From NCBI GenBank assembly GCA_026395685.1, contig JAPLYG010000006.1, positions 4,943-68,942 of the forward strand: a stretch of DNA of 64,000 nucleotides, read 5' to 3'. The DNA is from Candidatus Parcubacteria bacterium (GTDB taxonomy: Bacteria > Patescibacteriota > Patescibacteriia > CAIXNZ01). The notes beneath the pieces were generated by a model, which had not been told where the DNA came from, did no database searches, and saw only the letters and a program-made list of their open reading frames with translations. Made by a program: the position numbers and the translations under genes. This document shows, piece by piece, positions 1 through 64,000 of this stretch; the first letter of the stretch is position 1, and every line of letters starts with the position of its first letter.

Positions 1-41
1 ATGTACTCAACAAACTCTTGGTCAGCGAATTTTGCAGCCAT
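1..41 (-). CDS. 5' end of an unidentified gene that runs off the left edge (MAAKFADQEFVEY...)
   Basis: Minus-strand ATG at 39-41 preceded by an AAGGA Shine-Dalgarno-like motif. Only 13 codons are visible. Confidence 0.25.
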   Translation of the reverse strand, partial: MAAKFADQEFVEY

Positions 42-278
42 AGTTTTAAAATCCTTGAGCCTTTTAATACGGAAATACCGATTAAAAGCATTAATTCTTA
101 AGATCTTCCGCTATTACTAAGCTCTCGCGAGCTTCTAGCAGATACACTAATTATAGCATATCTACGGAAAAAGTCAACCCCGCTTTTTGCGAAAGGCGGG
201 GTCAATCCCTGGTTGCAGATCTATGTATTTATAAACGTGATGGCAGCGCGACGAAAACAGCTCTTTCCCGAAAAGAAA

Positions 279-313
279 AAACCCGCTTGCCAGCCGCGAG
301 CGGATTTTGTGTT
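279..313 (-). terminator. Rho-independent terminator of the 330..902 gene
   Basis: Read on the minus strand there is a hairpin ccgctcgcggctggcaagcgg followed by TTTTTTCTTTT. Confidence 0.6.
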
Positions 314-329
314 AAGTCGTGTTTCGTTT

Positions 330-902
330 TTATTGAGGAGAAAGCTTCAGAAAGCAAAGATTGTGTTTCCGGAGACAAGCTTTAATCTCCTCCATGGACT
401 TGGGGCCGAGGCCGTAAATCTGACGAAGCTCATTTTCATCAGCTATGGCCAGATCAAAGAGGCAAGTAATCCCCCAAAACTTTAGCCTTTTTGCCGTTCG
501 GCTGGACAGATTCAGCTCATCCAGGGGCTTAAAGGGATATTTCACCCGGGGGTACCCTGATCTGCGCAAAAAAATCCTTATACTATCTTCGCGCAGCAAA
601 ACCTGCGCAACTAACTTCTTTCCCCAAGGTGAATCAATTGCTACTCCTTGCCGAATTAACCAACGGCATCGCCTCAAAGCTTTTCTTTTGAGCTGACCAA
701 CATAGTTTCTGGAAATCTGAAGTTTTTCAGCGATTTCCTTGATTGACAAAGACTCGCAATCCAAGCCATAGTACAAGACAATGACTTGGCGCAGCTTGTA
801 GTCTAGCTGGCCCCAGATAACAGTGCGGGCTTCTTTCAAGAAAAGATTGTTAACTTGCAGATCAGCCCAAAAACCATCGAACCCAGTCTTTTTTTTCGTC
901 AT
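330..902 (-). CDS. Small transcription factor: sigma-70 region-4-like HTH fused to an RNA polymerase alpha-subunit C-terminal-domain-like (HhH) domain
   Basis: LSIKEIAEKLQISRNYVGQLKRKALRRCR matches the sigma70 region 4.2 pattern. The C-terminal stretch LDELNLSSRTAKRLK...LGPKSMEEIKACL matches the alpha-CTD pattern (DLELTVRSANCLK...LGKKSLTEIKDVL). The start was moved to the ATG at 902, which follows GGAGG. Confidence 0.55.
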   Translation of the reverse strand: MTKKKTGFDGFWADLQVNNLFLKEARTVIWGQLDYKLRQVIVLYYGLDCESLSIKEIAEKLQISRNYVGQLKRKALRRCRWLIRQGVAIDSPWGKKLVAQVLLREDSIRIFLRRSGYPRVKYPFKPLDELNLSSRTAKRLKFWGITCLFDLAIADENELRQIYGLGPKSMEEIKACLRKHNLCFLKLSPQ

Positions 903-1135
903 GTTAAACACCTCCATTCCCGATTTTATACATTATCTTAATTTGGCACAGATGTCAATGGGATATAGCCGTTAGTTTGTGGCTTATGGCAGCCGGTTTA
1001 GTCTATGGTATTTGGTTATTGGTATATGACTAAAGACCTAAAACTTACAACTAAACTGGCAGCCCAGACCACCAACTATAAACTAACACAAAAAAACAAC
1101 CCCGCGTCGCGAAGTTGTTTTTTATATAAGAAATA

Positions 1136-1480
1136 TTATTCTGCTTTTGGAGCTTCAGCTGCGGGAGCCGGTTCATTCTTTTTTTTCTTATCAGCTATTT
1201 TAGCAGCACGCTTTTTACTAATTAAAGTAACTTTCTTTTTCTTGCCTTCAACCATACCTTTATCTACCAGTATATTCCAAATGGTAGCTGATGGTTCGGC
1301 ACCCTGAGACAACCAATACTTTACTCTGTCCGCATTTAATTTCAGCTCTTTGGATCGGGGATTGTAATTGCCTAAGTTTTCCAAATATTTACCCCAGGGA
1401 TCTTTTTCTTTTTGAGTTACTAAAACCTTAAAATATGCCTGTTTTTTCTTGCCTGTTCGTGATAAAATAATTTTTAACAT
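1136..1480 (-). CDS. rpsP: 30S ribosomal protein S16
   Basis: MLKIILSRTGKKKQAYFKVLV...NPRSKE...RVKYWLSQGAEPS is the typical S16 sequence. It has a basic C-terminal extension. The start is at the ATG at 1478-1480. Confidence 0.9.
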   Translation of the reverse strand: MLKIILSRTGKKKQAYFKVLVTQKEKDPWGKYLENLGNYNPRSKELKLNADRVKYWLSQGAEPSATIWNILVDKGMVEGKKKKVTLISKKRAAKIADKKKKNEPAPAAEAPKAE

Positions 1481-1629
1481 AAATCTTAATTGTTTAAAAA
1501 AATAAGCCCTTAAATGGCTCGCATAGTATAGCACTAGCCCCAAGGGGGCCCCTTAGGGGCTGATTATTTGTTAGTAATTACTATAATACATAAGAAAATC
1601 ATTGGCGTCAAGGGATTTAGGCTAAGATA

Positions 1630-1658
1630 TTGACAAATGACAAATTTTATGCTATAAT
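1630..1658 (+). promoter_or_regulatory. Near-consensus sigma70 promoter (TTGACA, 17-nt spacer, TATAAT)
   Basis: TTGACA at 1630-1635, a 17-nt spacer, and TATAAT at 1653-1658. It lies inside the N-terminus of the tracked ORF, whose TTG start is therefore probably wrong. Confidence 0.6.
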
Positions 1659-1677
1659 CGAAAGAATAATAATATAT

Positions 1678-3738
1678 ATGATTTTTAAGCATAAACTCAT
1701 CCAAAAACTCATACTTAGCCTGACAATATTTACTATTGTTTGTGGTTTTGTTTTACCCGGCCAAACCCTGGCGCAAAGTGATACAGGCTACCCGAAAATT
1801 GCCAACTATTATATTGCCTGGGATGTATCTGATGAGCAGGCCAAAGAACTAGCCAAATGGGACGTTGTAATTTTGGCTCCTCAGGCAGCTGAAAGAAATC
1901 CGGACTTAATTGATATTATACGCAAAAATAATCCTCAGATTAAAATATTAGTCTACTCAATTGCCGTTGATATTAACTATACGGTAATTACAGAGAGCCC
2001 TCTTTACCAGCGAGTTTATCCTAAAATTCAGGAAAATGACTGGTGGCTTTATGATATGAATGGCCAACATTTAAGCAATTGGCCAAATTGCTGGGTAATA
2101 AACCCAGCCCGAAATGCACCTCGCATTAACGGACAAAATTGGTCAGATTATCTGCCACAGCACGTTTATAATGAATTTTTTAAAGACAATAAATATGACG
2201 GCGTATTTTTTGATAATGTCTGGCCGTCAGTTTCTTGGATTTCACAAAACGTTGACCTTGATCGCAATGGCCAGGCAGACAGCGCCAGTGAACGTGATGC
2301 CAGCTGGATGGAAGGTTTAAATTATATTTTAACAGAAACCAGACGCTTAGCGCCGAATAAAATTATCATGGTTAATAATACTGGTAATTATTATAATTCA
2401 AAATTAAACGGCAGAATGCAGGAAATGTTTCCTAATAATAATGAAGGCGGCTGGACAGGGTCTATGAAAAACTATTTAAATGACGGACTGGGATATCAGC
2501 CTGAATATTTTGTTATTAACGGCGGTACTAAAAACACAGGCAACAAATTTAATTTAACAAATTTTCGTTTAAGCTTAACTTCGACATTACTTGGAGACGG
2601 CTTTTATAGCTTTGATTATGGAGACCAGGATCACGGCAGTATCTGGTGGTACGACGAATATGACGTAAACTTAGGTAACCCAATCTCAAGCCCCAAAAAT
2701 GTTTTGGAACAAAGCACTGAAATCAAGCCCAGTGTCTGGCAGCGTGATTTTCAAAACGGCATTGTACTGGTAAATTCTACGGATAATGAACAGAAAGTAA
2801 CCCTGCCAACTGAATATGAAAAAATCAAAGGCACTCAGGATAAAACTGTAAATAACGGAGCGATCGTCAAAAATGTCAAACTTAATCCTGACGACGGACT
2901 AATTTTATTGCGCCGAATTCAGGATATTAAAAACGCGCCATATTATAACGGTTCTTTTGTCCGTGTCTTTAATAAAAGAGGCGAAACTGAAAGAAACGGC
3001 TTTTTCTTATACGACAAACAATATAAAGGCAATTATATGATTGCCAAAAAAGATATTAATAAGGACGGAAAATTTGAAACTATAGTTGCTAATGGCGGAA
3101 AAATTACCATTTATAACGAGGATAATACAAGCCTGACTGCTTTCTATCCTTATGGCGACAAATATAACAAAGGCTTAAACTTTAGCCTTAGCGATTTTGA
3201 AAATGACGGTTATGTTGAAATAATTACCGGCACAGGCAAAGGCTATGCTCCTCTTGTTAAGGTCTTCAATTCTAACGGGGAAGAACAGGGCACCGGCTTT
3301 TATGCCTATGCCAAATCATATCTTGGCGGAGTTAATGTTGCTGTATGTTCCACTCAAGGCAATGGCAATAAAGAAATAGTTACCGGAACCGGTTTTATGG
3401 GAGGATCTCAGGTAAGAATTTTTGATAAAAACGGCAAAGTCTTGTCCGGCGGATTTTTCGCCTACGGCAAAACATTTCGCGGCGGAGTTAATGTCGCCTG
3501 CGGCGATATTGACGGCAACGGCAAGGATGAAATTGTAACCGGAGCCGGCTATGGCGGCAGTTCCCATGTGCGAATTTTTAACAGTAAATTTGAAGCTTTA
3601 AGCCCGGGATTTTTTGCCTTTGGCAAGGACAGTAAAACTGGCGTCAGAGTCTTTTTATCTGATATTGATAATAACGGCATCCAAGAAATTTTAACCGCGA
3701 CTCCGGATGTGTTTATGTCTGCATTCGCTAATAATTAA
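1678..3738 (+). CDS. Secreted protein: N-terminal TIM-barrel glycoside-hydrolase-like domain (GH114/GHL-type) fused to C-terminal FG-GAP/VCBS beta-propeller repeats
   Basis: A signal peptide (MIFKHKLIQKLILSLTIFTIVCGFVLPGQTLAQ). Five repeats of the form D-x-D/N-x-D/N-G-x-x-E-I-V/I-T-G-x-G. The start was moved to the ATG at 1678, downstream of the promoter. Confidence 0.55.
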   Translation: MIFKHKLIQKLILSLTIFTIVCGFVLPGQTLAQSDTGYPKIANYYIAWDVSDEQAKELAKWDVVILAPQAAERNPDLIDIIRKNNPQIKILVYSIAVDINYTVITESPLYQRVYPKIQENDWWLYDMNGQHLSNWPNCWVINPARNAPRINGQNWSDYLPQHVYNEFFKDNKYDGVFFDNVWPSVSWISQNVDLDRNGQADSASERDASWMEGLNYILTETRRLAPNKIIMVNNTGNYYNSKLNGRMQEMFPNNNEGGWTGSMKNYLNDGLGYQPEYFVINGGTKNTGNKFNLTNFRLSLTSTLLGDGFYSFDYGDQDHGSIWWYDEYDVNLGNPISSPKNVLEQSTEIKPSVWQRDFQNGIVLVNSTDNEQKVTLPTEYEKIKGTQDKTVNNGAIVKNVKLNPDDGLILLRRIQDIKNAPYYNGSFVRVFNKRGETERNGFFLYDKQYKGNYMIAKKDINKDGKFETIVANGGKITIYNEDNTSLTAFYPYGDKYNKGLNFSLSDFENDGYVEIITGTGKGYAPLVKVFNSNGEEQGTGFYAYAKSYLGGVNVAVCSTQGNGNKEIVTGTGFMGGSQVRIFDKNGKVLSGGFFAYGKTFRGGVNVACGDIDGNGKDEIVTGAGYGGSSHVRIFNSKFEALSPGFFAFGKDSKTGVRVFLSDIDNNGIQEILTATPDVFMSAFANN

Positions 3739-3764
3739 TAACGTGTTAAAATGAAAGTAACGAT

Positions 3765-5645
3765 ATGTTAACCAACCCAAACGACAAAAAAGATATTATC
3801 AGGGTTCAGCCTAAACCGGTTGAAAATGTAAAAAAAGCCGCTGCTACAAGTGTCGGCGGACTTAAGATTGGCAATGTTCAAACTTTAAACCTGATTGTTG
3901 AGCCTTTGAAAAAAAGATATGAAACTCATTATAAAAAAGACAAGATGCATTTAATTGTGGACCTTGTTTTAGGTGCAATTATTTTAATATTATTGGGCGT
4001 TATGGTAAACCTTTGGATTTTTAGCCGCAGCCGCATCAATTTAATGGATTTTAAAGTTAGCTCCAGCCCTGAAAATCTGGTTAATGGCCAGGAAACTGAA
4101 TTTACCATTGATTATACCAATACCTCCAAAGACGAACTGCACAATGTTACCCTTATTTTTAAAACACCAACTGGTTTAAATAATCCCCAGTACAGCACTC
4201 TGGATTTTGACCTTAAAAACAATACTTTAAAAATAGGAGACCTGGCAGAAAACGCTCATGGCCAATTTAAAGTTAAAGGCTTGCTTTTAGGCAACTACAA
4301 TGACAAGCAGGAATTTATTGCCGCCATTACTTACCAAAATAAATACGGCCAGACCAGCCAGGAATTTTTTAACCAGCAATTTGCTTTAACTGACTCCGTA
4401 ATAAAAACAGAGCTTAAGGTTCCTGAACGTGTTATTAGTAACGGCATTTTTACAGCCAATTTAAATTTAAATAATATTTCCACTTTCAATCTTGAAACCG
4501 TTAAAATAAAAATTGACGGACCTGCTAATTTTAATCTGCGCCAGGTCAAGCTGGATAAAGTCGGCGCCAATACTTATTTAATCGGCAAATTGGCTGCCGG
4601 CCAGAATTTTTCACAGGATTTTTCAGCCAAAATTCTTGGAAGCAAAGAAACCAGCGCCACGGTTTCCACTGAAATCATTGCGACCTATAATAACGAGGAA
4701 TTTGTTTTATATAAAATTGATAATACTATAACTACCAGTATCTCAAATTTAAAATTGGGATTTTTGAATCTGGACGCTAACCGCAATATTGCTCCGGGAG
4801 GCACAACTACTTATACTTTGTATTATAAAAATAATGAGGATTACACCCTGCAAAATGTGGAATTAGGCTTGGCTTTATCTGGTGATTACGCTGATACCAG
4901 TTATTTGGCGAAAAGCTATAAAGCTAGTCAGGGTAATACTGTATTTTTTGGACAAAAAGATTATCCTGAACTGGCCAAGGTTGAACCTGGAAAAGAAGGC
5001 CAAATTCAAATTAAAGTTGCTGCTAAATCAAATATTGTTTTTTTGCAATTCTTAGAAACCGGCTATAAGCTGGAAGCTACGGTTTTAGCGAACTATGATG
5101 ATCCGGAATTAAAAACCAGAGTAACCTTGGAAGGCGAACCTATTTATACCAATGTAGATTCTGATTTAAATTTAAAAACCACAGCAATGTTTTATACCAG
5201 CCAGGGTGACCAAATCGGAGTAGGCAATATACCGCCAATAGTAGGGGAATACACCTCATACTGGGCAATCATTAAAATAAATAATACTAATAATAAAATT
5301 AAAGACTTAAAAGTTACAGCCAAGGTACCGGCTGGCATTGAGTTTACAAATATCTATAATGTCACTGACGGCGAACAAATAAAATATAATGAGGCAACCG
5401 GACAAATTGAATGGAATGTGGCCAATGTCAATGCCTTTGCCGGTATTTTCAGCGCTTCACCTGAAGCCCGCATCCAGCTGGCAATTACTCCGACTGAAAA
5501 TCAAATTGGTAAAAGCCCGTTATTACTAACCGATATTAAAGCTCTGGCAACTGATGCGGTTACTGGCTCATTTTTATCAGCCAGCGGCCAAAATATTAGT
5601 ATCGCGATCTTTGATGATCCAAGCTTAAACAAGGTGACGCCTTAA
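3765..5645 (+). CDS. Membrane-anchored surface protein with repeated beta-sandwich (DUF11/CARDB-like) domains. Hypothetical.
   Basis: A 626-aa ORF with one TM helix near residues 60-85 and a long Thr/Asn-rich extracellular region. The domain call is from pattern only. Confidence 0.45.
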   Translation: MLTNPNDKKDIIRVQPKPVENVKKAAATSVGGLKIGNVQTLNLIVEPLKKRYETHYKKDKMHLIVDLVLGAIILILLGVMVNLWIFSRSRINLMDFKVSSSPENLVNGQETEFTIDYTNTSKDELHNVTLIFKTPTGLNNPQYSTLDFDLKNNTLKIGDLAENAHGQFKVKGLLLGNYNDKQEFIAAITYQNKYGQTSQEFFNQQFALTDSVIKTELKVPERVISNGIFTANLNLNNISTFNLETVKIKIDGPANFNLRQVKLDKVGANTYLIGKLAAGQNFSQDFSAKILGSKETSATVSTEIIATYNNEEFVLYKIDNTITTSISNLKLGFLNLDANRNIAPGGTTTYTLYYKNNEDYTLQNVELGLALSGDYADTSYLAKSYKASQGNTVFFGQKDYPELAKVEPGKEGQIQIKVAAKSNIVFLQFLETGYKLEATVLANYDDPELKTRVTLEGEPIYTNVDSDLNLKTTAMFYTSQGDQIGVGNIPPIVGEYTSYWAIIKINNTNNKIKDLKVTAKVPAGIEFTNIYNVTDGEQIKYNEATGQIEWNVANVNAFAGIFSASPEARIQLAITPTENQIGKSPLLLTDIKALATDAVTGSFLSASGQNISIAIFDDPSLNKVTP

Positions 5646-5663
5646 CAAAGGGAGGACAGCGAA

Positions 5664-5903
5664 ATGAAAGCATCCGAGAAGAGAGTTCCCAAAGACCCCG
5701 ACCTTGATGCTCTAGACTATGGGCTGATTGGCTGGGGTCTAGCCCAACTGGCAACACTTTTAATTATTGCACTTATACAGTTGTACTTTTACATTTCTGG
5801 AAGGACCAATCCCTTAAGCCCAAACGAATACTTCTTGTACGCATTTCTCATCAGCGTAGCTGTCGGCTTCTTCTGCAACTGGAAAGCCGAGTCAACAAAA
5901 TGA
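5664..5903 (+). CDS. Small two-TM membrane protein. Hypothetical. GC-richer than its surroundings.
   Basis: GGGAGG Shine-Dalgarno sequence 7 nt upstream of the ATG. Two hydrophobic helices. Followed by a strong terminator. Confidence 0.5.
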   Translation: MKASEKRVPKDPDLDALDYGLIGWGLAQLATLLIIALIQLYFYISGRTNPLSPNEYFLYAFLISVAVGFFCNWKAESTK

Positions 5904-5909
5904 ACCATT

Positions 5910-5943
5910 CCGCCGAGGTCACCCGACCGCGGCGGCTTTTTTA
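5910..5943 (+). terminator. Rho-independent terminator
   Basis: Hairpin ccgccgaggtcacccgaccgcggcgg followed by TTTTTTATT. Confidence 0.75.
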
Positions 5944-5947
5944 TTGC

Positions 5948-6084
5948 TACTAATATACTAATTAACTACTAATCTACTAATAAAAGAAATTCCCCCGTGA
6001 AATGGTTGACTAATTGGTAATTTAAATGTACTATTCGTATATTCGTAGCAAATTAGTAGATTAGTAACAGTAGATTAGTAACAT
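5948..6084. repeat. Palindromic element with inverted repeats ACTAATCTACTAAT / ATTAGTAGATTAGT flanking a ~65-bp core
   Basis: The arms at 5948-5984 and 6051-6084 are reverse complements. The core carries the promoter-like TTGACT-17-TACTAT. Confidence 0.5.
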
Positions 6085-6202
6085 ATGAGGAATTACGCCC
6101 AAAAAACCAATAAACAAATGACACGATATCGTACTTCGAGTACGTTTAGAGGTAATGTTAAATTTTTGCAAAAGCCGGTGCCGAAGAACTTCTCCCAACA
6201 TC

Positions 6203-6330
6203 CAATCATCAATAATCAATCATCAAACAAATTTTAACCTCCAAAATCAAATTACCCAATATGTTTGGGATTCATTATTTATATATTAGATATTGTTTGA
6301 TTATTGAGATTTGATTATTGATTATTATCC
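6203..6330. repeat. Empty MITE-like palindromic element of the AATCAATAATCAA family
   Basis: Left arm caatcatcaataatcaatcatcaaacaaatttt and right arm gtttgattattgagatttgattattgattattatcc are inverted repeats. The same family brackets the four-helix-bundle gene at 61657. Confidence 0.55.
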
Positions 6331-6380
6331 AAGCAACCTCATATAACCTAATAAAACTTAATATAACGTCATACAACCTT

Positions 6381-7691
6381 ATGCAATACACCTACACTAC
6401 AAAAAAACTCCCCAAATCCCAGCTCGAAATCAATGTTACTGTGCTTCATGACGAACTGGCTCCTTTTTTAAAAAAAGCAGCTGAAGAAATTTCCCAACAG
6501 ACAAAAATCGAAGGGTTTCGTCCCGGCAAAGTACCTTACGAAGTATTAAAGCAAAGAATAGGCGAGGTAAAAATTTACGAAGAGGCGGCAATGATGGCTG
6601 TTGAAAAATCATACATTGAAATCGGGACCAAGGAAAAATTTGAACCCCTGGGCTCACCTAAGATTGATCTGGAAAAATTAGCGCCGGGGAATGATTTGAT
6701 TTATAAGGCAACTGTTGATTTAATTCCTGAAGTAAGGGTAGGAGACTTTAAGGCCATTAAAATTAAAGAGAAATTAATCAATATTACAAAAGAACAAATC
6801 GATAAAGTAGTTGATGAAGTCAGAGAAATGAGAGCAACTGAGGTCTTAGATAAAAAAGCAGTAGAAATGGGAGATAAAGTTGAACTAGATTTTGAAGTCT
6901 TGCGCGACAAAGTTCCGATCGACGGCGGGTCTCAAAAAAAATACCCCCTGGTTATCGGCACCGGTCAATTTATCCCGGGCTTTGAAGAAAATTTAGTCGG
7001 CTTAAAGACAGAGGAAGAAAAAGAATTTGAATTAACTTTTCCGGAAAAATATCATAATAAAAATCTGGCTGGCAAACCTGCAACCTTTAAAGTTAAAATC
7101 CTGGCTGTATATAAAAGAACTTTGCCTGAAGCTAATGATGACTTTGCCAAATCCCTGGGACAAGATACCATGGATAAACTGAAAGCTTCAATTGAACATA
7201 ATCTGGAGCACGAAGAACATCACAAGGAAGAAGAAAGAATCGAAATCGAAATGCTGGAAAAAATAATTGACAAATCAACCTTTGAAGAAATTCCTGATGT
7301 TTTGGTCACGGCTGAAACCAATAAAATGATTCAGGAAATGGAGGCTAACATTCTGCGCGAGGGTATGAAATTTGAAGATTATCTTAAACACCTGGGTAAA
7401 ACTCGCGATCAGCTAAAACTTGATTTTGTGCCTCAGGCGATTAAAAGAGTAAAAAGCGCTTTGCTAATCAGAAGTATTTTTTTAAGTGAAAAAATGGAAA
7501 TACCGGAACATGAAGTTGATGTCGAGCTTGAATCGCTGACTCATGCTTACCAGACTTATCCGGAAATGATAAAAAATATTCAAACGCCTCAATATCGGGA
7601 ATATGTCCGTAATATGGTCGGCAATCACAAAGTCATGAACCTATTAAAGGCAGCCTGCATTGAAAGAACAAACCCGGAACATAAATGTTAA
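6381..7691 (+). CDS. tig: Trigger factor
   Basis: EINVTV...KIEGFRPGKVPYEVLKQRIG is the trigger-factor N-domain signature, followed by a PPIase-like middle domain. Start taken at MQYTYTT, ATG at 6381. The tracked start at 6318 lies inside the palindromic repeat. Confidence 0.85.
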   Translation: MQYTYTTKKLPKSQLEINVTVLHDELAPFLKKAAEEISQQTKIEGFRPGKVPYEVLKQRIGEVKIYEEAAMMAVEKSYIEIGTKEKFEPLGSPKIDLEKLAPGNDLIYKATVDLIPEVRVGDFKAIKIKEKLINITKEQIDKVVDEVREMRATEVLDKKAVEMGDKVELDFEVLRDKVPIDGGSQKKYPLVIGTGQFIPGFEENLVGLKTEEEKEFELTFPEKYHNKNLAGKPATFKVKILAVYKRTLPEANDDFAKSLGQDTMDKLKASIEHNLEHEEHHKEEERIEIEMLEKIIDKSTFEEIPDVLVTAETNKMIQEMEANILREGMKFEDYLKHLGKTRDQLKLDFVPQAIKRVKSALLIRSIFLSEKMEIPEHEVDVELESLTHAYQTYPEMIKNIQTPQYREYVRNMVGNHKVMNLLKAACIERTNPEHKC

Positions 7692-7702
7692 AAAGAAAAG
7701 GG

Positions 7703-7730
7703 GACGCTAATTTACTGGCGTCTCTTTTTT
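7703..7730 (+). terminator. Rho-independent terminator of tig
   Basis: Hairpin gacgctaatttactggcgtc followed by TCTTTTTT. Confidence 0.7.
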
Positions 7731-7737
7731 GTCGGTG

Positions 7738-7850
7738 AACAGTGAATTGGTTAAGAGGCTGGTAGGTGATTGGGGTAAGTGTAAGGTGTTTCAGGGACTC
7801 AACACCTAACCATTACACTTACTAGCATCCAAACCCAAACACTTTGCACT
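7738..7850. repeat. ~100-nt imperfect-hairpin intergenic element (family H: GGTGAAyaGTGAA...GCTGGTAGGTG...CACTTACyAGCATCC)
   Basis: Shares start and end motifs with the copies at 8636, 8744, 11650, 36930 and 39556. Its arms are reverse complements of each other. Confidence 0.55.
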
Positions 7851-8014
7851 CTGGCTAATATTAGCCTCAACCTTGACAAAATACCATAATTGTGATACTA
7901 TAAGATGATTGCTCTTTAATAACTACAACATTTGATATCGCGGGAATTAGGCGGGCATTTAGCCCAGAGTCCGAAACTTTTGGTCGATTAACCGAAAAAA
8001 GAAGGAGACTGAAG

Positions 8015-8584
8015 ATGAAGAAAGGGATTTTGCTCTCATTGGTTCTGTTGGCTCTGACCATGTCCGCCGCAACCTGCGACGAAACGACAAACGGAAATAC
8101 TCAGTCCGGTCATCGCCCTGATCAGATCATTGTGCGGCTGGACAACGACACCATCACCGACCTCGTTATTGGCGACATGATTCCTCTGGTGAAATTCCAC
8201 GTCAGACCGACGACAGGCGGAATTCAAATCCTGTCTTTCAAGTTCGCTACTGTGGATTTCCCTCATCCCTACGAAGTCGGCTCCTGCGAATTGCAGGATG
8301 TTGACGGCAACAAACTTAACTACGGATCTACCGGTGGTTATTCTATCGAAGACCCCGATATCTGGCAATATACCGTCTACTTTGAAGAGAACCCCGAAGA
8401 CTACGGGGACATGTTCAACCCTGTTTACGTAGACGCTGTCGGACAATCTTTCATCCTGTCTTGCGATATCCTGTCGGAAAGGCCGATCGATATCGACTTA
8501 CTGGAAATTGATTACGACTCGAACGGCATCGAATACAAAATCGACCCGAACACCTCCCCGATTTTCGAAGTACACCTGGAGTAG
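8015..8584 (+). CDS. Lipoprotein, family member 1 of 3. GC-rich. Hypothetical.
   Basis: Signal peptide with a lipobox (LTMSAATC). AAGGAG Shine-Dalgarno sequence. GC is roughly 55% against a ~33% background. Shares the motif FKF...G....C.L.D..GNKLN with the 10144 gene. Confidence 0.6.
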   Translation: MKKGILLSLVLLALTMSAATCDETTNGNTQSGHRPDQIIVRLDNDTITDLVIGDMIPLVKFHVRPTTGGIQILSFKFATVDFPHPYEVGSCELQDVDGNKLNYGSTGGYSIEDPDIWQYTVYFEENPEDYGDMFNPVYVDAVGQSFILSCDILSERPIDIDLLEIDYDSNGIEYKIDPNTSPIFEVHLE

Positions 8585-8598
8585 TGTCTTTCTTCTCC

Positions 8599-8630
8599 CG
8601 GGCGCGAAAACAACATCGCGCCCTTTTTTT
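8599..8630 (+). terminator. Rho-independent terminator. Its hairpin is shared with two other genes.
   Basis: gggcgcgaaaacaacatcgcgccc followed by T8. The hairpin recurs at 9855 and 11626. Confidence 0.8.
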
Positions 8631-8635
8631 ATTAG

Positions 8636-8742
8636 TGCATGGTGTGAGGGTAAAGAGGCTAGTAGGGAATTAGGTTAAGTATTTTAACACTCTCACACAA
8701 AACCCTTCACTTACCAGCATCCTAACCATAACCACTTTTATT
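8636..8742. repeat. Family H hairpin element, copy 2
   Basis: ...taaagaggctagtaggg...ttaggttaagtattttaacactctcacac...cacttaccagcatcc. Confidence 0.5.
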
Positions 8743-8743
8743 A

Positions 8744-8862
8744 GTGAATGGTGGGGGTAAAGAGGCTGGTAGGTGTTAATTGTTTAGGTTAAGTATTTTA
8801 ACACTCTCTCACAACACCCTTCACTTACCAGCATCCCAACCATAACCATAACCCTAACCTTA
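8744..8862. repeat. Family H hairpin element, copy 3, tandem to copy 2
   Basis: ...taaagaggctggtaggtg...ttaggttaagtattttaacactctctcac...cacttaccagcatcc. About 85% identical to copy 2. Confidence 0.5.
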
Positions 8863-9019
8863 TAGCTAATATTAGCCCCTCTCTTGACATTTTATCCAAA
8901 ACGTGCTATACTTTTATATTGCTGAACCTTAACAATAATGGTTAATAACCTTTGAAAATACGTCTTTTTGAGGCAAAAATCAACCAAAAAACGAAACACC
9001 TAAACAAAAGGAGTTCTAG

Positions 9020-9841
9020 ATGAAGAAAGCCATGATCGCTGTGTTCTGCCTGATGTTCGCCCTGTTCGCCAACGCCTGCATGTATGCCGGCGATGAAGGC
9101 GACAACAACAACAACATCACCATCAACGACGGCGATACCGTCGTCTACGAGACCGGCGCCCTGTACCACTTCACGGCCTACGCGGCCTATGGACAGGATG
9201 CCTGGCTCCAGATCCAGAACCTCGAAACCGACGAGTGGAACAGCGAGCTCATCACCGTAACGACCGAGACCATGTACCGATTCCTGGAACCGGGCGAGTA
9301 CCGGATCTGGATTTCGGGCGTCAATGGCGCTTTCGACTGGTACGGCCACATTTCCGTCCAGGAAAACGTGGTCACCGACGTCTACGCTGAGTTTCACGAG
9401 TACACCATGGTCAACATCTGGATGGCCAGCAACGCCAGCACGCCGAGCGGTATGAGTCCGATCGGCAACTATACCCAGGTGTTGAAGTTCGACCTGGCTC
9501 ACGACTACCCGGAAGCCATCTCGATTAACGACCTAGGATTTACCCTTTGGGCAAGTCCCACAGTCGTCATCGAAAGCGCAACCCTCTGGGTCGTCCGCGA
9601 AAACGGCTGGGAAGAGGTTGCGACCTCCGTGAATCTGGGAGATAACTTCTTCTACCTGGATCTCGGAAGGTTTGTCCCTCTTTATCCCGGCGTGACGCAG
9701 TTCATGCTCACCGCCGAGATCACCGGGGCTTATAACGGCGATGTTCTGCAGGCCGAAATGACGATGGCCGGCTACACCCCCGACATCTTCACCAGAGGCA
9801 ACTTCCAGTCCTTCGCCATCGGCAACATTCTCACCTTCTAA
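9020..9841 (+). CDS. Lipoprotein, family member 2. GC-rich. Hypothetical.
   Basis: Lipobox LFANAC. AAAGGAG Shine-Dalgarno sequence. GC is roughly 58%. Ends at the shared terminator. Confidence 0.6.
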   Translation: MKKAMIAVFCLMFALFANACMYAGDEGDNNNNITINDGDTVVYETGALYHFTAYAAYGQDAWLQIQNLETDEWNSELITVTTETMYRFLEPGEYRIWISGVNGAFDWYGHISVQENVVTDVYAEFHEYTMVNIWMASNASTPSGMSPIGNYTQVLKFDLAHDYPEAISINDLGFTLWASPTVVIESATLWVVRENGWEEVATSVNLGDNFFYLDLGRFVPLYPGVTQFMLTAEITGAYNGDVLQAEMTMAGYTPDIFTRGNFQSFAIGNILTF

Positions 9842-9854
9842 ACAAACCCGCACA

Positions 9855-9887
9855 GGGCGCGAATACAACATCGCGCCCTTTTTTTTA
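9855..9887 (+). terminator. Rho-independent terminator, shared hairpin
   Basis: gggcgcgaatacaacatcgcgccc followed by T9. Confidence 0.8.
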
Positions 9888-10143
9888 TTCGTTAAACGAT
9901 ATTTGGTACCTGCCTGTCGGCAGGTCGAAGTTCGTTACGTTTTTAGTCAATCGTTTTTTTGTCACTTTTAACGTTAACCTATTAACGTAACGGAAAACGA
10001 ATCTAATCTTAGCCATTGACTTATCCTTCTAAATATTCTATATTTATATATAACTGTTTTTTGAAAAAATTAGCCTTGGGCTATAAAGATAGATGGAACA
10101 AAGCAATGAATAAAAACCCTCAGATGAAAACAAGGAGCTTCAG

Positions 10144-11601
10144 ATGAAGAAACTAATTTTGACGGTTCTTATCACGATTACGTTTTTTGCGGCTTCGTGT
10201 ACCTACAACTATAATGATAACAATTCCTACCTAAAGGACAGCAAGATCAACATTACTCTGTCCAACGATTCACCGACTGATGAAATTCCGCTTGGGGATC
10301 AGGTTCTGGCAGTTTTTCTGGTTAACACTAAAAACGCTGCTCAAATCCATGGATTGGAGCTGGATATCACAGACAACTACGACGACCCGCTGGATTTACA
10401 GTTCGTGAATTCCCTCTGGATTGAAGATGGCAATGGCAATCTCATCTATGAAGCCCAGAATATCAGTGACGGTTTTGACTTCTGGGGAGTATATAATATC
10501 CCTATCGGCGAGTCTGCCATCATAGTCAAGGGGCATATTACCTTTGGCGAGGACTATAACTCTCAGTGGAGTCCTCGGCCAGAATTCCAGGTGCTGGTCA
10601 ACGGCATCTATGGATCCGAAAAGATCTTACCCCTGTTTGGTCTGGCTAGTAATGCGATGATCCCCAAATTTCAGGGAATAACTTCGGTGTTTTCAGAATT
10701 AACTTCAGATTCCCCAATAGGTGATCTGGCACCGGGACAGGAAATTACTCTCTTTAAATTTAAACTTTGGACTGAAAATGGGAGCTACCTCTTCTGGGAT
10801 CCATTCTTTACTTTTACCAATTTCAATGGCCAATTGACTAATTGTTTTCTTCTGGACGAACAGGGTAACAAACTGAATGATACTTTTAGCATTGATTCGG
10901 TAACTAACCATATAAAATTGGGAAGAAATGATTCGGAAACACCCTGGGCATTAATTACCGCTTCAGGACAAACTTTTGCCCTCAGTTGCGACGTTTCGAC
11001 AAATAGCCCCAGCGAATACCTCAATTTTGGCCTTGCTGGAGCTAAATGGGAATCTGCCGATATTAACAACTGGCTATCAATACCGACGGAATATGCACAA
11101 GGTAACACCTTACACGTCGTGCAAGATCGAAAAATTTTTTTCAATCTTGCTGCTGATACCCCTCAACAAATTTTACCCGGCAATACTGTAACTATAATGA
11201 AGTTCTCAGTATATACCGGGTTCGGCGATATAAAGTTGTACTTGCTCGAATTTGCCTATAGTAATTACCAGGCTGGCAGTTTTTCTAACTGTAGGGTCCA
11301 AGACGAAAACGGCCAAAAAATAAACAAATTCGTCAATGGTTTTCGCCCACCCGGGACTAATATAATATACGAGGCTTATTTTTTTGGTCCTTCAACTGGC
11401 GTTTACCCTGGAGACAGTTATCCATTTACGATGATAACACCACAAGCAAAAACTTTCTTTTTATCGTGCAATATGGGCAACTTACCAGGGTATTCAACTA
11501 ACGTTGACCTTTCATTTATAAACTATTACTTCAGGACGGATTTGAATTATGAAATTTTCCCTCCAACTAATCCGATTCTGACAACCACAGTCCACCAGTG
11601 A
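10144..11601 (+). CDS. Lipoprotein, family member 3. It contains an internally duplicated domain. Hypothetical.
   Basis: Lipobox FAASC. Internal repeats FKFKLWTENGSYLFW...NCFLLDEQGNKLND and MKFSVYTGFGDIKLY...NCRVQDENGQKINK. Ends at the shared terminator. Confidence 0.6.
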   Translation: MKKLILTVLITITFFAASCTYNYNDNNSYLKDSKINITLSNDSPTDEIPLGDQVLAVFLVNTKNAAQIHGLELDITDNYDDPLDLQFVNSLWIEDGNGNLIYEAQNISDGFDFWGVYNIPIGESAIIVKGHITFGEDYNSQWSPRPEFQVLVNGIYGSEKILPLFGLASNAMIPKFQGITSVFSELTSDSPIGDLAPGQEITLFKFKLWTENGSYLFWDPFFTFTNFNGQLTNCFLLDEQGNKLNDTFSIDSVTNHIKLGRNDSETPWALITASGQTFALSCDVSTNSPSEYLNFGLAGAKWESADINNWLSIPTEYAQGNTLHVVQDRKIFFNLAADTPQQILPGNTVTIMKFSVYTGFGDIKLYLLEFAYSNYQAGSFSNCRVQDENGQKINKFVNGFRPPGTNIIYEAYFFGPSTGVYPGDSYPFTMITPQAKTFFLSCNMGNLPGYSTNVDLSFINYYFRTDLNYEIFPPTNPILTTTVHQ

Positions 11602-11625
11602 TCGAGGACAATCCCACAACCGCAT

Positions 11626-11655
11626 GGGCGCGAATACAACATCGCGCCCTTTTTT
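11626..11655 (+). terminator. Rho-independent terminator, shared hairpin
   Basis: gggcgcgaatacaacatcgcgccc followed by T6. Confidence 0.8.
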
Positions 11656-11762
11656 ATTTGGTGAACAGTGAAAAGGTAAAGATGCTGGTAGGTGGGAGGA
11701 GTAAGGGTAATGTCAATAAAGACCCGATACCTTACCATGTCACTTACTAGCATCCTAACCAA
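11650..11762. repeat. Family H hairpin element, copy 4
   Basis: ggtgaacagtgaaaaggtaaagatgctggtaggtg...cacttactagcatcctaacc. Confidence 0.5.
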
Positions 11763-11808
11763 AACACTTTACCTTTTGATTTACCGAAATAACTGCTAAA
11801 ATATAATC

Positions 11809-12312
11809 ATGAAAATGGCCATCGTCTCCGACTCCCACGATAACCTGCCTAATATTAAAAAGGCAATCAATTATATTAATAAACAAAAAATCTCCGTAAT
11901 GATCCATTGCGGTGATGTTTGCGCTCCGGTTATTTTGGGCGAATTTGCCAAGCTTTTCAAGGGCAAAGAAATTCATGTAGCTAAGGGAAATGTTGACGGC
12001 GATATTGAAGGCTTTAAAGCAATGGCAAGAAAATATCCCAAAATAATTTATCACGGCAATACGGGAAAAGTGGACATTGACAAGCTCTCAATTACTTTTT
12101 GCCACGAACCGTTTTTAGCCAAGAAAATGGCAGAATCTCAAAAATATGATTTTGTTTTTCACGGGCATACGCATAAGCCCTGGCAGGAAAAAGTCGGCAA
12201 AACGACAATTTTAAATCCCGGGACATTGGCAGGGCTTTTTAATAAAGCGACTTTTGCCATATTTGATACTGAGACAAAAAAAGCCCAACTTATTCTTTTG
12301 GAACAAATCTAA
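11809..12312 (+). CDS. Metallophosphoesterase of the YfcE/MJ0936 family
   Basis: The motifs DSHDN, HCGD, GNVDG and GHTHKP are in the order expected for the calcineurin-like phosphoesterase fold. Confidence 0.75.
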   Translation: MKMAIVSDSHDNLPNIKKAINYINKQKISVMIHCGDVCAPVILGEFAKLFKGKEIHVAKGNVDGDIEGFKAMARKYPKIIYHGNTGKVDIDKLSITFCHEPFLAKKMAESQKYDFVFHGHTHKPWQEKVGKTTILNPGTLAGLFNKATFAIFDTETKKAQLILLEQI

Positions 12313-12382
12313 AACACTATTCAATTTTATATAAAATAAAGAGGGCTCTCTTGAGTCCTCTTTTTGTTATAAGGTAGAAAAA

Positions 12383-12622
12383 TTATCCTGAAATTTCAAG
12401 ATCGCAGCTTTCTACCAATGCGCGACAATTAAACAAAAGCTTGCACTTGGGACAAAATACGCTGTAAATATCCTTCCTTTTCAACTCCTTCTTACAGCAA
12501 GGACAGGGAATCAGTACCGCCTTTTCCTGATAGGCGGCGAGCTCCGAAGTAAGCGCCTGTAAATCTTTTAACCTTTGTGTCGGGCACTGGGGTTCTCTAC
12601 CAGAGCTATTTTTTTTTGTCAT
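12383..12622 (-). CDS. Small zinc-ribbon-like protein. Hypothetical.
   Basis: Cys pairs CP...CPCC...CPKC. AGGAGGG Shine-Dalgarno sequence ahead of the ATG at 12620-12622. Confidence 0.4.
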   Translation of the reverse strand: MTKKNSSGREPQCPTQRLKDLQALTSELAAYQEKAVLIPCPCCKKELKRKDIYSVFCPKCKLLFNCRALVESCDLEISG

Positions 12623-12711
12623 TATTGGCCCTCCTTGACCTTTAAAGTTTTTTTTAAACACCCTGATTTGCTATAATAAAGAATATACATAATTCAATAA
12701 TTTTACAACTT

Positions 12712-13164
12712 ATGGAAAATATCCTAATAATCACCGGACAGCTTATATTAGCCGTTATTTTGGGCGGAATCATCGGGATTGAAAGAGAACGCATTGGCAA
12801 ACCAGCCGGCTCTCGCACTTATGCCTTGATCGCGATGGGCTCTACTTTATTAACAATCCTATCAATTCAGGGTTTCAGTAGTTATGCCAATTTTACACCC
12901 ACGGCATTAATTTCTCCCATTATTACCGGCTTAGGCTTTTTAGGCGCCGGGGTAATTATTTTCCACAAAGAGAAACTAGAGGGACTCACAACTGCCGCTG
13001 CCCTTTGGGCCATAGCCTCAGTTGGCATTGCCATTGGAATAGGGTGGTATTTAATTGCTGTTATTGCGGCAGCTTTAATTTTCCTTATCCTTTATATTGT
13101 CAGAAAAATCGAATTCAACGCTAAAAAGAAAAATACTCTCTGGGATTTATTTGACCGCAAATAA
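12712..13164 (+). CDS. MgtC/SapB family membrane protein
   Basis: ILAVILGGIIGIERE...R.YAL is the MgtC N-terminal signature. Four to five TM helices. Confidence 0.75.
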   Translation: MENILIITGQLILAVILGGIIGIERERIGKPAGSRTYALIAMGSTLLTILSIQGFSSYANFTPTALISPIITGLGFLGAGVIIFHKEKLEGLTTAAALWAIASVGIAIGIGWYLIAVIAAALIFLILYIVRKIEFNAKKKNTLWDLFDRK

Positions 13165-13184
13165 AAGCAGCCTGCTCTTAGCTT

Positions 13185-13787
13185 ATGATTATTAATCTTA
13201 ATCAACAAAACCCGGAACCGAAAAAAATTGAACAAATTGTTACTGTCCTGAAAAACGGCGGTATTGTTGTATATCCGACTGATACCATTTATGGTTTAGG
13301 CTGCGATATTTTCAATAAACCTGCCATAGAAAAAATTTATCGCTTTAAAAAACGGGAGGGGAAAAAGCCGCTGAGCATCATGTGCGCTGATATAAAGGAT
13401 ATCAGTAAATATGCCCTTATCCCTGATTATGCTTTTGTCCTATTAAAAAGATATTTGCCCGGACCTTACACTTTTATATTAAAAGCTAAAAATTCTATGC
13501 CGGGGAGTTTTTTATCAAAAAATAAAACTGTTGGCGTGCGTATTCCTGCCAATACTATATGCTTAGAAATAATTAAAGCCTTGGGCTCGCCAATTATTAC
13601 CACCAGCCTGAACCTTTCAGGAGAGCCGGTGCTAAGCTCGCCCTCACAGCTAAATAAAGAGGTGAAAAATCAAATTGATCTGATTATTGACCAGGGGAGT
13701 TTGCCGCAAATTGCCTCCACCATAGTTGATTTAACAGCTGACCCGCCGAAAATTTTACGTCAAGGCAGCGGCGAATTTGCCCTTTAA
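13185..13787 (+). CDS. tsaC: L-threonylcarbamoyladenylate synthase (TsaC/YrdC/Sua5 family)
   Basis: The motifs VVYPTDTIYGLGCD and KKPLSIMC are the YrdC-fold signature. Confidence 0.8.
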   Translation: MIINLNQQNPEPKKIEQIVTVLKNGGIVVYPTDTIYGLGCDIFNKPAIEKIYRFKKREGKKPLSIMCADIKDISKYALIPDYAFVLLKRYLPGPYTFILKAKNSMPGSFLSKNKTVGVRIPANTICLEIIKALGSPIITTSLNLSGEPVLSSPSQLNKEVKNQIDLIIDQGSLPQIASTIVDLTADPPKILRQGSGEFAL

Positions 13788-13824
13788 CTCTAAATTTAGA
13801 TTTTTAAACTTTAATATAATTTAC

Positions 13825-14097
13825 ATGAAAAAAACTATTCTAATTTTACTCCTCCTAATTTTATTAGTTATTTTTATTGCCTTCGCCGTCTCTACTATCT
13901 TTTTCCCGGAGAAAAAAATGCGCTACAATGACTGTGTTTTAATGCAAAACAAAAAAACGCTGGCTGTTGACTGCTTCGGCTGCGCCAATAATGTCTGCAA
14001 AGATGCTTCTCTTGACTGGGAGATCTATGCCGCGCCTGAAATCGGCATCCCCTATGCCTGTGAACAAACCCAAGCCGGCTGTAAATTGGTGCAATAA
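13825..14097 (+). CDS. Small secreted Cys-rich protein. Hypothetical.
   Basis: Signal peptide MKKTILILLLLILLVIFIAFA and six Cys. Start taken at the ATG at 13825. Confidence 0.45.
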   Translation: MKKTILILLLLILLVIFIAFAVSTIFFPEKKMRYNDCVLMQNKKTLAVDCFGCANNVCKDASLDWEIYAAPEIGIPYACEQTQAGCKLVQ

Positions 14098-14116
14098 AGT
14101 TAATTCTGTTACTTAT

Positions 14117-14341
14117 ATGCCCATCTTAAAAATAAGAGTTATTCCTAATTCTAAGATTAATAAAATAGTAAAACAGGAAGATAACTATCTAAAGATAAAG
14201 CTGTCCGCGCCTGCTCATGAAGGTAAGGCAAATAAAGCTTTAATTAAATTTTTAAGCCAGTATTTTAAAGTAGCAAAAAATAAAATAACCCTAATTTCTG
14301 GTGAAAAATCTCACGAAAAGATTGTCAGGATCGAGGATTGA
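14117..14341 (+). CDS. DUF167/YggU (UPF0235) family protein
   Basis: ILKIRVIPNSK...IKLSAPAHEGKANKALIKFLS is the YggU signature. It was trimmed to the ATG at 14117 so that it does not overlap the upstream gene. Confidence 0.7.
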   Translation: MPILKIRVIPNSKINKIVKQEDNYLKIKLSAPAHEGKANKALIKFLSQYFKVAKNKITLISGEKSHEKIVRIED

Positions 14342-14426
14342 CAAATTCCTAAAATTGATCTATGCTTTAATATTGCAGTATAGGATATCAAGACTAGGCA
14401 AACGAAAAACAAGGGAGGGAAAAAAC

Positions 14427-14906
14427 GTGAAAAGGACAGGCTTTTTGGTGTTGCTGCTTTGCTTGGTTGCCTCAATCAGCCAAAGCGAGACAAAACCCCA
14501 GCCTAAGCTGAAATCTTACCAGAGCCAAAAATTCGGCTTTATCGTCTCTGTTCCCGAAACCTGGAAAATTGATCCTGATGAAGCCAATGCTTATTATGCT
14601 CTTTATTCTCCTGAGGCCTTTACAGGCGCACATAATCGGTTAGATCTGACTTCAGGCATTAAAATAGAGATTCTTCCCCACAGTAATGAAGAACTGGAAA
14701 ATTTTTTTAGCCGCAATGATCTGCAACCGATACCCAATACGCCCAACCAGTACTATTTCCGGGATGCTGACTACTACTACCTTTTCACGGTTATTAAGGG
14801 ATCTCCCTGGAATTTTGTTATAATCGGGTACTTCCCTGAGAAGAAAAAAGAGGCCGAATACTTGCCTCTCTACCAACAGGTGATTAAGTCCTTTACTCTT
14901 ATTTAG
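14427..14906 (+). CDS. Secreted protein. Hypothetical.
   Basis: GTG start at 14427 preceded by GGGAGGG. Signal peptide VKRTGFLVLLLCLVASISQS. Confidence 0.45.
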   Translation: MKRTGFLVLLLCLVASISQSETKPQPKLKSYQSQKFGFIVSVPETWKIDPDEANAYYALYSPEAFTGAHNRLDLTSGIKIEILPHSNEELENFFSRNDLQPIPNTPNQYYFRDADYYYLFTVIKGSPWNFVIIGYFPEKKKEAEYLPLYQQVIKSFTLI

Positions 14907-14944
14907 CCCCATCAATCACGTCGCAACCTTGCGCCGTGATTTTT

Positions 14945-15211
14945 TTATAGCAAAGGATCATGACCGCCCTTAGACAAGGGATTGCAGCGAATCACTCTTT
15001 TTAAACCTAGCCAGCAACCTTTAAAAATGCCATATTTATCAACGGCCTCATAAGTATATTGGCTGCAGCTGGGATAAAAACAACAGCCTAAAAAGGGAAA
15101 AATCCTGGCTAAAGGGCCGTGATCAAAAGAAAAAGTCTTTTGATAGCCGATGATTGCCAATAAGACTATATTCTTGAGGTTTGTTTTAATAAACACTAAA
15201 AAATTTTTCAT
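14945..15211 (-). CDS. yidD: Membrane protein insertion efficiency factor YidD
   Basis: The motif CRFYPSCSQY appears here as CCFYPSCSQYTYEA, a hallmark of YidD. Confidence 0.85.
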   Translation of the reverse strand: MKNFLVFIKTNLKNIVLLAIIGYQKTFSFDHGPLARIFPFLGCCFYPSCSQYTYEAVDKYGIFKGCWLGLKRVIRCNPLSKGGHDPLL

Positions 15212-15558
15212 AAAATTTTAGCTTTTTGCAGCAAGCGAGAAACAGATTCTTGTACTTCCTTATATGAGGCGGCCTGATCGTTTCTTATTAATTTAGGAGA
15301 AGCAAAAATAAGAAAATCAAAACCAGGCTTAAGCTGCGGCCAGATCAGGCGCACCACTTCTCTAATGCGACGCTTTAAAATATTTCGGCGTACGGCACTT
15401 TTACTTACTTTATTGGAGACAACGACAGAAAACCGGGAATGATCCTGGTTGTTTTCTTTGCACTTTAAAAGAAAGAGGGGGGAATAAAAAACCGACCCTT
15501 GCCTATTTACAGCACTAATATCTTTTTCTTTATTGAGGCGATATTGTTTTTTAAGCAT
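15208..15558 (-). CDS. rnpA: Ribonuclease P protein component
   Basis: A basic protein (RLNKEKD...RNILKRRIRE) in the conserved position next to rpmH. Confidence 0.85.
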   Translation of the reverse strand: MLKKQYRLNKEKDISAVNRQGSVFYSPLFLLKCKENNQDHSRFSVVVSNKVSKSAVRRNILKRRIREVVRLIWPQLKPGFDFLIFASPKLIRNDQAASYKEVQESVSRLLQKAKIL

Positions 15559-15602
15559 ATGCTAAAAAAATTCAGCGCTAACTTTGAAAGCAGCGCTGAA
15601 TT

Positions 15603-15765
15603 TCTATTTTTTACCTATTCCTTCTTTAGAAACCGTTAATTTACGACGTCCTTTAAATCTTCGTCTTTTTAAAACTAAGCGCCCTTTAGCACTTTTCATT
15701 CTGCGTCTAAACCCATGGGTCTTTGCGCGCTTTCTTTTCTTAGGCTGATAAGTTCGTTTAGGCAT
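15603..15765 (-). CDS. rpmH: 50S ribosomal protein L34
   Basis: [36 protein letters not shown]. It is under 60 aa, so it is absent from the ORF track. Coordinates are accurate to about 1 nt. Confidence 0.85.
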
Positions 15766-16052
15766 AATCAAATAGCTTAAAGATAATAAATTTGAGATTT
15801 AAGTTATCTTAGAGAAAATTTTCAAAGTTAGATCATAAATCCCTGAGCTTAAATCTGTTGAAATAATAGCACCTGCGGAAAAATTTGTCAAAACCAAAAA
15901 AGTGTATTAAGCTGTATCCACAGATTATTAACAGTCTATTCACTTTTGGCTCAATGCCTACATTCTTTATCCGCAGTTTATATGTTAAAATTTTGATATA
16001 CTAATTCTCTTTCCCTTTACCTTCGGGGGTAAATCAAAATAAAAAGGGTCTT
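15766..16052. other. rpmH-dnaA intergenic region with DnaA-box-like 9-mers (candidate oriC part)
   Basis: TGTATCCACA at 15913 and TTATCCGCA at 15967, each one mismatch from TTATCCACA. Confidence 0.35.
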
Positions 16053-17453
16053 ATGAATACTCTACAAATCTGGGAAGCTGTCTTAGGCGACCTGGAGCTC
16101 TCTCTCAGTAAAGCAAACTTTACAACCTGGTTTAAGGGAACTTTTATATTGGAAATGGATGACAAAAGCGTGACTATCGGCGTGCCTAATGCCTTTACTA
16201 AAAGCTGGCTGGAAAAGAAATACTCAGCTGACCTTTTAAAGGCTTTACGCAATATTACCGAAGTAACTTTACGCGAAATAAATTTCAAGGTAGCGTCCCT
16301 CAAAAAAGATTTCAACCAAAAAGAATATCCTGCTGATTCGGCAAAACAAACAACCGCGGGAGAAAAAGAGAAAAAGCAGGCCGAGCGCATTAATATTTCC
16401 CCGGCGCCGGCGCAGGCAATGGCTAATTCTTTTGGGCTAAACCCAAAATATACCTTTACTACTTTTGTGGTTGGCAAAAACAATGAGCTTGCCAGAGCTG
16501 CTTCTTTGGCCGTAGCGGCAAATCCGGGAGTAACTTATAATCCTCTTTTTCTTTATGGCGGAGCCGGCTTAGGAAAGACTCACCTTATTCAGGCAATAGG
16601 CAATGAAATTTTAAAAATAGAAGCCGATAAAAAAATTCTCTATATTACCTGCGAAAAATTCACCAATGACTTTATTAATTCTATAACTAATGGCAAAGCC
16701 TCCAATTTTAAAGATATTTACCGATCAGTGGATGTCTTGTTAATTGATGACATCCAATTTTTAGCGGGCAAAGAAGGTACTCAGGAGGAATTTTTCCATA
16801 CTTTTAATGCCCTCCATCAAAATAACAAACAGGTTGTCTTAACCTCTGACCGCCCGCCCAAATCAATTCCCGCCCTAGAAAACAGGCTTTTATCCCGTTT
16901 TGAATGGGGAATGATCGCAGACGTCTCCTTGCCCGATATGGAAACCAGGCTGGCTATTTTAGAAACCAAAGCTATTGAAAAAAACTATCAGATAGCAAAG
17001 GAAATCTTACATTATCTGGCTGTTAATATTGCCAGCAACATTCGGGAATTGGAAGGGGCTTTAAACAGAATTATTGCCTATCATCAACTAAATGCGATTG
17101 TGCCTACCTTGGAAAGCGTAAAAAAACTTTTGGCCGGTCTGACAACCAACTTACAAAAAAAGTCAGTTACTCCCAAAGATATTATTTATACTGTCTCCAA
17201 TTATTATGACGTGCAATTAGAGGATCTTTTAGGGGCTTCCCGCGAAAAAAAGCTGGTTACACCGAGACAAATCATTATGTTTTTAATGCGAGAAGAGATA
17301 AAGAGCTCTTTCCCCATGATTGGGCAGGAACTGGGAGGACGCGACCACACCACTGCCATGCATGCTGTTGAAAAAATAAGAAATGATTATGATAATGACG
17401 AAAAAACAAGAAGAGAAATTGAACAGCTCAGGCAAAGATTATACAATATTTAG
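16053..17453 (+). CDS. dnaA: Chromosomal replication initiator protein DnaA
   Basis: Walker A GGAGLGKTHL. Also LLIDDIQFL, the sensor and box VII region, and a C-terminal DNA-binding domain. Confidence 0.95.
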   Translation: MNTLQIWEAVLGDLELSLSKANFTTWFKGTFILEMDDKSVTIGVPNAFTKSWLEKKYSADLLKALRNITEVTLREINFKVASLKKDFNQKEYPADSAKQTTAGEKEKKQAERINISPAPAQAMANSFGLNPKYTFTTFVVGKNNELARAASLAVAANPGVTYNPLFLYGGAGLGKTHLIQAIGNEILKIEADKKILYITCEKFTNDFINSITNGKASNFKDIYRSVDVLLIDDIQFLAGKEGTQEEFFHTFNALHQNNKQVVLTSDRPPKSIPALENRLLSRFEWGMIADVSLPDMETRLAILETKAIEKNYQIAKEILHYLAVNIASNIRELEGALNRIIAYHQLNAIVPTLESVKKLLAGLTTNLQKKSVTPKDIIYTVSNYYDVQLEDLLGASREKKLVTPRQIIMFLMREEIKSSFPMIGQELGGRDHTTAMHAVEKIRNDYDNDEKTRREIEQLRQRLYNI

Positions 17454-17717
17454 GTGTGCACTGTTTGTTAATAAAAATGTTTATAAATTATAAACAGCCT
17501 GTGTAAAAAGTCAGCCCCTTAAAGCAACTAGTCTTTCGCAATTTATTTATACACCCTTTGTTAACATTTTTTTTCATTCTTTATTCCTAGTTTATCAACA
17601 GTAAGAATCTTAAAATTCATCGATAAATAAAAGGCTCGTACTCTTTTCCTTTCACTTATCCACTTCCTTATTACTATTATTATAAAATATATTATTTAAT
17701 AATTAATATAATACGAT
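17454..17717. other. dnaA-dnaN intergenic region: candidate oriC with an AT-rich unwinding element
   Basis: TTATCAACA at 17592 and TTATCCACT at 17656. A near-pure AT tract runs from 17670 to 17717. Confidence 0.4.
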
Positions 17718-18878
17718 ATGAAAATATCCTGTACTCAAGAAAATTTAAATCAGGGTTTAAATATAGTCTCCCATATAGCCAGTAAAAACACCTCCCTCCC
17801 GATTTTAAATAATGTTTTAATTAGAGCGGAAAAGGGTATTTTAAGTTTAATTACCACGAATCTTGAAATGGGGATCCAGTGTCAGGTTAGGGGTAAAATA
17901 GAAAAGGATGGCAGTTATACGGCAAACTCCAAACTGCTAAATGATTATATTAATTTATTGGGTAACCAAAAAGTTGAAATAGAATTAAAGGATGATAATT
18001 TGGAAATTACTTCTGAACAGCAAACCACTAAAATAAAGGGTAATAGTCCTGAAGAATTTCCACTTATTCCCAAAATTGAGAAAAAGAGCGCCTATAAATG
18101 CAAAGTCAATAAATTAATTGAGGCCTTTTCCCAGGTATTATTTGCCGTTTCCGTGTCTGAGACAAGACCTGAAATCTCGGGCGTATATTTAAGCTTTATT
18201 GATGATGTTTTAACTCTGGCGGCAACAGACAGCTATCGCTTAGCTGAAAAGCAGATCAAGCTGATAGAAAAAGTAACAGCAGAAAAAGATGTTATTATTC
18301 CCGCCAAGACCGCCCAGGAGCTGATGAGAATTTTATCCACTCTTTCCGTGGTTGAGGCGGAAGACGGTAAGGATGCAAGTGATTTGGTGGAAATATATTT
18401 TGAGGACAATCAGGTATTATTTGTTTTTGACAATGTAGAATTAGTGTCAAGAATAATTGAAGGCCAGTATCCCAATTACAAACAAATTATTCCGGCGAAC
18501 TTCAAGACAAAAGGAGTTGTTAATATTTCGGATTTTACCAAGGCAGTCAAAACAGCCTCCTTATTTTCCAGAACCGGAATTTTTGACATTAATTTGGAAT
18601 TCAAGGCAGGTAAGGTTATTATTTCTTCCACCAATAACCAGCTGGGGGAAAACAAGTCAAAATTAAACATTGCCGCGCAGGGGGATGATAATAAAGTTGT
18701 TATTAACTACCGTTATTTACTCGACGGCCTGCAAAACATCAACTCAACAGATGTTATTTATGAAATGATTGATGCCAATAATCCGTGCATTTTAAGGCCG
18801 GCTGAAAGTTTGAAGGATAACAAAGAGGCAATTGCTGCTCAGGATTATTTGTATATTATCATGCCGATTAAGCAGTAG
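17718..18878 (+). CDS. dnaN: DNA polymerase III beta sliding clamp
   Basis: 386 aa in the position immediately after dnaA. It has the three-domain pattern (LNQGLNIVSHIAS...). Confidence 0.9.
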   Translation: MKISCTQENLNQGLNIVSHIASKNTSLPILNNVLIRAEKGILSLITTNLEMGIQCQVRGKIEKDGSYTANSKLLNDYINLLGNQKVEIELKDDNLEITSEQQTTKIKGNSPEEFPLIPKIEKKSAYKCKVNKLIEAFSQVLFAVSVSETRPEISGVYLSFIDDVLTLAATDSYRLAEKQIKLIEKVTAEKDVIIPAKTAQELMRILSTLSVVEAEDGKDASDLVEIYFEDNQVLFVFDNVELVSRIIEGQYPNYKQIIPANFKTKGVVNISDFTKAVKTASLFSRTGIFDINLEFKAGKVIISSTNNQLGENKSKLNIAAQGDDNKVVINYRYLLDGLQNINSTDVIYEMIDANNPCILRPAESLKDNKEAIAAQDYLYIIMPIKQ

Positions 18879-18897
18879 AAGTTTGTTACAAAACAAT

Positions 18898-19242
18898 ATG
18901 GACTCCACAAAAAAGAGATACCAGGAATGGTGCGCAAGAATTGCCGAGGACACAGAGATGGCTCAACTCATCTCTCATTTTAGGGAACATGTCGGTGCGC
19001 ATTATTCTCGCGAGAACAATCGGGGCACAGAAAAAAGCTTTAAAAATTGGATAGCCGGGGTATTTAATTTTTTGGCAATTTTGGAGAGAAAGTATCCTCA
19101 AGTTACCACTGAAGATAAACTATATAAGCTTTGCAAATATTATAGAAAGCATAAGGATTTTTATAAAGACAACAAAGAAGGCCCTGAAGCTGCTTTTGAT
19201 GTAGATAAGTATATGAAAGAGTATCGCGGGGATATGGAATAA
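18898..19242 (+). CDS. Hypothetical protein
   Basis: ORF trimmed to the ATG at 18898. No recognisable motif. Confidence 0.35.
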   Translation: MDSTKKRYQEWCARIAEDTEMAQLISHFREHVGAHYSRENNRGTEKSFKNWIAGVFNFLAILERKYPQVTTEDKLYKLCKYYRKHKDFYKDNKEGPEAAFDVDKYMKEYRGDME

Positions 19243-19401
19243 TTTGGATGGTAGCAGATATCAGAAAGGGAGTGCGAAAGCCTCTCTTTTGTGTTAAAAT
19301 TATAGTAAAGCTGAGAGACTAATCTTGACTTGCTTCACAAAGCAGGCCGAGGTCGAGCGGCTAGTTGAAATTATGATTATTAATAATTAATTTATAACAT
19401 C

Positions 19402-20178
19402 ATGAAAAAGATTTTGCTTATAATAGGTATGGCAGTAGCTGTTATTATTTGGTGGGCAGGTCTAACAAAGGCTGGATATATCCCAAATATTCTTAAAATA
19501 AAGTCGTTAAATTCTAGAGAGAGTAATATTCAAATGCCTTTAAATAATAAAAAAGTGGAATCGAATAAAAACGCGGAATCGAATAAAGCAGAATTTGAAA
19601 TAAATGATTTGGGGAGTTTTGCAGAGCCTATTATTTATTTCTACCCCTCAAAAGAACAAGAGGTAATTGTTGAATTATCTTACGGGGGAAAGATTATTGC
19701 AGATTATCCCCGCTATGATGAAAAGATTCAGGGGTGGGATTTTATAGCATATCCAGATGGCCACCTGATAAATAAGAAAGATAATAAGGAATATAGTTAT
19801 ATTTTTTGGGAAGGAATTCCCAGCGTTCCAGTGAACTGGGATATTAAAGAAGGTTTTATTGTTAAAGGAGAGGATGCTCGGGAGTTTTTACAGGAAATTT
19901 TGCCAAAAATCGGATTAACCCCAAAAGAATTCAATGAATTTATTGTATATTGGTATCCAAGAATGAAAGATAATTCCTATAATTTAATTTATTTTGCAGA
20001 TAAACAATATACAGACGTAGCTTCTCTTGATATTTCTCCTAAGCCCGATTCAATCTTGAAGGTCTTTATGGTTGTTAAACCTTTGCAGGAGAAGATTAGC
20101 ATTCAGCCCCAAATAATAAAACCCTTTGAAAGAAAAGGATTTTCCGTTATAGAGTGGGGGGGAACTGAAATCAAATAA
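19402..20178 (+). CDS. Membrane-anchored or secreted hypothetical protein
   Basis: N-terminal hydrophobic helix. 258 aa. Confidence 0.45.
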   Translation: MKKILLIIGMAVAVIIWWAGLTKAGYIPNILKIKSLNSRESNIQMPLNNKKVESNKNAESNKAEFEINDLGSFAEPIIYFYPSKEQEVIVELSYGGKIIADYPRYDEKIQGWDFIAYPDGHLINKKDNKEYSYIFWEGIPSVPVNWDIKEGFIVKGEDAREFLQEILPKIGLTPKEFNEFIVYWYPRMKDNSYNLIYFADKQYTDVASLDISPKPDSILKVFMVVKPLQEKISIQPQIIKPFERKGFSVIEWGGTEIK

Positions 20179-20190
20179 AAATAATATTCT

Positions 20191-20907
20191 ATGAATCCAA
20201 AATTAATTTTTGATATCGAGACAATTGGTGAAAACTGGGATGATTTGGACAAGACGACCCAGCATGCCCTAACCCGCTGGATAAAAAAAGATTCTTTTTC
20301 CGAGGAGCAATATAAAAGTGCGATGGAAGAAGCAAAAAATGGCCTAGGATTTTCACCCTATACCGGCCAAATTGTGGCTATCGGCGTAATGGAGGTTGAA
20401 ACCGGCCGGGGCGCGGTTTATTTCCAGTCTCCGGATAAAAAGACAGAAGATTTTGAAGAAAAGAATATTAAGTTTAAGGTTTTGAACGAAAAGGAGATGC
20501 TGCAGAGTTTTTGGCAGGGCGCTATTGAATATTCTGAATTTATTAGTTTTAACGGACGAGGTTTTGATGTGCCTTTTTTAATGATTCGCTCAGCGATTAA
20601 TGGCATTAAACCGACTAAAAATCTGATGTCCAACCGTTATGTAAACAGTCAAACATTTAATGCCCAGCATATTGACCTAATGGATCAATTAACGTTTTAT
20701 AGCGCTGTCAGGCGCAGTCCCAGCCTACATCTGGCTTGCCGTGCTTTTGGCATTAAGAGCCCCAAGGAAGATGGGGTAGACGGCGATGCTGTAAGGCCGT
20801 TATTTGAAGCCAAGGAATATTTAAAGATCGCCAAATATAATCTGGAGGATCTGAAAGCAACCAGGGAACTATACTTGAAATGGAATGAATTCATTAATAT
20901 TAAATAG
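20191..20907 (+). CDS. RNase-H-like 3'-5' exonuclease domain protein (YprB / PolB-exonuclease-like). Putative.
   Basis: An N-terminal FDIET motif (Exo I-like). Later acidic motifs NGRGFDVPFL and IDLMD. Confidence 0.5.
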   Translation: MNPKLIFDIETIGENWDDLDKTTQHALTRWIKKDSFSEEQYKSAMEEAKNGLGFSPYTGQIVAIGVMEVETGRGAVYFQSPDKKTEDFEEKNIKFKVLNEKEMLQSFWQGAIEYSEFISFNGRGFDVPFLMIRSAINGIKPTKNLMSNRYVNSQTFNAQHIDLMDQLTFYSAVRRSPSLHLACRAFGIKSPKEDGVDGDAVRPLFEAKEYLKIAKYNLEDLKATRELYLKWNEFINIK

Positions 20908-20972
20908 GCATTAGGGATATTGTTTGAGAGTATATTTATTAAATGAAGCTAGAATAAAATAAAAAGTTTTAA

Positions 20973-21103
20973 TTACCAATTATCAATAATCAATATTCAA
21001 ACAGCACCTAAACTTTAAAAGCAAATAACTAAAAAATTTGGAAATTTGGAGTTAGGTAATTTAAATTTGTTTGATGATTGATTCTTGTTTATTGATTATT
21101 TTT
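20973..21103. repeat. Empty MITE-like element, AATCAATAATCAA family
   Basis: Inverted arms ttaccaattatcaataatcaatattcaaacag and gtttgatgattgattcttgtttattgattatttt. Confidence 0.5.
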
Positions 21104-21114
21104 AAAAAAAATAC

Positions 21115-22023
21115 ATGTGGCTAGTTTTGGCAGTTATCGCCTACCTGCTTTTTGCCCTGGCAAATATTGGGGACAAGCTGGTAGTAAGTAAATATAAAAC
21201 AGAACCCATTGTCTATGCTTTTTACGTAGGCATTTTGGGTATTGTTTCAGTTTGGCTGATTCCTTTTGGAGTTTATTGGTTACCTGGCTTTCTATTTGTC
21301 TTGGCACTTTTGGCCGGGGTTGCTTTTGTAGCAGCTTTATTTTTCATGTACAAAGCATTAAGCCTGGGAGAAACTTCAAAGGCAATTACCATCATGGGCA
21401 GTTCAAGCCCGATTTTTACTTTTACTTTGGCAAATATTTTTCTGCATGAACAGTTAAAGCTTAATGAAATTATCGCCTTTATTATTCTGGTTGCAGCCAT
21501 AATATTAATTGTTTGGCAAAAACAGAATAAATCACGCAAAAAATATCATGACTCCATAATGTTTTGGTCTGTTTTGGCCGGGTTTGGCTTTGCAGCCAAC
21601 TATATTTTGACTAAATACTTATTCAGCGCTGATAGTTTTGTTAATATTTTTTTCTGGACCAGGATCGGCGGCTTTATAACTGCTCTCGTCATCCTTTTAT
21701 TTGCGCAGGCAAGAAAATTAATTAAAGCTGACTGGAAGCGGCCGAAAAAGCAAAAGGGGCTATTGGTTCTGGGTATTCAGCTGGCAGGCGGTTTAGGCGT
21801 TATCCTGCAAAGCTATGCTTTAAGCCTGGCCAGCGCAACTTTAATTAATGCGTTGCAGGCTGTACAGTATGCCCTGGTCTTTATTTTTGCCAGTATCTTG
21901 GGCAGAAAAAACAGCCACTTAGCTGAAAATATTAATAGGCAGGAATTGATCCGTAAAATTTCAGCCTTGCTTTTAATCGCTATTGGGTTGTCTTTATTAG
22001 CTTTATCAGGCTCTTATGTCTAA
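21115..22023 (+). CDS. EamA/DMT-family transporter
   Basis: Ten TM helices in two 5-TM halves. Confidence 0.6.
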   Translation: MWLVLAVIAYLLFALANIGDKLVVSKYKTEPIVYAFYVGILGIVSVWLIPFGVYWLPGFLFVLALLAGVAFVAALFFMYKALSLGETSKAITIMGSSSPIFTFTLANIFLHEQLKLNEIIAFIILVAAIILIVWQKQNKSRKKYHDSIMFWSVLAGFGFAANYILTKYLFSADSFVNIFFWTRIGGFITALVILLFAQARKLIKADWKRPKKQKGLLVLGIQLAGGLGVILQSYALSLASATLINALQAVQYALVFIFASILGRKNSHLAENINRQELIRKISALLLIAIGLSLLALSGSYV

Positions 22024-23017
22024 ATTTAAAATAAAAAAAATTATGTATTATATTTTAATCGCCATTGTTTTATTTTTGGGTGTGTTTTTAGTTTTAGCCC
22101 AACTTACTTATCAGCCGCAAAAGCCGATTAAATATGGGGTTACTTTTTCTAAAGAGTTTGCCAGCTATCTTGGGCTTGATTGGCAAAAGGCGTATTCAGA
22201 CATGCTGGATGAGTTGCAAGTAAAATATTTACGACTGCCAGTATATTGGGATCAGCTTGAACCGCAAAAAGATCAGTATGATTTTTCCGCGGCCGACTGG
22301 CAAATTGGGGAAGCTGCCAAAAGAAATGTAAAAATTATACTCGTAGTCGGCCGCCGTCAACCGCGCTGGCCTGAATGCCATGATCCAGCCTGGGTTAATT
22401 CTGTTTCAAGTAAGGAGGCCAGGGAAAAGTTATTGAAAAATATTGAATTGGTCGTTAATCGCTATAAAAACAATTCGGCAATTGAAATTTGGCAGGTGGA
22501 AAATGAGCCTTTTCTTAATTTTTTTGGCAAATGCCCGAAAATGAGTAAACAAGAATTACAGGAGGAAATTGATTTGGTCAGAAAACTGGATAACCGTAAA
22601 ATATTATTGACTGATTCCGGAGAATTAAGTACCTGGTATCCCTTAAGTAAAATGGGTGATTATTTCGGCACCACTTTATACCGCACAACTTACAATAAAT
22701 ATTTTGGCTACTGGAATTACTTTTTTGTACCGGCTTCATTTTACCGCCTTAAGGCTTTAGCCCTGGGCAATTCTTTGGACAATACCATGATCGCGGAACT
22801 GCAGGCTGAGCCGTGGTTTTCGGACGGGGTAACAGCTACGCCCTTAGAAAAGCAATTAAAAGGCATGAATGCTGATAAGCTTAAAGCCAATGCCGAGTAT
22901 GCCAGAAAGACTAATTTTTCCCGCGCTTATTTTTGGGGAGTGGAATGGTGGTACTGGCTGAAAGTTAATCATAATAATCCCTCGGTCTGGGATGCGGCCA
23001 AGGAATACTTTAAATAA
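22016..23017 (+). CDS. Membrane-anchored glycoside hydrolase, clan GH-A (GH5-like)
   Basis: IWQVENEP carries the GH-A catalytic acid/base NEP motif. The region has a TIM-barrel-like pattern. N-terminal TM anchor. Confidence 0.5.
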   Translation: MSKFKIKKIMYYILIAIVLFLGVFLVLAQLTYQPQKPIKYGVTFSKEFASYLGLDWQKAYSDMLDELQVKYLRLPVYWDQLEPQKDQYDFSAADWQIGEAAKRNVKIILVVGRRQPRWPECHDPAWVNSVSSKEAREKLLKNIELVVNRYKNNSAIEIWQVENEPFLNFFGKCPKMSKQELQEEIDLVRKLDNRKILLTDSGELSTWYPLSKMGDYFGTTLYRTTYNKYFGYWNYFFVPASFYRLKALALGNSLDNTMIAELQAEPWFSDGVTATPLEKQLKGMNADKLKANAEYARKTNFSRAYFWGVEWWYWLKVNHNNPSVWDAAKEYFK

Positions 23018-23029
23018 TAAAATAAATTC

Positions 23030-23518
23030 ATGGAAAAATTAAAAAGTTTTTTATTAGTTGGTGTTTTAGTAGGTATTATTTTATTGATTCCTTACGAGAC
23101 TTATGCGTTAAATGAAGAAAGCCCGAAGATGAGTCAGGAAAGCTTGACTTGTCAAAATGATAAAGATTGCATTCTGGTAGAAAATCAGTGTGGTTTTACA
23201 GATGCAATAAATAGAAACTATTTAAAAACTTGGGAATATGCAGTAAGTATAACCCCAAAGGATATGTTGTGTGGTTGGATAACTAAAGCATGGCTCACTA
23301 CTGAGCATGAAGTTGCCAGGTGTAGAAATAATAGTTGCACTGTCGTAACAGAGTTAGAGTGGTGGGCAAAAAATTCAATAACAAGAAATGCCGTATTTTT
23401 TTATCATCATCTCAAACAGGGCAAAGTAGATTATTCTGCTTTAATATTCCCGGCAATGTTAATAGTACTGCTGATTTTGATAGGAATACTTATATTTAAA
23501 AAAAGAAAAAAAGTATAA
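23030..23518 (+). CDS. Bitopic Cys-motif protein, paralog 1. Hypothetical.
   Basis: N-terminal signal anchor. CQNDKDCILVENQCGF motif. A C-terminal TM helix followed by the tail KKRKKV. Confidence 0.5.
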   Translation: MEKLKSFLLVGVLVGIILLIPYETYALNEESPKMSQESLTCQNDKDCILVENQCGFTDAINRNYLKTWEYAVSITPKDMLCGWITKAWLTTEHEVARCRNNSCTVVTELEWWAKNSITRNAVFFYHHLKQGKVDYSALIFPAMLIVLLILIGILIFKKRKKV

Positions 23519-23637
23519 ACGTCATGTGGAAACGCCCTTTTTGGGGAGTGGAGTGGTGGTACTGGCTGAAAGTTAAGAATAATAATTCATCTGTCTGGGA
23601 CGCGGCCAAGGAATATTTTAAATAATAAAATAAATTT
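23519..23637 (+). repeat. Direct duplicate (~90% identical) of 22928-23046, the 3' end of the glycoside hydrolase gene plus the start of the next gene
   Basis: ttttggggagtggartggtggtactggctgaaagttaa...gggaygcggccaaggaatayttaaataataaaataaattyatggaaaaattaaaaa occurs twice. Confidence 0.7.
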
Positions 23638-24120
23638 ATGGAAAAATTAAAAATAAGCAGTATATTGATTATTATAGGAGTATTAGGTTTGATGTGCTTT
23701 GCATTGTTTAATATTTGGTTATTTAAGCAACAAACAAATTATGAAAATGAGGCTAAAAGACTTCCGTTGCCGAAGACTTATGATGAAAGAATTGCCTGTA
23801 ATAACGATAATGATTGCGTTTTATTTAGGGATAGATGCGGCGAGTTAATTCCCACAAATAAAAAATTTTTATACGCAATGGAAAAGCAGAAGCAGGCACA
23901 GATGGCAAGCGTTGATGGAGAATTTAGTCTATGCTTATTTAGCAGCCCAACATTATTATCAGGCGAAGAATTTGTTGCAAAGTGTAAAAATAATCAATGT
24001 GTCTTGGCAAGAGAAAAGGTAAACACTAAAATAAAAATATTTGCAGGAGTGATAATATTGATTGTGGGAATTGCGGTTATTTTTGTGATAAAGAAGAAAA
24101 GGCACTTGAAGATAAGTTAA
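23638..24120 (+). CDS. Bitopic Cys-motif protein, paralog 2. Hypothetical.
   Basis: Same architecture as paralog 1, with the motif CNNDNDCVLFRDRCGE. It begins with the same MEKLK. Confidence 0.5.
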   Translation: MEKLKISSILIIIGVLGLMCFALFNIWLFKQQTNYENEAKRLPLPKTYDERIACNNDNDCVLFRDRCGELIPTNKKFLYAMEKQKQAQMASVDGEFSLCLFSSPTLLSGEEFVAKCKNNQCVLAREKVNTKIKIFAGVIILIVGIAVIFVIKKKRHLKIS

Positions 24121-24130
24121 GGATACAAAG

Positions 24131-24214
24131 AAAAAATCGGCCAATTTTATAAAATGTACCCAGCCCTTCGCGAAGGGCTGGGTACATTGTTTTTTTAACA
24201 AGGCCGATTTTTTA
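24131..24214. terminator. Nested long hairpin (16-bp perfect inner stem) with a T-run. Probably a bidirectional terminator.
   Basis: aatgtacccagcccttcgcgaagggctgggtacatt at 24153-24188, then GTTTTTTT. The outer stem is aaaatcggcc/ggccgatttt. Confidence 0.6.
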
Positions 24215-24220
24215 TCTTTA

Positions 24221-24248
24221 GTAGGCGACACAAGCTTGTGTCGCCTAC
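24221..24248. other. Perfect 12-bp palindrome gtaggcgacacaagcttgtgtcgcctac
   Basis: Reverse-complement symmetric around the AGCT at its centre. It is GC-rich in an AT-rich spacer. Confidence 0.4.
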
Positions 24249-24298
24249 GTACGTTCATATTACTTTTTCCTATTAATTATTGGGCTATTGTGGTATCA

Positions 24299-24327
24299 TT
24301 GACAAAAATGTATAAATATGATATTAT
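24299..24327 (+). promoter_or_regulatory. Consensus-like sigma70 promoter for the 24411 gene
   Basis: TTGACA, a 17-nt spacer, TATTAT. An ~80-nt leader follows, with an 8-bp hairpin cctagttg...caactagg before the GGAGG Shine-Dalgarno sequence. Confidence 0.55.
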
Positions 24328-24410
24328 ATGGGGTAAGTATTGAAATGTTCCTAGTTGTGCAAATCTTAGGCAACTAGGTTTTATTGGCCCAATAGCAAGG
24401 AGGAACATAG

Positions 24411-24731
24411 ATGGCTCTGAAGCAGTATCTGATTCGTTTGGCGATCATGTTCGCGGTTATCGTCGGTCTAGGCGCCGTGGTGATGGCCTTGCCGAACCAG
24501 GACAAGGCTGTCCACAAGCACATCATGAAACCGCTCCTCGTGGTGGATTCGCCCAAGCCGATTGGCCAGGGCCTCTACGTGGTGGTGGTTAAGCAGGGAA
24601 ACCTCAAAGTCCCGATGCTGACCATGAACCGCAACCTGACCGCTGGAAAGGTCGCCCAGATCGTGCGTTACGACCTCGACGGCAGCCACCCGGCCATCGA
24701 TCTGATGAACTTCACGTTCATGGCCGAGTAG
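24411..24731 (+). CDS. GC-rich small N-terminally anchored protein. Hypothetical.
   Basis: GC is roughly 58%. GGAGGAAC Shine-Dalgarno sequence. A TM helix LIRLAIMFAVIVGLGAVVMAL. Its own terminator at 24747-24776. Confidence 0.5.
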   Translation: MALKQYLIRLAIMFAVIVGLGAVVMALPNQDKAVHKHIMKPLLVVDSPKPIGQGLYVVVVKQGNLKVPMLTMNRNLTAGKVAQIVRYDLDGSHPAIDLMNFTFMAE

Positions 24732-24746
24732 TGCCACACGCCCAAC

Positions 24747-24776
24747 CCCCGGGAATCATTCCTGGGGATTTTTTTA
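24747..24776 (+). terminator. Rho-independent terminator
   Basis: ccccgggaatcattcctgggg followed by ATTTTTTTATTT. Confidence 0.7.
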
Positions 24777-24858
24777 TTTAAAAATTTGGGCGCAGTCAGT
24801 CGATTTTTTCATTAAGATATTATTCGATAATAGATGTTATTTTTGGTATAATTAGAGC

Positions 24859-26007
24859 ATGAAGAAAAAACTAAAAATCGGATTTTTTACCGATACATAT
24901 TTACCTCAGGTAAATGGCGTGGTAACCTCAATTGAGCTTTTTCGTCAAGAATTAGAACGCCAGGGTCATCAGGTTTATATTTTTTGTCCGAGAGTCGCAG
25001 GCGAAAAAGACAGCGCTAGAGTGATTAGGTTTAAATCATTTCGTTTTTTGTTTCAGCCGGAATATCATGTTTCCATTCCTTTTTCTCGCCATATTTTGCG
25101 GGATTTTTGGTCCAAAGAATTGGATATTGTTCATGCGCATACTCCGTTTAGCATCGGCTTGTTAGGCTATTATTATGCCTATATTAAAAAAGTGCCTTTT
25201 ATCCATACTTACCATACCTTATATCCAGAGTACATTAAATCATATTTATTTAAAGGCAAGGTTATTACTCCGGGTATGGCTGCGAAATTCAGTTCGGTTT
25301 TTTCCAATCGTTGCGACCTGACAATTGCGCCTTCAATTAAAATTAAGAGGCTTCTGGAAGAGTATGGCGTAAAAACGCCTATTGATGTTTTAGCAACCGG
25401 CGTTAATGTTCAAGATTATGCAAGAAAAGTTAAGGCTAATAATTTTCGAAAACAATATGGCTTAAAGGCGACTGATAAGCTGTTAATTTTTGTCGGGCGG
25501 TTGGGCAAAGAGAAGAATGTTGATTTCCTGATTTCAGCTTTGCCCTTGATCCAAATGACAATCAAAAATGCCAAGCTGATTATTATCGGAGATGGACCGC
25601 ATCGCGCTAATCTGCAAAAACAGGCAATTAAATTGAAAATTAGGGATTCAGTTATTTTTACCGGTTATTTTAAAAAGCCGGAAGTGGTTAAGGCTTATCA
25701 GGCGAGTGATCTTTTTGTTTTTGCGTCTTTAACTGACACTCAGGGCATGGTGGTGGTTGAAGCTGCTGCAGCGGGCTTGCCAATCGTGGCAGTTAAGGAT
25801 GACGCCTTTGGTGAATTTTTACGAAACGGTCAAAACGGCTTTAATACTCAGCAAAATAAAAAAGACTTTAGCGATAAAGTCGTGCAAATCTTAAGTAAGA
25901 AGTCTCTTTATAATAAAATGTCTAAAAAGTCTCAGGAAATTGCCAGGGAGTTTACGATTGAGAAACAGACGAAAAAACTGGCGAGCATTTATCGAAAATT
26001 AATGTAA
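24859..26007 (+). CDS. Glycosyltransferase family 4 (GT-B, group 1)
   Basis: N-terminal GFFTDTYLPQVNGV. A C-terminal EAAAAGLPIV-type motif. Confidence 0.75.
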   Translation: MKKKLKIGFFTDTYLPQVNGVVTSIELFRQELERQGHQVYIFCPRVAGEKDSARVIRFKSFRFLFQPEYHVSIPFSRHILRDFWSKELDIVHAHTPFSIGLLGYYYAYIKKVPFIHTYHTLYPEYIKSYLFKGKVITPGMAAKFSSVFSNRCDLTIAPSIKIKRLLEEYGVKTPIDVLATGVNVQDYARKVKANNFRKQYGLKATDKLLIFVGRLGKEKNVDFLISALPLIQMTIKNAKLIIIGDGPHRANLQKQAIKLKIRDSVIFTGYFKKPEVVKAYQASDLFVFASLTDTQGMVVVEAAAAGLPIVAVKDDAFGEFLRNGQNGFNTQQNKKDFSDKVVQILSKKSLYNKMSKKSQEIAREFTIEKQTKKLASIYRKLM

Positions 26008-26028
26008 ATAATAAATATAGTGACAAAC

Positions 26029-26105
26029 CCCCCACTGTTATTCAGAGCGAAGCGAAGGATCCCAACGTCCAAAGAGATCCCTCACTCTGTTCAGGATGAC
26101 AATGG
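26029..26105. repeat. Hairpin repeat, left flank of the GIY-YIG gene
   Basis: Contains ttcagagcgaagcgaaggatc, which recurs at 26456. Confidence 0.5.
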
Positions 26106-26143
26106 AGAAATGCAGTGAGGGTTTTGTGTCCATTTACTAACAT

Positions 26144-26440
26144 ATGGAAGACAATTCATACGCAGTTTATATCTTGATGAATAAAATGAGAACCGTAAAT
26201 TATACAGGGGTAACTAATGATTTAATTCGGCGAAGTTGGGAACACAAGAACAAGGTAAATGACGGATTTACCAAAAGGTATAAAGTTGATAAGCTTGTCT
26301 ATTATGAATTTTTTGAAGATATTAATAATGCTATTGCCAGAGAAAAACAACTAAAAGGTTGGTCAAAGGCAAAGAAGATGAAACTAATAGAATCTTTAAA
26401 CCCATATTACAAGGATTTATGGGAAGATCTTTGTAAATAA
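26144..26440 (+). CDS. GIY-YIG nuclease superfamily protein (small, stand-alone)
   Basis: YAVYILMN...YTGVTNDLIRRSWEH...Y.E.F....AIAREKQLKGWSKAKK is the GIY-YIG/URI pattern. Confidence 0.7.
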   Translation: MEDNSYAVYILMNKMRTVNYTGVTNDLIRRSWEHKNKVNDGFTKRYKVDKLVYYEFFEDINNAIAREKQLKGWSKAKKMKLIESLNPYYKDLWEDLCK

Positions 26441-26445
26441 AAATA

Positions 26446-26540
26446 CCCTCTGTCATCCAGAGCGAAGCGAAGGATCTCTTTGGTCGTCGATATCCAAGGA
26501 GATTCCTCATTTCATTCGGAATGACAGAGGGTGTTTTTTT
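26446..26540. repeat. Hairpin repeat, right flank of the GIY-YIG gene (~85-nt stem-loop followed by a T-run)
   Basis: ccctctgtcatccagagcgaagcgaaggatctc ... gagattcctcatttcattcggaatgacagaggg followed by T9. Confidence 0.55.
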
Positions 26541-26569
26541 GTTTTAAATCCAGAATATTTACTTGCAAT

Positions 26570-27291
26570 TCATTTAATCGAATTCCAGCACAGATTAAAG
26601 ATCAGGCGCATAGTCTCGGCAATTGGCTGTGATTCTATAATTACTCCGATTTTTTCTTCATAAGAGGTTAAATTGACAAAATTGTCGTAAATATCGATTT
26701 CAATATTGAAGGGATACATTTTGCTGGAAATTAACTTGGTTTGGCGCAATTCTTTTTTATCAGCTTTTACCCAGGGAAGCATATCAGGCGTATTTGGTGA
26801 AATCAGCTTTACTGAAATATTTTTTTTGATTCTTTTGGCAATATATTCCGGTTCAGCTTCAATTAAAGAATTAAACTGAGTATTATTGGCAAAGCTGAGT
26901 ATTTCCCTCTTGGCATTTAGGGAGTTTTTAATAACCCTGACAATACCATCTACTCCTTCATAAAATCTGATTTTTGGCTTTTTTACTGAAAGATTATTCA
27001 AAGCGTTCAAATCCGGCAAAACCGACAACAGCATTTCTTCCTTGCTTTTGATCAAGCCCATCAATTCAGAAGGCTCGGCCGCAACATATAATACCTTTTT
27101 TTCTTGGTGGTCTGGGAAATCAGCTGTTTTTGCTTGAGCTCTTCAATAATATAGTAAATCGTGCCCCTGTTTACTCCTGACTTTTTGGCAATTTCCAGGA
27201 TAGAGGAGGTACCCAGCTCCAGACAAGCCAGGTAAACCTTGGATTCCTTATCATTAAGACCCAGATTGGTCAAAACTTGTGGTAATAGCAT
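26570..27291 (-). pseudogene. TrmB-family transcriptional regulator interrupted by a frameshift at an A7 homopolymer
   Basis: 27061-27291 encodes the N-terminal TrmB winged HTH (VYLACLELGTSSILEIAKKSGVNRGTIYYIIEEL). 26570-27064 encodes the rest in another frame. An A8 in place of the A7 at about 27105-27111 would restore a single ORF. Confidence 0.55.
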
Positions 27292-27406
27292 ATAGGAATA
27301 TGGTTAGCTTTGGTTATATGTTGAAAAAATTGACAACATTACTTATATAAGCAGTATAGCAAATATAAGGAATATTGTCAATAGGTACTATTTTATGTTG
27401 AAGTAC

Positions 27407-27435
27407 TTGACAGGTTTGTAAAAATATGCTATACT
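27407..27435 (+). promoter_or_regulatory. Consensus sigma70 promoter driving the cassette array
   Basis: TTGACA, a 17-nt spacer, TATACT. The leader after it carries the hairpin gtcctgcagtgcgggac immediately before AAAAGGAG. Confidence 0.6.
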
Positions 27436-27564
27436 GCAATATCAGGATGAGAAAGGGACAAGTCCCTGGCTCACACCCGAACCACATATAGTAAGTTCAG
27501 AGTTCTTTAAAGATAAATACCCCACCCTCAACAGTCCTGCAGTGCGGGACAAAAGGAGTTTACG

Positions 27565-27942
27565 ATGGAAAATCAGATCAATTTTGCCGAAGTCCAGAAG
27601 CAGCTCGAAAGGTTTTTGGAACGGCTATATGGTGTACATCAGCCAATGTATCTAGATGGGCATGAGGATATTTGCGTGTGTCGTTTTGACTGCTATAAGC
27701 GCAGCTACCTTGACAAGTATGGTTCTTATGTCGTGCTTGCCCGGCAGAATGGTGACAAGACGAGTGTAGAGTTTTTAATGTCGATTATTGGTCCTTATGA
27801 TTTTACCATCATGAAAGTTTCTGAGTGCGAAAATGTCCTGACCTTAAAAGTTAAGTGGTTCAGTGGTTCGAAAGCTGGCCAAATTGAGGATCTTAATTTT
27901 GATTTTTCTAATCCGGTTGGTCTACTTGCTTTTGAGGTCTAG
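27565..27942 (+). CDS. Cassette ORF 1. Hypothetical cytoplasmic protein.
   Basis: 125 aa. Shine-Dalgarno AAAAGGAG. Sits in the conserved flank. Confidence 0.5.
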   Translation: MENQINFAEVQKQLERFLERLYGVHQPMYLDGHEDICVCRFDCYKRSYLDKYGSYVVLARQNGDKTSVEFLMSIIGPYDFTIMKVSECENVLTLKVKWFSGSKAGQIEDLNFDFSNPVGLLAFEV

Positions 27943-27969
27943 TCTGGAAGGGAAGCAGAAAACAGCATC

Positions 27970-28050
27970 TGCTCCCCGCCTAAATTGAGTCTTTTTCAAA
28001 GGGAAGAAGATTCAAAAGTAGGTTAAGTTCTTTAAATATCTATAACGTTT
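27970..28050 (+). repeat. Cassette junction core, copy 1
   Basis: ctccccgcctaaattgagtctttttcaaagggaagaagattcaaaagtaggttaagttctttaaa. Confidence 0.6.
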
Positions 28051-28071
28051 TCAACCCAAAGGAGAAATAAG

Positions 28072-28746
28072 ATGAAGAAGATGATGATGGCGGCCATAGT
28101 TGTTTGCCTGTTGGCTACTTCGGCTAAGGCTGGCCAGCTTCGTCTGGCTGGTTACTACGATGTCAGCAGGGAACAGAGAACCATCACGGTTGACGGTTTC
28201 TCGCAGCTGTCCACAAAGTGGAGCACCTGGGGGTTCGTGGACTTTTACACGACCCAGGGCAACCAGAAGGATGCGGCTGACAATGCTGATGTCCAGACAT
28301 TCTGCGGCAAAGGCACTCTGAGCTTTGTTCTCTGGCAGATCGATCAGCACAACTCTGTCAAACTGACTGGCGAGCTGATTGACTCCAGCTGGGCTAGCTC
28401 TGAGTTTCGTCCTGGCCTGCAGTGGGTGGTTGGCGGCGACTGGGGATTTGCGAACTTCAAAGTTCTGCCAGTGACTTTTGAACTGGTGGCGCCGGAAGAT
28501 CCGCTTCCTCAGGTTGGTGCCATTGGTGGAGCCTGGTATGTTAATGCCAGTGACAAGATGTTCTGGGAGGGCTTCTGGGAAATGACCTATACCTATGAGG
28601 ATCAGACTCGGTATTATCCGGTTATCGGAGAGACCCAGCTGGGATATCGTCTGACTGAAAAGCTCAATATCCTCGTAGAGTATCGGTACAACAACTTCGT
28701 GGAAGATGATCACGGCCTCGGACTCGGGGCTGAGATCGTCTTCTGA
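28072..28746 (+). CDS. Cassette ORF 2. Secreted beta-barrel outer-membrane-protein-like protein (OmpW/OmpA-barrel-like).
   Basis: Signal peptide MKKMMMAAIVVCLLATSAKA. Alternating hydrophobic strands. C-terminal ...GAEIVF ending in Phe. GC is roughly 55%. Confidence 0.5.
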   Translation: MKKMMMAAIVVCLLATSAKAGQLRLAGYYDVSREQRTITVDGFSQLSTKWSTWGFVDFYTTQGNQKDAADNADVQTFCGKGTLSFVLWQIDQHNSVKLTGELIDSSWASSEFRPGLQWVVGGDWGFANFKVLPVTFELVAPEDPLPQVGAIGGAWYVNASDKMFWEGFWEMTYTYEDQTRYYPVIGETQLGYRLTEKLNILVEYRYNNFVEDDHGLGLGAEIVF

Positions 28747-28773
28747 CATCAGGGGAGCGGACTAAGGATAGTC

Positions 28774-28894
28774 TGCTCCCCACCTAAATTGAGTTTTTTT
28801 CCAAGAGAAGAAGATTCAAAAGTAGGTTATGTTCTTTAAAGATAAATACCCCCCTCTAACAGTCCTGCAATGCGGGACAAAAGGAGCCAGAATA
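28774..28894 (+). repeat. Cassette junction core plus leader, copy 2
   Basis: ctccccacctaaattgagtttttttccaagagaagaagattcaaaagtaggttatgttctttaaagataaatacccccctctaacagtcctgcaatgcgggacaaaaggag. Confidence 0.6.
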
Positions 28895-29296
28895 ATGATG
28901 AACCCCGAGAATTTCCTGGTTGAAAGCAATGGCCGTTTGTCCGTCAACCCCGAGTTTAAGGCCGAGTTTGCCAGTATAGAAGAGGCAGTCGGTTACCTGT
29001 GCAGCGTCCTGGTTTATTTCCATGAAGAACTCTTCTGTGGGAATAACATCTACGACGGGAATGCTAAGCATTCCAGGAAAACTCCTCATCCGAAAAAAGA
29101 CTGGGAGTTTTGTCACAATGAAATTTCGAAGGGTAGCTTGCTGACCGGGGTTGCGCTTGATGCGATTTTTCAAGATTTCGGCGGATATCAGTCTTTTCGT
29201 AAGTTGCCTTTTGTTAAGACCCTGTTTGGGTTGAGGGGATCGAGATATATCAGCGTGAAGTATTCGGAGATGAAAGAATTCTCCGGAAAAAAATAA
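28895..29296 (+). CDS. Cassette ORF 3. Hypothetical protein.
   Basis: Start at the ATG at 28895, after the conserved leader and Shine-Dalgarno sequence. The 5' part of the tracked ORF (28829-28894) is the leader. Confidence 0.5.
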   Translation: MMNPENFLVESNGRLSVNPEFKAEFASIEEAVGYLCSVLVYFHEELFCGNNIYDGNAKHSRKTPHPKKDWEFCHNEISKGSLLTGVALDAIFQDFGGYQSFRKLPFVKTLFGLRGSRYISVKYSEMKEFSGKK

Positions 29297-29322
29297 TAAA
29301 AAGGGGAGAGATTGCTAAAAGC

Positions 29323-29385
29323 AACCTCCCCGCCTAAATTGAGTCTTTTTCCAAGGGAAGAAGCTTCAAAAGTAGGTTAAGTTCA
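29323..29385 (+). repeat. Cassette junction core, copy 3 (terminal)
   Basis: ctccccgcctaaattgagtctttttccaagggaagaagcttcaaaagtaggttaagttc. Confidence 0.6.
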
Positions 29386-29427
29386 TAAAATTAAACAATC
29401 TTAATTACATTATTAATTATAAATAAT

Positions 29428-30123
29428 ATGTATAAAATTTATAACCATACTTCAGCAAAAATGAAAGAGATTGGCCAGCAGTCGGTTGACTTGATTTTTA
29501 CTTCGCCTCCATATAACATCAGCACCAGCTACGGCAAATATCGGGATAATTTGAGTCTCAAAGCGTACCAAAAATTTCTGCAGTCAGTTATCGGCGAATG
29601 CGCCAGAGTAATTAAAAAAGACGGTAAATTAATTATTGAAGTCGCTGACAGTGTTTTGATTGGCTCAAAATATCTGCAGCTTGCAGCGCTGATTGCCAAA
29701 TATTGCCTGGCTAAAGATTTTGTTTTGGTTACCAGATACATTAACTTTATTAAAACCAGCAATAAAGTGGAATTGGCTGATCATAATATGACGCCTGACT
29801 TTATTAATAAAGGCGATACGCATTCCAACTGTCATCAGCTTTTGATTTTTGTCAAAAAGCCTAAACAGCATGAATTTAAAGATGAAGTTTTATACATTAA
29901 TTATCTGGATTCCAAAGAGCACCCTTGCCCGACGCCGAAAGCCATGCTGACTTTTATTTTAAACAGATATTTTAAGAAAGGCTATAAAGTTTTAGACCCT
30001 TTTAGCGGTACGGCTAATCTTGGCGCGGAAGTCTTGAAACGGGGTGGGGATTTCTATGGTTATGAAATAAATAGCGGTTTCTGTAAAATTGCTGAGCAAA
30101 AGTTAAAATCATTTAAATATTAA
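29428..30123 (+). CDS. DNA methyltransferase of the N4/N6 type, beta class, circularly permuted. Orphan.
   Basis: SPPY (motif IV) near the N-terminus. DPFSGTANLG (motif I, F.G.G) near the C-terminus. No restriction endonuclease gene is adjacent. Confidence 0.7.
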   Translation: MYKIYNHTSAKMKEIGQQSVDLIFTSPPYNISTSYGKYRDNLSLKAYQKFLQSVIGECARVIKKDGKLIIEVADSVLIGSKYLQLAALIAKYCLAKDFVLVTRYINFIKTSNKVELADHNMTPDFINKGDTHSNCHQLLIFVKKPKQHEFKDEVLYINYLDSKEHPCPTPKAMLTFILNRYFKKGYKVLDPFSGTANLGAEVLKRGGDFYGYEINSGFCKIAEQKLKSFKY

Positions 30124-30268
30124 AAAAGCCTCTGTTAACACGGGGCTTTTTTGAATAATATATAAATATTAAAAATCGAAGCGTCCTCCTCTTGTCACCC
30201 TAAGCATAGCCGAAGGGCGATGCTGTTGATTATGGTTCGACAAAGCTCACCAAAGTAACACCCTGGAT

Positions 30269-31456
30269 TTAATTATTTAGTAAGTCTTTCCCTCTTTGCG
30301 CCCAGTCTGTGAATCCGCGGTCTTCCATTTCAATTATATAGTCGGCTAAGACCTGGTCTTTGGATTTAGCATCATTAATAAGCGGCAAATAAAAGTTTAA
30401 TAAGTCAAAATGCGCCTGTTCTCGCTGGGTCTCGTCTTCCAGTTGCAGCCAGGCATAATTTTGGTAAGCCCAAATTACAAATTCCGGATTTTTCAGCCCG
30501 TTATTAATGTTGTCCAATATTTTTTGCTGAACCTGTTCCTGGCTTTGGCCCGAATAAGCTCCTTCCGGGATTACTTTGGCAATAGGCTTAATTAACCTAT
30601 CAACATATTCATTTATTTTTTCCGGGTCATAAGCAATATCCTGAACAGCATAAGCCGGACGCATCAGCAGCTGAATTCGTTCCGGATGATTGGGAGTATC
30701 CATTTTTTTTACTTCTTCAGCCAAAAGCTGAGCCTGTTTAAAGGTAATATCGGTTCGAACCAATTTGTACATTAAATATTTAACCGGCATTGAAAATCCA
30801 GAATCAATCTGCGGCGTAAATTTAATTATCATCTGTTTGATAAAAGTAGAATGATTTCTGGCGCGCTGAGGTTCTCCAATGGCATAGCCCTGCCGCAGTC
30901 TCAGCCACTGCATTGTTTCAGTCGTTGGTAATTTTAACTGGCGGAAAATGCCTATGGCTTCGGAAAATCCCACAAAGACGACATAGTCAGGCTTTTGTCC
31001 CAGAATTTTTTCAATTTGTTTTACCCCATAATCTATGCCGCCGATTTCGCAGGCTTTGGAAACATAATAATCAGTTGATAAGTGGCCAGTGCCTGGCAAT
31101 GGAGAATAAGTGCCGCGGGGGACTGCAGTAATAGTGATTTTTTGGGTCAAACGATTTATTTCAATCAGCTGAATGGCATCACAATGGCCATTAGTCTGGC
31201 CAATGCGGTTATCTAAACCGATAAACAATATTTTAACCAGATTGTCTTTGCCAAAAGGATCACTTTCTTCTCCGCTTTGACTTTGCTGGCGGCGGGCGCT
31301 GATTAATTGTTCAATTTGGCTTTCTTGTACTTTATTATTTAAAGAAGTAGAGCTTTTGAGAAAAGAATAAACAAAAAATATGCCCAAAATGATCAGCAGT
31401 AAGATAATAATAAAAATTATTTTTTTTCGTTTAGTCATAAACAAGCCAAACCGCAC
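30269..31456 (-). CDS. LytR-CpsA-Psr (LCP) family protein
   Basis: N-terminal TM helix. ILFIGLDNR...GHCDAIQLIEIN is the LCP-domain signature. The start may be at MTKRKK (31438). Confidence 0.65.
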   Translation of the reverse strand: MRFGLFMTKRKKIIFIIILLLIILGIFFVYSFLKSSTSLNNKVQESQIEQLISARRQQSQSGEESDPFGKDNLVKILFIGLDNRIGQTNGHCDAIQLIEINRLTQKITITAVPRGTYSPLPGTGHLSTDYYVSKACEIGGIDYGVKQIEKILGQKPDYVVFVGFSEAIGIFRQLKLPTTETMQWLRLRQGYAIGEPQRARNHSTFIKQMIIKFTPQIDSGFSMPVKYLMYKLVRTDITFKQAQLLAEEVKKMDTPNHPERIQLLMRPAYAVQDIAYDPEKINEYVDRLIKPIAKVIPEGAYSGQSQEQVQQKILDNINNGLKNPEFVIWAYQNYAWLQLEDETQREQAHFDLLNFYLPLINDAKSKDQVLADYIIEMEDRGFTDWAQRGKDLLNN

Positions 31457-31487
31457 TCGTGACAGAGGGCGGTTTTATTAATCGCGT

Positions 31488-34403
31488 TTAATCCAGTATA
31501 TTGATGATCAGTTTATTGGATTGGCTTTTAGCGCCTGATTCTTCTTCAAATTCGCCAAAGATTTCATAAGTGCCGCTGGTTTGTACTCCCTGCCAGACAA
31601 CTGTCATTTCTTCGGCTTTAAGGTCGTATATATCAGCGAGCTTTGTCGTTTGGCTGGAACCGAATTGAGAATAATATAAAGTAAGCTTTTTAATACCCGT
31701 TATCTTTGTCAGGTTGAAATTAATATTCAGAGGAAAAGATGATTTATAATAAGTTACATTGTCTCGGCCAGACAGCCAGGTTATTTGCGGGGCTGCATAA
31801 GGCAATTTAAGGTTTACTTCAATTTCAACTGAGGCAGAATTATCAATATCATCATAAGCCGTGGCTTTCAATTTGTGATAACCATTAACCGCATCAATTC
31901 CGTTCAAATCCAGGCCAAAAGGATAAGTGGCGGACATGCCGACGATCTGACCGTCAATTTCATAAATAACCTTACTCAGGCCGCGGGGAGCATTGGCCAT
32001 AACATTGAATTTGATGGGATACGATTCCAGGGTCTGATTATTTTGAGGCGATAAGATTGATATGGTCGGAAAATTTTCAGGCACATGAAGATCATCATAT
32101 TCCGTCGGTACTGTTTCCGAACTTAATTCAATATTTTGTTCTTTGGCAATTTTTTCTGCCCAGGCTTTGACTCCTTCTTCCCAGGGAATAAACATCGGAT
32201 CAGCTTGGGGATTTTCCGGTGCAGACCCGCGCGGATCGTCTTTATTTACATAATAAATAATATCATGATGTTGATTGAATTTTTTCTTAATGCGGTAAGA
32301 GGAGGGAGTATAGGGGGTGGCTAATTTGCCTGATGCTTTATCAATTTCTACTTCCATATCAGCGGGAATAACACCGCGTAAAATTGGCTTCAGATCAGGA
32401 CTCAATTCTTCCGGCGCTTTGAAATATTCAACCGGCGTATCAGCTAACGTACGGCGCATATATTCATTCATAATTGGCGCAGCCACGTTAACGCCATCGG
32501 CACGGCCGGTCATATCATCTCCGTTGCTGTTACCGACCCAAACACCGGTGACATATGAAGGCGTATAGCCGATTGTCCAGGCATCATTATTATCATTAGT
32601 TGTGCCGGTCTTGCCGGCTAAGGGACGATCTTTCAAGGTCAGGGGAGAGCCGGCGCCAAAGATATAGGCCCTGGCCGCATCATCGGTTAAAATGCTGTTT
32701 ATTTGGCGGGCGGTATTTTCACTCCAGACTTTATGTTTTATTTCTTTAAATTCATCCAGCACTTTGCCGTCTTTGTCTTCTATTTTTAAAATGGCTGCAA
32801 GTTCTGCCCGTTCGCCGTCTCGCGCAAAAGCTGTAAAAGCGCCGACATGGTCAATTAGTTTTACTTCACAGCCGCCCAAAACTAAAGCTAAGCCGCATTG
32901 GCTCTTATCAGTAATAGTTGAATAGCCCAGATCCTGCATTATTTTTTTGACATTTTCATAGCCGGCTAAGTATAGTGTTTTAACGGCAGGAATATTTAAA
33001 GATCCGGCTAAGGCACGGCGCATAGTTATCGGGCCTCTTTCTTTTTTATCATAATCTCTCGGTTCATAAGGTTTGGGACTTGAAGGGAAGGTAGTATTTA
33101 CATCATATAATACAGTTTCGGTGGTGAATCCTTTTTCAAATGCAGCCGCATAAACGATTGGTTTAATTGAGGAACCTGGTTGGCGGGGCTGGATAGTAAC
33201 ATTTACCTGTCCGTCAATTTCTTCATTGGTAAAATCTTGCGAGCCCACCATGGCCAGGATTTCACCGGTTTTGGCATCAACTGATACCATGGCGGCATTA
33301 GTTGCTTTATAGGTTAGATTTTTTTCATTGGCATTTGTGACTGCTTCCTCGGCAATTTTTTGTTTATCTAAATCCAAAGTAGTAATCACTTTTATTCCCC
33401 CTTGTTCCAGGGCTTTTTCTCCCAATTTTTCCGCCAAGAGCTCTTTGACATAGAAAACAAAATGAGGAGCTGTTATGCCTGATAAGGATTCTTTTTGAAA
33501 TTCTACTTTTTCCGCCTTAGCAGTCTCAGCTTCTTCTTTGGTAATTGCACCGGTTTCAACCATGGAATCCAAGATCCAGCGTTGGCGGGCATATAGCTGA
33601 TCAATATTTGAGCCATAAGGAGAAAGTCTGGTGGGAGCCTGAGGCAAGGCTGATAAAATAGCAGCTTCCGCTAAAGTTACATCTTTGGCATGTTTGCCGA
33701 AAAAGTAGTTGGCGGCAGATTCCACACCATAATTTACCGAGCCATAAGGTATTTCATTGAAATACATTTTTAAAATCTGGTCTTTGCTGAATTTTTTTTC
33801 AATTTGGTAGGATAAAACCCATTCTTTCATCTTGCGGGAAATACTACGCTCGTCAGTTAAAATCGCTTTTTTGACTAATTGCTGGGTAATTGTTGAGCCG
33901 CCGCGAAAGCCCCGGCCGAGTAAGGGGTCAATAACCACGCCTTCAATGATGGAAAAAAAGTTTATGCCATGATGTTCATAAAAGTGGCGGTCTTCGGCAG
34001 CTATAGTCGCTTTAACAATATAGGGAGAAATCTGATCCAGTTCAATTACAGTTCTTTTTTCATTGCCATGAATTTCATATAGCAATGTTTCACCCTTGCG
34101 GTCATAGATTTTAGTTGACTGGGCAATCACGCGGTCAATGACCTTGTTTGGATCGGGCAAGTCATGAGAATACCAAGCTAAAGCTGCCATGAAAACAATG
34201 CCGCCCAAAAGAACGCAGACTACTCCTACGGAGAACAGAGTAACAACAATTTTTTTACCCAAGCCTTGTTTTTTATTCTTCCAAAGCCTGATAAAAAGCG
34301 AAAATAAGGCTAAAAAATTAGTCTTTAAAAAGCCGTCTCTTTTTAGCTGTTTTTTGTATTTTTCCCAGTTTTTTGGGGACTGGGTTAATTGGGGAATAGG
34401 CAT
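31488..34403 (-). CDS. Penicillin-binding protein 1A (bifunctional transglycosylase/transpeptidase) with a C-terminal extension
   Basis: GT51 motifs EDRHFYEHHGIN and GGSTITQQLVK. Transpeptidase SxxK and KTGT. About 250 extra C-terminal residues. Confidence 0.85.
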   Translation of the reverse strand: MPIPQLTQSPKNWEKYKKQLKRDGFLKTNFLALFSLFIRLWKNKKQGLGKKIVVTLFSVGVVCVLLGGIVFMAALAWYSHDLPDPNKVIDRVIAQSTKIYDRKGETLLYEIHGNEKRTVIELDQISPYIVKATIAAEDRHFYEHHGINFFSIIEGVVIDPLLGRGFRGGSTITQQLVKKAILTDERSISRKMKEWVLSYQIEKKFSKDQILKMYFNEIPYGSVNYGVESAANYFFGKHAKDVTLAEAAILSALPQAPTRLSPYGSNIDQLYARQRWILDSMVETGAITKEEAETAKAEKVEFQKESLSGITAPHFVFYVKELLAEKLGEKALEQGGIKVITTLDLDKQKIAEEAVTNANEKNLTYKATNAAMVSVDAKTGEILAMVGSQDFTNEEIDGQVNVTIQPRQPGSSIKPIVYAAAFEKGFTTETVLYDVNTTFPSSPKPYEPRDYDKKERGPITMRRALAGSLNIPAVKTLYLAGYENVKKIMQDLGYSTITDKSQCGLALVLGGCEVKLIDHVGAFTAFARDGERAELAAILKIEDKDGKVLDEFKEIKHKVWSENTARQINSILTDDAARAYIFGAGSPLTLKDRPLAGKTGTTNDNNDAWTIGYTPSYVTGVWVGNSNGDDMTGRADGVNVAAPIMNEYMRRTLADTPVEYFKAPEELSPDLKPILRGVIPADMEVEIDKASGKLATPYTPSSYRIKKKFNQHHDIIYYVNKDDPRGSAPENPQADPMFIPWEEGVKAWAEKIAKEQNIELSSETVPTEYDDLHVPENFPTISILSPQNNQTLESYPIKFNVMANAPRGLSKVIYEIDGQIVGMSATYPFGLDLNGIDAVNGYHKLKATAYDDIDNSASVEIEVNLKLPYAAPQITWLSGRDNVTYYKSSFPLNINFNLTKITGIKKLTLYYSQFGSSQTTKLADIYDLKAEEMTVVWQGVQTSGTYEIFGEFEEESGAKSQSNKLIINILD

Positions 34404-34430
34404 TTTTTTAAATTAAAATGTAGATATATT

Positions 34431-35000
34431 TAAGTCTAAAGTATAAAGGCTAAAGTCTAAGTTTTAGGAAGTTTTTTTGTTAAGTCTAAAGTATAAAGGC
34501 TAAAGTCTAAGTTTTAGGAAGTTTTTTTGTTAAGTCTAAAGTATAAAGGCTAAAGTCTAAGTTTTGGAAGTTTTTATTAAATTTAGGCTTTAGTCTTTTC
34601 TTTGTTTTCTATGGTTAAAATTGATTTTGAAAATATCAATGTTAGTTCATGAGCTTCTTGCCATAATTTTTGGCAATCATTTTTAAGTTCGGGAATTGCT
34701 TTAGAAATTAAATCCAGCCAATATTTAGATTCCTTTGCTTCCTTTTTACAAATATATAATTTATTTTTAAAATCACGCTTTGAACATGCGCCATTTGCTT
34801 CGCAGTAATTAGCTCCAACGCTGGTTACAGCTCGCACCAATTGGCTGATGAGAGGAAGAGTAATTACTGTTTTGGGGATTATACTTGCAAAAATGATAAT
34901 TTCTTCGCTGAATTTTTTTGTTCTTTCTTCTAGGTTATTAGGCATTTTAATATAAATTCATTAATTTAGCCTTTAGAACTTAGCCTTTAGACTTTGAATT
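34431..35000. mobile_element. MITE-like element carrying a four-helix-bundle gene (GTCTAAAG/CTTTAGAC inverted-repeat family). The left end has 3 x 50-bp tandem repeats.
   Basis: Three tandem copies of taagtctaaagtataaaggctaaagtctaagttttaggaagtttttttgt at 34431-34580. The inverted arm ...tagcctttagaacttagcctttagactt is at 34964-35000. Confidence 0.55.
34583..34945 (-). CDS. Four-helix-bundle protein (23S rRNA intervening-sequence protein family, TIGR02436-like)
   Basis: The motif YCEANGACSKRDFKNKLYICKKEAKESKYWLDL is characteristic of the family. The protein is about 85% identical to the ORF at 49751. Confidence 0.7.
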   Translation of the reverse strand: MPNNLEERTKKFSEEIIIFASIIPKTVITLPLISQLVRAVTSVGANYCEANGACSKRDFKNKLYICKKEAKESKYWLDLISKAIPELKNDCQKLWQEAHELTLIFSKSILTIENKEKTKA

Positions 35001-35079
35001 AATTGAATTATAGTATAATTAGGGAAAATTTTCAAGGTTTGGATTTTGACTTGACTAGGACAAATAAAAGGCATACCTT

Positions 35080-35412
35080 ATGTCTAAGGGGGGAACAAAA
35101 ATGTCAAAAATCATTTTCTGGTTCTTGGTATCTATCTTTGGAGTTTCAATCTGCACGATCTTTTGCGGTTTAGCCTACTTTGGAGGGTATGGGGTGCAGT
35201 TTTTCTGCACTGAATGGCTGGTCAACCATTATGGCCCCTATGCCTTAATAGGGATGGCAGTTTTCAGGGGCAGCATCCTGTTTATTTCTGCCATGGCAGC
35301 GCTGACCGTAAGTTATTTTATTCTGCGCAAGCAGATAACAGACCCAAATAGCGACTTCCGCGAGGTTAGCCTGTATTTCCACGCTGATCAAGCGGATATT
35401 GATTCCCATTAA
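35080..35412 (+). CDS. Small membrane protein. Hypothetical.
   Basis: Three TM helices. Terminator hairpin gcagggaaggttccctgc followed by T6 after it. Confidence 0.45.
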   Translation: MSKGGTKMSKIIFWFLVSIFGVSICTIFCGLAYFGGYGVQFFCTEWLVNHYGPYALIGMAVFRGSILFISAMAALTVSYFILRKQITDPNSDFREVSLYFHADQADIDSH

Positions 35413-35502
35413 CAGGCAAGCAAGCAGGGAAGGTTCCCTGCTTTTTTCTTTTATTTAAAACTCAAAAGAGCTCTGAAGTACGGAGCTCTTTTATAATAAT
35501 AC

Positions 35503-36015
35503 TTATTTGGTTTTATCCAGGAAGCTTTTGGCCTGTAAATAGGTGAGAGCAATGGCCAGGGCATCAGCCGCGTCATCGGGTTTGGGAATGGATTTTAATT
35601 TGAGTAAGATTTTGACCATGTTTTGCACCTGGCATTTGTCAGCCTGACCATAACCGCAGACAGCCTGCTTAACCTGCAGAGGCGTGAATTCAAAAAGCGG
35701 AAGCTTATTTAAAATAGCTGTTAGCAAAATTACTCCGCGGGCTTGGCCGACATTAAGGGCGGTTTTGACGTTTTTGGCAAAGTATAATTGTTCCACGCAA
35801 ATGGCGTCAGGCTTGTATTTTTTTATCAGTTTAGTTAAGGCCTGATGTATGTATTTTAGCCGTTCGGGAAACTGTTCTTTGCTGGAAGTTTCAATCACTC
35901 CGTAATCAATGACTTTCTGCACCTTGTTGCTTTCTGAAATAAAAGCAAAACCCGTCGTGGCAAAGCCGGGATCGACCCCGAGAATGGTGAATTTAGAAAA
36001 TGTTATCGACTTCAT
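35503..36015 (-). CDS. ruvC: Holliday junction resolvase RuvC
   Basis: ILGVDPGFATTGFAF and ...AAD-type catalytic motifs. 170 aa. Confidence 0.9.
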   Translation of the reverse strand: MKSITFSKFTILGVDPGFATTGFAFISESNKVQKVIDYGVIETSSKEQFPERLKYIHQALTKLIKKYKPDAICVEQLYFAKNVKTALNVGQARGVILLTAILNKLPLFEFTPLQVKQAVCGYGQADKCQVQNMVKILLKLKSIPKPDDAADALAIALTYLQAKSFLDKTK

Positions 36016-36192
36016 ATTATGTAGTAATTTTAGCAGAAAAGAGGTTTAATGACAAAACGAAGAAGCGATTTGCAAATCGCTTCTTCGTTATACGATAACT
36101 TAAATTCGGCAAAATTAAAAATCGGTTTGAAAAAACGGAGGAAACGGTCGCGAACATTCTTTACGGATACGGTTTATTATGCCGATTTTTAT

Positions 36193-36918
36193 TCACTCTA
36201 AGTTCGTATAATAATCCTCCACATCTTCATTTTCATCCAAAGCTTCAAGGAAGGCTGAAATTTTTTGGCCTGTTTCGTCGTCAACTTTAACTTTTTCTTT
36301 GGCCACATATTCCATGGCCGCATCTTCGAGATTAAAATTCAGATCTTCAAGCCCCTTTCTAACCTTTTGTAAATCAGAAACTCCGCAATAAACAGTAACC
36401 CCTTCATCGCCCTTTATAATATCTTGCGCACCCAGATCAATTAATTGAAGTTCCAGCTCATCCCAGTTTCTTCCGGTTAATTGTTCGTTATTTAGCCGAA
36501 TTACCCCTTTATGCTCAAATTGCCAGGCCACGGCGCCCGGACCAGCCAAGGATCCGCCATATTCAGAAAAAAGATGCTTTAATTCCGAGGAAGCTCGGTT
36601 TTTATTGTCAGTTAAACATTTAAGAATTATTGCCACCCCGCTTGGCCCAAAGCCTTCATAAACCATTTCTTCAATAATTGCACCATCACCGTCGCCAGTA
36701 CCGCGTTTAATTGCCCGGTCAATGTTGTCTTTGGGCATATTGGCGGCCTTGGCCTTGTCCATGGCTAAACGCAAAGAAAAATTAATGGCAGGATCTCCGC
36801 CCTTATCTCTGGCTGCCACGGTAATTAATTTTGCCAGCTTAGTAAACAAAATAGCGCGTCTGGCATCTGTTGCGCCCTTGGCTCTTTTAGTTGTCGCCCA
36901 CTTGGAGTGACCGGACAT
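36193..36918 (-). CDS. yebC: YebC/PmpR-family transcriptional regulator
   Basis: MSGHSKWATTKRAKGATDARRAILFTKL is the YebC N-terminal signature. The start is at the ATG at 36916-36918. Confidence 0.9.
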   Translation of the reverse strand: MSGHSKWATTKRAKGATDARRAILFTKLAKLITVAARDKGGDPAINFSLRLAMDKAKAANMPKDNIDRAIKRGTGDGDGAIIEEMVYEGFGPSGVAIILKCLTDNKNRASSELKHLFSEYGGSLAGPGAVAWQFEHKGVIRLNNEQLTGRNWDELELQLIDLGAQDIIKGDEGVTVYCGVSDLQKVRKGLEDLNFNLEDAAMEYVAKEKVKVDDETGQKISAFLEALDENEDVEDYYTNLE

Positions 36919-36929
36919 AATTTTATAGG

Positions 36930-37045
36930 TGAATAGTGAATGGGGAATGATGCTGGTAAGTGCAAAGTATTTTGGTATGGTGCATCTAATCACTTAACCA
37001 AAACACCAGATACCTTCTAGCCTCCTAACCATTACCCATTTTACC
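36930..37045. repeat. Family H hairpin element, copy 5 (degenerate)
   Basis: ggtgaatagtgaatggggaatgatgctggtaagtg ... cacttaaccaaaacacc...cctaacc. Confidence 0.4.
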
Positions 37046-37236
37046 TCGTTTAATAATAGAATCTTACCAAACCAGCAGTATAAAATCAAGATATAAAATC
37101 AATCGGCAAAGAAGTTAAGTTTATCCACAAAACCTATTGCTATTATTAAAGTAATTGTTATACTTATTAACAAGAAAGATCTTTAAGCGAGTTTTTAAAT
37201 TATATCTAAACAGCCCTGGGCAGTTATTTTGCTTCC

Positions 37237-37899
37237 ATGCCTGGTAAAATAACACCAGGGTTTTATATTATGTTTTATCTTTTGGGGATCATTTTGATTT
37301 TAACTGTTATCCTATTGGTGCTTTATTATTCGGGTTTGTATGCAATAACTTTTTATTTTGCCTGGCTGGTGATTATCTGCACATATATTGTGCTTTTTTT
37401 TCTGATTATTCATTTATACCGAGTTTTTTTCAAAGGTTATGCTCCCTATATCCGCACTTCAGGGGAGCTAATAAAAAGAGTTATCGGGGAAATAGACTTT
37501 AAAGAAGGGGCCTCTGTTTATGAGCTTGGCTGCGGGGACGGACGTTTTTTACGCGCCTTAGCAAAACAAAAGAATATTAGGGCAGTCGGCTTTGAAAATT
37601 TTTTACCCCCATATTTACTCGCCCAGCTTTTTAATTTATTCAGCGCAAAAAAAATTAAGATTGTATTCAGTGATTTTTTTAAAAAGGATTTAAGCCAGGC
37701 TGATTATATTTTTTGTTATTTATTGCCCAGGAGCATGGATGTTTTGGAACAAAAGCTGCAGCGCGAATTAAAGCCTGGCGTTCTGGTTATTTCCAATACA
37801 TTTAAATTTAAGAATTGGCCGCTGGAAAAGGAGATTCTTTTATCCGGCAGTAAATACAGCAAATTAAGCAGTAAAATATATTTATATCGTAAAATTTAA
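37237..37899 (+). CDS. Membrane-anchored class I SAM-dependent methyltransferase
   Basis: Two N-terminal TM helices. Motif I VYELGCGDGRF. Confidence 0.6.
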   Translation: MPGKITPGFYIMFYLLGIILILTVILLVLYYSGLYAITFYFAWLVIICTYIVLFFLIIHLYRVFFKGYAPYIRTSGELIKRVIGEIDFKEGASVYELGCGDGRFLRALAKQKNIRAVGFENFLPPYLLAQLFNLFSAKKIKIVFSDFFKKDLSQADYIFCYLLPRSMDVLEQKLQRELKPGVLVISNTFKFKNWPLEKEILLSGSKYSKLSSKIYLYRKI

Positions 37900-37939
37900 G
37901 TTAATGTCCAAGCTCCGTGCTTTTTGATATAATTAAGCT

Positions 37940-39553
37940 ATGGGAAAATGGCAAACATTAGCATTACGAGTCAAAAGACTGATTAGCCATAATCAGTTTA
38001 TTTTATATTTGGGAGTTTTTATCTTTTCTTTTTTGCTCTATCTTATGATTCAGTCCAGCCCGACATTTTTGGATCCGGATTCATTTTACCATTTAAAAAT
38101 GATTAAGCTGATTTCTGAGCAGGGGCCGATTATAAATTTCCCCTGGCTGCAATTTACCGTGCTGAAGGATTTTTACATTGATCATCATTTTTTATACCAT
38201 GTGTTGGGTGTGCCGTTTATTTGGCTTTTGGGCGATTTTAGCGGCTATAAATTTTACACCATTTTGCTTAACAGCCTTTTTGTGGTGCTCTGTTATGCGC
38301 TCTTAAAAAAAGAAGGCATTAAGTATCCGTCAATTTATGCTTTTTTAATTCTAACAACCAGTGGTTTGTTGTTTCGCATCTCACTTGCTAAAGCAATTTC
38401 CAGCTCTCTGATTTTAAGCTTTTTAACAATATATTGTCTTTTTAGCCGTAAAAAGTGGCTGCTTTATTTCATCTCCTGGCTTTATGTCTGGACATACGGC
38501 GGCTTTTTACTGGCCTGGGTTATCACCGGATTTTATTGTTTAAGCCAGGGATTTTATTCTGCCTGGATAGAGCCAGGTAGTCAGGAAAATAAGCACGATC
38601 ACAAGCTTGCCCGCTTTTTAGTTGCAACTTTTAGCAAGGATAATTTGCAGCTGATGATCGCCACAATTAGCGGTGTTATTACCGGGATTATTGTCAATCC
38701 TTATTTTCCGCGCAATATTAAGTTTGTCTGGCAGCAATTGGTGCAAATAGGCATTATTAATTACCGGGGCGCTGTTAATGTGGGCGGTGAATGGTATCCG
38801 ATAAAAGCTACGGAGTTAATTACTTCCTTAGGCGGTACTTTTATTCTGGCAATTTTTGCTTTGGCAGTATTTTTTGCCTTTATAAAAAAACAGGAAAAGC
38901 ATACAATATTTTTCTTTTTTAGCAGTTTGTTTTTTTTCGCTTTGACCTTGAAATCCAGGCGCTATGTGGAATACTTTGTCCCATATTTAATATTCTTTAT
39001 AGCTTATAGCCTTAATTACCTTTTATCCGCCTTTAACTGGAAAAAAATAATCAGGGAACTAAAAGAAGCCAGCCGGATTATCCCGATACTATTTTATCTT
39101 ACTGCTATTTTGGTGCTTGTCTTTGTGCCGGCCATCAATATCAAAGATGTATATCATAATTATGTGTCGTTTAAAAGAGGCTATCAGTTTGATACTTATG
39201 CCGGCGTTTCCCAATATTTAAAGGAAAATTCTCAGCCAGGTGAAATAATAATGCATACTGATTGGGATGATTTTCCCCATCTTTTTTATCACAATTCCCA
39301 GAATTATTATATTGTGGGGCTTGATCCGACTTTTATGTATAATTATGACCGCAAGCTTTATCAGCTTTACGCGGATATTACTATGGCGAAAATAAGCGAT
39401 AATTTATCCGAGCTTATTAAGGATAATTTTAAGGCCAAATATTTTATCGTGCAAAAGGGCCGGGAAGCCCTGCGCCAAAATTTGCAAAAGGACTCGAATT
39501 TTATTAAGGTATATGAAGATAAGGATGCTTGGTTGTATATGATTAAATATTGA
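37940..39553 (+). CDS. GT-C-fold integral-membrane glycosyltransferase, possibly oligosaccharyltransferase/STT3-AglB-like
   Basis: About 13 TM helices. DPDSFYH sits in the first extracytoplasmic loop, in the position of the acidic catalytic motif of GT-C enzymes. Confidence 0.45.
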   Translation: MGKWQTLALRVKRLISHNQFILYLGVFIFSFLLYLMIQSSPTFLDPDSFYHLKMIKLISEQGPIINFPWLQFTVLKDFYIDHHFLYHVLGVPFIWLLGDFSGYKFYTILLNSLFVVLCYALLKKEGIKYPSIYAFLILTTSGLLFRISLAKAISSSLILSFLTIYCLFSRKKWLLYFISWLYVWTYGGFLLAWVITGFYCLSQGFYSAWIEPGSQENKHDHKLARFLVATFSKDNLQLMIATISGVITGIIVNPYFPRNIKFVWQQLVQIGIINYRGAVNVGGEWYPIKATELITSLGGTFILAIFALAVFFAFIKKQEKHTIFFFFSSLFFFALTLKSRRYVEYFVPYLIFFIAYSLNYLLSAFNWKKIIRELKEASRIIPILFYLTAILVLVFVPAINIKDVYHNYVSFKRGYQFDTYAGVSQYLKENSQPGEIIMHTDWDDFPHLFYHNSQNYYIVGLDPTFMYNYDRKLYQLYADITMAKISDNLSELIKDNFKAKYFIVQKGREALRQNLQKDSNFIKVYEDKDAWLYMIKY

Positions 39554-39555
39554 AT

Positions 39556-39745
39556 GGGTTATGGTAAGGATACTGGTAAGTAAATGGCGTTAATTACTTA
39601 ACCTAAGCACATAACACATACTAGCATCATTACCAACTCACTTTTCACTAGTAAATGAGGTTATGGTAAGGATGCTGGTAAGTGATATGGTAAAGTGTTG
39701 GGTGTTTACATTTTCTACTTACCATAGCTCTAGAATCTACCAGCT
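39556..39745. repeat. Family H hairpin elements, two tandem degenerate copies
   Basis: ggttatggtaaggatactggtaagta...ctagcatcattacc and gttatggtaaggatgctggtaagtg...cttaccatagc. Confidence 0.4.
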
Positions 39746-39776
39746 TTTTTACCAAATCACATAATACTTTTTGTCT

Positions 39777-40499
39777 ATGAAGGTACTAATTGTTTTGCCA
39801 GCATATAATGAGGCTAAGATAATCCGCGAAAACACGGAGAAGCTTTTGGATTTTGTGCAGAAAAATTTATTGGACGACCAGATCCAGATTGTGATTGCTG
39901 ATAATAATTCAAAAGATCAGACCAGCGCAATCGGCAAAGAGCTGGCAGCCAAGTCTGATCAGATAGCTTATGAATTTGTGGCTGAGCAGGGCAAGGGCCA
40001 TGCAGTTTTATCGCCCTGGCTGAAGATGGAGGAGTTTTTTGATATATTTATCTTTATGGATGCTGACCTGGCAACTGATTTGCAGGATTTGCCTTATTTA
40101 ATTTTTGGCATAAAGCAAGGCTTTGATCTGGTGATCGGATCGCGCCGTCTTTCCGAATCTAAAGTTAATAAATCCATTAGCCGGCATATTTTTTCCTCGT
40201 GTTACCATTGGGTATTAAAAATATTATTAGGTACAAAAATAAATGATTTGCCCTGCGGTTTCAAGTCAATCAATCGCCGCGCGCTTAAAGACTTGGTTCC
40301 TTTGATAAAGGATCGTTCCTGGTTTTTTGACAGCGAACTTGTTTATCTGGCGGAAAAAAAAGGCTATAAAATAAAAGAGATTCCTGTAAAATGGCAGGAA
40401 CCTCGGCAAGGAGATGACAAAAGCCGGGTTAATCTCTGGAAAGTATCCTGGCTATATTTAAAGCGGGCTGTCCAGCTAAAGTTCAGAAAAATCAGTTAA
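39777..40499 (+). CDS. GT2 polyprenol-phosphate glycosyltransferase (Dpm1/GtrB-like)
   Basis: VLPAYNEA...IVIADNNSKD..., a DAD motif (FMDADLA), then later SR...F. Confidence 0.7.
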   Translation: MKVLIVLPAYNEAKIIRENTEKLLDFVQKNLLDDQIQIVIADNNSKDQTSAIGKELAAKSDQIAYEFVAEQGKGHAVLSPWLKMEEFFDIFIFMDADLATDLQDLPYLIFGIKQGFDLVIGSRRLSESKVNKSISRHIFSSCYHWVLKILLGTKINDLPCGFKSINRRALKDLVPLIKDRSWFFDSELVYLAEKKGYKIKEIPVKWQEPRQGDDKSRVNLWKVSWLYLKRAVQLKFRKIS

Positions 40500-42369
40500 T
40501 GGTCGCCTCACCAATAATGGTAATTTGATCAAAATTATTTTCCAGATTGTTAAGCTGGTTAAAAGTTGCGCCAGCACTTCCGGTAATGGTAAATTTTTTA
40601 AAATCATCAAATCCGAAGAAATTTATTTTTATCAATTGTCCCGGCTGCCAGGCGCTGGTCGGTAAAATTTCATAACCCAAAGGCAAATAAGTATCATTGA
40701 TTTTGATCAGATAATTCTGAGTGATCGGCTGCAGCCCCTTAAAATACAGGGAAACAAAACCATTGTTTTTTTCAGCGCCCAAAAATTCAATCATGCCGCC
40801 TAAGTCTTGTTTTTCAACTTTTAGTGACTCAGGTAACAAGGCTGGCGTCTCATATAATTTGTAAAGGCTTTCGCCTTTATTTTTTTGCCATAGTACTAGA
40901 GTTTTATCGACCTTAACCAGGGTATAATTTGCCAAAAGGTCTCTTAAGCGGTCATCCCCTAAATAAAAATCTTCTTTAAATGTCTTGCCATTGGCATAGG
41001 CATGTTCATAATAAATAAAAGTATCATAATTAAAAAAGATGTAAGGTAAATCATCAGGCAAAGGATAATCTCCCATTTTATATTGGCGTTTATTTAAAAA
41101 GCCGTATAAGGCATAATATAGGCCGGGCCTGCTGGAAAGCGGTGTCAAAAATTCATTGGTGGTCATAACATTTTCTCCGGCTGCTATTTTTTTGAGAAAT
41201 TCTGTTTTGCGGTGAACTTCCTGATAGTCAGTAGCATAGAGCGATTTGATAAAGGGTAAAAGCGGAGATTGAAAAATAAAATTGTAGCTAAGGGCAACGG
41301 TTAATAAAATATAGGGCAATTGGAAAAATTCGCGGCATAAATCAATAAATTTTCGGGAAGAAGATAATTTTTTTAAGCCAAAGATTGCGGCAATAAAAAA
41401 AGCAGGTAAAAGCAGAGAATTATAATGCGCGCGTATAAAAACCGTTCCGGTATTTGGTCCTAAGACAAATTCTAAGGCAGGGCCAAGGCAGAGCAGTAAA
41501 TATTTGGGACGAAAAAGGGGCAGTAGTAAAAAGAAAACTATTAAACAAAAAGCCGCCTCATAATGAGTGCAGTTTGAAAATATGTGTTTGAGCACGTCGG
41601 GAAATCTGAGAAAAAAATTTGCCAGTATTTCCTGTAAAGAATTGCCCAGCCAGGAGTAATAGACTAAAAATTTATAATTTTCAGCATTGGCAAAATAAGA
41701 GGAGATTTTAAGCGCGCTAAAAAAATATGCAGTTGAGGCAATAAGCGGGGTTAAAATCCAATAAATCTTTTTTTTATCAAGAATGGCCAGGACGCCGAAC
41801 ATAAAGATTATAAAACTCACGTCTTCCCGCACCAGAAGCGCAAGCGCGCAAAAAATTATAAAGGGTTTAAGCTTATTTTGATCATAAAAATAAAAAGCAA
41901 AAAGCACAAAAAAGGTTAACAGCGGTAAAATATGGAATTCAAAGATCGACTGATAAAGAATCAGGGGATTGAAAAGATAAAGACAGATTATAAAAAAAGT
42001 ATTTTTGGGTGAAAGATGCTTTTGGCAAATCAGAAAAAGGGGTATCACTGTTAGCGCCATAAAACAGGCTTGCATAAATACTAATGTCAAAGGATGCGGA
42101 ATCAGAGAATAAAAAGGAACAAGAAAAAAGATAATTATTTCAAAATGGTCGCCCAAATAAGAAGCGCCATGAAAAGAAAATTCAAACCAGCGGCCGTGCA
42201 TAGAATTAAAAAAGACTTGGTTATAAATAGCCAAATCCAGGCAAATGTATTTGTAGGTAAAATACTTAAACAGGCAAATGGCAAAAATGAAAATTACAAA
42301 AAACAGCATTAGAATCCAGGTGATTTTTGTCAATTTTGGCCAGGTTAAGTTGTCTAAATATGAAAACAT
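40492..42369 (-). CDS. DUF2079-like polytopic membrane protein, putative GT-C glycosyltransferase
   Basis: CLDLAIYNQVFFN and GASYLGDHF motifs. About 12 TM helices plus a ~250-aa C-terminal extracytoplasmic domain. Confidence 0.45.
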   Translation of the reverse strand: MFSYLDNLTWPKLTKITWILMLFFVIFIFAICLFKYFTYKYICLDLAIYNQVFFNSMHGRWFEFSFHGASYLGDHFEIIIFFLVPFYSLIPHPLTLVFMQACFMALTVIPLFLICQKHLSPKNTFFIICLYLFNPLILYQSIFEFHILPLLTFFVLFAFYFYDQNKLKPFIIFCALALLVREDVSFIIFMFGVLAILDKKKIYWILTPLIASTAYFFSALKISSYFANAENYKFLVYYSWLGNSLQEILANFFLRFPDVLKHIFSNCTHYEAAFCLIVFFLLLPLFRPKYLLLCLGPALEFVLGPNTGTVFIRAHYNSLLLPAFFIAAIFGLKKLSSSRKFIDLCREFFQLPYILLTVALSYNFIFQSPLLPFIKSLYATDYQEVHRKTEFLKKIAAGENVMTTNEFLTPLSSRPGLYYALYGFLNKRQYKMGDYPLPDDLPYIFFNYDTFIYYEHAYANGKTFKEDFYLGDDRLRDLLANYTLVKVDKTLVLWQKNKGESLYKLYETPALLPESLKVEKQDLGGMIEFLGAEKNNGFVSLYFKGLQPITQNYLIKINDTYLPLGYEILPTSAWQPGQLIKINFFGFDDFKKFTITGSAGATFNQLNNLENNFDQITIIGEATIN

Positions 42370-42547
42370 CGCTAATTTTAGGTAAATTATATGTTAATTC
42401 TAGCATATATTATAAGAAAATAAAACAACAGATATTGACATTTGTCTCCAAATGTGCTATTATAATAAGTACTTAAAGATAAAGAACGTTTTTTCCTATA
42501 ATCACATTAACCCAAAACAATCTGCCAAGGGCAGAGGAGGAAAAATC

Positions 42548-43126
42548 ATGAACAAGAAGATCATCGTTCTGTTGGCCTGCTTCGCAATCATCCTGTCCCA
42601 GGCCTGCGCCACCACCGTGGTGCGTCCGAATAACGGCGGCGTGGTCGTTGATACGATGGATCCGAAAGTCGCTCGCGACGCGGCCTCGCCCAACTCCAAC
42701 TACGCGACTCCGCTCGAGAATGCCTGCGCCGAACTCGTTCGGCAGGGCAAGGCCTCGTACATCCAGACTCCGGAGGGCACCAGGTGCATCGTGCACAATG
42801 GCAAGCCCGCTCCCGGCGAAACCCCTTCGCCGTTGGGAAAGACACAGAAGGGCGCCTTTGAAAACATCGGCAGCCATACCATCATGATCGAGGTCTACGA
42901 TGAAATCGGGATCAAGATCTCCAGCTTCACGCTCTTTCCCAAGGGCAACAAGGATGGCAAGGATGTGCGCGTCATGGACTTGGTGCCGGGCAAGTATCAC
43001 TACACTGCCCGGTATACCAGCAGCAACAAGTCCGCGGGCTTTGACTTGCCCATCGACACCCAGCCGTGTCCTGACTGCCATGTCTCGAACGGCACGACGG
43101 TGGAGTGGCGGGAAGTCGTCCGCTAA
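42548..43126 (+). CDS. GC-rich lipoprotein. Hypothetical.
   Basis: Lipobox ILSQAC. GC is roughly 60%. Upstream is TTGACA-17-TATTAT and a leader hairpin ctgccaagggcag before AGGAGG. A terminator follows at 43152-43180. Confidence 0.55.
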   Translation: MNKKIIVLLACFAIILSQACATTVVRPNNGGVVVDTMDPKVARDAASPNSNYATPLENACAELVRQGKASYIQTPEGTRCIVHNGKPAPGETPSPLGKTQKGAFENIGSHTIMIEVYDEIGIKISSFTLFPKGNKDGKDVRVMDLVPGKYHYTARYTSSNKSAGFDLPIDTQPCPDCHVSNGTTVEWREVVR

Positions 43127-43184
43127 AAAAAGCGGCAAAAATAAGAGGGTCTCACCCGGGACCCTCTTTTTCTTTTTGTTTAAA

Positions 43185-43619
43185 TTATTCAGAAATGACT
43201 TGTTGTGGAGTGCCTCCGTCGCCTTGCGATGCATAATAAAGAGCATTTAAGACATAGCTGGAAATAGCATAAGCTGAGATTATGATTACCAGGCCGATAA
43301 CCGCCTGGGTAATTACGGCCTTGGCTTTTTTAATTTTTTCTTCAGTGCCCATGGCAGTCATCCAGGTATAGCCGCCATAGATCATCAGGATAACAAAGAC
43401 AATTCCCAAAATTCCAAGCGCGGCGTTTATAACTTTGGCAATTAAGCTAAAAATATTAGTCGGTTGCTCTGACCCAAAAGCTGCCGATCCGAATTTTTGA
43501 ACTCCGCTGCTTATGGGCGTTGAGTCTGTCGGAGGAGTTGTTGCCTGAGCTAAAAGAGGCAATATTAAGCTGACTGCCAAAATAAGGATAATAAGAAATT
43601 TCACATTTAAAATTTTCAT
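43185..43619 (-). CDS. TrbC/VirB2-type (T4SS-like) pilin, paralog 1
   Basis: A signal peptide, a variable region, then TM1 ending in YGGYTWMTAMGTEEK...KAK..I..AVIGLVIIISAY, which is TM2. Confidence 0.65.
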   Translation of the reverse strand: MKILNVKFLIILILAVSLILPLLAQATTPPTDSTPISSGVQKFGSAAFGSEQPTNIFSLIAKVINAALGILGIVFVILMIYGGYTWMTAMGTEEKIKKAKAVITQAVIGLVIIISAYAISSYVLNALYYASQGDGGTPQQVISE

Positions 43620-43652
43620 AAATATTTTGTTAGGAAAAAATGATAGATTAGA

Positions 43653-44018
43653 TTATTTAGCGGCAAGCTCCAGGGCAGTGGTGATAAAATAAGCCAGACT
43701 ATAGGAAACAATAATAATTACAATACCGATTACAGCATATTTAATTATATTTTTCGCCTGCTCTATTTTTTTTGCATCACCCCTTGCGAGCATATAAGTG
43801 GTACCGCCATAAAGCAATAAAACAATAAAGACTATGCCCAAGACACCCAAGACACCCTGAACAATATTGCCGGCGATAATGTTTACATCTCTTTCTCCGC
43901 TATAACCCGTGTCCTCTATTGTTTTATTGAGTGATTCGGTAAATCTTGAAGCAAGGGCCAAATTAGCAGAAAAAATAAGAGTAATCAGGGCTAGGCAAAT
44001 TATAATTTTTTTAAGCAT
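43653..44018 (-). CDS. TrbC/VirB2-type pilin, paralog 2
   Basis: LLYGGTTYMLARGDAKKIEQAKNIIKYAVIGIVIIIVSYS. The start is ambiguous (M at 44018 or at 44033, or the tracked 44063). Confidence 0.6.
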   Translation of the reverse strand: MLKKIIICLALITLIFSANLALASRFTESLNKTIEDTGYSGERDVNIIAGNIVQGVLGVLGIVFIVLLLYGGTTYMLARGDAKKIEQAKNIIKYAVIGIVIIIVSYSLAYFITTALELAAK

Positions 44019-44022
44019 AAAT

Positions 44023-44412
44023 TTAAGAGGCATTTTCCAAAAGAGTCGTGATAAAATAAGCAATTGAATAAGATGCGATGATAATAATCAGGCCGATGAC
44101 AGCGCTAATAATAATTTTGCGCGCCTTGGCGGCCTTTTCTTCCGAGCCGGATGCGGTCATATATTGGAATCCGCCATAAATTATTAAAATCACAAAAACC
44201 AGGCCGAGAAGAGAAAAAAGAACCTGGACTGCCGTGCCTATAAATACGGCCAGATCGGTTTCACCTTTGACGCCTGCCTGAGAAGCGGTGGCATCAAGAT
44301 TAGGATTAATATTTTTCAGGCCTTGTGCCTGGCTATAATGCAGCGGGCAGGCTAGGGTAATAAATAAAAAAAACGCAAGAATAAGACAAGAAAGTAAGGA
44401 TTTAAATTTCAT
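44023..44412 (-). CDS. TrbC/VirB2-type pilin, paralog 3
   Basis: IIYGGFQYMTASGSEEKAAKARKIIISAVIGLIIIIASYS. Confidence 0.65.
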   Translation of the reverse strand: MKFKSLLSCLILAFFLFITLACPLHYSQAQGLKNINPNLDATASQAGVKGETDLAVFIGTAVQVLFSLLGLVFVILIIYGGFQYMTASGSEEKAAKARKIIISAVIGLIIIIASYSIAYFITTLLENAS

Positions 44413-44423
44413 AGATTTAAAAA

Positions 44424-44822
44424 TTATTGAATCGGTGTGCTTTCTGTTTGGGCGCTTTTCTCAAGGGAATTGGCAATGAAAGCTGTTGTGGCATAGGCGG
44501 AAATAATTATCACAATGCCGATTACTGCTGTTTTAAAGACTTTTTTGGCTTTATCGATTTTATTTTTATCAGCGCCAGACTCTGAAGTCATCCAGAGAAA
44601 TCCGCCATAAAGCATAAGCACGGCAAAAAGTACGCCAACCAGGCTTAATACGGCTTTAATCATTCCGGCAATAAATAAAGAATAGTCGGTTCCCGTCTCA
44701 TAGCCGATTGCCTGGCCGGAAGACTCGAAGTTTTTCTGAGCATCAGAAAAACCCTGAGCTAGGCAAATGCAGGGCAAAAGGATAGAAAGGCAAATAAGGG
44801 TAATTAATAAATATTTTTTCAT
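44424..44822 (-). CDS. TrbC/VirB2-type pilin, paralog 4
   Basis: MLYGGFLWMTSESGADKNKIDKAKKVFKTAVIGIVIIISAYA. Confidence 0.65.
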   Translation of the reverse strand: MKKYLLITLICLSILLPCICLAQGFSDAQKNFESSGQAIGYETGTDYSLFIAGMIKAVLSLVGVLFAVLMLYGGFLWMTSESGADKNKIDKAKKVFKTAVIGIVIIISAYATTAFIANSLEKSAQTESTPIQ

Positions 44823-44828
44823 AATATA

Positions 44829-45191
44829 TTAGGCTGTAAGAACACTGAAGATAAAGGCGGTAATGGAATAGGAGGCGGCAATAATAGTAACTCCGATTAT
44901 TGCCCAATAGAGGATTTTTTTTCCTTTAGTAAGACGCTCTTCATTGCCGGCGGCTGTCATTATGATTATTCCGCCATAGATGATAAAAAACAGAAAAATA
45001 GAACCTGTCAGGGACAGAGCGGCTCCGATTATTTGTCCGAAATACGTCGGCAAATCACCTTGAGGCAAAACAGTTTGATTTACTGTCTGGTTGAGATTGT
45101 CTAAGGGCGTTTGGGCTAAACAAAAGATACCAGGTATTAAAAAAAGATTAAGCAAAAGCAGTGTCAAAATTATCAAAGCTGTTCGGGGCAT
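44829..45191 (-). CDS. TrbC/VirB2-type pilin, paralog 5
   Basis: IIYGGIIIMTAAGNEERLTKGKKILYWAIIGVTIIAASYS. Confidence 0.65.
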   Translation of the reverse strand: MPRTALIILTLLLLNLFLIPGIFCLAQTPLDNLNQTVNQTVLPQGDLPTYFGQIIGAALSLTGSIFLFFIIYGGIIIMTAAGNEERLTKGKKILYWAIIGVTIIAASYSITAFIFSVLTA

Positions 45192-45197
45192 AGTTTT

Positions 45198-45581
45198 TTA
45201 TTGGCTCAGGGCTCCGAAAATAAAGGAAGTTATGGCATATGAAGCCGCTAAAATAGCAGCGCCAATTACAGCCCAGGTAATTACTTTTTTCCCTTTTTCC
45301 ACCCGGTCGCTTCCGGCAGAGGTCATTATCATGACTCCGCCATAAATTATTAAAAATAAAAAGATGGAGCCTGATAAGGCCAGCCCTGCGCCGACTACCG
45401 AGCCCAAAAACTCAGGAACAGAGACATCTTTTTTTAAGCCGCTTTGCGTGCCAGTCTCTTCCAGCCCATAGCCTCCTGTATCAGCGGGCGCATCAGTTGT
45501 TGCCTGCGCCAGATTGATAAAGGGAAGTGTCAGGGCTCCGAAAAGCAGGAGAGAAAGTAATAATAAAGAAAATTTGCGCAT
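45198..45581 (-). CDS. TrbC/VirB2-type pilin, paralog 6 (closest to paralog 5)
   Basis: IIYGGVMIMTSAGSDRVEKGKKVITWAVIGAAILAASYA. Confidence 0.65.
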   Translation of the reverse strand: MRKFSLLLLSLLLFGALTLPFINLAQATTDAPADTGGYGLEETGTQSGLKKDVSVPEFLGSVVGAGLALSGSIFLFLIIYGGVMIMTSAGSDRVEKGKKVITWAVIGAAILAASYAITSFIFGALSQ

Positions 45582-45728
45582 AAAAGTAGATTAAACATTT
45601 GGCCATTATGTCCGGCCAATGTCGTGATTAGAAATTGGAATTTATTGCTCTAAGGCAAGATGTTCCAAGCTCCAATCTGCAAAAAAGGGGAGCAGAAAAC
45701 TTTCCACTCCCCGCAAATATTCTAACTT

Positions 45729-46109
45729 TTAGGTAGTAGCAGAATAAAGTGCATTCAAGACAAACTGAGCGATTGCATAGGCACAAACGATAATTACCAA
45801 GCCGATAACACCCTGAATAATTAAGGTTTTTGCTTTTTTTACTGCTTCATCATTGCCCAAAGCAGTCATCCATTTAAAGCCGCCGATCAGGATAATGACC
45901 ACAGCAACTACGCCCAATAAAGCCATGGCGCTATTAATGATTCTGGCTGCAGTTGCGCGAATGTCAGCTGTTGCTAAGCTTGTTGACGCGGCAAATGATC
46001 CCAGGTTATTAAGCTGAAATTCTGGGTCAGCTGCATTAATAACTGCAGGAGCGACTAAGATGCCAAACAAGGCAATGAAAACTGCTAGACTTAATAAGAT
46101 TTTTTTCAT
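45729..46109 (-). CDS. TrbC/VirB2-type pilin, paralog 7
   Basis: ILIGGFKWMTALGNDEAVKKAKTLIIQGVIGLVIIVCAYA. Confidence 0.65.
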   Translation of the reverse strand: MKKILLSLAVFIALFGILVAPAVINAADPEFQLNNLGSFAASTSLATADIRATAARIINSAMALLGVVAVVIILIGGFKWMTALGNDEAVKKAKTLIIQGVIGLVIIVCAYAIAQFVLNALYSATT

Positions 46110-46272
46110 GTTTTTTAGTCCTTTTTAGTAATGCCCGGCTCGTTTTATATTCCGAACATTAAAATTAATTAGTAAATATTTAATTTTTAACTTTCAAAGA
46201 AACTATTCTCTTATCTTATTATAGCAAAAATGCTGTAAAACAAGCAATTATTTATTAACAGCCAAGGGTAAG

Positions 46273-46728
46273 CTATTCAGCTTCAAGCAGCGGCTTATTG
46301 CTTTCATCTTTCGGGGTTTGCGACCCTTGCTGTGATAAGGCGCCGATGATATATGAAACCATAACATAAGACCCAAAGATTACGACCAGGCCGATTGAAG
46401 CCCAAATCAGGGCGTTTTTGCCCTTAGTGATTTTGGTGGCATCACCCTGGGAAATGAGCATTAAAAATCCGCCATAAACGAAAATGATTAAGGCAATGGA
46501 TCCGACAATGCCTAAAGCGACCTGGATAATCAAACCAACGATTTGAGGAATAGTCAGATCAGGATTAACCGGACTGATAGTGCTCAAGTCAACTACAGTT
46601 GACGAAGATGACTGGTCATTGGAAGTTTCAGCCGGAGGCGTGCTGTCGGCAAAAGCAATGCCAACGGGAGCAAGAAGCAAAGTCATAAGCACAAGCGAGA
46701 AGAAAAGGAGGGATAATAGTTTTTTCAT
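46273..46728 (-). CDS. TrbC/VirB2-type pilin, paralog 8 (Ser/Thr-rich N-terminal variable region, acidic C-terminal tail)
   Basis: FVYGGFLMLISQGDATKITKGKNALIWASIGLVVIFGSYV. Confidence 0.65.
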   Translation of the reverse strand: MKKLLSLLFFSLVLMTLLLAPVGIAFADSTPPAETSNDQSSSSTVVDLSTISPVNPDLTIPQIVGLIIQVALGIVGSIALIIFVYGGFLMLISQGDATKITKGKNALIWASIGLVVIFGSYVMVSYIIGALSQQGSQTPKDESNKPLLEAE

Positions 46729-46839
46729 AAAGTAAAATAATAATTATTTAGGAAATAGTCTTTGTTTCGAATTCAGAAGGGGCTCTGAGAAAATTTGCCG
46801 GCTATTCCCGGTAACGAAGCTATATTGCTTCAGGCATTT

Positions 46840-48228
46840 TTACCGGGTCTGAATAGGTTTAGGTGCCGGGGGAACAAATCCAGCAGGCACACAGGTATAA
46901 AGCCACATACTTTTAGAAATGCATTCATCACTGCTACCTGCGCCTTCGCCGATTTTGCCCTGTCCGCACATATTTAAATTATTAGTCAGGCACTTTAGTC
47001 CGCCTTGGCAGTCGTCATTATTATTACATTTTGTGGCAATTGTTCCTGGCTGGCAGCGATTAGCTATAGGGGAAAAATCATCAAAAGCGCATTTCGGCGC
47101 TGAAACTCCTGCATAGCTGACTCCTACGCAATCGGCATCACTGTCACAATCACACCAACCACCCACCTTCATTTGCTCAAAATTTTCCGGTACGCAAGTT
47201 TTTGATGTTCCAGAGGAAAGGTTAACAGAACCAGTTGCGTGTGTGCAATGATTTGTTGCCCAGCATGCATCTTCATTATTCTCGCAGTAACGTTGCTGAT
47301 ACTCTCCTAAGCATTTATAGCCTGTAGGGCATTCTGCATCATCATTGCATGGAGAAAAAGGCTTGCCATCAGGCACGCAGTTATTGCCCCAATCAGTCTG
47401 GCAATGGAAGCCCACGGCGCAATCAGTGTCATCCCCTCCGCAGGGTGTGCCTAAATAGCCATAAGAACAGTGATTAAGCCAATTTCTTTGGCAGAATAAG
47501 GGGGATTGGCAGTCTGTATTGTTATCACAAGGGGCGCCTAACCCGCCTTTAAGTTGTAGATTTTTTATACATTTTCCTCCGGAGCATAAGCCATCACAGC
47601 ATTCTCTGTGATCCGTACAAACAGCATTTTCCGGCTTACAGCTGCCACAGTCCCAGAGCGAAGTAAGGGCATCATAAGTGCAGACTGTTCCGGTTACGGT
47701 ACATAACTTGCCGATACATTGATTACCGTCACCATCAGTATAAGGATCTCCGCAGTTTTTTGTTTGATCTTCCAAGCATTTATTTTGATTTTCCTGCCTT
47801 GCCGAATCATCTTCTGCTATTACCAATTCCGGTAAGCCGGGCATGGGCGCGCATTTTAGAGTAATGTTCCAGTCAAAACGATCTTTTTCAGTCAGGCTAT
47901 TAACCACAAAAGCGACAATGATATAGGCTAAAAAGGTGATCAGCAGTCCGATTATAGAATTAATCAGAATTTTTTTGCCCGTGTCTATTTTTCCGCTTTC
48001 ACCACCGGAAGTCAGCAAAATAAAACCGCCATAAACAAACATCAGCATAACTAAACTGCCGACAATGCCCATGAGGATGGTGCCGATCTTTAAAAAAGTA
48101 TTGACTATATCGCACAGGCTGCAGATGCCGGAAGAAGCGCAGGCCGGCAGAATAGATTCAACTGCGCTGGCCGGTAGAGCAACTGCAAGGGCGCATAAAA
48201 TAATCAAGCCCAATAAGATTTTTTTCAT
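46840..48228 (-). CDS. Pilin-domain protein fused to a ~330-aa Cys-rich extracellular domain (putative pilus-associated adhesin)
   Basis: An N-terminal 110 aa of pilin type (FVYGGFILLTSGGESGKIDTGKKILINSIIGLLITFLAYI). Then more than 50 Cys in repeated C..D.DC and G..C motifs. Confidence 0.6.
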   Translation of the reverse strand: MKKILLGLIILCALAVALPASAVESILPACASSGICSLCDIVNTFLKIGTILMGIVGSLVMLMFVYGGFILLTSGGESGKIDTGKKILINSIIGLLITFLAYIIVAFVVNSLTEKDRFDWNITLKCAPMPGLPELVIAEDDSARQENQNKCLEDQTKNCGDPYTDGDGNQCIGKLCTVTGTVCTYDALTSLWDCGSCKPENAVCTDHRECCDGLCSGGKCIKNLQLKGGLGAPCDNNTDCQSPLFCQRNWLNHCSYGYLGTPCGGDDTDCAVGFHCQTDWGNNCVPDGKPFSPCNDDAECPTGYKCLGEYQQRYCENNEDACWATNHCTHATGSVNLSSGTSKTCVPENFEQMKVGGWCDCDSDADCVGVSYAGVSAPKCAFDDFSPIANRCQPGTIATKCNNNDDCQGGLKCLTNNLNMCGQGKIGEGAGSSDECISKSMWLYTCVPAGFVPPAPKPIQTR

Positions 48229-48288
48229 ATAGTATATGGCTAAGTATTTTCCGCTTATGCGGATTTTTATTTTTAGGTAAGTAATTTG

Positions 48289-49677
48289 TTATTCAGCCAA
48301 AGAACCGTTGATCTGGCTGGTTGCATCAGCCAGCAGCTCTTTTGTTTCTTTAGTGCCGGCCAGATTATTTTTTATCAGATTTTTCAGGGCTTGTTCCGCT
48401 ATTTCAGGATGAGCTCCCTTATACCAGCTTTTGGCAGTTAAAGTTTGCTTGCCAAACGCGGAGAAGTATAAGTCATCTTCAAAAACATTTAACAGCGATC
48501 TTAAAGCTGCCGGCTTTTTGGCGTCAGCTGTTGTCAGATATTTTTTATTGGCTTCTTCATTGGTAGCCATGAATAATATAATATCCCAGGCAACATCTTT
48601 GTATTTTGATTTTTTAGATACCCCCTCAGCCCAATAATTAGCAAAATTTACCGGCCGGTCTGTCAGCTGAGGCACCGGCGCAATGTCAAATTTTAAACCC
48701 TGATATTGGGTTTTTATTAAATTAAATTCATAGGCATAGCCCAGATAAAAGGCGATGGTACCATTGCCAAAGGCTTCGAGCGCATTGGGCATATCCGCAT
48801 CCCAGATAAAGTTTTCATTGCTGGGCGAGGCAAAACTATTATAAAAATTAAGGGCATTGGCCGCAATCAGTTCTTTGCCGGTTACAGTCGAGGGATTAGC
48901 ATTCAGATATGTGCGGCCGTTAGTATAAGCGATGGGATGGCCGGACTGGTAAAAAAGTAAAGATAAAATGTCAGTTGCTCGGCTGATATTATTGCTTGTT
49001 CCCAGGGCTCCGCCGGATTGGACAATTTCTCCCTTGTCATTTTGCTTGGTCATGCTGATAGCGTCTTGCTTAAAAGTCTCCCAGTCTGCAGGCGGTGTCT
49101 GTATGCCGGCATTATTCAGTAAATCACGGTTATAATATAAAACCAGGGTGTCGATGCTCAAAGGCAAACCGTAAATTTTATTATTTATTACCTGATTATC
49201 AGTGACAACATCGGGGAAAAGAGTTTTTAAATCATTGAGCGAAAGTGTATTCTTGATATTTGCTTTAGTATAGATTTGTTTTTTAAAAGTGCCTGACTCG
49301 AAGGCAGATTGCGTGGTAATTTGTTCCGGCAACGGAGAAAGGTAATCAATAAATTGTTTCATGGCTGTGGTATGGACTGAAAAAATATCAGGGCCGTTGT
49401 CTTTGGCAAAACTGGTGATCAGCGCCTGATTGTATTGCGCTGCGGTTTCCTGGCGATATTTTATCTGCACATGGGGATTTTTTTTGCTGTATTCTTGCAG
49501 CAGAACTTTGGTGGCAGAATTATCATTCCAGGATACAGACCAGTAATTAATAGTAATCGGATCCGGTGATCCTTCCTTAATTGCTCCATTGGGCAAGCCT
49601 CCGCACTTGGCGCCGCTGGTAATTAAAAAAGCAAAGAGTAAGAGAACGATAGTAATTTTTTTGTTTGGGTTTTTCAT
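48289..49677 (-). CDS. ABC transporter substrate-binding lipoprotein (family 1, sugar or oligosaccharide type)
   Basis: Lipobox ITSGAKC. SBP_bac_1-like N-lobe (ITINYWSVSW...QETAAQYNQALITSFA). Confidence 0.7.
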   Translation of the reverse strand: MKNPNKKITIVLLLFAFLITSGAKCGGLPNGAIKEGSPDPITINYWSVSWNDNSATKVLLQEYSKKNPHVQIKYRQETAAQYNQALITSFAKDNGPDIFSVHTTAMKQFIDYLSPLPEQITTQSAFESGTFKKQIYTKANIKNTLSLNDLKTLFPDVVTDNQVINNKIYGLPLSIDTLVLYYNRDLLNNAGIQTPPADWETFKQDAISMTKQNDKGEIVQSGGALGTSNNISRATDILSLLFYQSGHPIAYTNGRTYLNANPSTVTGKELIAANALNFYNSFASPSNENFIWDADMPNALEAFGNGTIAFYLGYAYEFNLIKTQYQGLKFDIAPVPQLTDRPVNFANYWAEGVSKKSKYKDVAWDIILFMATNEEANKKYLTTADAKKPAALRSLLNVFEDDLYFSAFGKQTLTAKSWYKGAHPEIAEQALKNLIKNNLAGTKETKELLADATSQINGSLAE

Positions 49678-49687
49678 AGTTTTACAA

Positions 49688-50185
49688 TAAGTCTAAAGTT
49701 TAAAGTCTAAAGACTAAATCAAGTCTAAAGTATTAAGTCTAAAATTTTTATTATTTAGACTTTTCTTTGTTCTCGATTGTTAATATAGATTTAGAAAATA
49801 TTAAAGTTAATTCGTGAGCTTCTTGCCGGAGCTTTTGGCAATCCTCTTTGATCTCCGGATTTGCTTTTGAAATCAAGTCTAACCAATATTTTGATTCTTT
49901 CGCCTCCTTTTTGCAAATATAAAGTTTATTTTTAAAATCTCGCCGTGAACAAGCTCCATTTGCCTCGCAATAATTGGCACCTATACTCGTAACAGCCCTA
50001 ATTAGCTGGCTTATTAGAGGTAAATTTATTATCGTTTTAGGAATTTTTTTAGCGAATACTATTATATCATCACTGAATTTTTTAGTTCTTTCTTCTAGGT
50101 TGTTAGTTGCCATTTATTTAAATTAATCTTCCAAAATTTAGCCTTTAGCTCTTAGCCTTTAGACTTTAGGATTTAGCTCTAAATT
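49688..50185. mobile_element. MITE-like element carrying a four-helix-bundle gene (GTCTAAAG family), second copy
   Basis: Left side agtctaaagtttaaagtctaaagactaaatcaagtctaaagtattaagtctaaa. Right side tagcctttagctcttagcctttagactttaggatttagctctaaa. Confidence 0.55.
49751..50113 (-). CDS. Four-helix-bundle protein (23S rRNA IVS protein family), paralog of 34583
   Basis: YCEANGACSRRDFKNKLYICKKEAKESKYWLDL. Confidence 0.7.
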   Translation of the reverse strand: MATNNLEERTKKFSDDIIVFAKKIPKTIINLPLISQLIRAVTSIGANYCEANGACSRRDFKNKLYICKKEAKESKYWLDLISKANPEIKEDCQKLRQEAHELTLIFSKSILTIENKEKSK

Positions 50186-51045
50186 TTTGTATTAAGGTAG
50201 GCCTTGAAGTCTTTACCTAAATCCGCACGTTCTAAGGCGAAGTCAACATTGGCCTTGAGCCAGCCAAGTTTAGAGCCTGTATCATAGTATTTGCCTTCAA
50301 CTAAGCAGGCGTAGATCGGACGTTTTTTTGACAGATTAAAAATGGCATCCACCAGCCAGAGTTCATTGCCTTGGCCGATTTTTGTTTTTTCCAGGATTTC
50401 AAAAATATCAGGAGTCAGCACATAAGCGCCGATTGTGCCGATCAGGCTGGGCGCTTTTTCCGGGCCGGGCTTTTCCATTATTTTTTTTATTTGGTAAACT
50501 TTGGGATCAACCTTAATGCCGTCAATTACCCCGTATTTTTTAGTGCCTTCTTTATCAATGCTAATTGCCGATAAAATAGGATCCTGATATTTATTATAAA
50601 TATCAATCAGTTGCTTTAGGCGCGGTTTGCCCTTATTAACAAAAAGATCATCGCCCCAGATAACGGCAAATGGTTCGTCCCCGATTATTTTTTTGGCATT
50701 TAAAACAGGAGTGCCGTTGCCATAAGGTCCTTTTTGGCGGATATAAATAAAGTTCGCCATATCCGCAATATTTTTTATTTCTTCTCTGAGCTCATCTTTG
50801 CCCTGTTTTTTTAGCCAGGTCTGCAGTTCGTAATTATAATCAAAGTGATCTTCAATCGCTCTCTTGGATGCGCCGGTAACTAAAATAATATCTTCAATGC
50901 CTGAGGCGACTGCTTCTTCCACAATATATTGAATCACTGGTTTATCAATAATCGGCAGCATTTCTTTGGGCATGGCTTTGGTAGCGGGTAAGAAACGCGT
51001 GCCAAAACCGGCAACAGGAATAATGCATTTTTTGATGGTGGACAT
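50179..51045 (-). CDS. galU: UTP--glucose-1-phosphate uridylyltransferase
   Basis: KCIIPVAGFGTRFLPATKAMPKEMLPIIDKPVIQYIVEE is the GalU N-terminal signature. The start is at the ATG at 51043-51045. Confidence 0.85.
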   Translation of the reverse strand: MSTIKKCIIPVAGFGTRFLPATKAMPKEMLPIIDKPVIQYIVEEAVASGIEDIILVTGASKRAIEDHFDYNYELQTWLKKQGKDELREEIKNIADMANFIYIRQKGPYGNGTPVLNAKKIIGDEPFAVIWGDDLFVNKGKPRLKQLIDIYNKYQDPILSAISIDKEGTKKYGVIDGIKVDPKVYQIKKIMEKPGPEKAPSLIGTIGAYVLTPDIFEILEKTKIGQGNELWLVDAIFNLSKKRPIYACLVEGKYYDTGSKLGWLKANVDFALERADLGKDFKAYLNTKI

Positions 51046-51301
51046 AGGTAGCACGAATTAACACGAATTTTTACTAATTCATGTCTAAAATTACATTTAA
51101 ATTATACCACAGAACTGCTTTAAATTGAACAAAATGAGAGGGGGATAAAAATGTTCTTTTGTCTGTTCATTGTCATCCCGGGGGTTTAAGGATCTGTAAG
51201 GTTCTTTTCTCAAGATACAGCTATGACGATAAAAATAGTTATTCTCTTAATTTCAAATAAAAAAATGCCCGCTCAGTGTTGAACGGGCAAGGATCGCGGG
51301 A

Positions 51302-52072
51302 TCAGTCGGCTTTAACCGGGATTTTTTTCAGGTCAGCCGAGAGCATCCTGGCCAAAAGCTGCATGTCAGCCAGGGAAAGCTCATTATTGTGGATTCTCCG
51401 AAAAATGAAGGCGTCCAGTTTTCGGTAGTGATGGTAAGTGCCGTCGGGCTTGTAGTCGATGAATTTCCATGTCTCAGTGCAGCGACCTTCGCTATCCCGA
51501 TCGGGGATCAGGCCGCAAGAATCAGAGGGCGTGGCCTTGAGTCGCTGGTAATAGGCCAGTTCTTTTTTGTAGTCATAATGCCGGAGCAGATCAACTGCAT
51601 AGTCAACGATTTCCCTCCAGACCAGCTGCTCTTCTTTAGGCAAGGCCAGGAAAGCCTTATTGAAATAGGCACTTGCCCAGGGATAGGCGATCTGGCGGTA
51701 TTTTGCCGTATGAATTGTCTCGAAAACGGCTTTTTTCAGCTTGGGATTCGGGCAGTTTTCGAGGCTGGTCCGCGGAGAACAACATAAGTCTTCGGGCACA
51801 CCCTCCCAGAGATTGCCGGAATAGAGTAGTCCCATAACCAGGACTGCCTTTTTCCTATCGTTCACTTGGGAATAGAAATGGTAGCCCTCCTTGGACTTCG
51901 AGTAGAAAGAGTCCAGCGCCAGTTTGAGGACCTTTTCCCAGTTGCCGTCTCCAATGGACGGAATTCCTTTGGGCACCGGGGAAATGTTCCAGTCGGGCGC
52001 TGCTTGCGTCAGGCCCATCAGCAGGATGAAGCAGGCGAAGGCGAACACGGCAGTCAGGACTTTCTTTCTCAT
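51302..52072 (-). CDS. GC-rich secreted protein. Hypothetical.
   Basis: Start at MRKKVL, which follows AGGAGAAAGCTG. A signal peptide. GC is roughly 55%. Terminator tgcccgttcaacactgagcgggca followed by T7. Confidence 0.5.
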   Translation of the reverse strand: MRKKVLTAVFAFACFILLMGLTQAAPDWNISPVPKGIPSIGDGNWEKVLKLALDSFYSKSKEGYHFYSQVNDRKKAVLVMGLLYSGNLWEGVPEDLCCSPRTSLENCPNPKLKKAVFETIHTAKYRQIAYPWASAYFNKAFLALPKEEQLVWREIVDYAVDLLRHYDYKKELAYYQRLKATPSDSCGLIPDRDSEGRCTETWKFIDYKPDGTYHHYRKLDAFIFRRIHNNELSLADMQLLARMLSADLKKIPVKAD

Positions 52073-52234
52073 CAGCTTTCTCCTCTTGGTTGAAGGTGGT
52101 GTTGTTAGCCTAAATTTTCGCGATTTGTAATACGCCAATACACTTACCTACTAATATATTAAGTTAGTATAAAAATTTAAATTTGTCAAGTAATAAAAAA
52201 GCCCCGTGGTGCGGGGCGTGGCAGGATCCTATTT

Positions 52235-52420
52235 TTAGGTAATTGTGTAACCAATCTTCCTCAGATTGTTAATAATTACTTCTTCATCATGGAGCACGAA
52301 GGTTAACTTGCCCCCAATTTTTATCCAGCTGCCGAAAGGTGAATTTCGGGCATTTTGGCGATTTTTACCTGTTTGCCTTTTTTTTAGAGCACCAGGCCCA
52401 TTAGCAGGTTTTTTGGCCAT
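52235..52420 (-). CDS. Small basic protein. Hypothetical.
   Basis: AAGGAG Shine-Dalgarno sequence 7 nt upstream of the ATG at 52418-52420. 61 aa. Confidence 0.4.
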   Translation of the reverse strand: MAKKPANGPGALKKRQTGKNRQNARNSPFGSWIKIGGKLTFVLHDEEVIINNLRKIGYTIT

Positions 52421-52451
52421 GTTTTTCTCCTTGGTTTAACCCTAGGTTTGG

Positions 52452-53882
52452 TTACTCGGATTTACCTCTTAACCTCAAAATTTCAACTATGAGCATCTTA
52501 TCAATTCCCTTGAAAAAGTAAAGGGCAATCAAGTAAACGGCTGAAGCCAGAATTAATTGGAGAATCACATTTTGTCCTGATAATAAATAGAGCAAACCGG
52601 ACATAACCAAACAGGCGCCAAGTATTTTGAGAGTAATTTTAAAAGACGGCACGAATTTTATTACTTTGGTTGAGATGACAAAATTAGAGATCAAAATAAT
52701 AAATTCGGAAATAACAGTAAAGATAGCGGCGCCAAAAAAGCCGTAAGCAGGGATGGTGAGCAAATAGCCGATAACAGCAAAAATTGCCACAAAAAGATAA
52801 ACCGGGATCATTTTCTTTTGCTTATCAATAAAGATGATAGTATAGCCGTAGATTGTATTTATAAAAATAATGGCTGTGGCGACAATTAAAATCTGCAAAA
52901 TAATGCCGGAAGCGCTAAAATCAGCGCCGGCAATTAAAATCATCAGGGGTTTAGCTATAAACATAGTGCCCACAACCATGGGAATGGTAATAATTAGGAG
53001 CACGTCAAAGATTTTTTGGAATATTTCCTGAAACTTGGCGTAATTTTTTTGCACCCAGTATAAAGTCAGAATCGGATTAACAATGCCCAGGAAGACAAAA
53101 ATAAAATTAACAAGAATTTCCAAGATGCGGTAAGGTGCGCTGTATAATCCGACTTCAGCCTGGGAGCGGGTTAAAGAAAGTATCAAAGTATCAGCTTTGA
53201 AATAGACGAGATTAAAAGCAATGGATAAAGCAATGGGCCAGGTGATGCCGATAATTTTTTTCCAAATCGGCCAATCAAAAGCCGGGGAAATTTTAATATA
53301 TTTGAAAGCCGAGAAATAGCAGATGAGAAAGTTTATCAGGCTGCCGATAACAACTGCGACGACAATTGCCAGCAAGCCGTAATTTAAATAGGCAAATAAA
53401 GCAACTAAGCAAAAAAGCACCATACGGCCGGCGATTTCGCCGATAGTGACAGTCAGCATATTAAGTTCTTTTTGGTAGAGTCCGATTAAAACTTGAGTTA
53501 AGGCGGAAAAGAAAAATGACAGGGTGGCGACAGCAATACCGATTTTGACCAGATTGTCATAGGGAAAGAAAATAACAATTAGAGGAGCCAGGCCTAAAAA
53601 GATCAGGGAAGTGACAATCCTTAAAGTAAACAGATTATTAAAAACAGTTGGCTGGTCATTGCCAGGATCAGCAATTAGCCTAACCACTGTGATGGATAAG
53701 CCCAGATCAACCAGAATGGCAAAAAGTTGTAAATAAGCGGTAATGGTGGAGTATTGACCAAAGCCGACTTGTCCCAAATAGCGAGTCATAATCGCCACAG
53801 TCAGCACGCCAAACAAGGTCCCCAGGACTTTGCCTACGAATTGGATCATGGTGTTATGGGCGATTTTACGGGTAAGGGACAT
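52452..53882 (-). CDS. Polysaccharide/oligosaccharide flippase (Wzx-like, MOP superfamily)
   Basis: About 14 TM helices. N-terminal RKIAHNTMIQFVGKVLG pattern. Start taken at MSLTRK. Confidence 0.65.
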   Translation of the reverse strand: MSLTRKIAHNTMIQFVGKVLGTLFGVLTVAIMTRYLGQVGFGQYSTITAYLQLFAILVDLGLSITVVRLIADPGNDQPTVFNNLFTLRIVTSLIFLGLAPLIVIFFPYDNLVKIGIAVATLSFFFSALTQVLIGLYQKELNMLTVTIGEIAGRMVLFCLVALFAYLNYGLLAIVVAVVIGSLINFLICYFSAFKYIKISPAFDWPIWKKIIGITWPIALSIAFNLVYFKADTLILSLTRSQAEVGLYSAPYRILEILVNFIFVFLGIVNPILTLYWVQKNYAKFQEIFQKIFDVLLIITIPMVVGTMFIAKPLMILIAGADFSASGIILQILIVATAIIFINTIYGYTIIFIDKQKKMIPVYLFVAIFAVIGYLLTIPAYGFFGAAIFTVISEFIILISNFVISTKVIKFVPSFKITLKILGACLVMSGLLYLLSGQNVILQLILASAVYLIALYFFKGIDKMLIVEILRLRGKSE

Positions 53883-54134
53883 AGAATAGATAAACCACGA
53901 AATAATTTCACGAAAGTTCACGAAAAATATAGCCGGCATTTCGTGTTTTTTAGTGGTTATGTTTTCGTAGTTTAGATTACCAATTTATTATACCAAGGTT
54001 TATCTATTTTTAACATTTTTAGTCCCATTTAGTCCCATAGATAAATTATCTTAGTTTTAGCATGAATTATTCAAAACACCTTAAAATACGTCATTTTTGT
54101 TGAGTACAAAATTTGAACAAAACCCCCAAAATCA

Positions 54135-54163
54135 TTGACGAAAAGCAAAAAAAGTGATATAAT
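54135..54163 (+). promoter_or_regulatory. Sigma70-like promoter for the SpoIID-domain gene
   Basis: TTGACG, a 17-nt spacer, TATAAT. Confidence 0.5.
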
Positions 54164-54216
54164 GGTATATAGCAAGATCAAAAAGGTTTTGGCAAAAAAT
54201 AAAAACAAAAACAAAT

Positions 54217-56058
54217 ATGAACTATTCACAAAATCTTTCCTTAGGCTGGAAAGACGGACATATTAAGAATCAGGCTATGATTAAAAGGCGGTCCTTTGGG
54301 GATTTATGCTTGAGTATTATCATAGCTTTTTTTGTTATCTTTATAGTGGGCCAGCTTTTATGCCAGATTGATTATTTAGTCCGCCTGCCATTAATTAAGA
54401 ACAAAGTATCTGTCATTAATCCTTTTCATATAAATAGTGCTTCGGCTGCTTCAAATGAAGCCCAGAAAATGATTCAGTCTCAGGCAAATATAGAAGTGGT
54501 AAAAAACTCAAAAAATGTTATTACCATCGGCTTTAAAAATTTAGGTTCCAAGACTTGGAATAAAACCGGCAGGGATAAGGTTGAAATCAAATTATTGCGC
54601 GGTTCATCTTTTATACAGCGCGGTATTTTAACAGCAAATAAAAATGCTAAAGGCCAAATCGGTTATTTTGACCTGTCAATTAATGCGGCGGATACTAAAG
54701 GAACATATACATATAATTATGCGCTGGTGCGCAATGATAAAGAAATTATCAGCGGCGGCAAATTTCAACTGAAAGTAAAGGTGGTTGATCAAACAGCTAT
54801 CGTTAAAAAAGCGCCTGCGACTAATAATACGGTTGTGCCTGCAAAGGTGGTAGCTGCAGAAGTTTCAAGTGCTCCCAAGGTTGAGACAGCCGATCAAAAT
54901 ATTAAAGTTACAGACCAGATGGCGATTGGGCGCCAGTGTCTTGATTATTCAGTTAAGCGATTTTTGTTAGATGCACAAACCCAAAAAATAATTGATCAGT
55001 GCAAGAAGATTGGGGTTGATCTGACTTCCAATATTTGGGTTGAACCAAATACAGTAGTTGTCCCTTCTACTCCGGCGCCAACACCGGAAACAATAATCCA
55101 GCCAAGTTCTACTCCGGCGCCTATACCTACCCCAACCTCTCCGCCAAGCCCGGTAGCTCAAACCAGCACAGCTTTTGACAGCACTTATGGTCCGCAAATC
55201 AGGGTAGGTTTATTTTCAACCGCAGACCCGGTATTAATAACTGCCAATGGGAATTATAAAATAATTGACCAGAATAAAAATGTTTTAGCTGCTGTTACCA
55301 GCGGCATAACGACAACTGTGACCTTTAATTTTTCCACTCGTACCTATACTTTTAGCGCCAATGGTCAGAATTTGGCCACCAGTTCTTATTTACGCCTGGA
55401 ACCGGAAACATTGGGAACCGTATTTGAGATTGCTTCTTTAAGTCAGATTCCTGACTGGAACAAAACTTTGAATTTTAATAAGTTCTTAGGAATCCTGGAA
55501 GTTCGTTACAGTCCGGCCACCAACAAGTTGTGGGTAATCAATGAATTACAATTAGAATATTATTTGAAAGGCCTGGCTGAAACATCTAATGGTTCGCCTA
55601 TTGAATATCAGAAAACTATGGTTACTGCAGCCCGTACTTATGCCATGTATCATTACAATCGTGGAACCAAACATGCGGCTGAATATTATACTATTGATGC
55701 GACTTATGATCAGGTTTATCGCGGTTATGGCTCGCAATTGAAACAAACCCAGGTTGGCGAAGCAGTGGAAGCGACCAAAGGACAAGTTGTAACCTATAAT
55801 GGTGAAGTGGTTGTTACTCCCTATTTTTCATATTCAGACGGCCGCACCCGCACCTGGACAGAAGTCTGGGGCGGTCCTGCCAAACCCTGGTGCGTGTCTG
55901 TTAAAGAGCCTGATAATTACGATAAGACCACGATGTGGGGTCATGGCGTCGGCTTATCAGCTCATGGCGCGTTGCACCTGGCGTATTACTACAATTATAC
56001 TTTTGACCAAATTTTGAAATATTACTATACTGGGATTGAGGTGAAGAAGATTTACTAA
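54217..56058 (+). CDS. SpoIID/LytB-domain protein (peptidoglycan hydrolase / amidase-enhancer type) with an N-terminal TM helix and a Pro/Thr-rich linker
   Basis: C-terminal YLKGLAE...MVTAARTYAMY...TYNGEVVVTPYFSYSDGRTR...WGHGVGLSAHGA is the SpoIID signature. Confidence 0.75.
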   Translation: MNYSQNLSLGWKDGHIKNQAMIKRRSFGDLCLSIIIAFFVIFIVGQLLCQIDYLVRLPLIKNKVSVINPFHINSASAASNEAQKMIQSQANIEVVKNSKNVITIGFKNLGSKTWNKTGRDKVEIKLLRGSSFIQRGILTANKNAKGQIGYFDLSINAADTKGTYTYNYALVRNDKEIISGGKFQLKVKVVDQTAIVKKAPATNNTVVPAKVVAAEVSSAPKVETADQNIKVTDQMAIGRQCLDYSVKRFLLDAQTQKIIDQCKKIGVDLTSNIWVEPNTVVVPSTPAPTPETIIQPSSTPAPIPTPTSPPSPVAQTSTAFDSTYGPQIRVGLFSTADPVLITANGNYKIIDQNKNVLAAVTSGITTTVTFNFSTRTYTFSANGQNLATSSYLRLEPETLGTVFEIASLSQIPDWNKTLNFNKFLGILEVRYSPATNKLWVINELQLEYYLKGLAETSNGSPIEYQKTMVTAARTYAMYHYNRGTKHAAEYYTIDATYDQVYRGYGSQLKQTQVGEAVEATKGQVVTYNGEVVVTPYFSYSDGRTRTWTEVWGGPAKPWCVSVKEPDNYDKTTMWGHGVGLSAHGALHLAYYYNYTFDQILKYYYTGIEVKKIY

Positions 56059-56091
56059 TATATAAATAAATTAACAAATAAATTTAAATCT

Positions 56092-56493
56092 ATGGAACGA
56101 GGACCAAAAATGGGAGGAGAACTACCTGAAAATAGCTCCGAGTTAGAGACTCTCGAGATAAAAGAATTGCAAAAGAAAGCTGATTCTCTGATGGAGGAAT
56201 TGCCGAATCTCGACTTTACTGATTCAAAGGTAGTGTTGGATTGGCTTAATGAATTTCAAGCTCCAAGCAACAATCGCAGGATAAAAAAAGATATAAAAAC
56301 AGTGCTCAGTATTTTTAAGGAACATAATTATAAGCTAGGAACCTATACCAATCAGGTAGATAATCATGAAGATCGCGATAATGTCGCTAGGTTTCTCATT
56401 GGTCAGGCGCTTCTGATGTTAAAAGATGAAGGATATATACCATCTGTAATACATAGAGAAACAAAAAACTGGGAAAGAAAATTTAAGACTTAA
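56092..56493 (+). CDS. Hypothetical protein
   Basis: 133-aa ORF. Terminator agcctctaaattgcagaggct followed by T-rich sequence after it. Confidence 0.4.
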   Translation: MERGPKMGGELPENSSELETLEIKELQKKADSLMEELPNLDFTDSKVVLDWLNEFQAPSNNRRIKKDIKTVLSIFKEHNYKLGTYTNQVDNHEDRDNVARFLIGQALLMLKDEGYIPSVIHRETKNWERKFKT

Positions 56494-56677
56494 TTATCTA
56501 ATTTTTAATAATATAAAAAAATAGCCTCTAAATTGCAGAGGCTCTTTTTGTTTATTATAGGGATTATTTGGCTTTATATTATTTTTTATCCGTGTAATTC
56601 GTGACTAAGATCCGCCTGCCCGCCGAAGCCCCCTGAAGCTTTAGCGGAGGATGGGCGTAGGCGGGTAGTTCAGTTAC

Positions 56678-57301
56678 CTATTCTGCTTCCGTTTTATTAT
56701 CTTTAATGGTTTCAAATAGCCTGTTATCAAATTCAGCTTCATGTTTATGAATCAAATTATTCAATACCCTGACAACTTCGAAAGGATTATCGATTTGGCG
56801 AAAAATAAATCTCTGAATTTCACCGGCTGTCTGGACATGGACATCGCCATAGGAAAAAAATGTCTGGAAAATTCCTTTTTGCAGGGCGGAAACATCCTGG
56901 ACTCGTTCCAACGTGTGTTCTGCGATTTCGCGATTAAAAAGTCCTCGCTGTTCTATATTGATAATGCGCCTATCGGTCACAATCCAGACATCAAGGTAAT
57001 AATCAATAAAAGCGTTAAGAAAAAATAAGGCAATGAAGAGATAAAGACTGCAGGCTAATAAGAGTAAAACCGGGTAGCCTAACGGATGAGTTAAAACATC
57101 AGGATAATTAATACTGATGAAATAGTAAAAAAACGGAGGAATTAGGCCTAAAAATAAATAAACTGCCCAGCGGCTGAAAATAATAATCGGATGGCGCCTT
57201 AAAAATAAAACCAAGTTTTCATCTTTTTGCCTGTTAGGTATTTGTTTTTCGATTAGCATAAATAAAAAATTAAGGGAGAGTAATAATTTGCATCCAATCA
57301 A
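56678..57301 (-). CDS. Membrane protein with a bacterial PH domain (YdbS/YdbT-like, bPH_2)
   Basis: Two TM helices, then GLFNREIAEHTLERVQDV...QTFFSYGDVHVQTAG. Confidence 0.6.
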   Translation of the reverse strand: MIGCKLLLSLNFLFMLIEKQIPNRQKDENLVLFLRRHPIIIFSRWAVYLFLGLIPPFFYYFISINYPDVLTHPLGYPVLLLLACSLYLFIALFFLNAFIDYYLDVWIVTDRRIINIEQRGLFNREIAEHTLERVQDVSALQKGIFQTFFSYGDVHVQTAGEIQRFIFRQIDNPFEVVRVLNNLIHKHEAEFDNRLFETIKDNKTEAE

Positions 57302-57497
57302 GGGGTGCAGCCAGCTTATAAGTAATAAAGAGAATTAAAACAGTAAGTCCCAAAAATAAAAAGGTGACTAAAAAGCTATAAAAACTTAGAAATCCGAAGC
57401 CGAATAAATGGTAAAGATTAAAAAAAACAAAGACTATAAAAAGGATGACTACAAGAGCAAAGGGGATTAAAATTATATAAAGGGGAAATTCGATCAT
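57270..57497 (-). CDS. Small membrane protein. Hypothetical.
   Basis: 75 aa, three hydrophobic helices. Overlaps the next gene by 32 nt. Confidence 0.35.
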   Translation of the reverse strand: MIEFPLYIILIPFALVVILFIVFVFFNLYHLFGFGFLSFYSFLVTFLFLGLTVLILFITYKLAAPLDWMQIITLP

Positions 57498-57617
57498 AGG
57501 GTTATAGGAATGAAAGGTAGAATAGGAAGAATATGATTATAGGATTAGAGGACAAAAGGATTCTTATTATCCTATCCTCCTTTATTCCTTTGCTACCTAT
57601 TCTTCGTATAATTCCTT

Positions 57618-58649
57618 TTAAATTAATGAATTTTGTGGGTCAATTGCGGGTTTAATTCCCAAGTGTTCATATCCCAGCTTAGTGACAGTACGACCGCGGG
57701 GTGTTCGTGACAGGAAACCCAACTGCATTAAAAATGGTTCATAAATATCTTCAATCGTCTCCATTTCTTCGCCGATGGCGGCTGCCAGAGTGCTTAAGCC
57801 GACTGGGCCCCCGGAAAATTTTTCAATAATCAGCTGCAATATTTTCCGGTCAATTTCATCCAAGCCAAGCTGATCAATATCCAATTTTGTCAAAGCATCA
57901 TTCGCCAGCTCTAAATTAATTTTACCATTTCCTTTGACTTGCGCAAAGTCGCGTACGCGTTTAAGCAAACGGTTAGCCACGCGCGGTGTCTTTCTGGCGC
58001 GCTTGGCAATCTGTCCTGAAGCTTGATCATCAATTTCAATATCCAAGATTTTGGCATTACGCTTAATAATTTTTTCAATATCCTCATCATTATAAAAATC
58101 CAAGCGGAAATTTACGCCAAAGCGGTCGCGCAAGGGGGCGGAAATCAAACTTACGCGTGTAGTTGCGCCAATCAGTGTAAATTTCGGAAGATCCAATCGT
58201 AATGTTCGGGCGCTGGGCCCTTTACCAATCACGATGTCCAAAGCAAAATCTTCCATGGCCGGATAAAGCACTTCTTCAATGATTTTATTTAAGCGGTGGA
58301 TTTCATCAATGAATAAAATGTCGCCGTTAGCCAGATTGGTTAAAATCGCGGCCAAGTCACCGGTTTTTTCTATGGCCGGCCCAGAGGTGATTTTAATGTT
58401 AGAACCCATTTCATTGGCAATGATATGAGCGAGGGTTGTTTTACCCAAGCCGGGACAGCCGTGAAGCAATACATGTTCAATCGGCTCATTGCGTTTTTTG
58501 GCGGCAGCCATAAAAATCATCAAATTATCTTTGACTTTGTTTTGTCCGATATAATCCGCCAGTTTCTTGGGTCGCAATGATTTTTCAAAATCAACTTCGT
58601 CGGCCGATTCTTTGGCGGAGATAATGCGGTTTTTGTCGTCTTGGGGCAT
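57618..58649 (-). CDS. ruvB: Holliday junction branch-migration helicase RuvB
   Basis: [12 protein letters not shown]...[16 protein letters not shown], then sensor motifs. Confidence 0.95.
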
Positions 58650-58819
58650 AAGCTTAAGGTTATTTTAGCTATTATTGCTAAATAAAACAAGCCCTTGATT
58701 TTTTTCAGGACTTACTGTAAAATGGATATAAATAAAGGAAAAGATAGTTCTTTTCCTTTTAAGTTCAAAAAATTTTATTTAATTGATGATTGGTTATTGT
58801 TGATTGATAATTATTACAA

Positions 58820-58894
58820 GCGGGTGTAGTTCAGTTGGCTAGAACGTTTCCTTGCCAAGGAAAAGGTCGCCGGTTCGAATCCGGTCACCCGCTC
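58820..58894 (+). tRNA. tRNA-Gly (anticodon GCC)
   Basis: Cloverleaf with acceptor gcgggtg/cacccgc. Anticodon loop ttGCCaa. T-arm gccgg-ttcgaat-ccggt. CCA is not encoded. Confidence 0.8.
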
Positions 58895-58946
58895 ATTTTC
58901 AATCTCGTGAACGATTAGGCCGTGGCCCGTCGCTCGCGAGCGACGG

Positions 58947-59033
58947 GCCGGGGTGGTGAAATTGGTATACACGAAGGACTTAAAATCCTTTGATAGCAAT
59001 GTCGTGCGGGTTCGAGTCCCGCCCTCGGCACCA
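58947..59033 (+). tRNA. tRNA-Leu (anticodon UAA), class II, long variable arm, encoded CCA
   Basis: Acceptor gccgggg/cctcggc. Anticodon loop ctTAAaa. T-arm gcggg-ttcgagt-cccgc. Ends ACCA. Confidence 0.75.
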
Positions 59034-59087
59034 TTTCTCGTTTTTGAGGAAGAAGCTGTTCCTTTACTTATATAAAGCAAGAAAGCT

Positions 59088-59112
59088 TCCCGCATCGCGG
59101 GGGGCTTTTTTG
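59088..59112 (+). terminator. Terminator after the tRNA pair
   Basis: cccgcatcgcgggggg followed by CTTTTTTG. Confidence 0.55.
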
Positions 59113-59192
59113 TTTGTTTATCAATAATTTTTGCCAAAGTTACTTTTATTGATTATAATAGCTACACAGTTAAATATTTAAAAATTCTACTT

Positions 59193-59939
59193 ATGATTGC
59201 CCTACTGTACGCCTTAATTTCAGCATTTATCGTCAGCCTGATCGGCCTGGCAGTTTTTTTCGCCTTATATTTGCAGGATAAATTTCTGAAAAAAACCTTG
59301 ATATACCTGGTCAGTTTTTCAGCCGGTGGTTTGATGGGGGGCGCTTTTTTCCATTTATTGCCGGAAAGCCTAGAACAGGTCCCTAATCCCCTGGTAGTTT
59401 TTATTTTTTTGCTGGTAGGCTTTTGTGCTTTTTTTATTTTGGAAAAATTTTTACGCTGGCATCACTGCCATAATAAGGAATGTCATAGCCATGCTCATTT
59501 GGGTTATTTAAATTTAATCGGAGATTCGGTCCACAATCTAATTGACGGCATTATTATTGCTTCAACTTATGTAGTGAGCATCCCCTTGGGAATTGTTACG
59601 ACTATTTCTATTATATCTCATGAAATACCTCAGGAGCTGGGAGATTTTGGAGTTTTGCTTTATTCCGGCATGACCAAGAAAAAAGCCATGTTATATAATT
59701 TTATGGTGGCTTTACTTGCCGTGGTCGGAGTTTTTATCGGTTATTTTTTAACAATTTATATCCACGGCATTACCGGATTTTTAATACCTGCCGCAGCCGG
59801 CGGGTTTATCTATATTGCCGCCACTGATTTGATTCCTGAATTACAGGAAGAAATTAATGCCAAAAGTTCAGTTAAACATTTCGGCGTCTTTATTTTGGCC
59901 TTAGTTTTTATGTATTTTGTAAAAATATTAGGCGAATAG
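59193..59939 (+). CDS. ZIP-family metal transporter (ZupT-like)
   Basis: HEIPQELGDFGVL motif. A His-rich loop HHCHNKECHSHAH. Eight TM helices. Confidence 0.8.
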   Translation: MIALLYALISAFIVSLIGLAVFFALYLQDKFLKKTLIYLVSFSAGGLMGGAFFHLLPESLEQVPNPLVVFIFLLVGFCAFFILEKFLRWHHCHNKECHSHAHLGYLNLIGDSVHNLIDGIIIASTYVVSIPLGIVTTISIISHEIPQELGDFGVLLYSGMTKKKAMLYNFMVALLAVVGVFIGYFLTIYIHGITGFLIPAAAGGFIYIAATDLIPELQEEINAKSSVKHFGVFILALVFMYFVKILGE

Positions 59940-60016
59940 CTTGACAGTATTTCATAAGTCTGCTAAAATGTTTTTGTTGTTTAGCAGAGTTAACTTTTCA
60001 CATTTAGGGGGAAACA

Positions 60017-60244
60017 ATGTCTCAGTGCCAGTACAATATTGATCCGGATCAACTTTTGGCAGTTATGGAGGAGGTAGAAACACAAATTCGTCAAAGTGAC
60101 ATCAGCCAAACGGATAAAGTCAGTCTTTATCTCCAGCTAAGTTTACTTTATGGATTAATGGGGGATAAAGATCAGCAAGAATCTGCCCGGTTACAGGCAC
60201 AAAAGCTATCTTCAGGAATTCAAGTTCTTGAAGACAGGGCATAA
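60017..60244 (+). CDS. Hypothetical small protein
   Basis: 75 aa. GGGGGAAACA Shine-Dalgarno-like sequence. A bidirectional terminator follows at 60285-60335. Confidence 0.35.
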   Translation: MSQCQYNIDPDQLLAVMEEVETQIRQSDISQTDKVSLYLQLSLLYGLMGDKDQQESARLQAQKLSSGIQVLEDRA

Positions 60245-60357
60245 TGCTTACAAATAGGTAGCTTTTTTTGTTTTCAGCGACCTGCCACGTTTATCGGGTG
60301 GGTCTTTTTTTTTGAAAAAAAAGCCACCCGGGAAAGGGGTGGCTGGTGGAGGTCCGC

Positions 60358-60588
60358 TTATTGTGGCGGCTTCCATCCTTTTGGCACTTTGAAGTACACA
60401 TCTGTTCCGGACCGCATGATCATATCGCCCATCAAGACGCTGACCATGGCGGTTTTGGAGCGGTCGGACAGTGGAAGAATAGAGACTTCTTCGAAGATTA
60501 CCTCGAGGACATCACCGAGCAGGGCAACCATGCCCTTTGTGTTTTGTCCTGCGGATCCTCCCATGTTATTCGTTGGCTGTGTTTGCAT
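60358..60588 (-). CDS. GC-rich hypothetical small protein
   Basis: GGGAGA Shine-Dalgarno sequence ahead of the ATG at 60586-60588. Terminator ccagccacccctttcccgggtggct followed by T8. Confidence 0.45.
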   Translation of the reverse strand: MQTQPTNNMGGSAGQNTKGMVALLGDVLEVIFEEVSILPLSDRSKTAMVSVLMGDMIMRSGTDVYFKVPKGWKPPQ

Positions 60589-60714
60589 GATTGTTCTCCC
60601 TTATTTCAAGAATTTCAGTTTAAATCAGTACATATAAATATAGCATAATTTAATAAGTCTGTCAATAACAAAAACCTTCCGGTGGGAATAGGAAGGTTTT
60701 GTTTTTTTGCATTA

Positions 60715-61101
60715 TTATGCCTGTTTTGCCGGCACATTGGCAGGATTAGTTGCCTTTAACCAGCCACCCAGCATTTTGCCTAAGCTATCAAGACTTTCGT
60801 GAATTTCTCCGTATTTATTATCAGATAACTGTTTTACATCTTTAGCCATATCAGCAAAGACTTTTAGGGTATCAAGTTTGCGCATCGCTTGTTTTAAGGT
60901 GCCAAACTTGTCTGTTTTGCTCTGTCTGGTGGCAATAACTATTAATTCCAATATTTCCAAAACCGTGATTTCAGAGCTTTTTCTTAAGGTATTATCTTCG
61001 CTTTTAGCCATATCTGCGCACTGCTGATATAGATTGTAAGAACGATCTAAAATAGGGAATTTTTCTGAAAAATTGTCTAAAATGTCTTTTGATTTTTGCA
61101 T
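60715..61101 (-). CDS. Hypothetical helical protein
   Basis: 128 aa, predicted all-alpha. Terminator aaaaccttcctattcccaccggaaggtttt downstream. Confidence 0.4.
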   Translation of the reverse strand: MQKSKDILDNFSEKFPILDRSYNLYQQCADMAKSEDNTLRKSSEITVLEILELIVIATRQSKTDKFGTLKQAMRKLDTLKVFADMAKDVKQLSDNKYGEIHESLDSLGKMLGGWLKATNPANVPAKQA

Positions 61102-61289
61102 ATAAGTTTAAGATTATTTATTTAATTTTTGCTTACAATTAGCCAAGATATTAAATTTTCAAGGTGCATATACAAGAGTTTATTGGGCCCTACTCTTGAC
61201 AAAATGTTATATATGTGTTAAACTATGTAATTAGGCAAAAAGGTTAAAATTTCTAACAAAACACTTCTTTGACCAGGAGGTAGATAATC

Positions 61290-61481
61290 ATGTCCAAACA
61301 GAGGGAACGATTTTTCCAGGCTTTCAATTGTCTCCCGAGCATCGTACGCAGTAATGCGTACCCGGACGCGGACTTGCTGGTGGAAAGAGGAATTAACTGC
61401 CTCTCGTCCAACGCCAGCTCGGAGGACTATTTAAAATTCTTCGAGCTCTACGACCAGGCCCCTGCCCAGCTTCGGGCATAA
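61290..61481 (+). CDS. GC-rich hypothetical small protein
   Basis: AGGAGG Shine-Dalgarno sequence. 63 aa. Terminator ccccgactttcaatagccgggg followed by T5. Confidence 0.4.
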   Translation: MSKQRERFFQAFNCLPSIVRSNAYPDADLLVERGINCLSSNASSEDYLKFFELYDQAPAQLRA

Positions 61482-61598
61482 GCCTCAACCCGCCTTTACC
61501 CCCGCCTAATAACAGCGCCAGCTGGGCCCCGACTTTCAATAGCCGGGGTTTTTCTTTTAGTTGAAAGTTCAAAGTTCAAAATTTAAAGTTATTTCCGT

Positions 61599-62101
61599 AA
61601 TAATCAATAATCAAACATCAATCATCAAACAAATTCTAATAATAAATATCTAATAATCAAATTTTTGTAATTTTGTTCTTTTCAATTATGGAAGTAAATA
61701 TTTTTATCAATTGGGTGGACTCATCGATCAAATTATTTTGTTCAGATTCTATACCGCAGACATTGCCGGTTTCAATTAATTTTAACCATAGACGGCTTTC
61801 CTTTACTTCTTTGCGGCAAATTTTAAGTCTGTGTACAAAATCCTTTTTACTTAAAGCTTCATTAGCTTCAATATAATTAGCTGCTGTTGAGCCCGAGGAT
61901 CTTATTAATTGCTTAGCATATTCCCAGTAGGATAAAGTTTTAGGAATTATTTTAGTAAAATTTCTGCATTTAATAGTAAATTGATAAGTTCTATCTTCTA
62001 AATCAAATGGTCTTAGCTCTTTCATGGATGTATTTAGTTGGAAATTAGAATTTTAAGATTAGTTATTGTTTGAATATTGATTATTGATGATTGGTGATTT
62101 T
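61599..62101. mobile_element. MITE-like element carrying a four-helix-bundle gene (AATCAATAATCAA inverted-repeat family)
   Basis: Left arm taataatcaataatcaaacatcaatcatcaaacaaatt. Right arm gtttgaatattgattattgatgattggtgatttt. Empty copies are at 6203 and 20973. Confidence 0.55.
61657..62025 (-). CDS. Four-helix-bundle protein (23S rRNA IVS protein family), divergent third member
   Basis: ANYIEANEALSKKDFVHRLKICRKEVKESRLWLKL. Confidence 0.65.
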   Translation of the reverse strand: MKELRPFDLEDRTYQFTIKCRNFTKIIPKTLSYWEYAKQLIRSSGSTAANYIEANEALSKKDFVHRLKICRKEVKESRLWLKLIETGNVCGIESEQNNLIDESTQLIKIFTSIIEKNKITKI

Positions 62102-62114
62102 ATACTAGTTTATA

Positions 62115-64000
62115 TTAACTCAATTTTCTACTAAGTCCTTCGAGCTTAAGGTTTACTTTATGTCGCCAAATCACTATTAGGCCTATTACGAGAATAAGGG
62201 CGGTCGTTATCAAATATTTCAAAATATTATTCGTTTGCGGTTGCGTTGGTAAATTAGTCGTGGTTTGTTCATTCGGAATAATATTTTTAACCATATCTTC
62301 ATCAACGCGGGGAAGTATCTGAAACACGCCGTTATATTTTCTCAAAATGCCGGTAACCGACAAATTGTCGCCTTCCTGATAATTTGTCTTTTTTATTTTG
62401 GTTAGGGTATTTATATAAATTTCAGCTTCACCTGTTTCGTCCTGGATGTAAAATTTAGAAATATTTTTTTCAATTAGCTGGCCTGTAATTTTTACCAGGT
62501 AATCAATCAACGAATCATTTAGTTCTTCAATTTTAATTTCTTGCGGTTGAGGCGGATCTTTGCTTTCGAGCACTTTTATTTGTCCCGGGTCTGTTAAAGC
62601 AATGCGTTTGTTTCCCTGGCTTTCACTGATTTTGCCTTGTACCTCCACCACGTCGCCGATTTTTAAATTTGGCCATTTGGCTGCGGACATATAGAGCTGA
62701 GCACCTGAGCCAGCTAAATACATAATTGTTTTGCCAAAAGTATTGGGTAGGGCGGCAACTGTTCCTGTTGATTTGATTAATGTTCCGGCTTCATAATTTT
62801 TAAAATCAGACAGCTTGATGTTGGTGATAGTGCTGGTTGATTTGCTTGTAGCTTTTTTGGCAGTAGTTGTTTTTTTGGTTGTAGTACTTTTGGCAATTGT
62901 TATTGGGGGAGTTGCAGTCTCAGCCGTTTTTGGTTCAGTTATTTTAATTTTTACTTTTTGGGTACTGGAAAGTTTTTGGTCGCTTAGAGTCAGCGCAAGT
63001 TCATAGGTGCCACTTTTATTAAATTGATAGGAAGCAATCGGCCCCGTAAAAGTTTGTTTATCAATTTCCCAGGTAAAGGAGAGTGCATCATTTTCCAAAT
63101 CATATGAATCAGATGCATCACAGTTAATCAATTCGTTGAGCAGTGCTGTCTTGGGGCAGTTGATATCAATCTCAGGTGCGTGGTTTAGCAAATTAATTAC
63201 ATTATTTTCATTTGGCGTCAGAGTCGTTGTCCAATACCAGTTAGACTCGCTATCAATTGCATAGCTGCTATTGGTATTTAAGATAGGATCCTCCTGATAT
63301 TTTATTGTGGCAATTGTTTTATCGCCAGAGGAAATCAGCTTAACTGTATCTTTATCATTATCAAGTGCCAGGCCGCTTAGTTTGCGGTTAATGGTAAAAT
63401 ATTGGCCGGGATTAATAATTGTTGAGGGAAAATCTCGGGCTGAAATAATATATACTTTTTTGCCAATATCTTTAATTTTCCAATTAGCCAGATTAATGGG
63501 CAGAAGACCGGTATTTTTTAATTCAATAAATTCAGCTTCCAAATCACTGCCCGATGGGTTAGGAAAAATTTCCGTAATAATAATATCCTTTTCACTGCTT
63601 TTTGGCTCCTCCTCTTGTTCTAATGTTTGAGTAATTATTATTGACGCAACATTTGCAGGTGGTAATGGGGTAATTAGATTTTCAGCGCCTTTAGTCGGCG
63701 TTTGCGTGACTACGAATTGGTTAGTATCTATTTGCCGGGCGGTAGAATTCGGATCATCGGCAGCCGGTGCTTTGGCGACTCCTGCCGGCGCTTGCCAGTC
63801 ACCATAATAGACAAGATCAATTTCTTCGCCCGACGAATTTTGCAGGATAATTATATCCCCGTTATTGTTTAATTTACCTTTGGGATTTTCCAGAACAAAA
63901 TAGGCTGTTGCTTCAATTTCTCCGCTTAAAACAGAGGTGGTATTTGAGCCGTCTAAAATTTTCCAGTCAGTCAGATCAATTTTAAAATTATTTTTATTGT
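62115..64000 (-). CDS. Large surface protein (partial, continues past the window end) with a lamin-tail domain, a PKD-like domain, a Thr-rich linker, a C-terminal OB-fold nuclease-associated-like domain and a C-terminal TM anchor
   Basis: The frame is open upstream of the tracked Met: ...EIFPNPSGSDLEAEFIELKN is the LTD start motif. PKD-like CPKTALLNELINCDASDSYDLENDALSFTWEI. C-terminal helix ILKYLITTALILVIGLIVIW. Confidence 0.55.
   Translation of the reverse strand, partial: NKNNFKIDLTDWKILDGSNTTSVLSGEIEATAYFVLENPKGKLNNNGDIIILQNSSGEEIDLVYYGDWQAPAGVAKAPAADDPNSTARQIDTNQFVVTQTPTKGAENLITPLPPANVASIIITQTLEQEEEPKSSEKDIIITEIFPNPSGSDLEAEFIELKNTGLLPINLANWKIKDIGKKVYIISARDFPSTIINPGQYFTINRKLSGLALDNDKDTVKLISSGDKTIATIKYQEDPILNTNSSYAIDSESNWYWTTTLTPNENNVINLLNHAPEIDINCPKTALLNELINCDASDSYDLENDALSFTWEIDKQTFTGPIASYQFNKSGTYELALTLSDQKLSSTQKVKIKITEPKTAETATPPITIAKSTTTKKTTTAKKATSKSTSTITNIKLSDFKNYEAGTLIKSTGTVAALPNTFGKTIMYLAGSGAQLYMSAAKWPNLKIGDVVEVQGKISESQGNKRIALTDPGQIKVLESKDPPQPQEIKIEELNDSLIDYLVKITGQLIEKNISKFYIQDETGEAEIYINTLTKIKKTNYQEGDNLSVTGILRKYNGVFQILPRVDEDMVKNIIPNEQTTTNLPTQPQTNNILKYLITTALILVIGLIVIWRHKVNLKLEGLSRKLS

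Follow-up and report, generated by a model that had tools for sequence, protein, structure and literature searches.

A repeated two-hairpin module between the genes of TrmB-divergent arrays in Parcubacteria and its possible role as RNA punctuation

Bacteria of the Candidate Phyla Radiation (CPR) have tiny genomes with few recognised mobile elements, and the way in which they acquire and express genes is poorly understood. We analysed a stretch of 64 kb from a contig of a Candidatus Parcubacteria bacterium (JAPLYG010000006.1, positions 4,943 to 68,942; hereafter the window), in which three unrelated ORFs (27565-29296) are interleaved with three copies of a module of about 90 nt behind a single TTGACA-17-TATACT promoter. 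The locus raises the question of why genes that do not resemble each other should stand in nearly identical flanks, and whether such flanks serve the movement of genes, their expression or both. A preliminary description, made from the letters of the window, had regarded the locus as an array of captured cassettes similar to those of integrons. In the searchable literature, we found no description of an array mechanism based on such modules.

Layout of the array and structure of the module

The array starts from a promoter that agreed in form and position with the preliminary description (Table 1). It is the sole strong promoter-like site on the forward strand before the terminator at 30130, and a sequence scan of the array in the window found neither internal promoters nor U-tract terminators. 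The -10 element and the transcript start were kept in five other arrays (L004, L011, L013, L014 and L015), and canonical terminators close those of L004, L011 and L013. As had been described, the array ends at an orphan DNA methyltransferase gene, which is the next gene. This gene has the native AT-rich composition and no adjacent restriction enzyme gene, and it may be co-transcribed with the array.

All of the modules are built in the same order. The stop codon is followed by a GC-rich hairpin of variable sequence without a U-tract (HP1, GGGGAG...CUCCCC), one purine, a conserved AU/GU-rich hairpin (HP2) and the single-stranded motif (A/U)GUUCUUUAAA. After the motif there is sometimes a hairpin by the Shine-Dalgarno sequence, and then a strong AAAGGAG site. 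The preliminary description had given every ORF its own GC hairpin and a conserved core behind it, and this was true of all three ORFs in the window, with the hairpin starting 5-7 nt past the stop codon. A repeat search delimited a 77-nt unit in three copies (27968-28044, 28772-28848 and 29322-29398) with 82-90% identity to the reference copy. Sub-patterns of the core and the leader occurred 3, 3 and 2 times when up to 3 mismatches were allowed, compared to 0.00-0.02 expected in shuffles, and did not occur outside the array in the 64-kb window.

The hairpin-plus-motif layout is common to the leader and the intergenic modules. RNAfold returned the same 5' hairpin in all six leaders, with a compensated stem in L013 and a shortened one in L011. 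In the leader alignment GTTCTT-AAA was invariant, the base at position 7 being A in L011. The exact 10-mer GUUCUUUAAA was found three times in the window, compared to 0.58 expected, and all three were in the array. The preliminary description had placed the same leader before two of the three ORFs and after the promoter, and the repeat search recovered two copies of this unit (27502-27558 and 28831-28886). A 5'UTR of the 28841-28886 type, together with ORF3, occupies the first array position in L014 and L015. The L004 counterpart of the GUCCUGCAGUGCGGGAC hairpin by the Shine-Dalgarno sequence is GUCCUGUAAUAUAGGAC, which contains a compensated pair.

Folding of the core and the leader, suggested as a check in the preliminary description, revealed compensatory changes in both. 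The two-hairpin fold was common to all 13 distinct module copies from six loci, and the sense strand folded more stably than the reverse complement in every copy folded on both strands. In HP2, 95.3% of the cells were paired and three pairs had changes on both sides, a covariation that represents few independent events among 13 related copies. None of 500 shuffles matched either the pairing or the covariation score of HP2, and the pairing fell to 40-62% when the partners were slid. The same helix was obtained independently by RNAalifold, and the strand test gave 26 G.U against 1 A.C. HP1 had at least 8 different inner-stem sequences, all of which formed 7-14 bp. No relevant Rfam family was found at the gathering score in the whole window, or at E up to 10 in the array region. 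HP1 was also considered as a tRNA-like element or a minihelix for RNase P/Z; this was rejected, as its loops are variable, it has no T-loop and ARAGORN found nothing. Between lineages with only 44% identity in TrmB, the identity of HP2 reached 98-100%, which exceeds what a purely structural constraint explains. Such conservation of the sequence could reflect DNA recognition by a recombinase, or a recent lateral spread.

Table 1. Features of the array and its surroundings (positions in the window)
Feature	Position	Strand	Remarks
TrmB-family regulator gene, divergent from the array	26570..27291	-	Pfam TrmB, 5.6e-14
TrmB gene promoter, TTGACA-17-TATACT	27353..27381	-	mirror image of the array promoter; inverted repeat I1
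Array promoter, TTGACA-17-(TG)cTATACT	27407..27435	+	11/12 matches, TG extension
Leader 5'-end hairpin, AUCAGGAUGAG..GGGAC-AAGU-CCC..CUCACACCCGA	27441..27480	+	RNAfold
GUUCUUUAAA motif (boxA-like) in the leader	27502..27511	+	exact 10-mer
Hairpin by the Shine-Dalgarno sequence, GUCCUGCAGUGCGGGAC, then AAAAGGAG	27534..27558	+	
ORF1, 125 aa	27565..27942	+	orphan without a family
Module 1, HP1, GGGAAGCAGA..UCUGCUCCCC	27950..27977	+	fold
Module 1, HP2 (27978-28023) and GUUCUUUAAA (28027-28036)	27978..28036	+	covariance-model hit, 99.9 bits
ORF2, 224 aa, OMP-like	28072..28746	+	signal peptide, 12 predicted beta strands, Phe at C-terminus
Module 2: HP1 28752-28781, HP2 28782-28827, motif 28831-28840	28752..28840	+	covariance-model hit, 94.7 bits
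Second copy of the leader 5'UTR, with hairpin 28862-28878 and AAAAGGAG	28841..28886	+	
ORF3, 133 aa	28895..29296	+	no family
Module 3: HP1 29303-29331, HP2 29332-29377, degenerate motif GUUCAUAAAA 29381-29390	29303..29390	+	covariance-model hit, 93.3 bits
Orphan N6/N4 DNA methyltransferase gene	29428..30123	+	Pfam N6_N4_Mtase, 6.4e-27
First canonical intrinsic terminator downstream of the array promoter	30130..30153	+	

The same module around other genes

Further copies of the core and the leader, which the preliminary description had proposed to seek, were found beyond the window. The same module is present in five other distinct loci of Parcubacteria, only in arrays divergent from a TrmB gene, and the genes between the modules differ in content and order. 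The covariance model gave 16 hits, all of them inside TrmB-divergent arrays and on the sense strand; there was no hit outside the arrays in 186 kb, in which this genome is represented by about 64 kb. Single pattern matches in two Bacteroidota genomes (L001 and L002) had no covariance-model hit and were treated as chance. Scans of JGI metagenomes gave 0 matches for the core and 0 for the leader. In IMG/VR, neither the scan for the core nor the search for relatives of the OMP-like protein gave a match, and blastn of the whole array against phage and plasmid collections found none.

The order of the genes is ORF1, OMP-like, ORF3 in the window, versus ORF3, receiver-like (RR-like), OMP-like in the syntenic locus L014, the flanks of which are about 85% identical. 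It is ORF3-variant and RR-like in L015, RR-like and OMP-like in L013, and OMP-like followed by a gene for 428 aa in L011, and the L004 array consists of six other genes. These differences between related loci refute a local duplication and support modular shuffling. Parts of the array are also distributed as a mosaic. The same spacer, ribosome-binding site and ATGAAGAAGAT stand ahead of the OMP-like gene in the window and of the RR-like gene in L015, and the HP1 type of module 1 (alpha), which follows ORF1 in the window, trails the RR-like gene in L014 and L013. The breakpoints of homology are at the stop/HP1 border, at the HP1/HP2 border, at the start codon and within ORFs, which are several positions and not one. 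The architecture is also found, with another HP2 sequence, in the more divergent locus L016: a variable GC hairpin, a conserved hairpin, CGUUCNUUGAAA and a Shine-Dalgarno site. A remnant of an ORF 3' end is situated inside the L016 array.

The module does not track the phylogeny of TrmB, because it is absent from L006 (78% identity) and L007 (73%), the closer TrmB relatives of L004, and from L008, which is the second TrmB locus in a relative of the window. Divergent small genes are present at all three of these loci. In the window, the TrmB gene is broken into ORFs of 76 and 164 aa by a 1-nt deletion in a run of A, which is A8 there versus A9 in the alignment with the intact TrmB genes of L013 and L014.

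Possible roles of the module and alternatives

On balance, we are inclined to believe that the locus is a single-promoter expression array tied to a TrmB-family regulator, in which the module would act as RNA-level punctuation and insulation through processing or stabilisation, possibly with antitermination of the Nus/boxA type, and the repeats would also be substrates for recombination. The array is predicted to be transcribed as a polycistronic unit, and we infer the cleavage, the Nus binding and the recombination mechanism from the arrangement of the sequence. Each cistron would then be bracketed by a conserved RNA module, and the primary transcript would open with the 5' hairpin, the motif and a Shine-Dalgarno site. 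If the transcript were cut at or close to the HP1/HP2 junction, the upstream mRNA would keep a protective 3' hairpin, and the downstream mRNA would begin with a hairpin similar to the one at the 5' end of the primary leader. The boxA-like motif may reload a Nus-type antitermination complex ahead of every cistron. As long direct repeats common to several genomes, the modules, together with the shared 5'UTR modules, would offer sites at which recombination could delete, permute and exchange cistrons. The outcome would be a cassette-like array without a dedicated integrase.

The resemblance to boxA is, on its own, statistically weak. Most copies of the motif match the gamma-proteobacterial consensus GYTCTTTAANA (PMC5725501), which may not be that of the host, at 10-11 of 11 positions, and the match is weaker in the W3, L11, L13, L14b and L4e modules. 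The window and the other loci contain no rRNA operon. Most copies are also one base off GTTCTTTGAAAA, a conserved sequence of the 16S-23S spacer of Mollicutes. With one mismatch, the consensus occurs 21 times in the window compared to 22.4 expected, which is the level of chance in AT-rich DNA. The context is similar to that of boxB-boxA in rRNA leaders and spacers, and of boxA before CRISPR arrays and in some mRNAs: a boxB-like hairpin lies directly upstream, a few nucleotides separate it from a single-stranded G(U/C)UCUUUAA-type motif, and the signal stands in the leader and again within the transcription unit. Like suhB-type boxA, the motif is 10-50 nt upstream of start codons (PMC5725501, PMC7665894). 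In contrast to the rRNA signals, it precedes every protein-coding cistron of a variable array, and a role of Nus factors here is predicted from sequence.

The stem of an integron attC site is closed at its base by pairing between two inverse core sites, R'' (RYYYAAC) and R' (GTTRRRY), and integrons recombine the folded bottom strand. In the claim of cassette capture, the part concerning modular shuffling stood, since different genes occupy the same flanks and their order is permuted at the syntenic L014, and the part concerning an integron with attC sites did not, since there is neither an integrase in the window nor R''/R' pairing. Judged by its sequence, the array is not an integron. It is unlikely, in our opinion, that the locus belongs to an integron-like or novel site-specific system, with the module as the analogue of attC, the leader motif as that of attI and a recombinase elsewhere that moves circular cassettes. 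The similarity to chromosomal integrons and CALINs (attC clusters without an integrase) is considerable: a single strong promoter is followed by promoterless, co-oriented, non-homologous and mostly unannotated ORFs, the structured repeat after each ORF has 60-130 nt and is nearly identical within an array, and content and order vary between close relatives, as in the syntenic locus. The 10-nt motif is present in the leader and in every module, like a core site common to attI and attC, GTTAAGT fits GTTRRRY in several copies, and the module is far better conserved in sequence than the neighbouring genes. However, this GTTAAGT box lies 3' of the helix and outside the stem without a complementary R'' partner; the 5' box GCCTAAA is not its complement, and the CCUA of that box pairs with UAGG and not with GTT. 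The repeat also lacks the extrahelical-base features of attC, and its sense strand gives the better fold, rich in G.U pairs (26:1 over A.C), which is contrary to the bottom-strand folding of integrons. Instead of a single G|TT crossover there are mosaic breakpoints at several positions and the ORF remnant within the L016 array, 5'UTR modules are shared by unrelated ORFs right up to the start codon, and the cargo families recur. The neighbouring gene encodes a TrmB regulator and not a recombinase such as IntI. That the window contains no integrase had been noted before, and Pfam scans of 57 ORFs (every main, non-nested ORF that reached 110 aa, and the short ones around the array) found no phage integrase, resolvase or transposase. 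For the 20 kb that surround the L004 array, precomputed Pfam hits included neither a tyrosine nor a serine recombinase, and the sole candidate there is a Y1_Tnp gene (2e-6) at a distance of 9 kb from the array.

This Y1_Tnp gene is in favour of a selfish palindrome of the MITE, REP or ERIC type that settled in operon gaps and depends for its mobility on an enzyme in trans, such as a Y1/HUH transposase that acts on hairpins of single-stranded DNA. The module is an imperfect palindromic intergenic unit of 60-90 nt, and strand-specific hairpins are the targets of IS200/IS605 and RAYT enzymes. As a structured repeat predicted to be co-transcribed between cistrons, it resembles REP/BIME, ERIC, the Correia elements of Neisseria and the RNase III sites in the early region of phage T7. 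Such intercistronic repeats can be cleaved, or can serve as 3' stabilisers and thereby lead to segmental mRNA stability. We nevertheless hold this origin to be very improbable. REP/BIME, ERIC and Correia elements are dispersed in tens to hundreds of copies in both orientations and the T7 sites stand in a fixed gene order, whereas the module occurs at a single type of locus, invariably in the sense orientation (16/16 hits), and goes along with gene shuffling; dispersed copies in both orientations were not present in the 186 kb, including about 64 kb of this genome. A Y1 transposase is absent from the window. The module always stands in the same place with respect to stop codons (5-11 nt away) and Shine-Dalgarno sites, the leader has the same grammar, and a separate sequence family, that of L016, is built to the same plan. 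An operon of the ordinary conserved kind, with its flanks repeated by a recent local duplication or an assembly artefact, seems hardly credible. The OMP-like and receiver-like genes in many arrays do suggest a functional core set, but the module surrounds different, non-homologous ORFs in six distinct loci from different samples, and where a locus exists in independent assemblies, these agree (L004 with L005, L011 with L012). Exact matches between the module copies of the window reach about 22 nt at most, which is shorter than the final k-mers typical of assemblies.

A bolder reading, which we consider rather unlikely, is that Parcubacteria and related Patescibacteria possess a new cassette platform. 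In this platform, a TrmB-controlled promoter would be combined with a module that is both an RNA punctuation signal and a site of DNA (or RNA-templated) recombination, so that cistrons would change positions, loci and genomes, either with no integron integrase involved or by means of a new kind of recombinase. It would be an analogue of integrons that arose independently in ultra-small symbiotic bacteria. Several other systems were considered and rejected: dif/Xer sites have palindromic arms that are missing here, the repeats of type III toxin-antitoxin systems and CRISPR differ from ours, which are separated by ORFs, and DGRs do not fit intergenic repeats without a reverse transcriptase. Under the RNA-punctuation reading that we prefer, this type of locus joins a strong regulated promoter, a reusable RNA module that provides the same 5' and 3' context to each inserted gene, and gene turnover between near relatives. 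A module that acts in this way would be a natural 'plug-in' expression cassette, and bacterial operons would gain a new example of RNA punctuation. Were there a dedicated recombination mechanism, the arrays would represent a new class of cassette system.

Cargo genes

The three ORFs of the window had been described as mutually dissimilar, and BLASTP between them gave best E-values of 20-24 or no alignment. For ORF1, no credible homologue was found among 1.84 billion representative proteins. ORF2 looks like an outer-membrane barrel. Its homologues have 66-80% identity, with one DUF5020 protein at 38%, and other arrays also contain members of this family. The AF2 model of ORF2 is all beta but of low confidence (pLDDT 54.9), and the Foldseek matches, all to outer-membrane barrels, are weak and only suggestive. 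ORF3 has a homologue with 86% identity in L014 and a mosaic one with 42% in L015, where the similarity is shared only over the first ~25 residues.

The composition of the ORFs differed from that in the preliminary description, which gave 45-55% GC against a backbone of roughly 33%. The window has 39.2%, and ORF1, ORF2 and ORF3 have 41.3%, 53.0% and 45.0%, respectively; their GC3 values are 0.44, 0.63 and 0.55, compared to a background mean of 0.395. ORF1 is thus barely an outlier, and the argument from foreign GC has less force than it was given. The RNA-punctuation reading leaves the raised GC of most cargo ORFs unexplained. The cargo is not a random grab-bag, as the OMP-like and receiver-like families recur across the arrays.

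Ten cargo proteins were scanned with PADLOC and PHROGs, without a meaningful result. The matches in PHROGs linked AAA_28 to thymidylate-kinase-like phrogs and the N-terminus of the receiver to phrog_731. A gene paralogous to the OMP-like one (P0131) is located on another contig of the same MAG.

Architecture of the array and of its intercistronic module

The array has an ordinary chromosomal setting in its source MAG (locus tags NTZ49_, proteins MCX6739836-44; window GC 39.2% overall), with dnaA and dnaN about 10 kb upstream of the region and genes for PBP, RuvC, RuvB, trigger factor and similar proteins in the neighbourhood. The strong promoter of the preliminary description (TTGACA-17-TATACT) was recovered as the sole strong promoter-like site on the plus strand, and the first U-tract terminator on that strand was found beyond the methyltransferase gene. 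The divergent TrmB-family regulator has its own promoter, which mirrors that of the array. Compared with the intact copies at loci L013 and L014 of other genomes (A9), the regulator gene of the window lacks one nucleotide within an A-run (A8). This frameshift may reflect misassembly, a pseudogene or phase-variable switching, and the switch, if true, would derepress the array.

Coordinates of the features in the window and at the comparison loci
Feature	Position	Strand
98-nt repeat (approximate length), two copies	22934-23031; 23542-23639	
Small GC-rich ORF	24411-24731	
Unit containing this ORF	24300-24790	
514-bp segment	26014-26527	
GIY-YIG ORF of the segment	26144-26440	
3' end of the segment (~110 nt)	26426-26536	
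Its counterpart after the L011 array	L011 10135-10245	
TrmB gene	26570-27291	minus
1-nt deletion in TrmB	~27093	minus
Promoter	27407	plus
Predicted start of a single transcript	near 27441	plus
ORF1	27565-27942	
ORF2 (OMP-like)	28072-28746	
ORF3	28895-29296	
First U-tract terminator	30130	plus
Four-helix-bundle ORFs	34583-34945; 60715-62025	
Small ORF cluster	43185-48228	minus
LTD/PKD surface protein	62115-63542	
Duplicated ORF remnant	L016 3940-4130	minus
Second TrmB locus	L008 8940-9190	

The repeats were as claimed: a 77-nt unit occurs three times and a leader twice in the window, far above chance, and the core and leader sub-patterns had 3, 3 and 2 occurrences against 0.00-0.02 expected, with none elsewhere in the window. 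The module, an RNA unit of about 90 nt, begins 5-11 nt past the stop codon with hairpin HP1, in which the base is GGGGAG/CUCCCC and the inner stem and loop are variable. One purine later follows hairpin HP2 (CCUA, internal loop, UUGAGUCUUUUUC, 5-nt loop, GAAGAAGAUUCAA, internal loop, UAGG), and 3-8 nt after HP2 comes the motif (A/U)GUUCUUUAAA. A variable spacer, at times with a hairpin adjacent to the Shine-Dalgarno site, then leads to AAAGGAG and the start codon. The leader repeats this layout: its 5'-end hairpin is followed by the 10-nt motif of the module, optionally by a further hairpin, and by a Shine-Dalgarno site.

A common fold was present in 13/13 distinct module copies, and the sense strand was more stable than the reverse complement in every copy folded on both strands. 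In HP2, 95.3% of the cells were paired and three pairs had changes on both sides; the observed pairing/covariation score was reached by none of 500 shuffles, pairing fell to 40-62% with the partners slid, and RNAalifold recovered the same helix independently. The excess of G.U pairs (26) over A.C (1) in HP2 is the mark of selection for the structure on the sense strand, hence at the transcript level. At least 8 different inner stems occur in HP1, and pairing is kept in all of them.

We suggest that the modules punctuate one transcript. HP1 would be a 3' stabiliser, because it has no U-tract, a feature of the genuine terminators of these genomes. A cut close to the HP1/HP2 junction would turn HP2 into a protective 5' hairpin, like that of the primary leader, and the motif would recruit a factor, possibly NusB/NusE, ahead of each cistron. 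The repeated modules may double as recombination substrates, by which cistrons would be shuffled within and between genomes. On sequence grounds, the balance tips slightly towards the module being an RNA punctuation or insulation unit that also mediates recombination. The array is akin to two known kinds, intercistronic structured repeats and cassette arrays, and no prior description of this type was found in the literature searched.

The motif GUUCUUUAAA differs by a single base from GTTCTTTGAAAA, a sequence conserved in the 16S-23S spacer that serves as a generic Mycoplasma primer and is also present in a phytoplasma probe; we take this spacer element to be a boxA. Most copies match 10-11/11 positions of the gamma-proteobacterial boxA consensus GYTCTTTAANA (PMC5725501), and the match is weaker in module copies W3, L11, L13, L14b and L4e. 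BoxA elements also shield CRISPR arrays from Rho (PMC7665894). With one mismatch allowed, the consensus occurs 21 times in the AT-rich window against 22.4 expected, which is the chance frequency, so that the boxA reading depends on context and not on statistics. We hypothesize that the motif is a boxA because a hairpin lies just upstream and because it recurs both in the leader and ahead of every cistron.

Gene turnover among related loci

When a genome collection was scanned, the module turned up in a second Parcubacteria MAG (JAPLYC010000067), and further loci were reached via protein homologues traced to their own contigs. A covariance model of the module matched in these arrays alone, always on the sense strand (186 kb searched). 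Every module-bearing array is downstream of a TrmB-divergent promoter, with the -10 element and the transcript start conserved.

Gene order in the module-bearing arrays
Array	Genes in order	Followed by
Window	ORF1, OMP-like, ORF3	methyltransferase
L014	ORF3 (86% identical), receiver-like (263 aa), OMP-like...	
L015	ORF3 variant, receiver-like...	
L013	receiver-like (260 aa), OMP-like	terminator
L011 / L012	OMP-like, 428 aa	terminator
L004 / L005	145 aa, AAA_28, 184 aa, receiver-like, 135 aa, 256 aa	terminator

Synteny with the window is seen at L014 (GT4 gene, TrmB, then array; flank identity 84-86%), and independently made assemblies of the same locus were concordant (L004/L005 and L011/L012). 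Since the module encloses other gene sets elsewhere and the same-locus assemblies agree, the flanks are not a single local duplication, the outcome that would have refuted the preliminary description. The comparison demonstrates that genes turn over at a fixed locus.

The three window ORFs are indeed mutually unrelated, and none of them matched a Pfam family. Their GC enrichment had been overstated: the values are 41%, 53% and 45% against a background of 39%. Most cargo proteins are without annotation. ORF2 combines a signal peptide with about 12 predicted beta strands and has Phe at its C-terminus, its relatives include one DUF5020 protein, and its structural matches, although weak, were outer-membrane barrels in every case; it looks like a 12-stranded outer-membrane beta-barrel in these predictions. 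Parcubacteria are presumed to be single-membraned, and such a barrel is odd there. An 80% paralogue of ORF2 is present in the same MAG, and a copy in another genome is annotated as 'opacity protein-like surface antigen'. Other arrays carry receiver-like proteins, an AAA_28 NTPase and a STIV_B116-like protein, and the 184-aa gene of L004 has a motif relationship to the 145-aa gene. The recurrence of the OMP-like and receiver-like families indicates that array genes come from a limited pool and are not random.

Some module copies are 98-100% identical while the TrmB proteins of their lineages are only 37-44% identical. Conservation of this kind suggests either that a protein recognises the sequence specifically or that the module has spread laterally; a role at the DNA level is possible. 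There are closer TrmB relatives (L006, L007, L008 and L017) that are yet module-free, with strongly promoted, divergent small genes. L008 is a second TrmB locus, in a relative of the window, with a differing leader and no module; in this leader a hairpin (GCGTC..GACGCGGTTTGC) occurs twice before a lone 241-aa ORF of 46% GC.

L016 represents a second family of the same architecture, and its TrmB is 51% identical to that of L004. Between its five genes lie a GC hairpin that varies, a conserved hairpin unrelated in sequence (..CAUCAUCAUGGUGAUGGUG..) and then CGUUCNUUGAAA, which abuts the Shine-Dalgarno site; the last gene shows distant homology to the receiver-like cargo (E = 1e-4). The flanking genes have 47-55% GC, so the cargo is no compositional outlier in that genome, and GC-richer relatives are a possible donor pool. 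A 3' remnant (about 60 nt) of a STIV_B116-like ORF is duplicated with its hairpin after a 202-aa ORF, and this stranded remnant is a recombination scar within the array.

Integron capture or recombination among short segments

The preliminary description proposed cassette capture, either integron attC-like or by a modular shuffling system, while noting that the window has no integrase. Pfam scans of 57 of the window's ORFs found no integrase, resolvase or transposase, and in the 20 kb around the L004 array a Y1_Tnp 9 kb off was the sole candidate. Against an integron, the GTTAAGT box is unpaired, being outside the helix and without a complementary partner, and the module folds better as the top strand. 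The modules are also mosaic. HP1 of type alpha follows ORF1 in the window and the receiver-like gene in L014 and L013, and type beta accompanies ORF3. The spacer-RBS-ATGAAGAAGAT before the OMP-like gene of the window and of L014 is identical to that before the receiver-like gene of L015; the leader 5'UTR is upstream of ORF1, ORF3 and one unrelated L004 gene; and ORF3 and its L015 variant have only the 5'UTR and the first ~90 nt in common. The stranded ORF remnant of L016 belongs with this mosaic pattern. These several breakpoints speak for recombination, homologous or illegitimate, among short conserved segments rather than for one site-specific crossover. The cassette reading is confirmed in part: the locus is a modular, shuffling cassette array, and the integron portion is dropped. 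There is a real, if rather small, chance that it is a new cassette platform.

Other features of the window

The 514-bp segment with a stand-alone GIY-YIG ORF is absent in the syntenic L014, and its 3' end recurs after the L011 array (80% identical), which suggests a small mobile or repeated element. No module accompanies the isolated small ORF (GC 0.58, GC3 0.83), which is equipped with a TTGACA/TATTAT promoter of its own and a strong RBS, as well as a 5' hairpin and a canonical terminator; a near-identical copy occurs in L010 in the same context. Two neighbouring 160-aa ORFs each end in a copy of the 98-nt repeat; both repeat copies are matched by L010, and the arrangement looks like a local tandem gene duplication. 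T4SS_pilin domains occur in two ORFs of the minus-strand cluster of small ORFs. The four-helix-bundle ORFs, which are small, bAvd-like and 23S_rRNA_IVP-like and adjoin the LTD/PKD surface protein, could be putative accessory genes of a diversity-generating retroelement.

Follow-up and report, generated by a model that had tools for sequence, protein, structure and literature searches.

The window analyzed here, a 64-kb stretch from a Candidatus Parcubacteria bacterium MAG, contains nine adjacent pilin genes that all lie on the minus strand between positions 43185 and 48228, approximately 26 kb from dnaA and dnaN. The host genome is ultra-small, and several of the array genes carry the NCBI name 'pilin'. 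An ORF check bore out the nine consecutive genes that an earlier reading, made from the sequence alone (the sequence-only reading), had placed at these same coordinates. Numbered by order of transcription, the array opens with a pilin that carries a large head domain, W1 (46840-48228, 462 aa), and continues through W2 (46273-46728, 151 aa), W3 (45729-46109, 126 aa), W4 (45198-45581, 127 aa), W5 (44829-45191, 120 aa), W6 (44424-44822, 132 aa), W7 (44023-44412, 129 aa) and W8 (43653-44018, 121 aa from its ATG) to the last gene, W9 (43185-43619, 144 aa). Ahead of the array, on the same strand, an SBP_bac_1 lipoprotein gene (48289-49677, 462 aa; PF01547, E 2.5e-25) ends 60 nt upstream of W1.

Intergenic gaps across the array measure 4-163 nt, such that the tight spacing seen in the sequence-only reading held and its range of 6-160 nt did not. 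The longer gaps (111-163 nt) lie upstream of W1, W2 and W3; the six genes from W4 to W9 are separated by 4-33 nt and, on the basis of this spacing, are probably co-transcribed. For W8, a TTG start at 44063 would produce a 41-nt overlap with W7; beginning translation at the ATG at 44018, which is likelier, puts the two genes 4 nt apart. A pattern scan identified a minus-strand terminator-like hairpin with a U-run in the W3/W4 interval (45687-45712; fold -21 kcal/mol, z-score -3.3), together with a two-way terminator-like hairpin, present on both strands, at the end of the array (43143-43168; fold -16.7 kcal/mol). The latter is faced by a convergent, high-GC gene.

Family membership and predicted topology

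The sequence-only reading classed the nine products as TrbC/VirB2-type pilins and named PF18895 and PF04956 as the profiles to search with. PF18895 (T4SS_pilin in Pfam) is matched by all nine, with E values of 1e-5 to 2e-11; each match extends over 53 or more positions of the 71-position profile. Eight exceed the gathering cut-off of 26.6 bits, with scores of 27.6-44.0 bits (W1, 36.5; W2, 37.9; W3, 39.2; W5, 32.9; W6, 27.6; W7, 43.9; W8, 44.0; W9, 36.3), and W4 falls just short at 26.0 bits; when a profile derived from 83 members of the family is used, W4 nonetheless reaches 115 bits, and its closest paralog, W5, is 50% identical to it. When applied to six-frame ORFs of at least 50 aa throughout the 64-kb window, the 83-member profile recovered exactly W1-W9 and no tenth pilin ORF. 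Judged on these sequence matches, chance is not a plausible explanation of the family assignment. Under the scheme of Quinonero-Coronel et al. (2025), which detects pilins by PF18895 or PF04956 (i-Evalue <0.001, >50% profile coverage) and counts as an array at least two pilin genes lying in tandem or one gene apart in a Patescibacteria genome, W1-W9 qualify as a Patescibacteria VirB2-like pilin array (PMC12102498).

The PF04956 half of the original assignment holds only indirectly, in that none of the nine proteins reaches the cut-off of 27.9 bits and the best, W8, stops at 20.0 bits (E 8e-4). Relatives from homologous arrays do pass this model (P0056, 42.0 bits; P0118, 30.3; P0020, 28.9; P0031, 28.5), and P0056 passes PF18895 as well (43 bits). 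Because these relatives succeed where the window proteins fail, the sequence comparisons support homology to TrbC/VirB2 by transitivity, through intermediates, rather than direct membership. A direct comparison of profiles gives a weak match to VirB2 of Agrobacterium (probability 10%, E 0.003). All nine proteins also match NF045849, the NCBIfam model for the Mbov_0395 pilin-like protein of Mycoplasma ICEs; W9 scores 42.5 bits, above the cut-off of 40 bits, and the remainder score 15-39 bits. The common YGG...G...K.K...IG...Y module described in the sequence-only reading is confirmed, with invariant residues at G72, G82, G83, I108, G109, Y117 and L127 (W9 numbering).

Hydropathy and AF2 modeling predict an initial helix resembling a signal peptide and, after it, two long helices (residues ~56-88 and ~93-131), the latter two forming a hairpin with a pLDDT of 91-95 in the W9 model. 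Inspection of the sequences places an AxA-type signal peptidase I site in all nine proteins and a short, lysine-rich loop between the two hairpin helices. The two-helix T4SS pilin topology anticipated earlier is thus upheld, as is the variability of the mature N-terminal segments, which span 19-33 aa and are 7-32% identical between paralogs, compared with 23-59% for the core. Foldseek results are not pilin-specific (best PDB E 1.5; the Aeropyrum conjugation pilin 8dfu at E 0.5-4.6), these being single-chain searches in which a pilin hairpin is indistinguishable from other helical hairpins. We also considered type IV pilus pilins, which are marked by a class III leader (short and basic, with G at -1), an F/M-x-x-x-E motif and a single N-terminal hydrophobic helix. 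This class was rejected, since each array protein carries a long signal peptide of the Sec type, an AxA site and another two hydrophobic helices; the Pfam matches of W1-W9 include no T4P family.

A lipoprotein partner and the search for secretion machinery

A profile of five orthologs of the upstream lipoprotein, which are 37-57% identical and carry a Cys after the signal sequence, matches solved oligosaccharide/maltose-type binding proteins with E values down to 1e-22. A survey anchored on this gene yielded 74 loci with pilin ORFs, and every one of the 322 pilin ORFs found lies downstream of the lipoprotein gene on the same strand. Among the 68 surveyed loci with sufficient downstream sequence, 64 have a pilin gene within 1.2 kb on that strand, and the lipoprotein stop and first pilin start frequently overlap in related loci. 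Neither the window nor the gene calls of four related loci (L001, L006, L007 and L009) show an ABC permease beside the lipoprotein gene. By sequence, the protein is an orphan sugar-type binding lipoprotein and a conserved partner of the array; the roles proposed below for it, as for W1 and W2, derive from architecture.

Pfam and NCBIfam scans of nearly all window ORFs of at least 110 aa outside longer called genes detected no VirB4, VirB11, VirD4 or VirB6 family, and a VirB4-like query found no match in the 64-kb window, in agreement with the absence of VirB4 and VirB11 reported by the sequence-only reading. Likewise, no VirB4-like ORF occurs within ~10 kb of the lipoprotein gene in 80 related loci, and neither these loci nor the window show co-encoding of the array with T4SS assembly genes (VirB3, VirB4, VirB6). 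With VirB4 missing from the window and from these flanks, it is membership in the family and published work on other classes that tie the array to a T4SS; the literature searched reports no filament for any PF18895 protein.

Taken together, we consider it probable that these genes supply the set of subunits for a pilus of T4SS type (VirB2-like, PF18895), or for a pilus-like structure of the envelope, in Patescibacteria. One could instead imagine the hairpins as residents of the membrane that assemble with the lipoprotein into a T4SS-independent envelope complex, for instance for host-glycan docking or uptake, with 'pilin' a mere family name. The tight lipoprotein-pilin linkage across related loci, with its start/stop overlaps and uniform orientation, speaks for such a complex, as do the missing VirB4-like gene in the window and flanks, the missing nearby permease and the unspecific fold evidence. 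However, family relatives pass the TrbC/VirB2 model and the Mycoplasma ICE pilin-like model also matches, and nine distinct two-helix subunits are hard to explain in a simple membrane complex. Moreover, among 1,948 VirB4-containing assemblies with pilin genes, the pilin lies near virB4 in 1,135 (PMC12102498), and the pilin array of Candidatus Southlakia epibionticum is located inside a T4SS cluster (PMC10633639). We therefore regard a T4SS-independent complex as unlikely, and a pilus or pilus-like structure as the better account.

Ordered paralog types and a divergent W1 head

Paralogs within the array are 24-50% identical, whereas orthologs across genomes are 40-67% identical. The related locus L001 is collinear with the window array: its second and third pilins are W2 orthologs (67% and 63% identity), both with Cys-rich N-terminal extensions; its fourth is 58% identical to W3; its fifth is 67% identical to W4 and 56% to W5; and its sixth and seventh are 45% and 51% identical to W6 and W7, respectively. 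These sequence relationships indicate that the paralog types are older than speciation. The pairs W4/W5 and W7/W8, which the sequence-only reading took for recent duplicates, share just 50% and 44% protein identity (62-63% in DNA) and must accordingly be old.

The type order W1, W2, W3, then W9-like is kept in 65 of the 74 surveyed loci, the first pilin being of W1 type in 59 of 70. In most loci the W9-like run is preceded by a W3-type ORF, the type with which the series of short, Cys-poor pilins begins in related genomes; W9 is the best match for 143 of the 322 pilin ORFs and, of all the types, comes closest to the short, Cys-poor pilins that recur in related arrays. W2-type ORFs reach at least 180 aa in 42% of cases and at least 6 Cys in 45%, and overall long or Cys-rich forms make up 28-45% of the W1/W2 types versus 0-3% of the W3/W9 types. 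As type order is kept across loci and orthologs are closer than paralogs, these sequence data favor specialized subunits over antigenic switching.

W1 begins with a signal peptide and a short exposed stretch that contains Cys; the PF18895 hairpin (~41-108) comes next, followed by a C-terminal domain of 347 residues with 39 Cys that is predicted to lie outside the membrane. W1 has a weak Pfam match to Dickkopf_N (19.9 bits), and AF2 assigns most of the head a pLDDT of ~70-90. The fusion recurs among relatives, with a PF18895 module at E<=0.01 in 17 of 20 checked homologs of the head, and a DsbA-like gene lies immediately upstream of the more distant head versions. In three close relatives, P0002, P0003 and P0004, a pilin module that is 96% identical is joined to a head that is only 20-42% identical, placing strain-level diversification, as far as sequence reveals it, in the Cys-rich W1 head and not among array members. 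The 39 Cys predicted to be outside, the pilin fusion, the DsbA-like neighbor and the head-only divergence together suggest that the head may act as an adhesin; W1, and W2 in relatives, may thus be low-copy tip or adhesin subunits.

The sequence-only reading proposed that the array serves either antigenic or host-range variation or a multi-subunit pilus. Under the former, the nine paralogs would be alternative versions of one surface subunit, one or a few of them expressed at once, much as VirB2 paralogs have been suggested to work in Anaplasma and Bartonella. The exposed N-termini are indeed the most divergent part of the proteins, and the long gaps at W1, W2 and W3 could house promoters of their own; the possibility has also been raised for Patescibacteria arrays in general (PMC12102498). 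The array nevertheless lacks near-identical tracts, invertible elements and cassette or other recombination flanks (the best DNA repeat inside it reaches 60-74% identity over 50 nt), and there is neither a reverse transcriptase nor a template/variable repeat pair in contact with it. Further, W4-W9 lie just 4-33 nt from one another, strain-level change sits in the W1 head instead of the array members, and types and order are kept across dozens of species, which argues for fixed, non-redundant roles. We consider variation among alternative subunits quite improbable, and the multi-subunit pilus fits better. Two specific devices, pilE/pilS-type cassettes and a diversity-generating retroelement, were rejected on the same repeat values and on the lack of any reverse transcriptase domain in the window. 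Simple dosage amplification, in which redundant copies would supply a large output of one structural protein, would suit the proximity to dnaA/dnaN and the proposal that origin-proximal T4SS genes gain expression (PMC12102498), but amplification normally yields near-identical copies and the divergent types seen here are each matched by a distinct ortholog elsewhere, in other genomes, making this explanation very improbable indeed.

A working model and comparison with known systems

VirB2, TrbC and TraA are membrane subunits that a T4SS machine extracts and polymerizes. By analogy, we infer from sequence that the array products form a filament, and propose that the locus operates as one polar module running from the sugar-binding lipoprotein through the W1 head pilin, W2 and W3 to the short pilins W4-W9. 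Once exported and relieved of their signal peptides, the subunits would be held in the membrane as hairpins until a machine of the VirB4/VirB6 type, whose genes would lie in another part of the genome, pulls them out and polymerizes them. W3-W9 would form the shaft or most of it; W1, and W2 in relatives, displaying a swappable Cys-rich head, would stand in for the VirB5 of diderm systems; and the co-transcribed lipoprotein might help to recognize host glycans or to assemble the structure. Biologically, the filament would serve host-cell attachment or exchange, as has been suggested for the pilin array that is essential in Southlakia epibionticum.

A more tentative extension, which we regard as possible but doubtful, holds that the strain-exchanged, disulfide-rich W1/W2 heads set host specificity, that the lipoprotein is a part of the organelle, and that the whole is a conserved host-interface module that is always detached from virB4. 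Such a module would extend over Patescibacteria of the Parcubacteria, Falkowbacteria and Uhrbacteria type, each with the lipoprotein and ordered W1, W2, W3 and W9-like classes, the lipoprotein serving in host-glycan recognition, pilin handling or uptake. If true, this would mean that a monoderm builds a conjugation-type pilus that is heteromeric and tipped with an adhesin, a structure undescribed in the literature searched. The question addressed is how Patescibacteria attach to hosts and draw resources from them; the locus predicts fixed subunit classes in a fixed order, a sugar-binding-type lipoprotein partner, and a strain-swapped Cys-rich head as candidate determinant of host specificity.

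The array is a further case of the published Patescibacteria pilin arrays (PMC12102498; PMC10633639), of which 441, with 2-11 pilin genes each, are known from 383 assemblies (PMC12102498). It shares with them tandem, co-oriented, divergent PF18895-type two-helix pilins in a chromosomal, origin-proximal setting; its nine genes stand near the upper end of the published range, and its within-array identities compare with a published mean of 25% and maximum of 54% (PMC12102498). The lipoprotein partner, the conserved type order and the Cys-rich pilin fusions find no mention in the literature searched. In the single species tested, S. epibionticum, the T4SS and pilin array are essential, and the six-gene array of strain ML1 lies within a T4SS cluster (PMC10633639; PMC12857230), whereas the window array has no VirB4 for 43 kb on one side and 16 kb on the other.

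With VirB2, TrbC and TraA (PF04956), the array proteins have in common their small size, a Sec-type signal peptide, two hydrophobic helices and a short basic loop; they differ in falling below the family cut-off and in numbering nine paralogs rather than one. Those systems belong to diderms, whereas the Patescibacteria host is thought to be monoderm and the window array has no adjacent VirB3, VirB4, VirB5 or VirB6. The VirB2 clusters of Anaplasma, Ehrlichia, Rickettsia and Bartonella likewise comprise several divergent tandem copies for which surface variation is discussed, but these are diderm intracellular animal pathogens; in the window array both the types and their order recur from species to species, and so point to fixed roles. 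The Mbov_0395 family resembles the array in its match to all nine proteins and in its wall-less or monoderm hosts, although eight of the nine score below its cut-off and the Mycoplasma gene is single-copy on a mobile element rather than in a chromosomal array. The T4SS of Mycoplasma ICEs is of MPF-FATA type, and Patescibacteria VirB4 is related to that class. Finally, the VirB5/TraC tip pilins offer a functional analogy for the role proposed for W1, and for W2 in relatives, as a low-copy, exposed, host-binding subunit beside the major pilin; they have no sequence or fold relation to it and are soluble proteins, whereas the W1 head is fused to a pilin hairpin.

Family and ancestry of the nine pilins

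The nine consecutive minus-strand ORFs at 43185-48228, numbered in transcription order from W1 (46840-48228) to W9 (43185-43619), are correctly assigned to the pilin family of type IV secretion systems (T4SS), as a sequence-only reading had proposed: each of the nine has a match to Pfam PF18895 (T4SS_pilin), which lies above the 26.6-bit gathering score for eight of them and at 26.0 bits for W4. A profile of 83 family members, run against the six-frame ORFs of the 64-kb window, retrieved exactly W1-W9. The YGG-type motif described earlier is present in the alignment of all nine, in which the GG of YGG, an IG, one Tyr and one Leu are invariant. Hydropathy and an AF2 model place a signal-peptide helix at the N-terminus, followed by a 19-33 residue segment and two long helices connected by a short lysine-rich loop, with pLDDT values of 91-95 within the hairpin. 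An AxA-type signal peptidase I site can be read in every one of the nine sequences, and a type IV prepilin leader in none. Several of the proteins already carry the name 'pilin' at NCBI, where identical proteins belong to a 'Candidatus Parcubacteria bacterium' MAG (locus tags ~NTZ49_01340-01380, on a 70,879 bp contig).

The further designation of these genes as TrbC/VirB2-type holds through intermediates and not for the window proteins directly. The latter fall below the threshold of the TrbC/VirB2 model PF04956 (best 20 bits vs 27.9), whereas pilins encoded in homologous arrays of related genomes exceed the thresholds of both PF18895 and PF04956, and one of them, P0056, scores 42 bits against PF04956 over nearly the full model length; these proteins thus support homology of the window pilins to VirB2/TrbC by way of intermediate sequences. 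An hhalign comparison of the 83-sequence family alignment with Agrobacterium VirB2 (the query being 100% identical to annotated virB2) was weak, at 10% probability. Fold searches cannot settle the identity of the pilin hairpin, because any helical hairpin matches; a nine-paralog sequence profile run against PDB sequences returned only GPCR helices, rejected as chance matches. All nine pilins also match NCBIfam NF045849, a model of a Mycoplasma ICE pilin-like conjugal transfer protein, with W9 reaching the cut-off. This match suggests that the pilin may have arrived with the MPF-FATA class of T4SS rather than having been borrowed from diderm systems; in the survey of Quinonero-Coronel et al. 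2025, monoderm MPF-FATA systems are stated to be without VirB2-like pilins (PMC12102498).

The cysteine-rich head pilin

W1 continues beyond its pilin module for another 347 residues (the head), 39 of which are cysteines, and its short exposed N-terminus carries three more; from the hairpin topology, the cysteine-rich domain is predicted to lie outside the cell. No relative turned up among GTDB representatives when these were scanned with the W1 protein. For the head, HMMER run exhaustively on 1.84 billion representative proteins yielded just 29 relatives; 20 of these were checked, and 17 also have a PF18895 module. Distant versions of the head are single genes directly after a DsbA-like gene, a position that fits disulfide formation. 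AF2 models the head at moderate confidence, and the structural matches of this model are weak and limited to Dickkopf and Draxin-type knots.

Three related pilins (P0002, P0003 and P0004) are 96% identical across module and linker and 20-42% identical across their heads, a pattern characteristic of an exchangeable binding domain. Among W1- and W2-type pilins, 28-45% are long or cysteine-rich, as opposed to 0-3% of W3 and W9 types, in the best 80 of at least 536 related loci. The module is found in other architectures as well (P0005, P0007 and P0008 from other metagenomes; positions 3615-5156 of the related contig L001), including two PF18895 modules per polypeptide and cysteine-rich extensions that are N-terminal, on the exposed side, and not C-terminal.

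Gene order, a binding-protein partner and the genomic setting

Two pairs that had been taken for recent duplicates, W4/W5 and W7/W8, prove to be old: their proteins are 50% and 44% identical, respectively, and their DNA 62-63%, so that synonymous sites between paralogs are saturated. L001, a 7.7-kb contig, is collinear with the window, carrying a sugar-binding protein gene, a cysteine-rich head pilin and seven further pilins, and its positional orthologs share 40-67% identity with the window pilins, as against 24-50% among the window paralogs. The paralogs form an ordered and ancient set. Intergenic gaps measure 111-163 nt among W1-W4 and 4-33 nt among W4-W9, the most likely W8 start being the ATG at 44018 (a TTG start at 44063 would give a 41-nt overlap with W7). 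A strong terminator-like hairpin (-21 kcal/mol, z-score -3.3) lies 3' of W3, and a two-way terminator-like hairpin 3' of W9.

Upstream of W1 is the gene of an orphan sugar-type solute-binding protein (48289-49677, minus strand), and such a gene directly precedes the pilins in four of six pilin-anchored loci (L001, L006, L007 and L009, not L008 or L010). A survey anchored on the binding protein instead of the pilins, in which each GTDB species was represented by a single genome, yielded at least 536 relatives; the loci of the best 80 were analysed. In this best 80, a pilin ORF starts at most 1.2 kb downstream on the same strand in 64 of the 68 loci whose downstream sequence extends for 1.5 kb or more, and all 322 pilin ORFs, from 74 loci, lie downstream of the binding-protein gene and on its strand. 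The first pilin matches W1 best in 59 of 70 of these loci and W2 in 10, and the order W1, W2 type, W3 and a run of W9-like genes is kept in 65 of 74, with 2-8 kb of other genes inserted between the W2 type and W3 in some. A VirB4-like ORF was found in none of the best 80. The binding proteins are orthologs of one another (37-57% identity), fall into the oligosaccharide and maltose-type class and look like lipoproteins; no ABC permease adjoins the gene in the window, nor in L001, L006, L007 and L009, the four loci for which gene calls exist. Many records titled 'uncultured Gammaproteobacteria bacterium' (L011, L015, L017-L021 and others) carry the module, whose other occurrences are in records with Patescibacteria names, and these titles look like mislabels. 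The linkage of binding protein and pilins is not mentioned in the literature searched.

The window is origin-proximal chromosome, with the cumulative GC skew minimum at dnaA (16053-17453) and dnaN (17718-18878). Nearly all window ORFs of at least 110 aa not inside a longer called gene were scanned against Pfam and NCBIfam, which revealed housekeeping, cell-wall and glycosylation genes and no VirB4, VirB6, VirB11 or VirD4. A Patescibacteria VirB4-like query likewise had no match in the window, and the absence of VirB4 and VirB11 noted from the sequence is borne out, for VirB4 by both approaches. One VirB6 candidate, a polytopic 537-aa protein (37940-39553), was rejected, its only match being a weak STT3-like one; it is part of a glycosylation-type cluster just past the array (37940-42369), together with a GT2 glycosyltransferase and a DUF2079 membrane protein. 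A lipoprotein-like gene without family match (42545-43126, plus strand) converges on the array end and, at 59% GC against 39% for the window, may have been acquired horizontally; further high-GC genes, at 9020-9841 (56%) and 28072-28746 (53%), are likewise without family match.

Repeated elements are found at several places. A small cassette occurs twice (34430-34995 and 49687-50167); its PF05635 gene (23S rRNA-intervening-sequence/bAvd-like four-helix), 77% identical over 300 nt between the copies, is flanked by AAGTCTAAAG-type tandem repeats. One copy is inserted upstream of the array, between the NTP-transferase gene and that of the binding protein. The window has another PF05635 gene, the third, at 61657-62025, and at 60715-61101 there is a bAvd-like gene. 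These genes prompted us to consider a diversity-generating retroelement, which was rejected, as the window holds no reverse transcriptase and no template or variable repeats. Intergenic repeats that combine a terminator-like hairpin with a conserved 50-65 nt block lie at 7700-7845, 8600-8851 and 11626-11770, where they flank three secreted-protein genes without assigned family (8015-8584, 9020-9841 and 10144-11601), and a further copy lies at 39595-39685. An intergenic element of 77 nt is present in three copies (27968-28044, 28772-28848 and 29322-29398; 82-100% identity), preceding small genes without assigned family and adjoining an N6/N4 DNA methylase gene (29428-30123). Adjacent paralogs at 23030-23518 and 23638-24120 encode small membrane-anchored proteins with a common Cys motif, and the regions upstream of the two genes share 92% identity over 116 nt.

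Candidate structures and published pilin arrays

Of the two alternatives raised by the sequence-only reading, the multi-subunit pilus fares better: the locus is best read as encoding the specialised subunits of a heteromeric pilus of T4SS type, or of a pilus-like structure. In this reading, W1 and W2 would be pilins of low copy number that bear adhesins, the bulk of the structure would come from W3-W9, and assembly would depend on a machine encoded elsewhere. That the membrane hairpins form a filament is inferred, and so are the roles given to W1 and to the lipoprotein. The main rival, a T4SS-independent membrane complex of the pilins with the lipoprotein, stays alive because virB4 is consistently absent nearby. 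Antigenic switching among the nine paralogs, the other alternative, is unlikely, because the array contains no recombination substrates, its genes are tightly packed and the paralog types are conserved and ordered across loci.

Using PF18895 and PF04956 as detection models, Quinonero-Coronel et al. 2025 described 441 arrays, each with 2-11 pilin genes, from 383 Patescibacteria assemblies, with a mean within-array identity of 25% and a maximum of 54%; VirB4 and such pilin genes occurred together in 1,948 assemblies, 1,135 of which had a pilin near virB4 (PMC12102498). In S. epibionticum, a predicted pilin series lies within an essential T4SS cluster (Wang et al. 2023; PMC10633639), and a 2025 review counts six divergent VirB2-like pilins in this array and speculates on a monoderm pilus (PMC12857230). 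The interest of the present locus lies in its conserved lipoprotein partner, fixed order of paralog types and swappable cysteine-rich head, which appear undescribed in the literature searched; the array itself is ordinary for Patescibacteria, being of the same kind as the published arrays (PMC12102498).

Follow-up and report, generated by a model that had tools for sequence, protein, structure and literature searches.

In a stretch of 64,000 nucleotides from a Candidatus Parcubacteria bacterium (hereafter the window), a gene that begins as a pilin continues into a large cysteine-rich extension and is followed by eight plain pilin genes, which raises the question of what a pilin decorated in this way might do. 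Patescibacteria, which live attached to host cells, may account for a large part of bacterial diversity. Pilin arrays of the VirB2-like type have been described in this phylum and are essential in Southlakia (PMC10633639, PMC12102498), but no function has been assigned to these essential T4SS-like arrays (PMC11665869, PMC12857230), and PF18895 proteins are credited only with the "potential to elaborate" pili, no filament of theirs having been observed experimentally (PMC12857230). For the decorated pilin (the leader), we give roughly an even chance to the reading that it serves the VirB2-like (PF18895) pilin system of Patescibacteria as a specialised minor subunit with a swappable host-binding domain. 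An array-leading pilin with a disulfide scaffold, whose domain is replaced between near-identical strains, would be a concrete candidate host-specificity determinant. Pilus formation, a tip position and adhesion are candidate properties of the leader.

Domain layout of the leader and its pilin core

The leader is encoded by a single ORF without interruption on the minus strand (ORF list), and the protein is identical to NTZ49_01380, from an NCBI metagenome-assembled genome of Candidatus Parcubacteria bacterium. Its parts are as follows.

46840..48228 (-), decorated leader pilin gene, complete, 462 aa plus stop (ORF list, translation)
48163..48228 (-), Sec-type signal peptide, aa 1-22 (sequence reading; alignment with those of the eight paralogs)
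48109..48162 (-), short mature N-terminal segment with C30, C36 and C39 (alignment A6)
47905..48108 (-), pilin core with two transmembrane helices and a Lys-rich loop, VYGGFILLTSGGESGKIDTGKK (PF18895 match, AF2)
47779..47904 (-), linker, aa 109-150, including C126 (pLDDT <50 in both models)
46891..47778 (-), Cys-rich ectodomain, aa 151-446, with 38 Cys, or ~19 disulfides (Cys count)
47569..47640 (-), knottin (ICK)-spaced module, aa 197-220 (spacing C-x6-C-x5-CC-x3-C-x4-C)
47284..47538 (-), three tandem 4-Cys units, aa 231-315 (spacing G-x-P-C-x2-[DN]-x-[DE]-C-x5-C-x7/8-C)
46891..47037 (-), fourth 4-Cys unit (aa 398-421) and a degenerate fifth unit (alignment A3)

The signal peptide is likely cleaved after ALPASA, just before VES, and its region appears as a helix (residues 2-32) in the AF2 model. 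Five leader pilins compared in alignment A6 all keep C30, C36, C39 and C126, and the short N-terminal segment may be clamped by disulfides to C126, which follows helix 2.

Residues 41-108 match Pfam PF18895 (T4SS_pilin) with 36.5 bits against a gathering cut-off of 26.6 (E = 5e-9), the match covers profile positions 5-71 of 71, and the AF2 model has core helices at residues 38-73 and 78-114 (pLDDT 84-90) that form a helical hairpin. The leader has the PF18895 layout of a signal peptide, two hydrophobic helices, a short basic, Lys-rich loop and the YGG...(M/L)T...G...K motif, so the complete pilin module described in the initial annotation holds up. When the leader is aligned with the eight paralogs and the pilins of locus L002, G57, G67, G68, K85, I93, G94 and Y102 are conserved. 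The YGG..MT motif is retained on realignment with the eight paralogs as VYGGF followed by LT, a conservative change from MT; because YGG is kept and LT is seen in paralogs too, an argument against the pilin module from loss of this motif fails. A Pfam HMM scan of the fusion protein gave no match to PF04956 (TrbC/VirB2), and one plain paralog (43653-44063) scores 20.0 bits to that family, under the cut-off of 27.9. No pilin was found when PDB sequences were searched with the pilin-core profile. In Foldseek searches of the core, the Aeropyrum pernix conjugation pilus (8dfu) was the third-best match (TM 0.63 on target, E = 1.1), and no match reached E = 1e-3, helical hairpins carrying little information.

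Decorated pilins at the head of pilin arrays

The surroundings of the leader gene contain the following features.

48289..49677 (-), solute-binding protein (SBP) gene directly upstream of the leader (SBP_bac_1, E = 2.5e-25)
43185..46728 (-), eight plain T4SS_pilin paralogs of 120-151 aa each (all match PF18895)
43143-43168, terminator-like hairpin after the plain pilin paralogs

The leader had been taken for the distal gene of the array but is in fact the first, promoter-proximal member of a minus-strand array. The eight plain paralogs downstream are collinear, gene by gene, with the arrays of loci L002 and L010. An SBP gene occupies the same position in L002 and in 7/7 other loci tested, making it a conserved array partner, and the remaining neighbours of the window array are galU and glycosyltransferases, which like the SBP are conserved envelope genes. 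Among 18 deduplicated mixed arrays, a Cys-decorated pilin stood first in 16 and last in none (0 of 20,000 permutations were as extreme), a position rule that is possibly inflated because the locus census was recruited via similarity to the leader's core. The consistent position of decorated pilins at the front of their arrays suits a subunit that is special or minor.

The strongest competing explanation, which we regard as possible but on the unlikely side, is that the hairpin is a two-helix anchor only and the leader a membrane-anchored surface receptor or adhesin that forms no polymer; its Cys-rich domain would project through the wall and bind the host or ligands directly, perhaps with the adjacent SBP. 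Such a role would suit the conserved envelope-gene neighbourhood and the fact that no PF18895 filament has ever been observed (PMC12857230). It is also in line with the gene content of the 64-kb window, where a search of ORFs (>=110 aa for machinery) found no VirB4, VirB6, VirD4 or DsbA gene and hence neither a T4SS ATPase nor a channel gene. The fusion is furthermore solitary, without an array, in four lineages, including Buchananbacteria and Uhrbacteria; however, a VirB4-like ATPase (DUF87/AAA_10/P-loop_TraG) lies 8-10 kb away in these solitary-fusion relatives. A mere anchor gives no reason why decorated genes should lead collinear arrays of plain pilins, nor why the leader's core should be conserved to the pattern of the plain 120-150 aa pilins, which themselves have no other obvious role.

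Cysteine framework of the ectodomain

The leader contains 43 cysteines, of which 39 lie in the extension (39/352 residues, 11.1%), compared with a background of 0.70% averaged over the 29 other genes in the window (binomial P ~1e-33). The enrichment reported in the initial annotation therefore stands, whereas its figure of more than 50 cysteines does not. Likewise, the C..D.DC-type motif is borne out, with five non-overlapping copies of C-x(2-4)-[DN]-x-[DE]-C, but the CxxC spacing occurs only twice in the whole protein, once inside the pilin module.

An alignment of the ectodomain (A3) has ~36 conserved Cys columns, and within it the Cys framework is strictly conserved while the loops diverge. 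A pairing check on 11 sequences revealed that cysteines vanish in pairs across homologs. Specifically, the degenerate fifth unit of the leader lacks both C1 and C3: columns 412 and 426 hold Cys in 9/11 sequences and lack it only in the leader and its closest relative (P0005), a joint loss that implies a 1-3/2-4 disulfide pairing. The knottin module (CKPENAVCTDHRECCDGLCSGGKC) also satisfies the general spacing C-x(3-7)-C-x(3-8)-CC-x(2-6)-C-x(1+)-C, which is kept in 9/10 full-length homologs, and homolog P0013 has lost C197 and C211, the ICK C1-C4 pair, jointly. In four other lineages (L004, L005/L006, L007 and L009), a DsbA/thioredoxin-like gene lies immediately upstream of the fusion. Topology, paired Cys loss and these DsbA-like neighbours support the reading of the ectodomain as disulfide-structured and extracellular. 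A metal-binding reading (metallothionein or zinc ribbon) was dropped, given the extracytoplasmic location of the domain, the DsbA neighbours in relatives and the paired Cys loss.

Fold comparisons and relatives of the ectodomain

The AF2 model of the ectodomain (pLDDT 70, pTM 0.64) consists entirely of short beta hairpins and is best modelled in the three tandem 4-Cys units (pLDDT 83-89). The ectodomain matches no curated Pfam or NCBIfam family, searches of the fusion protein against PHROGs and NCBIfam returned only noise, and Foldseek gave no significant PDB match; with a pLDDT of 70 and no such match, no binding site or ligand can be named from the model. The knottin-, EGF- or TNFR-like character proposed initially holds in part, as weak local similarity to knottins and to Dickkopf/colipase-like folds. 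The leader module has the exact spacing of ICK peptides, the A3 profile matches the spider ICK toxins 5fzw and 5fzv at E = 0.03, and local Foldseek matches of the module to Hm1a, SGTx1 and hanatoxin superpose at an rmsd of 1.1-1.5 A over 24-32 residues (E >1). The 4-Cys units share C-x2-D-x-[DE]-C...G-x-x-C with Dickkopf_N (PF04706), which matches aa 266-307 at 19.9 bits (under the cut-off of 25); these units have 4 Cys rather than the 10 of CRD1, and close pilin-fusion homologs have no Dickkopf_N match. Draxin, Dkk1, Dkk4, colipase and spider toxins are among the weak fold matches of the ectodomain. All of these similarities fall below curated or significance thresholds, and the leader differs further from Dickkopf, colipase and knottin proteins in its bacterial origin and in a 300-aa multi-module arrangement without a PDB counterpart.

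The EGF and TNFR readings were rejected: neither has a Pfam match, and the Foldseek matches to Pfs25 EGF domains (E = 2-4) and to TNFR1 (1ext, E = 5.2) have TM <0.15. BFVD matches to Pithovirus "transmembrane proteins" (E = 3.6e-6) were also set aside; because their TM is low (<=0.22) and their rmsd high (>17 A), we read them as repeated small Cys-rich units without a shared fold. The ectodomain represents an uncurated family of ~300 residues that includes a bacterial knottin-spaced module.

Relatives of the ectodomain form ~29 protein clusters among 1.84 billion representatives, and all that are named belong to Patescibacteria (labelled Parcubacteria, Buchananbacteria, Uhrbacteria or Patescibacteria). 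The fusion of pilin and Cys-rich domain is genuine, as the initial annotation had assumed, and recurrent: the PF18895 core was present in 23 of the 32 relatives scanned, and the architecture occurs in independent NCBI, JGI, ENA and Logan assemblies. Genome contigs scanned with the full leader protein gave no match, nor did metagenome contigs scanned with the window's own N-module, whereas an alignment-based scan did give matches. Appendages with >=4 Cys, at either the N or the C terminus, were found in 24/84 core homologs and in 84/279 pilin ORFs; Cys-rich appendages are thus borne by ~30% of the sampled pilin-core homologs and are absent from published surveys.

Variation of the ectodomain between strains

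Among the loci L001, L002 and L003, DNA identity over the Cys-rich part is 36-56%, compared with 92-100% over what precedes it (upstream gene, spacer, pilin module), and it climbs again at the next gene. In the encoded proteins, identity is 97% for the N-modules and 29-43% for the C-domains. The sharp drop in DNA identity comes immediately behind the ...EPPKVEDR codons, which places the 5' breakpoint at the equivalent of the linker. The C-domain of one homolog (P0002) is nearer to that of the window protein (E = 2e-66, full length) than to those of alleles with a core near-identical to its own (E = 2e-13, partial). A second pair of loci (L012 and L014) behaves in the same way, with leader cores 94% identical, C-appendages 30% and plain pilins 91-100%. 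Whether homologs vary specifically in the Cys-rich domain had been named beforehand as a check, and the answer was positive in these two independent strain sets. Taken together, the comparisons indicate that strains exchange the ectodomain by recombination and retain a constant core.

A search for silent cassettes and DGR templates revealed no other Cys-rich ORF in the 64-kb window and no direct repeat that includes any part of 46840-47870, and none of the window ORFs was found to encode an RT. A DGR target was rejected as an explanation, since the divergence affects the whole domain and is not adenine-specific and neither a template repeat nor an RT was found. Separately, Avd-like genes are present in the window.

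Three further explanations were weighed. The ectodomain could be structural: it might span the wall as a spacer, form a base or collar, or stabilise the pilin assembly, and its variability would reflect relaxed constraint or an evasion of the phage or immune type. We consider this unlikely: an elongated chain of small rigid modules with no recognisable binding fold would be in keeping with it, and Cys-rich extracellular proteins are common in CPR bacteria, with rigidity suggested as their role (PMC4736985), but replacement of a whole domain on 97%-identical cores is unusual for a purely structural part, and a strict Cys framework with diverging loops is rather what binding scaffolds display. 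Less probable still is a polymorphic toxin or released effector: the conserved N-terminal module would serve for delivery or anchoring, and the variable Cys-knot C terminus, once cleaved from it, would target the host as an inhibitor or toxin of the knottin type. A conserved N terminus with a swapped C terminus is a hallmark of polymorphic toxins, the ICK-spaced module resembles venom peptides and the linker between core and domain is of low confidence; yet pilins, not an immunity-like gene, follow the leader in the window, L002 and L010, no toxin or enzyme family matches, the 300-aa multi-module array has no evident processing site, and the placement of appendages at either terminus of pilin cores argues for display, not release. 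Finally, an assembly or frameshift artefact joining a pilin gene to an unrelated Cys-rich ORF has a negligible probability, for although the source is a metagenome-assembled genome, no evidence supporting an artefact was found, the ORF is intact, pilin-core relatives recur across the four independent assembly sources and the breakpoint falls within the conserved linker.

Proposed role of the leader and comparison with known systems

If the leader is a specialised minor pilin, its precursor would be exported through Sec and lose the signal peptide that we read from the sequence. The hairpin would then insert so that its two ends face outward and the Lys-rich loop faces inward, as the positive-inside rule and the known topology of VirB2 suggest. 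Outside the cell, oxidation would turn the 340-residue C-terminal domain into a series of small modules locked by disulfides, one knottin-like and several Dickkopf-like with 4 Cys, a step supported by the paired Cys loss and the DsbA neighbours in relatives. The core may co-assemble with the eight plain downstream paralogs, leaving the bulky acidic domain on the filament exterior, and since not every subunit could accommodate a 36-kDa appendage and decorated genes lead the arrays, the leader is probably confined to the tip or to few copies. The displayed domain would bind a structure on the host-cell surface, and its replacement by recombination could tune host or receptor specificity.

GspK, PilY1 and the minor-pilin complexes of type IV pili and type II secretion are located at the tip and carry bulky domains. 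By analogy, the leader may resemble these minor pilins, or phage pIII relative to pVIII, as a subunit that shares the core and bears a large binding domain, and the logic of both cases would restrict it to low copy or to the tip; type IV pilins, however, belong to an unrelated superfamily (a single N-terminal helix with a globular head) and use unrelated assembly machinery. The proposed role as a minor surface component for target-cell contact also recalls VirB5/TraC tip proteins and PrgB adhesins, to which the leader has no similarity in sequence or fold; whereas those are separate proteins, the candidate adhesin here belongs covalently to a VirB2-type pilin. A survey of Patescibacteria detected no PrgB-like adhesins (PMC12102498). 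With CdiA-CT, Rhs and LXG toxins and the swapping of phage receptor-binding tips, the leader shares a conserved N-module, a sharp breakpoint and a replaceable C-domain, but unlike those toxins it has no immunity gene or toxin fold, its variable part is a disulfide scaffold and its carrier is a pilin. The "Pam pilus" of a 2026 preprint (10.64898/2026.03.03.709456) is an unrelated Ig-fold donor-strand system, and PF18895 pilins are not covered there.

The closest counterparts are the published Patescibacterial VirB2-like arrays, which agree with ours in core family, phylum and tandem layout (Quinonero-Coronel et al. 2025, PMC12102498; Wang et al. 2023, PMC10633639). The nine genes of the window array fall within the reported range of 2-11, and this array is likewise chromosomal and within ~27-30 kb of dnaA and dnaN. 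It differs in not adjoining virB4. Furthermore, the published arrays are reported to consist of small, sequence-divergent pilins, and neither PMC12102498 nor PMC10633639 mentions large Cys-rich appendages, a head-of-array position, strain-level swapping or conserved SBP and galU neighbours. A broader and more tentative reading, to which we assign a rather low probability, is that the order galU, orphan SBP, Cys-decorated leader(s) and collinear plain pilins specifies, in Patescibacteria, an undescribed surface organelle of heteropolymeric type. Its foundation would be a conjugative-pilin core, possibly with no need for a classical T4SS, and its leaders would bear recombinationally swappable disulfide-knot cassettes that set host range. 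If true, this organelle would be the cellular counterpart of receptor-binding-protein swapping in phages.

The leader pilin gene and its array

The leader pilin gene encodes a 462-aa protein identical to NTZ49_01380, a hypothetical protein of a Candidatus Parcubacteria MAG, in which a pilin core precedes a Cys-rich C-terminal domain (C-domain). Nine of nine ORFs in the array match Pfam PF18895 (T4SS_pilin). Reading along the minus strand, the long gene comes first in the array and is promoter-proximal, not the distal one as initially annotated.

46840-48228 (-), leader pilin gene, single uninterrupted ORF
43185-46728 (-), eight further pilin ORFs of 120-151 aa, 3′ of the leader on the same strand

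In the fusion protein, PF18895 covers aa 41-108 (36.5 bits versus a gathering score of 26.6), and alignment with the paralogs revealed that the signal peptide, two hydrophobic helices, VYGGF motif, and Lys-rich loop are kept, with the paralogs' "MT" replaced by "LT"; the YGG..MT signature thus persists with one substitution. The AlphaFold2 model places the core helices at residues 38-73 and 78-114 (pLDDT 84-90). Four Cys residues are invariant in the leader-pilin subfamily and have no equivalents in the plain (undecorated) paralogs, namely C30, C36, and C39 before helix 1 (48109-48162, -) and C126 after helix 2 (codon about 47851-47853, -). They could join both extracellular ends of the hairpin, a putative tie that recalls how T and RP4 pilins are cyclised head to tail.

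Recurrence of the fusion

When aa 120-462 were searched exhaustively with HMMER against 1.84 billion representatives, 29 relatives of the C-domain emerged, ten of which aligned over the whole domain. Scanning these 29 together with the window protein and alleles P0003 and P0004 (n = 32) placed PF18895 N-terminal to the Cys-rich part in 23, the remainder being mostly fragments. Named members, annotated as "pilin" or "hypothetical protein", belong to Parcubacteria, Buchananbacteria, Uhrbacteria, and "Patescibacteria group". The uninterrupted ORF and the joint occurrence of both parts in 23 of 32 proteins rule out an assembly or frameshift artefact, and the Cys-rich part is not an independent ORF.

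Composition and fold of the C-domain

Of the 43 Cys in the fusion protein, 39 lie beyond residue 110, fewer than the more than 50 first counted in the extension; the enrichment itself is real, at 11.1% versus 0.70% in 29 other window genes (binomial P about 1e-33). The C..D.DC-type motif noted earlier also held, as C-x-x-[DN]-x-[DE]-C in five non-overlapping copies. The domain is divided as follows.

aa 109-150, linker, low-confidence in the model, containing C126
aa 151-194, 6-Cys module
aa 197-220, module with exact inhibitor-cystine-knot (ICK) spacing, C-x6-C-x5-CC-x3-C-x4-C
aa 231-315, three tandem 4-Cys units
aa 322-392, less regular central part
aa 398-421, fourth 4-Cys unit, followed by a degenerate fifth unit

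Across an alignment of eleven C-domains (mean identity 36%), about 36 Cys columns are conserved. Losses come in pairs: ICK C1 and C4 are both missing in homolog P0013, C1 and C3 of the last unit in both the window protein and the homolog nearest to it, and C345 and C359 in two homologs, which is the behaviour of disulfide partners. The AF2 model of the C-domain (pLDDT 70.2, pTM 0.64) consists of short beta hairpins, with the tandem units best defined.

No curated family in Pfam or NCBIfam covers the C-domain, close homologs have no Pfam match beyond the pilin core, and Foldseek against the PDB returned no match at E 1e-3 or better. Leading the weak matches (all E >1e-3) were cysteine-rich domains of Draxin and Dkk, along with colipase and spider knottins; matches to EGF and TNFR domains scored worse still, so the proposed EGF- or TNFR-like character was abandoned. 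Dickkopf_N reached 19.9 bits on the window protein, under its cut-off of 25, and the C-domain alignment profile hit two ICK venom peptides at E 0.03. Given the lack of a curated family or significant PDB match, the C-domain is an undescribed arrangement of small disulfide modules; parts are knottin-like, including one module with ICK spacing, or Dickkopf-like, but it is a member of neither family.

C-domain variation between strains

We compared the orthologous locus in L001, L002, and L003, three Logan contigs of a single study. DNA identity is 92-100% over the final part of the upstream gene, across the spacer, and up to codon ~145; it drops to 36-56% in the Cys-rich region and recovers at the next gene. 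The encoded N-modules are 97% identical, whereas the C-domains share 29-43% and are alignable only in part. Moreover, the C-domain of homolog P0002 is more similar to the window protein, which it matches at full length with E 2e-66, than to its sister alleles. This closeness and the contrast between modules speak for exchange of the domain, not for rapid point mutation. In a second lineage (L012 versus L014), the leader core is 94% and the C-appendage 30% identical, with 97% versus 34% for the second gene and 91-100% for plain pilins; variation specific to the appendage, which the initial annotation had proposed checking, is therefore found in both sets. The window contains no silent copies or template repeats of the Cys-rich region, indicating that donor sequences are not local; a DGR mechanism is likewise unsupported, for want of template repeats in the window.

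Decorated pilins mostly lead their arrays

An N- or C-terminal appendage with four or more Cys was present in 24 of 84 core homologs (E at most 1e-10); the appendages of these decorated pilins are of several unrelated types. Home-made HMMs run over the window and 89 related loci yielded 279 pilin ORFs (84 Cys-decorated, 31 of at least 300 aa). They include a 959-aa pilin with 62 Cys in an 830-aa N-terminal extension (L046 3565-6444), a 372-aa mid-array pilin whose C-terminus matches the HMM of the leader's C-domain (L028 7808-8926), and a 428-aa leader pilin with a different 298-aa C-domain (L084 1272-2558). In 18 deduplicated arrays, each mixing decorated and plain pilins, a decorated gene came first in 16 and last in none (mean normalised rank 0.15; 0 of 20,000 permutations as extreme). 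A caveat is that these loci were recruited through similarity to the leader's core, although decoration was no search criterion and sampling covered the two flanks equally.

Gene order in the window array corresponds gene for gene to that in L002 and L010, with cores 55-93% identical, which implies that the paralogs are old, distinct subunits (ortholog groups) and not a recent tandem amplification or variation repertoire.

Window 43185-48228 (-), L002 2199-7517, L010 1140-6676, collinear arrays, gene correspondence 1->1, 4->3, 5->4, 6->6, 7->7, 8->9

In L002 and L010, a Cys-rich stretch of 180 aa extends the N-terminus of the second gene's product, where the window has only a short Ser/Thr/Pro-rich extension.

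Probable extracellular folding and proposed role

By the positive-inside rule and the known VirB2 topology, both pilin termini should lie outside the cell. Independent support for folding of the C-domain there comes from four lineages in which a DsbA/thioredoxin-family gene lies directly upstream of a solitary fusion.

L004 9272-9961, DsbA/Thioredoxin_4 ORF, uncalled owing to masked bases, CPDC motif visible
L005/L006 9276-9974, DsbA/Thioredoxin_4 gene
L007 1425-2123, DsbA/Thioredoxin_4 gene
L009 8711-9472, DsbA/Thioredoxin_4 gene

A VirB4-like ATPase (DUF87/AAA_10/P-loop_TraG) is encoded 8-10 kb downstream of the solitary fusion in L004, L005, and L007; the window has neither a DsbA gene nor a T4SS machinery gene. 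MdbA-like oxidoreductases are enriched in CPR genomes (bioRxiv 10.1101/335083). L005/L006 also encode, ~9 kb upstream of their solitary fusion pilin (P0006), a 313-aa RVT_1 reverse transcriptase (251-1192) in the usual size range of DGR or group II RTs.

The leader is most likely a minor pilin co-assembling with plain pilins: the shared two-helix core would let it join their assembly and display a rigid, acidic (43 D+E versus 24 K+R), disulfide-locked C-domain on the outside. A 36-kDa appendage would be too bulky for every subunit of a VirB2-type helix, which, together with the leading gene position, suggests low copy or a tip location. Filamentous phages, which tolerate large inserts on pIII and not on pVIII, may offer a steric analogy for a bulky domain on few subunits. 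Binding of a host or ligand is suggested by a Cys framework that stays constant while its loops diverge, by the exchange of whole domains between strains, and by the epibiotic life of the phylum. The fusion architecture and its recurrence, the paired Cys losses, the DsbA neighbours in relatives, the variation specific to the C-domain, and the leading array position are observed here and lend partial support to the tip adhesin originally suggested, whose polymerisation, location on the filament, and binding we infer.

VirB2-like pilin arrays of 2-11 genes have been reported from 383 Patescibacterial assemblies, and in Southlakia they are essential (PMC12102498, PMC10633639); PrgB-like adhesins were not found (PMC12102498), and reviews consider the function of the Patescibacterial T4SS not known and a pilus merely a possibility (PMC11665869, PMC12857230). 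The leader is a decorated, domain-swapping subunit in these known arrays, and the four accounts describe no large Cys-rich pilin appendages, leading position, or SBP/galU synteny. Cys-rich extracellular proteins that vary between strains have been noted in Peribacteria, though not on pilins (PMC4736985), and the Ig-fold system of the recently reported Pam pili is unrelated.

Neighbouring genes and other features

Genes flanking the array include the following.

48289-49677 (-), solute-binding protein (SBP) gene (SBP_bac_1/SBP_bac_8, ~460 aa), directly upstream of the leader
50179-51054 (-), galU-like nucleotidyl transferase gene, preceding the SBP gene
42452-43126 (+), 224-aa lipoprotein-like ORF just past the 3′ end of the array
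40492-42369, DUF2079 membrane protein
39771-40499, GT2 glycosyltransferase
37940-39553, STT3/PMT-like polytopic membrane protein
within 37237-42369, methyltransferase

The SBP gene lies directly upstream of the leader, on the same strand, in the window, L002, and all seven other loci tested (L012, L030, L046, L054, L073, L084, and L087), usually preceded by the galU-like gene. No ABC permease or ATPase gene adjoins it in the window, and it is apparently an orphan. The galU-SBP-pilin array block seems conserved across CPR lineages, and we found no description of it in the literature. In other lineages, a RodZ-like HTH_25 protein, methyltransferase, GT2, and PMT_2-like protein are encoded between the leader and the remaining array; pilin glycosylation is a possibility. 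The lipoprotein-like ORF has no family match, shares a bidirectional terminator hairpin (43143-43168) with the array, and lies in a GC island (58% at 42700-43000 versus ~38% background) that may be foreign DNA.

The window also contains three 23S_rRNA_IVP (Avd-like four-helix bundle) genes and one bAvd-like gene.

34430-34995, 49687-50167, 61657-62025, 60715-61101, Avd-like genes and flanking repeats

Two copies share 77% identity over 300 nt and have short repeats of the TAAAGTCTAAAG type on their flanks; the flanking repeats include three tandem 50-nt copies (34430-34579). One copy occupies a site between galU and the SBP gene that is empty in L002, and the arrangement resembles a small mobile cassette; no reverse transcriptase was detected in the window. 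An intergenic repeat family (D4, D8, D9; 7700-7845, 8600-8851, 11626-11770, and 39595-39644) combines a terminator-like hairpin (GGGCGCG...CGCGCCC plus a T run) with a conserved CACTTACYAGCATCC box ~100 nt on and could be a promoter or small-RNA element. Finally, three 77-nt direct repeats at 27968-29398 (82-100% identical, spaced by 804 and 550 nt) lie around small unannotated ORFs, a short way upstream of an N6/N4 DNA methylase gene (29428-30123).
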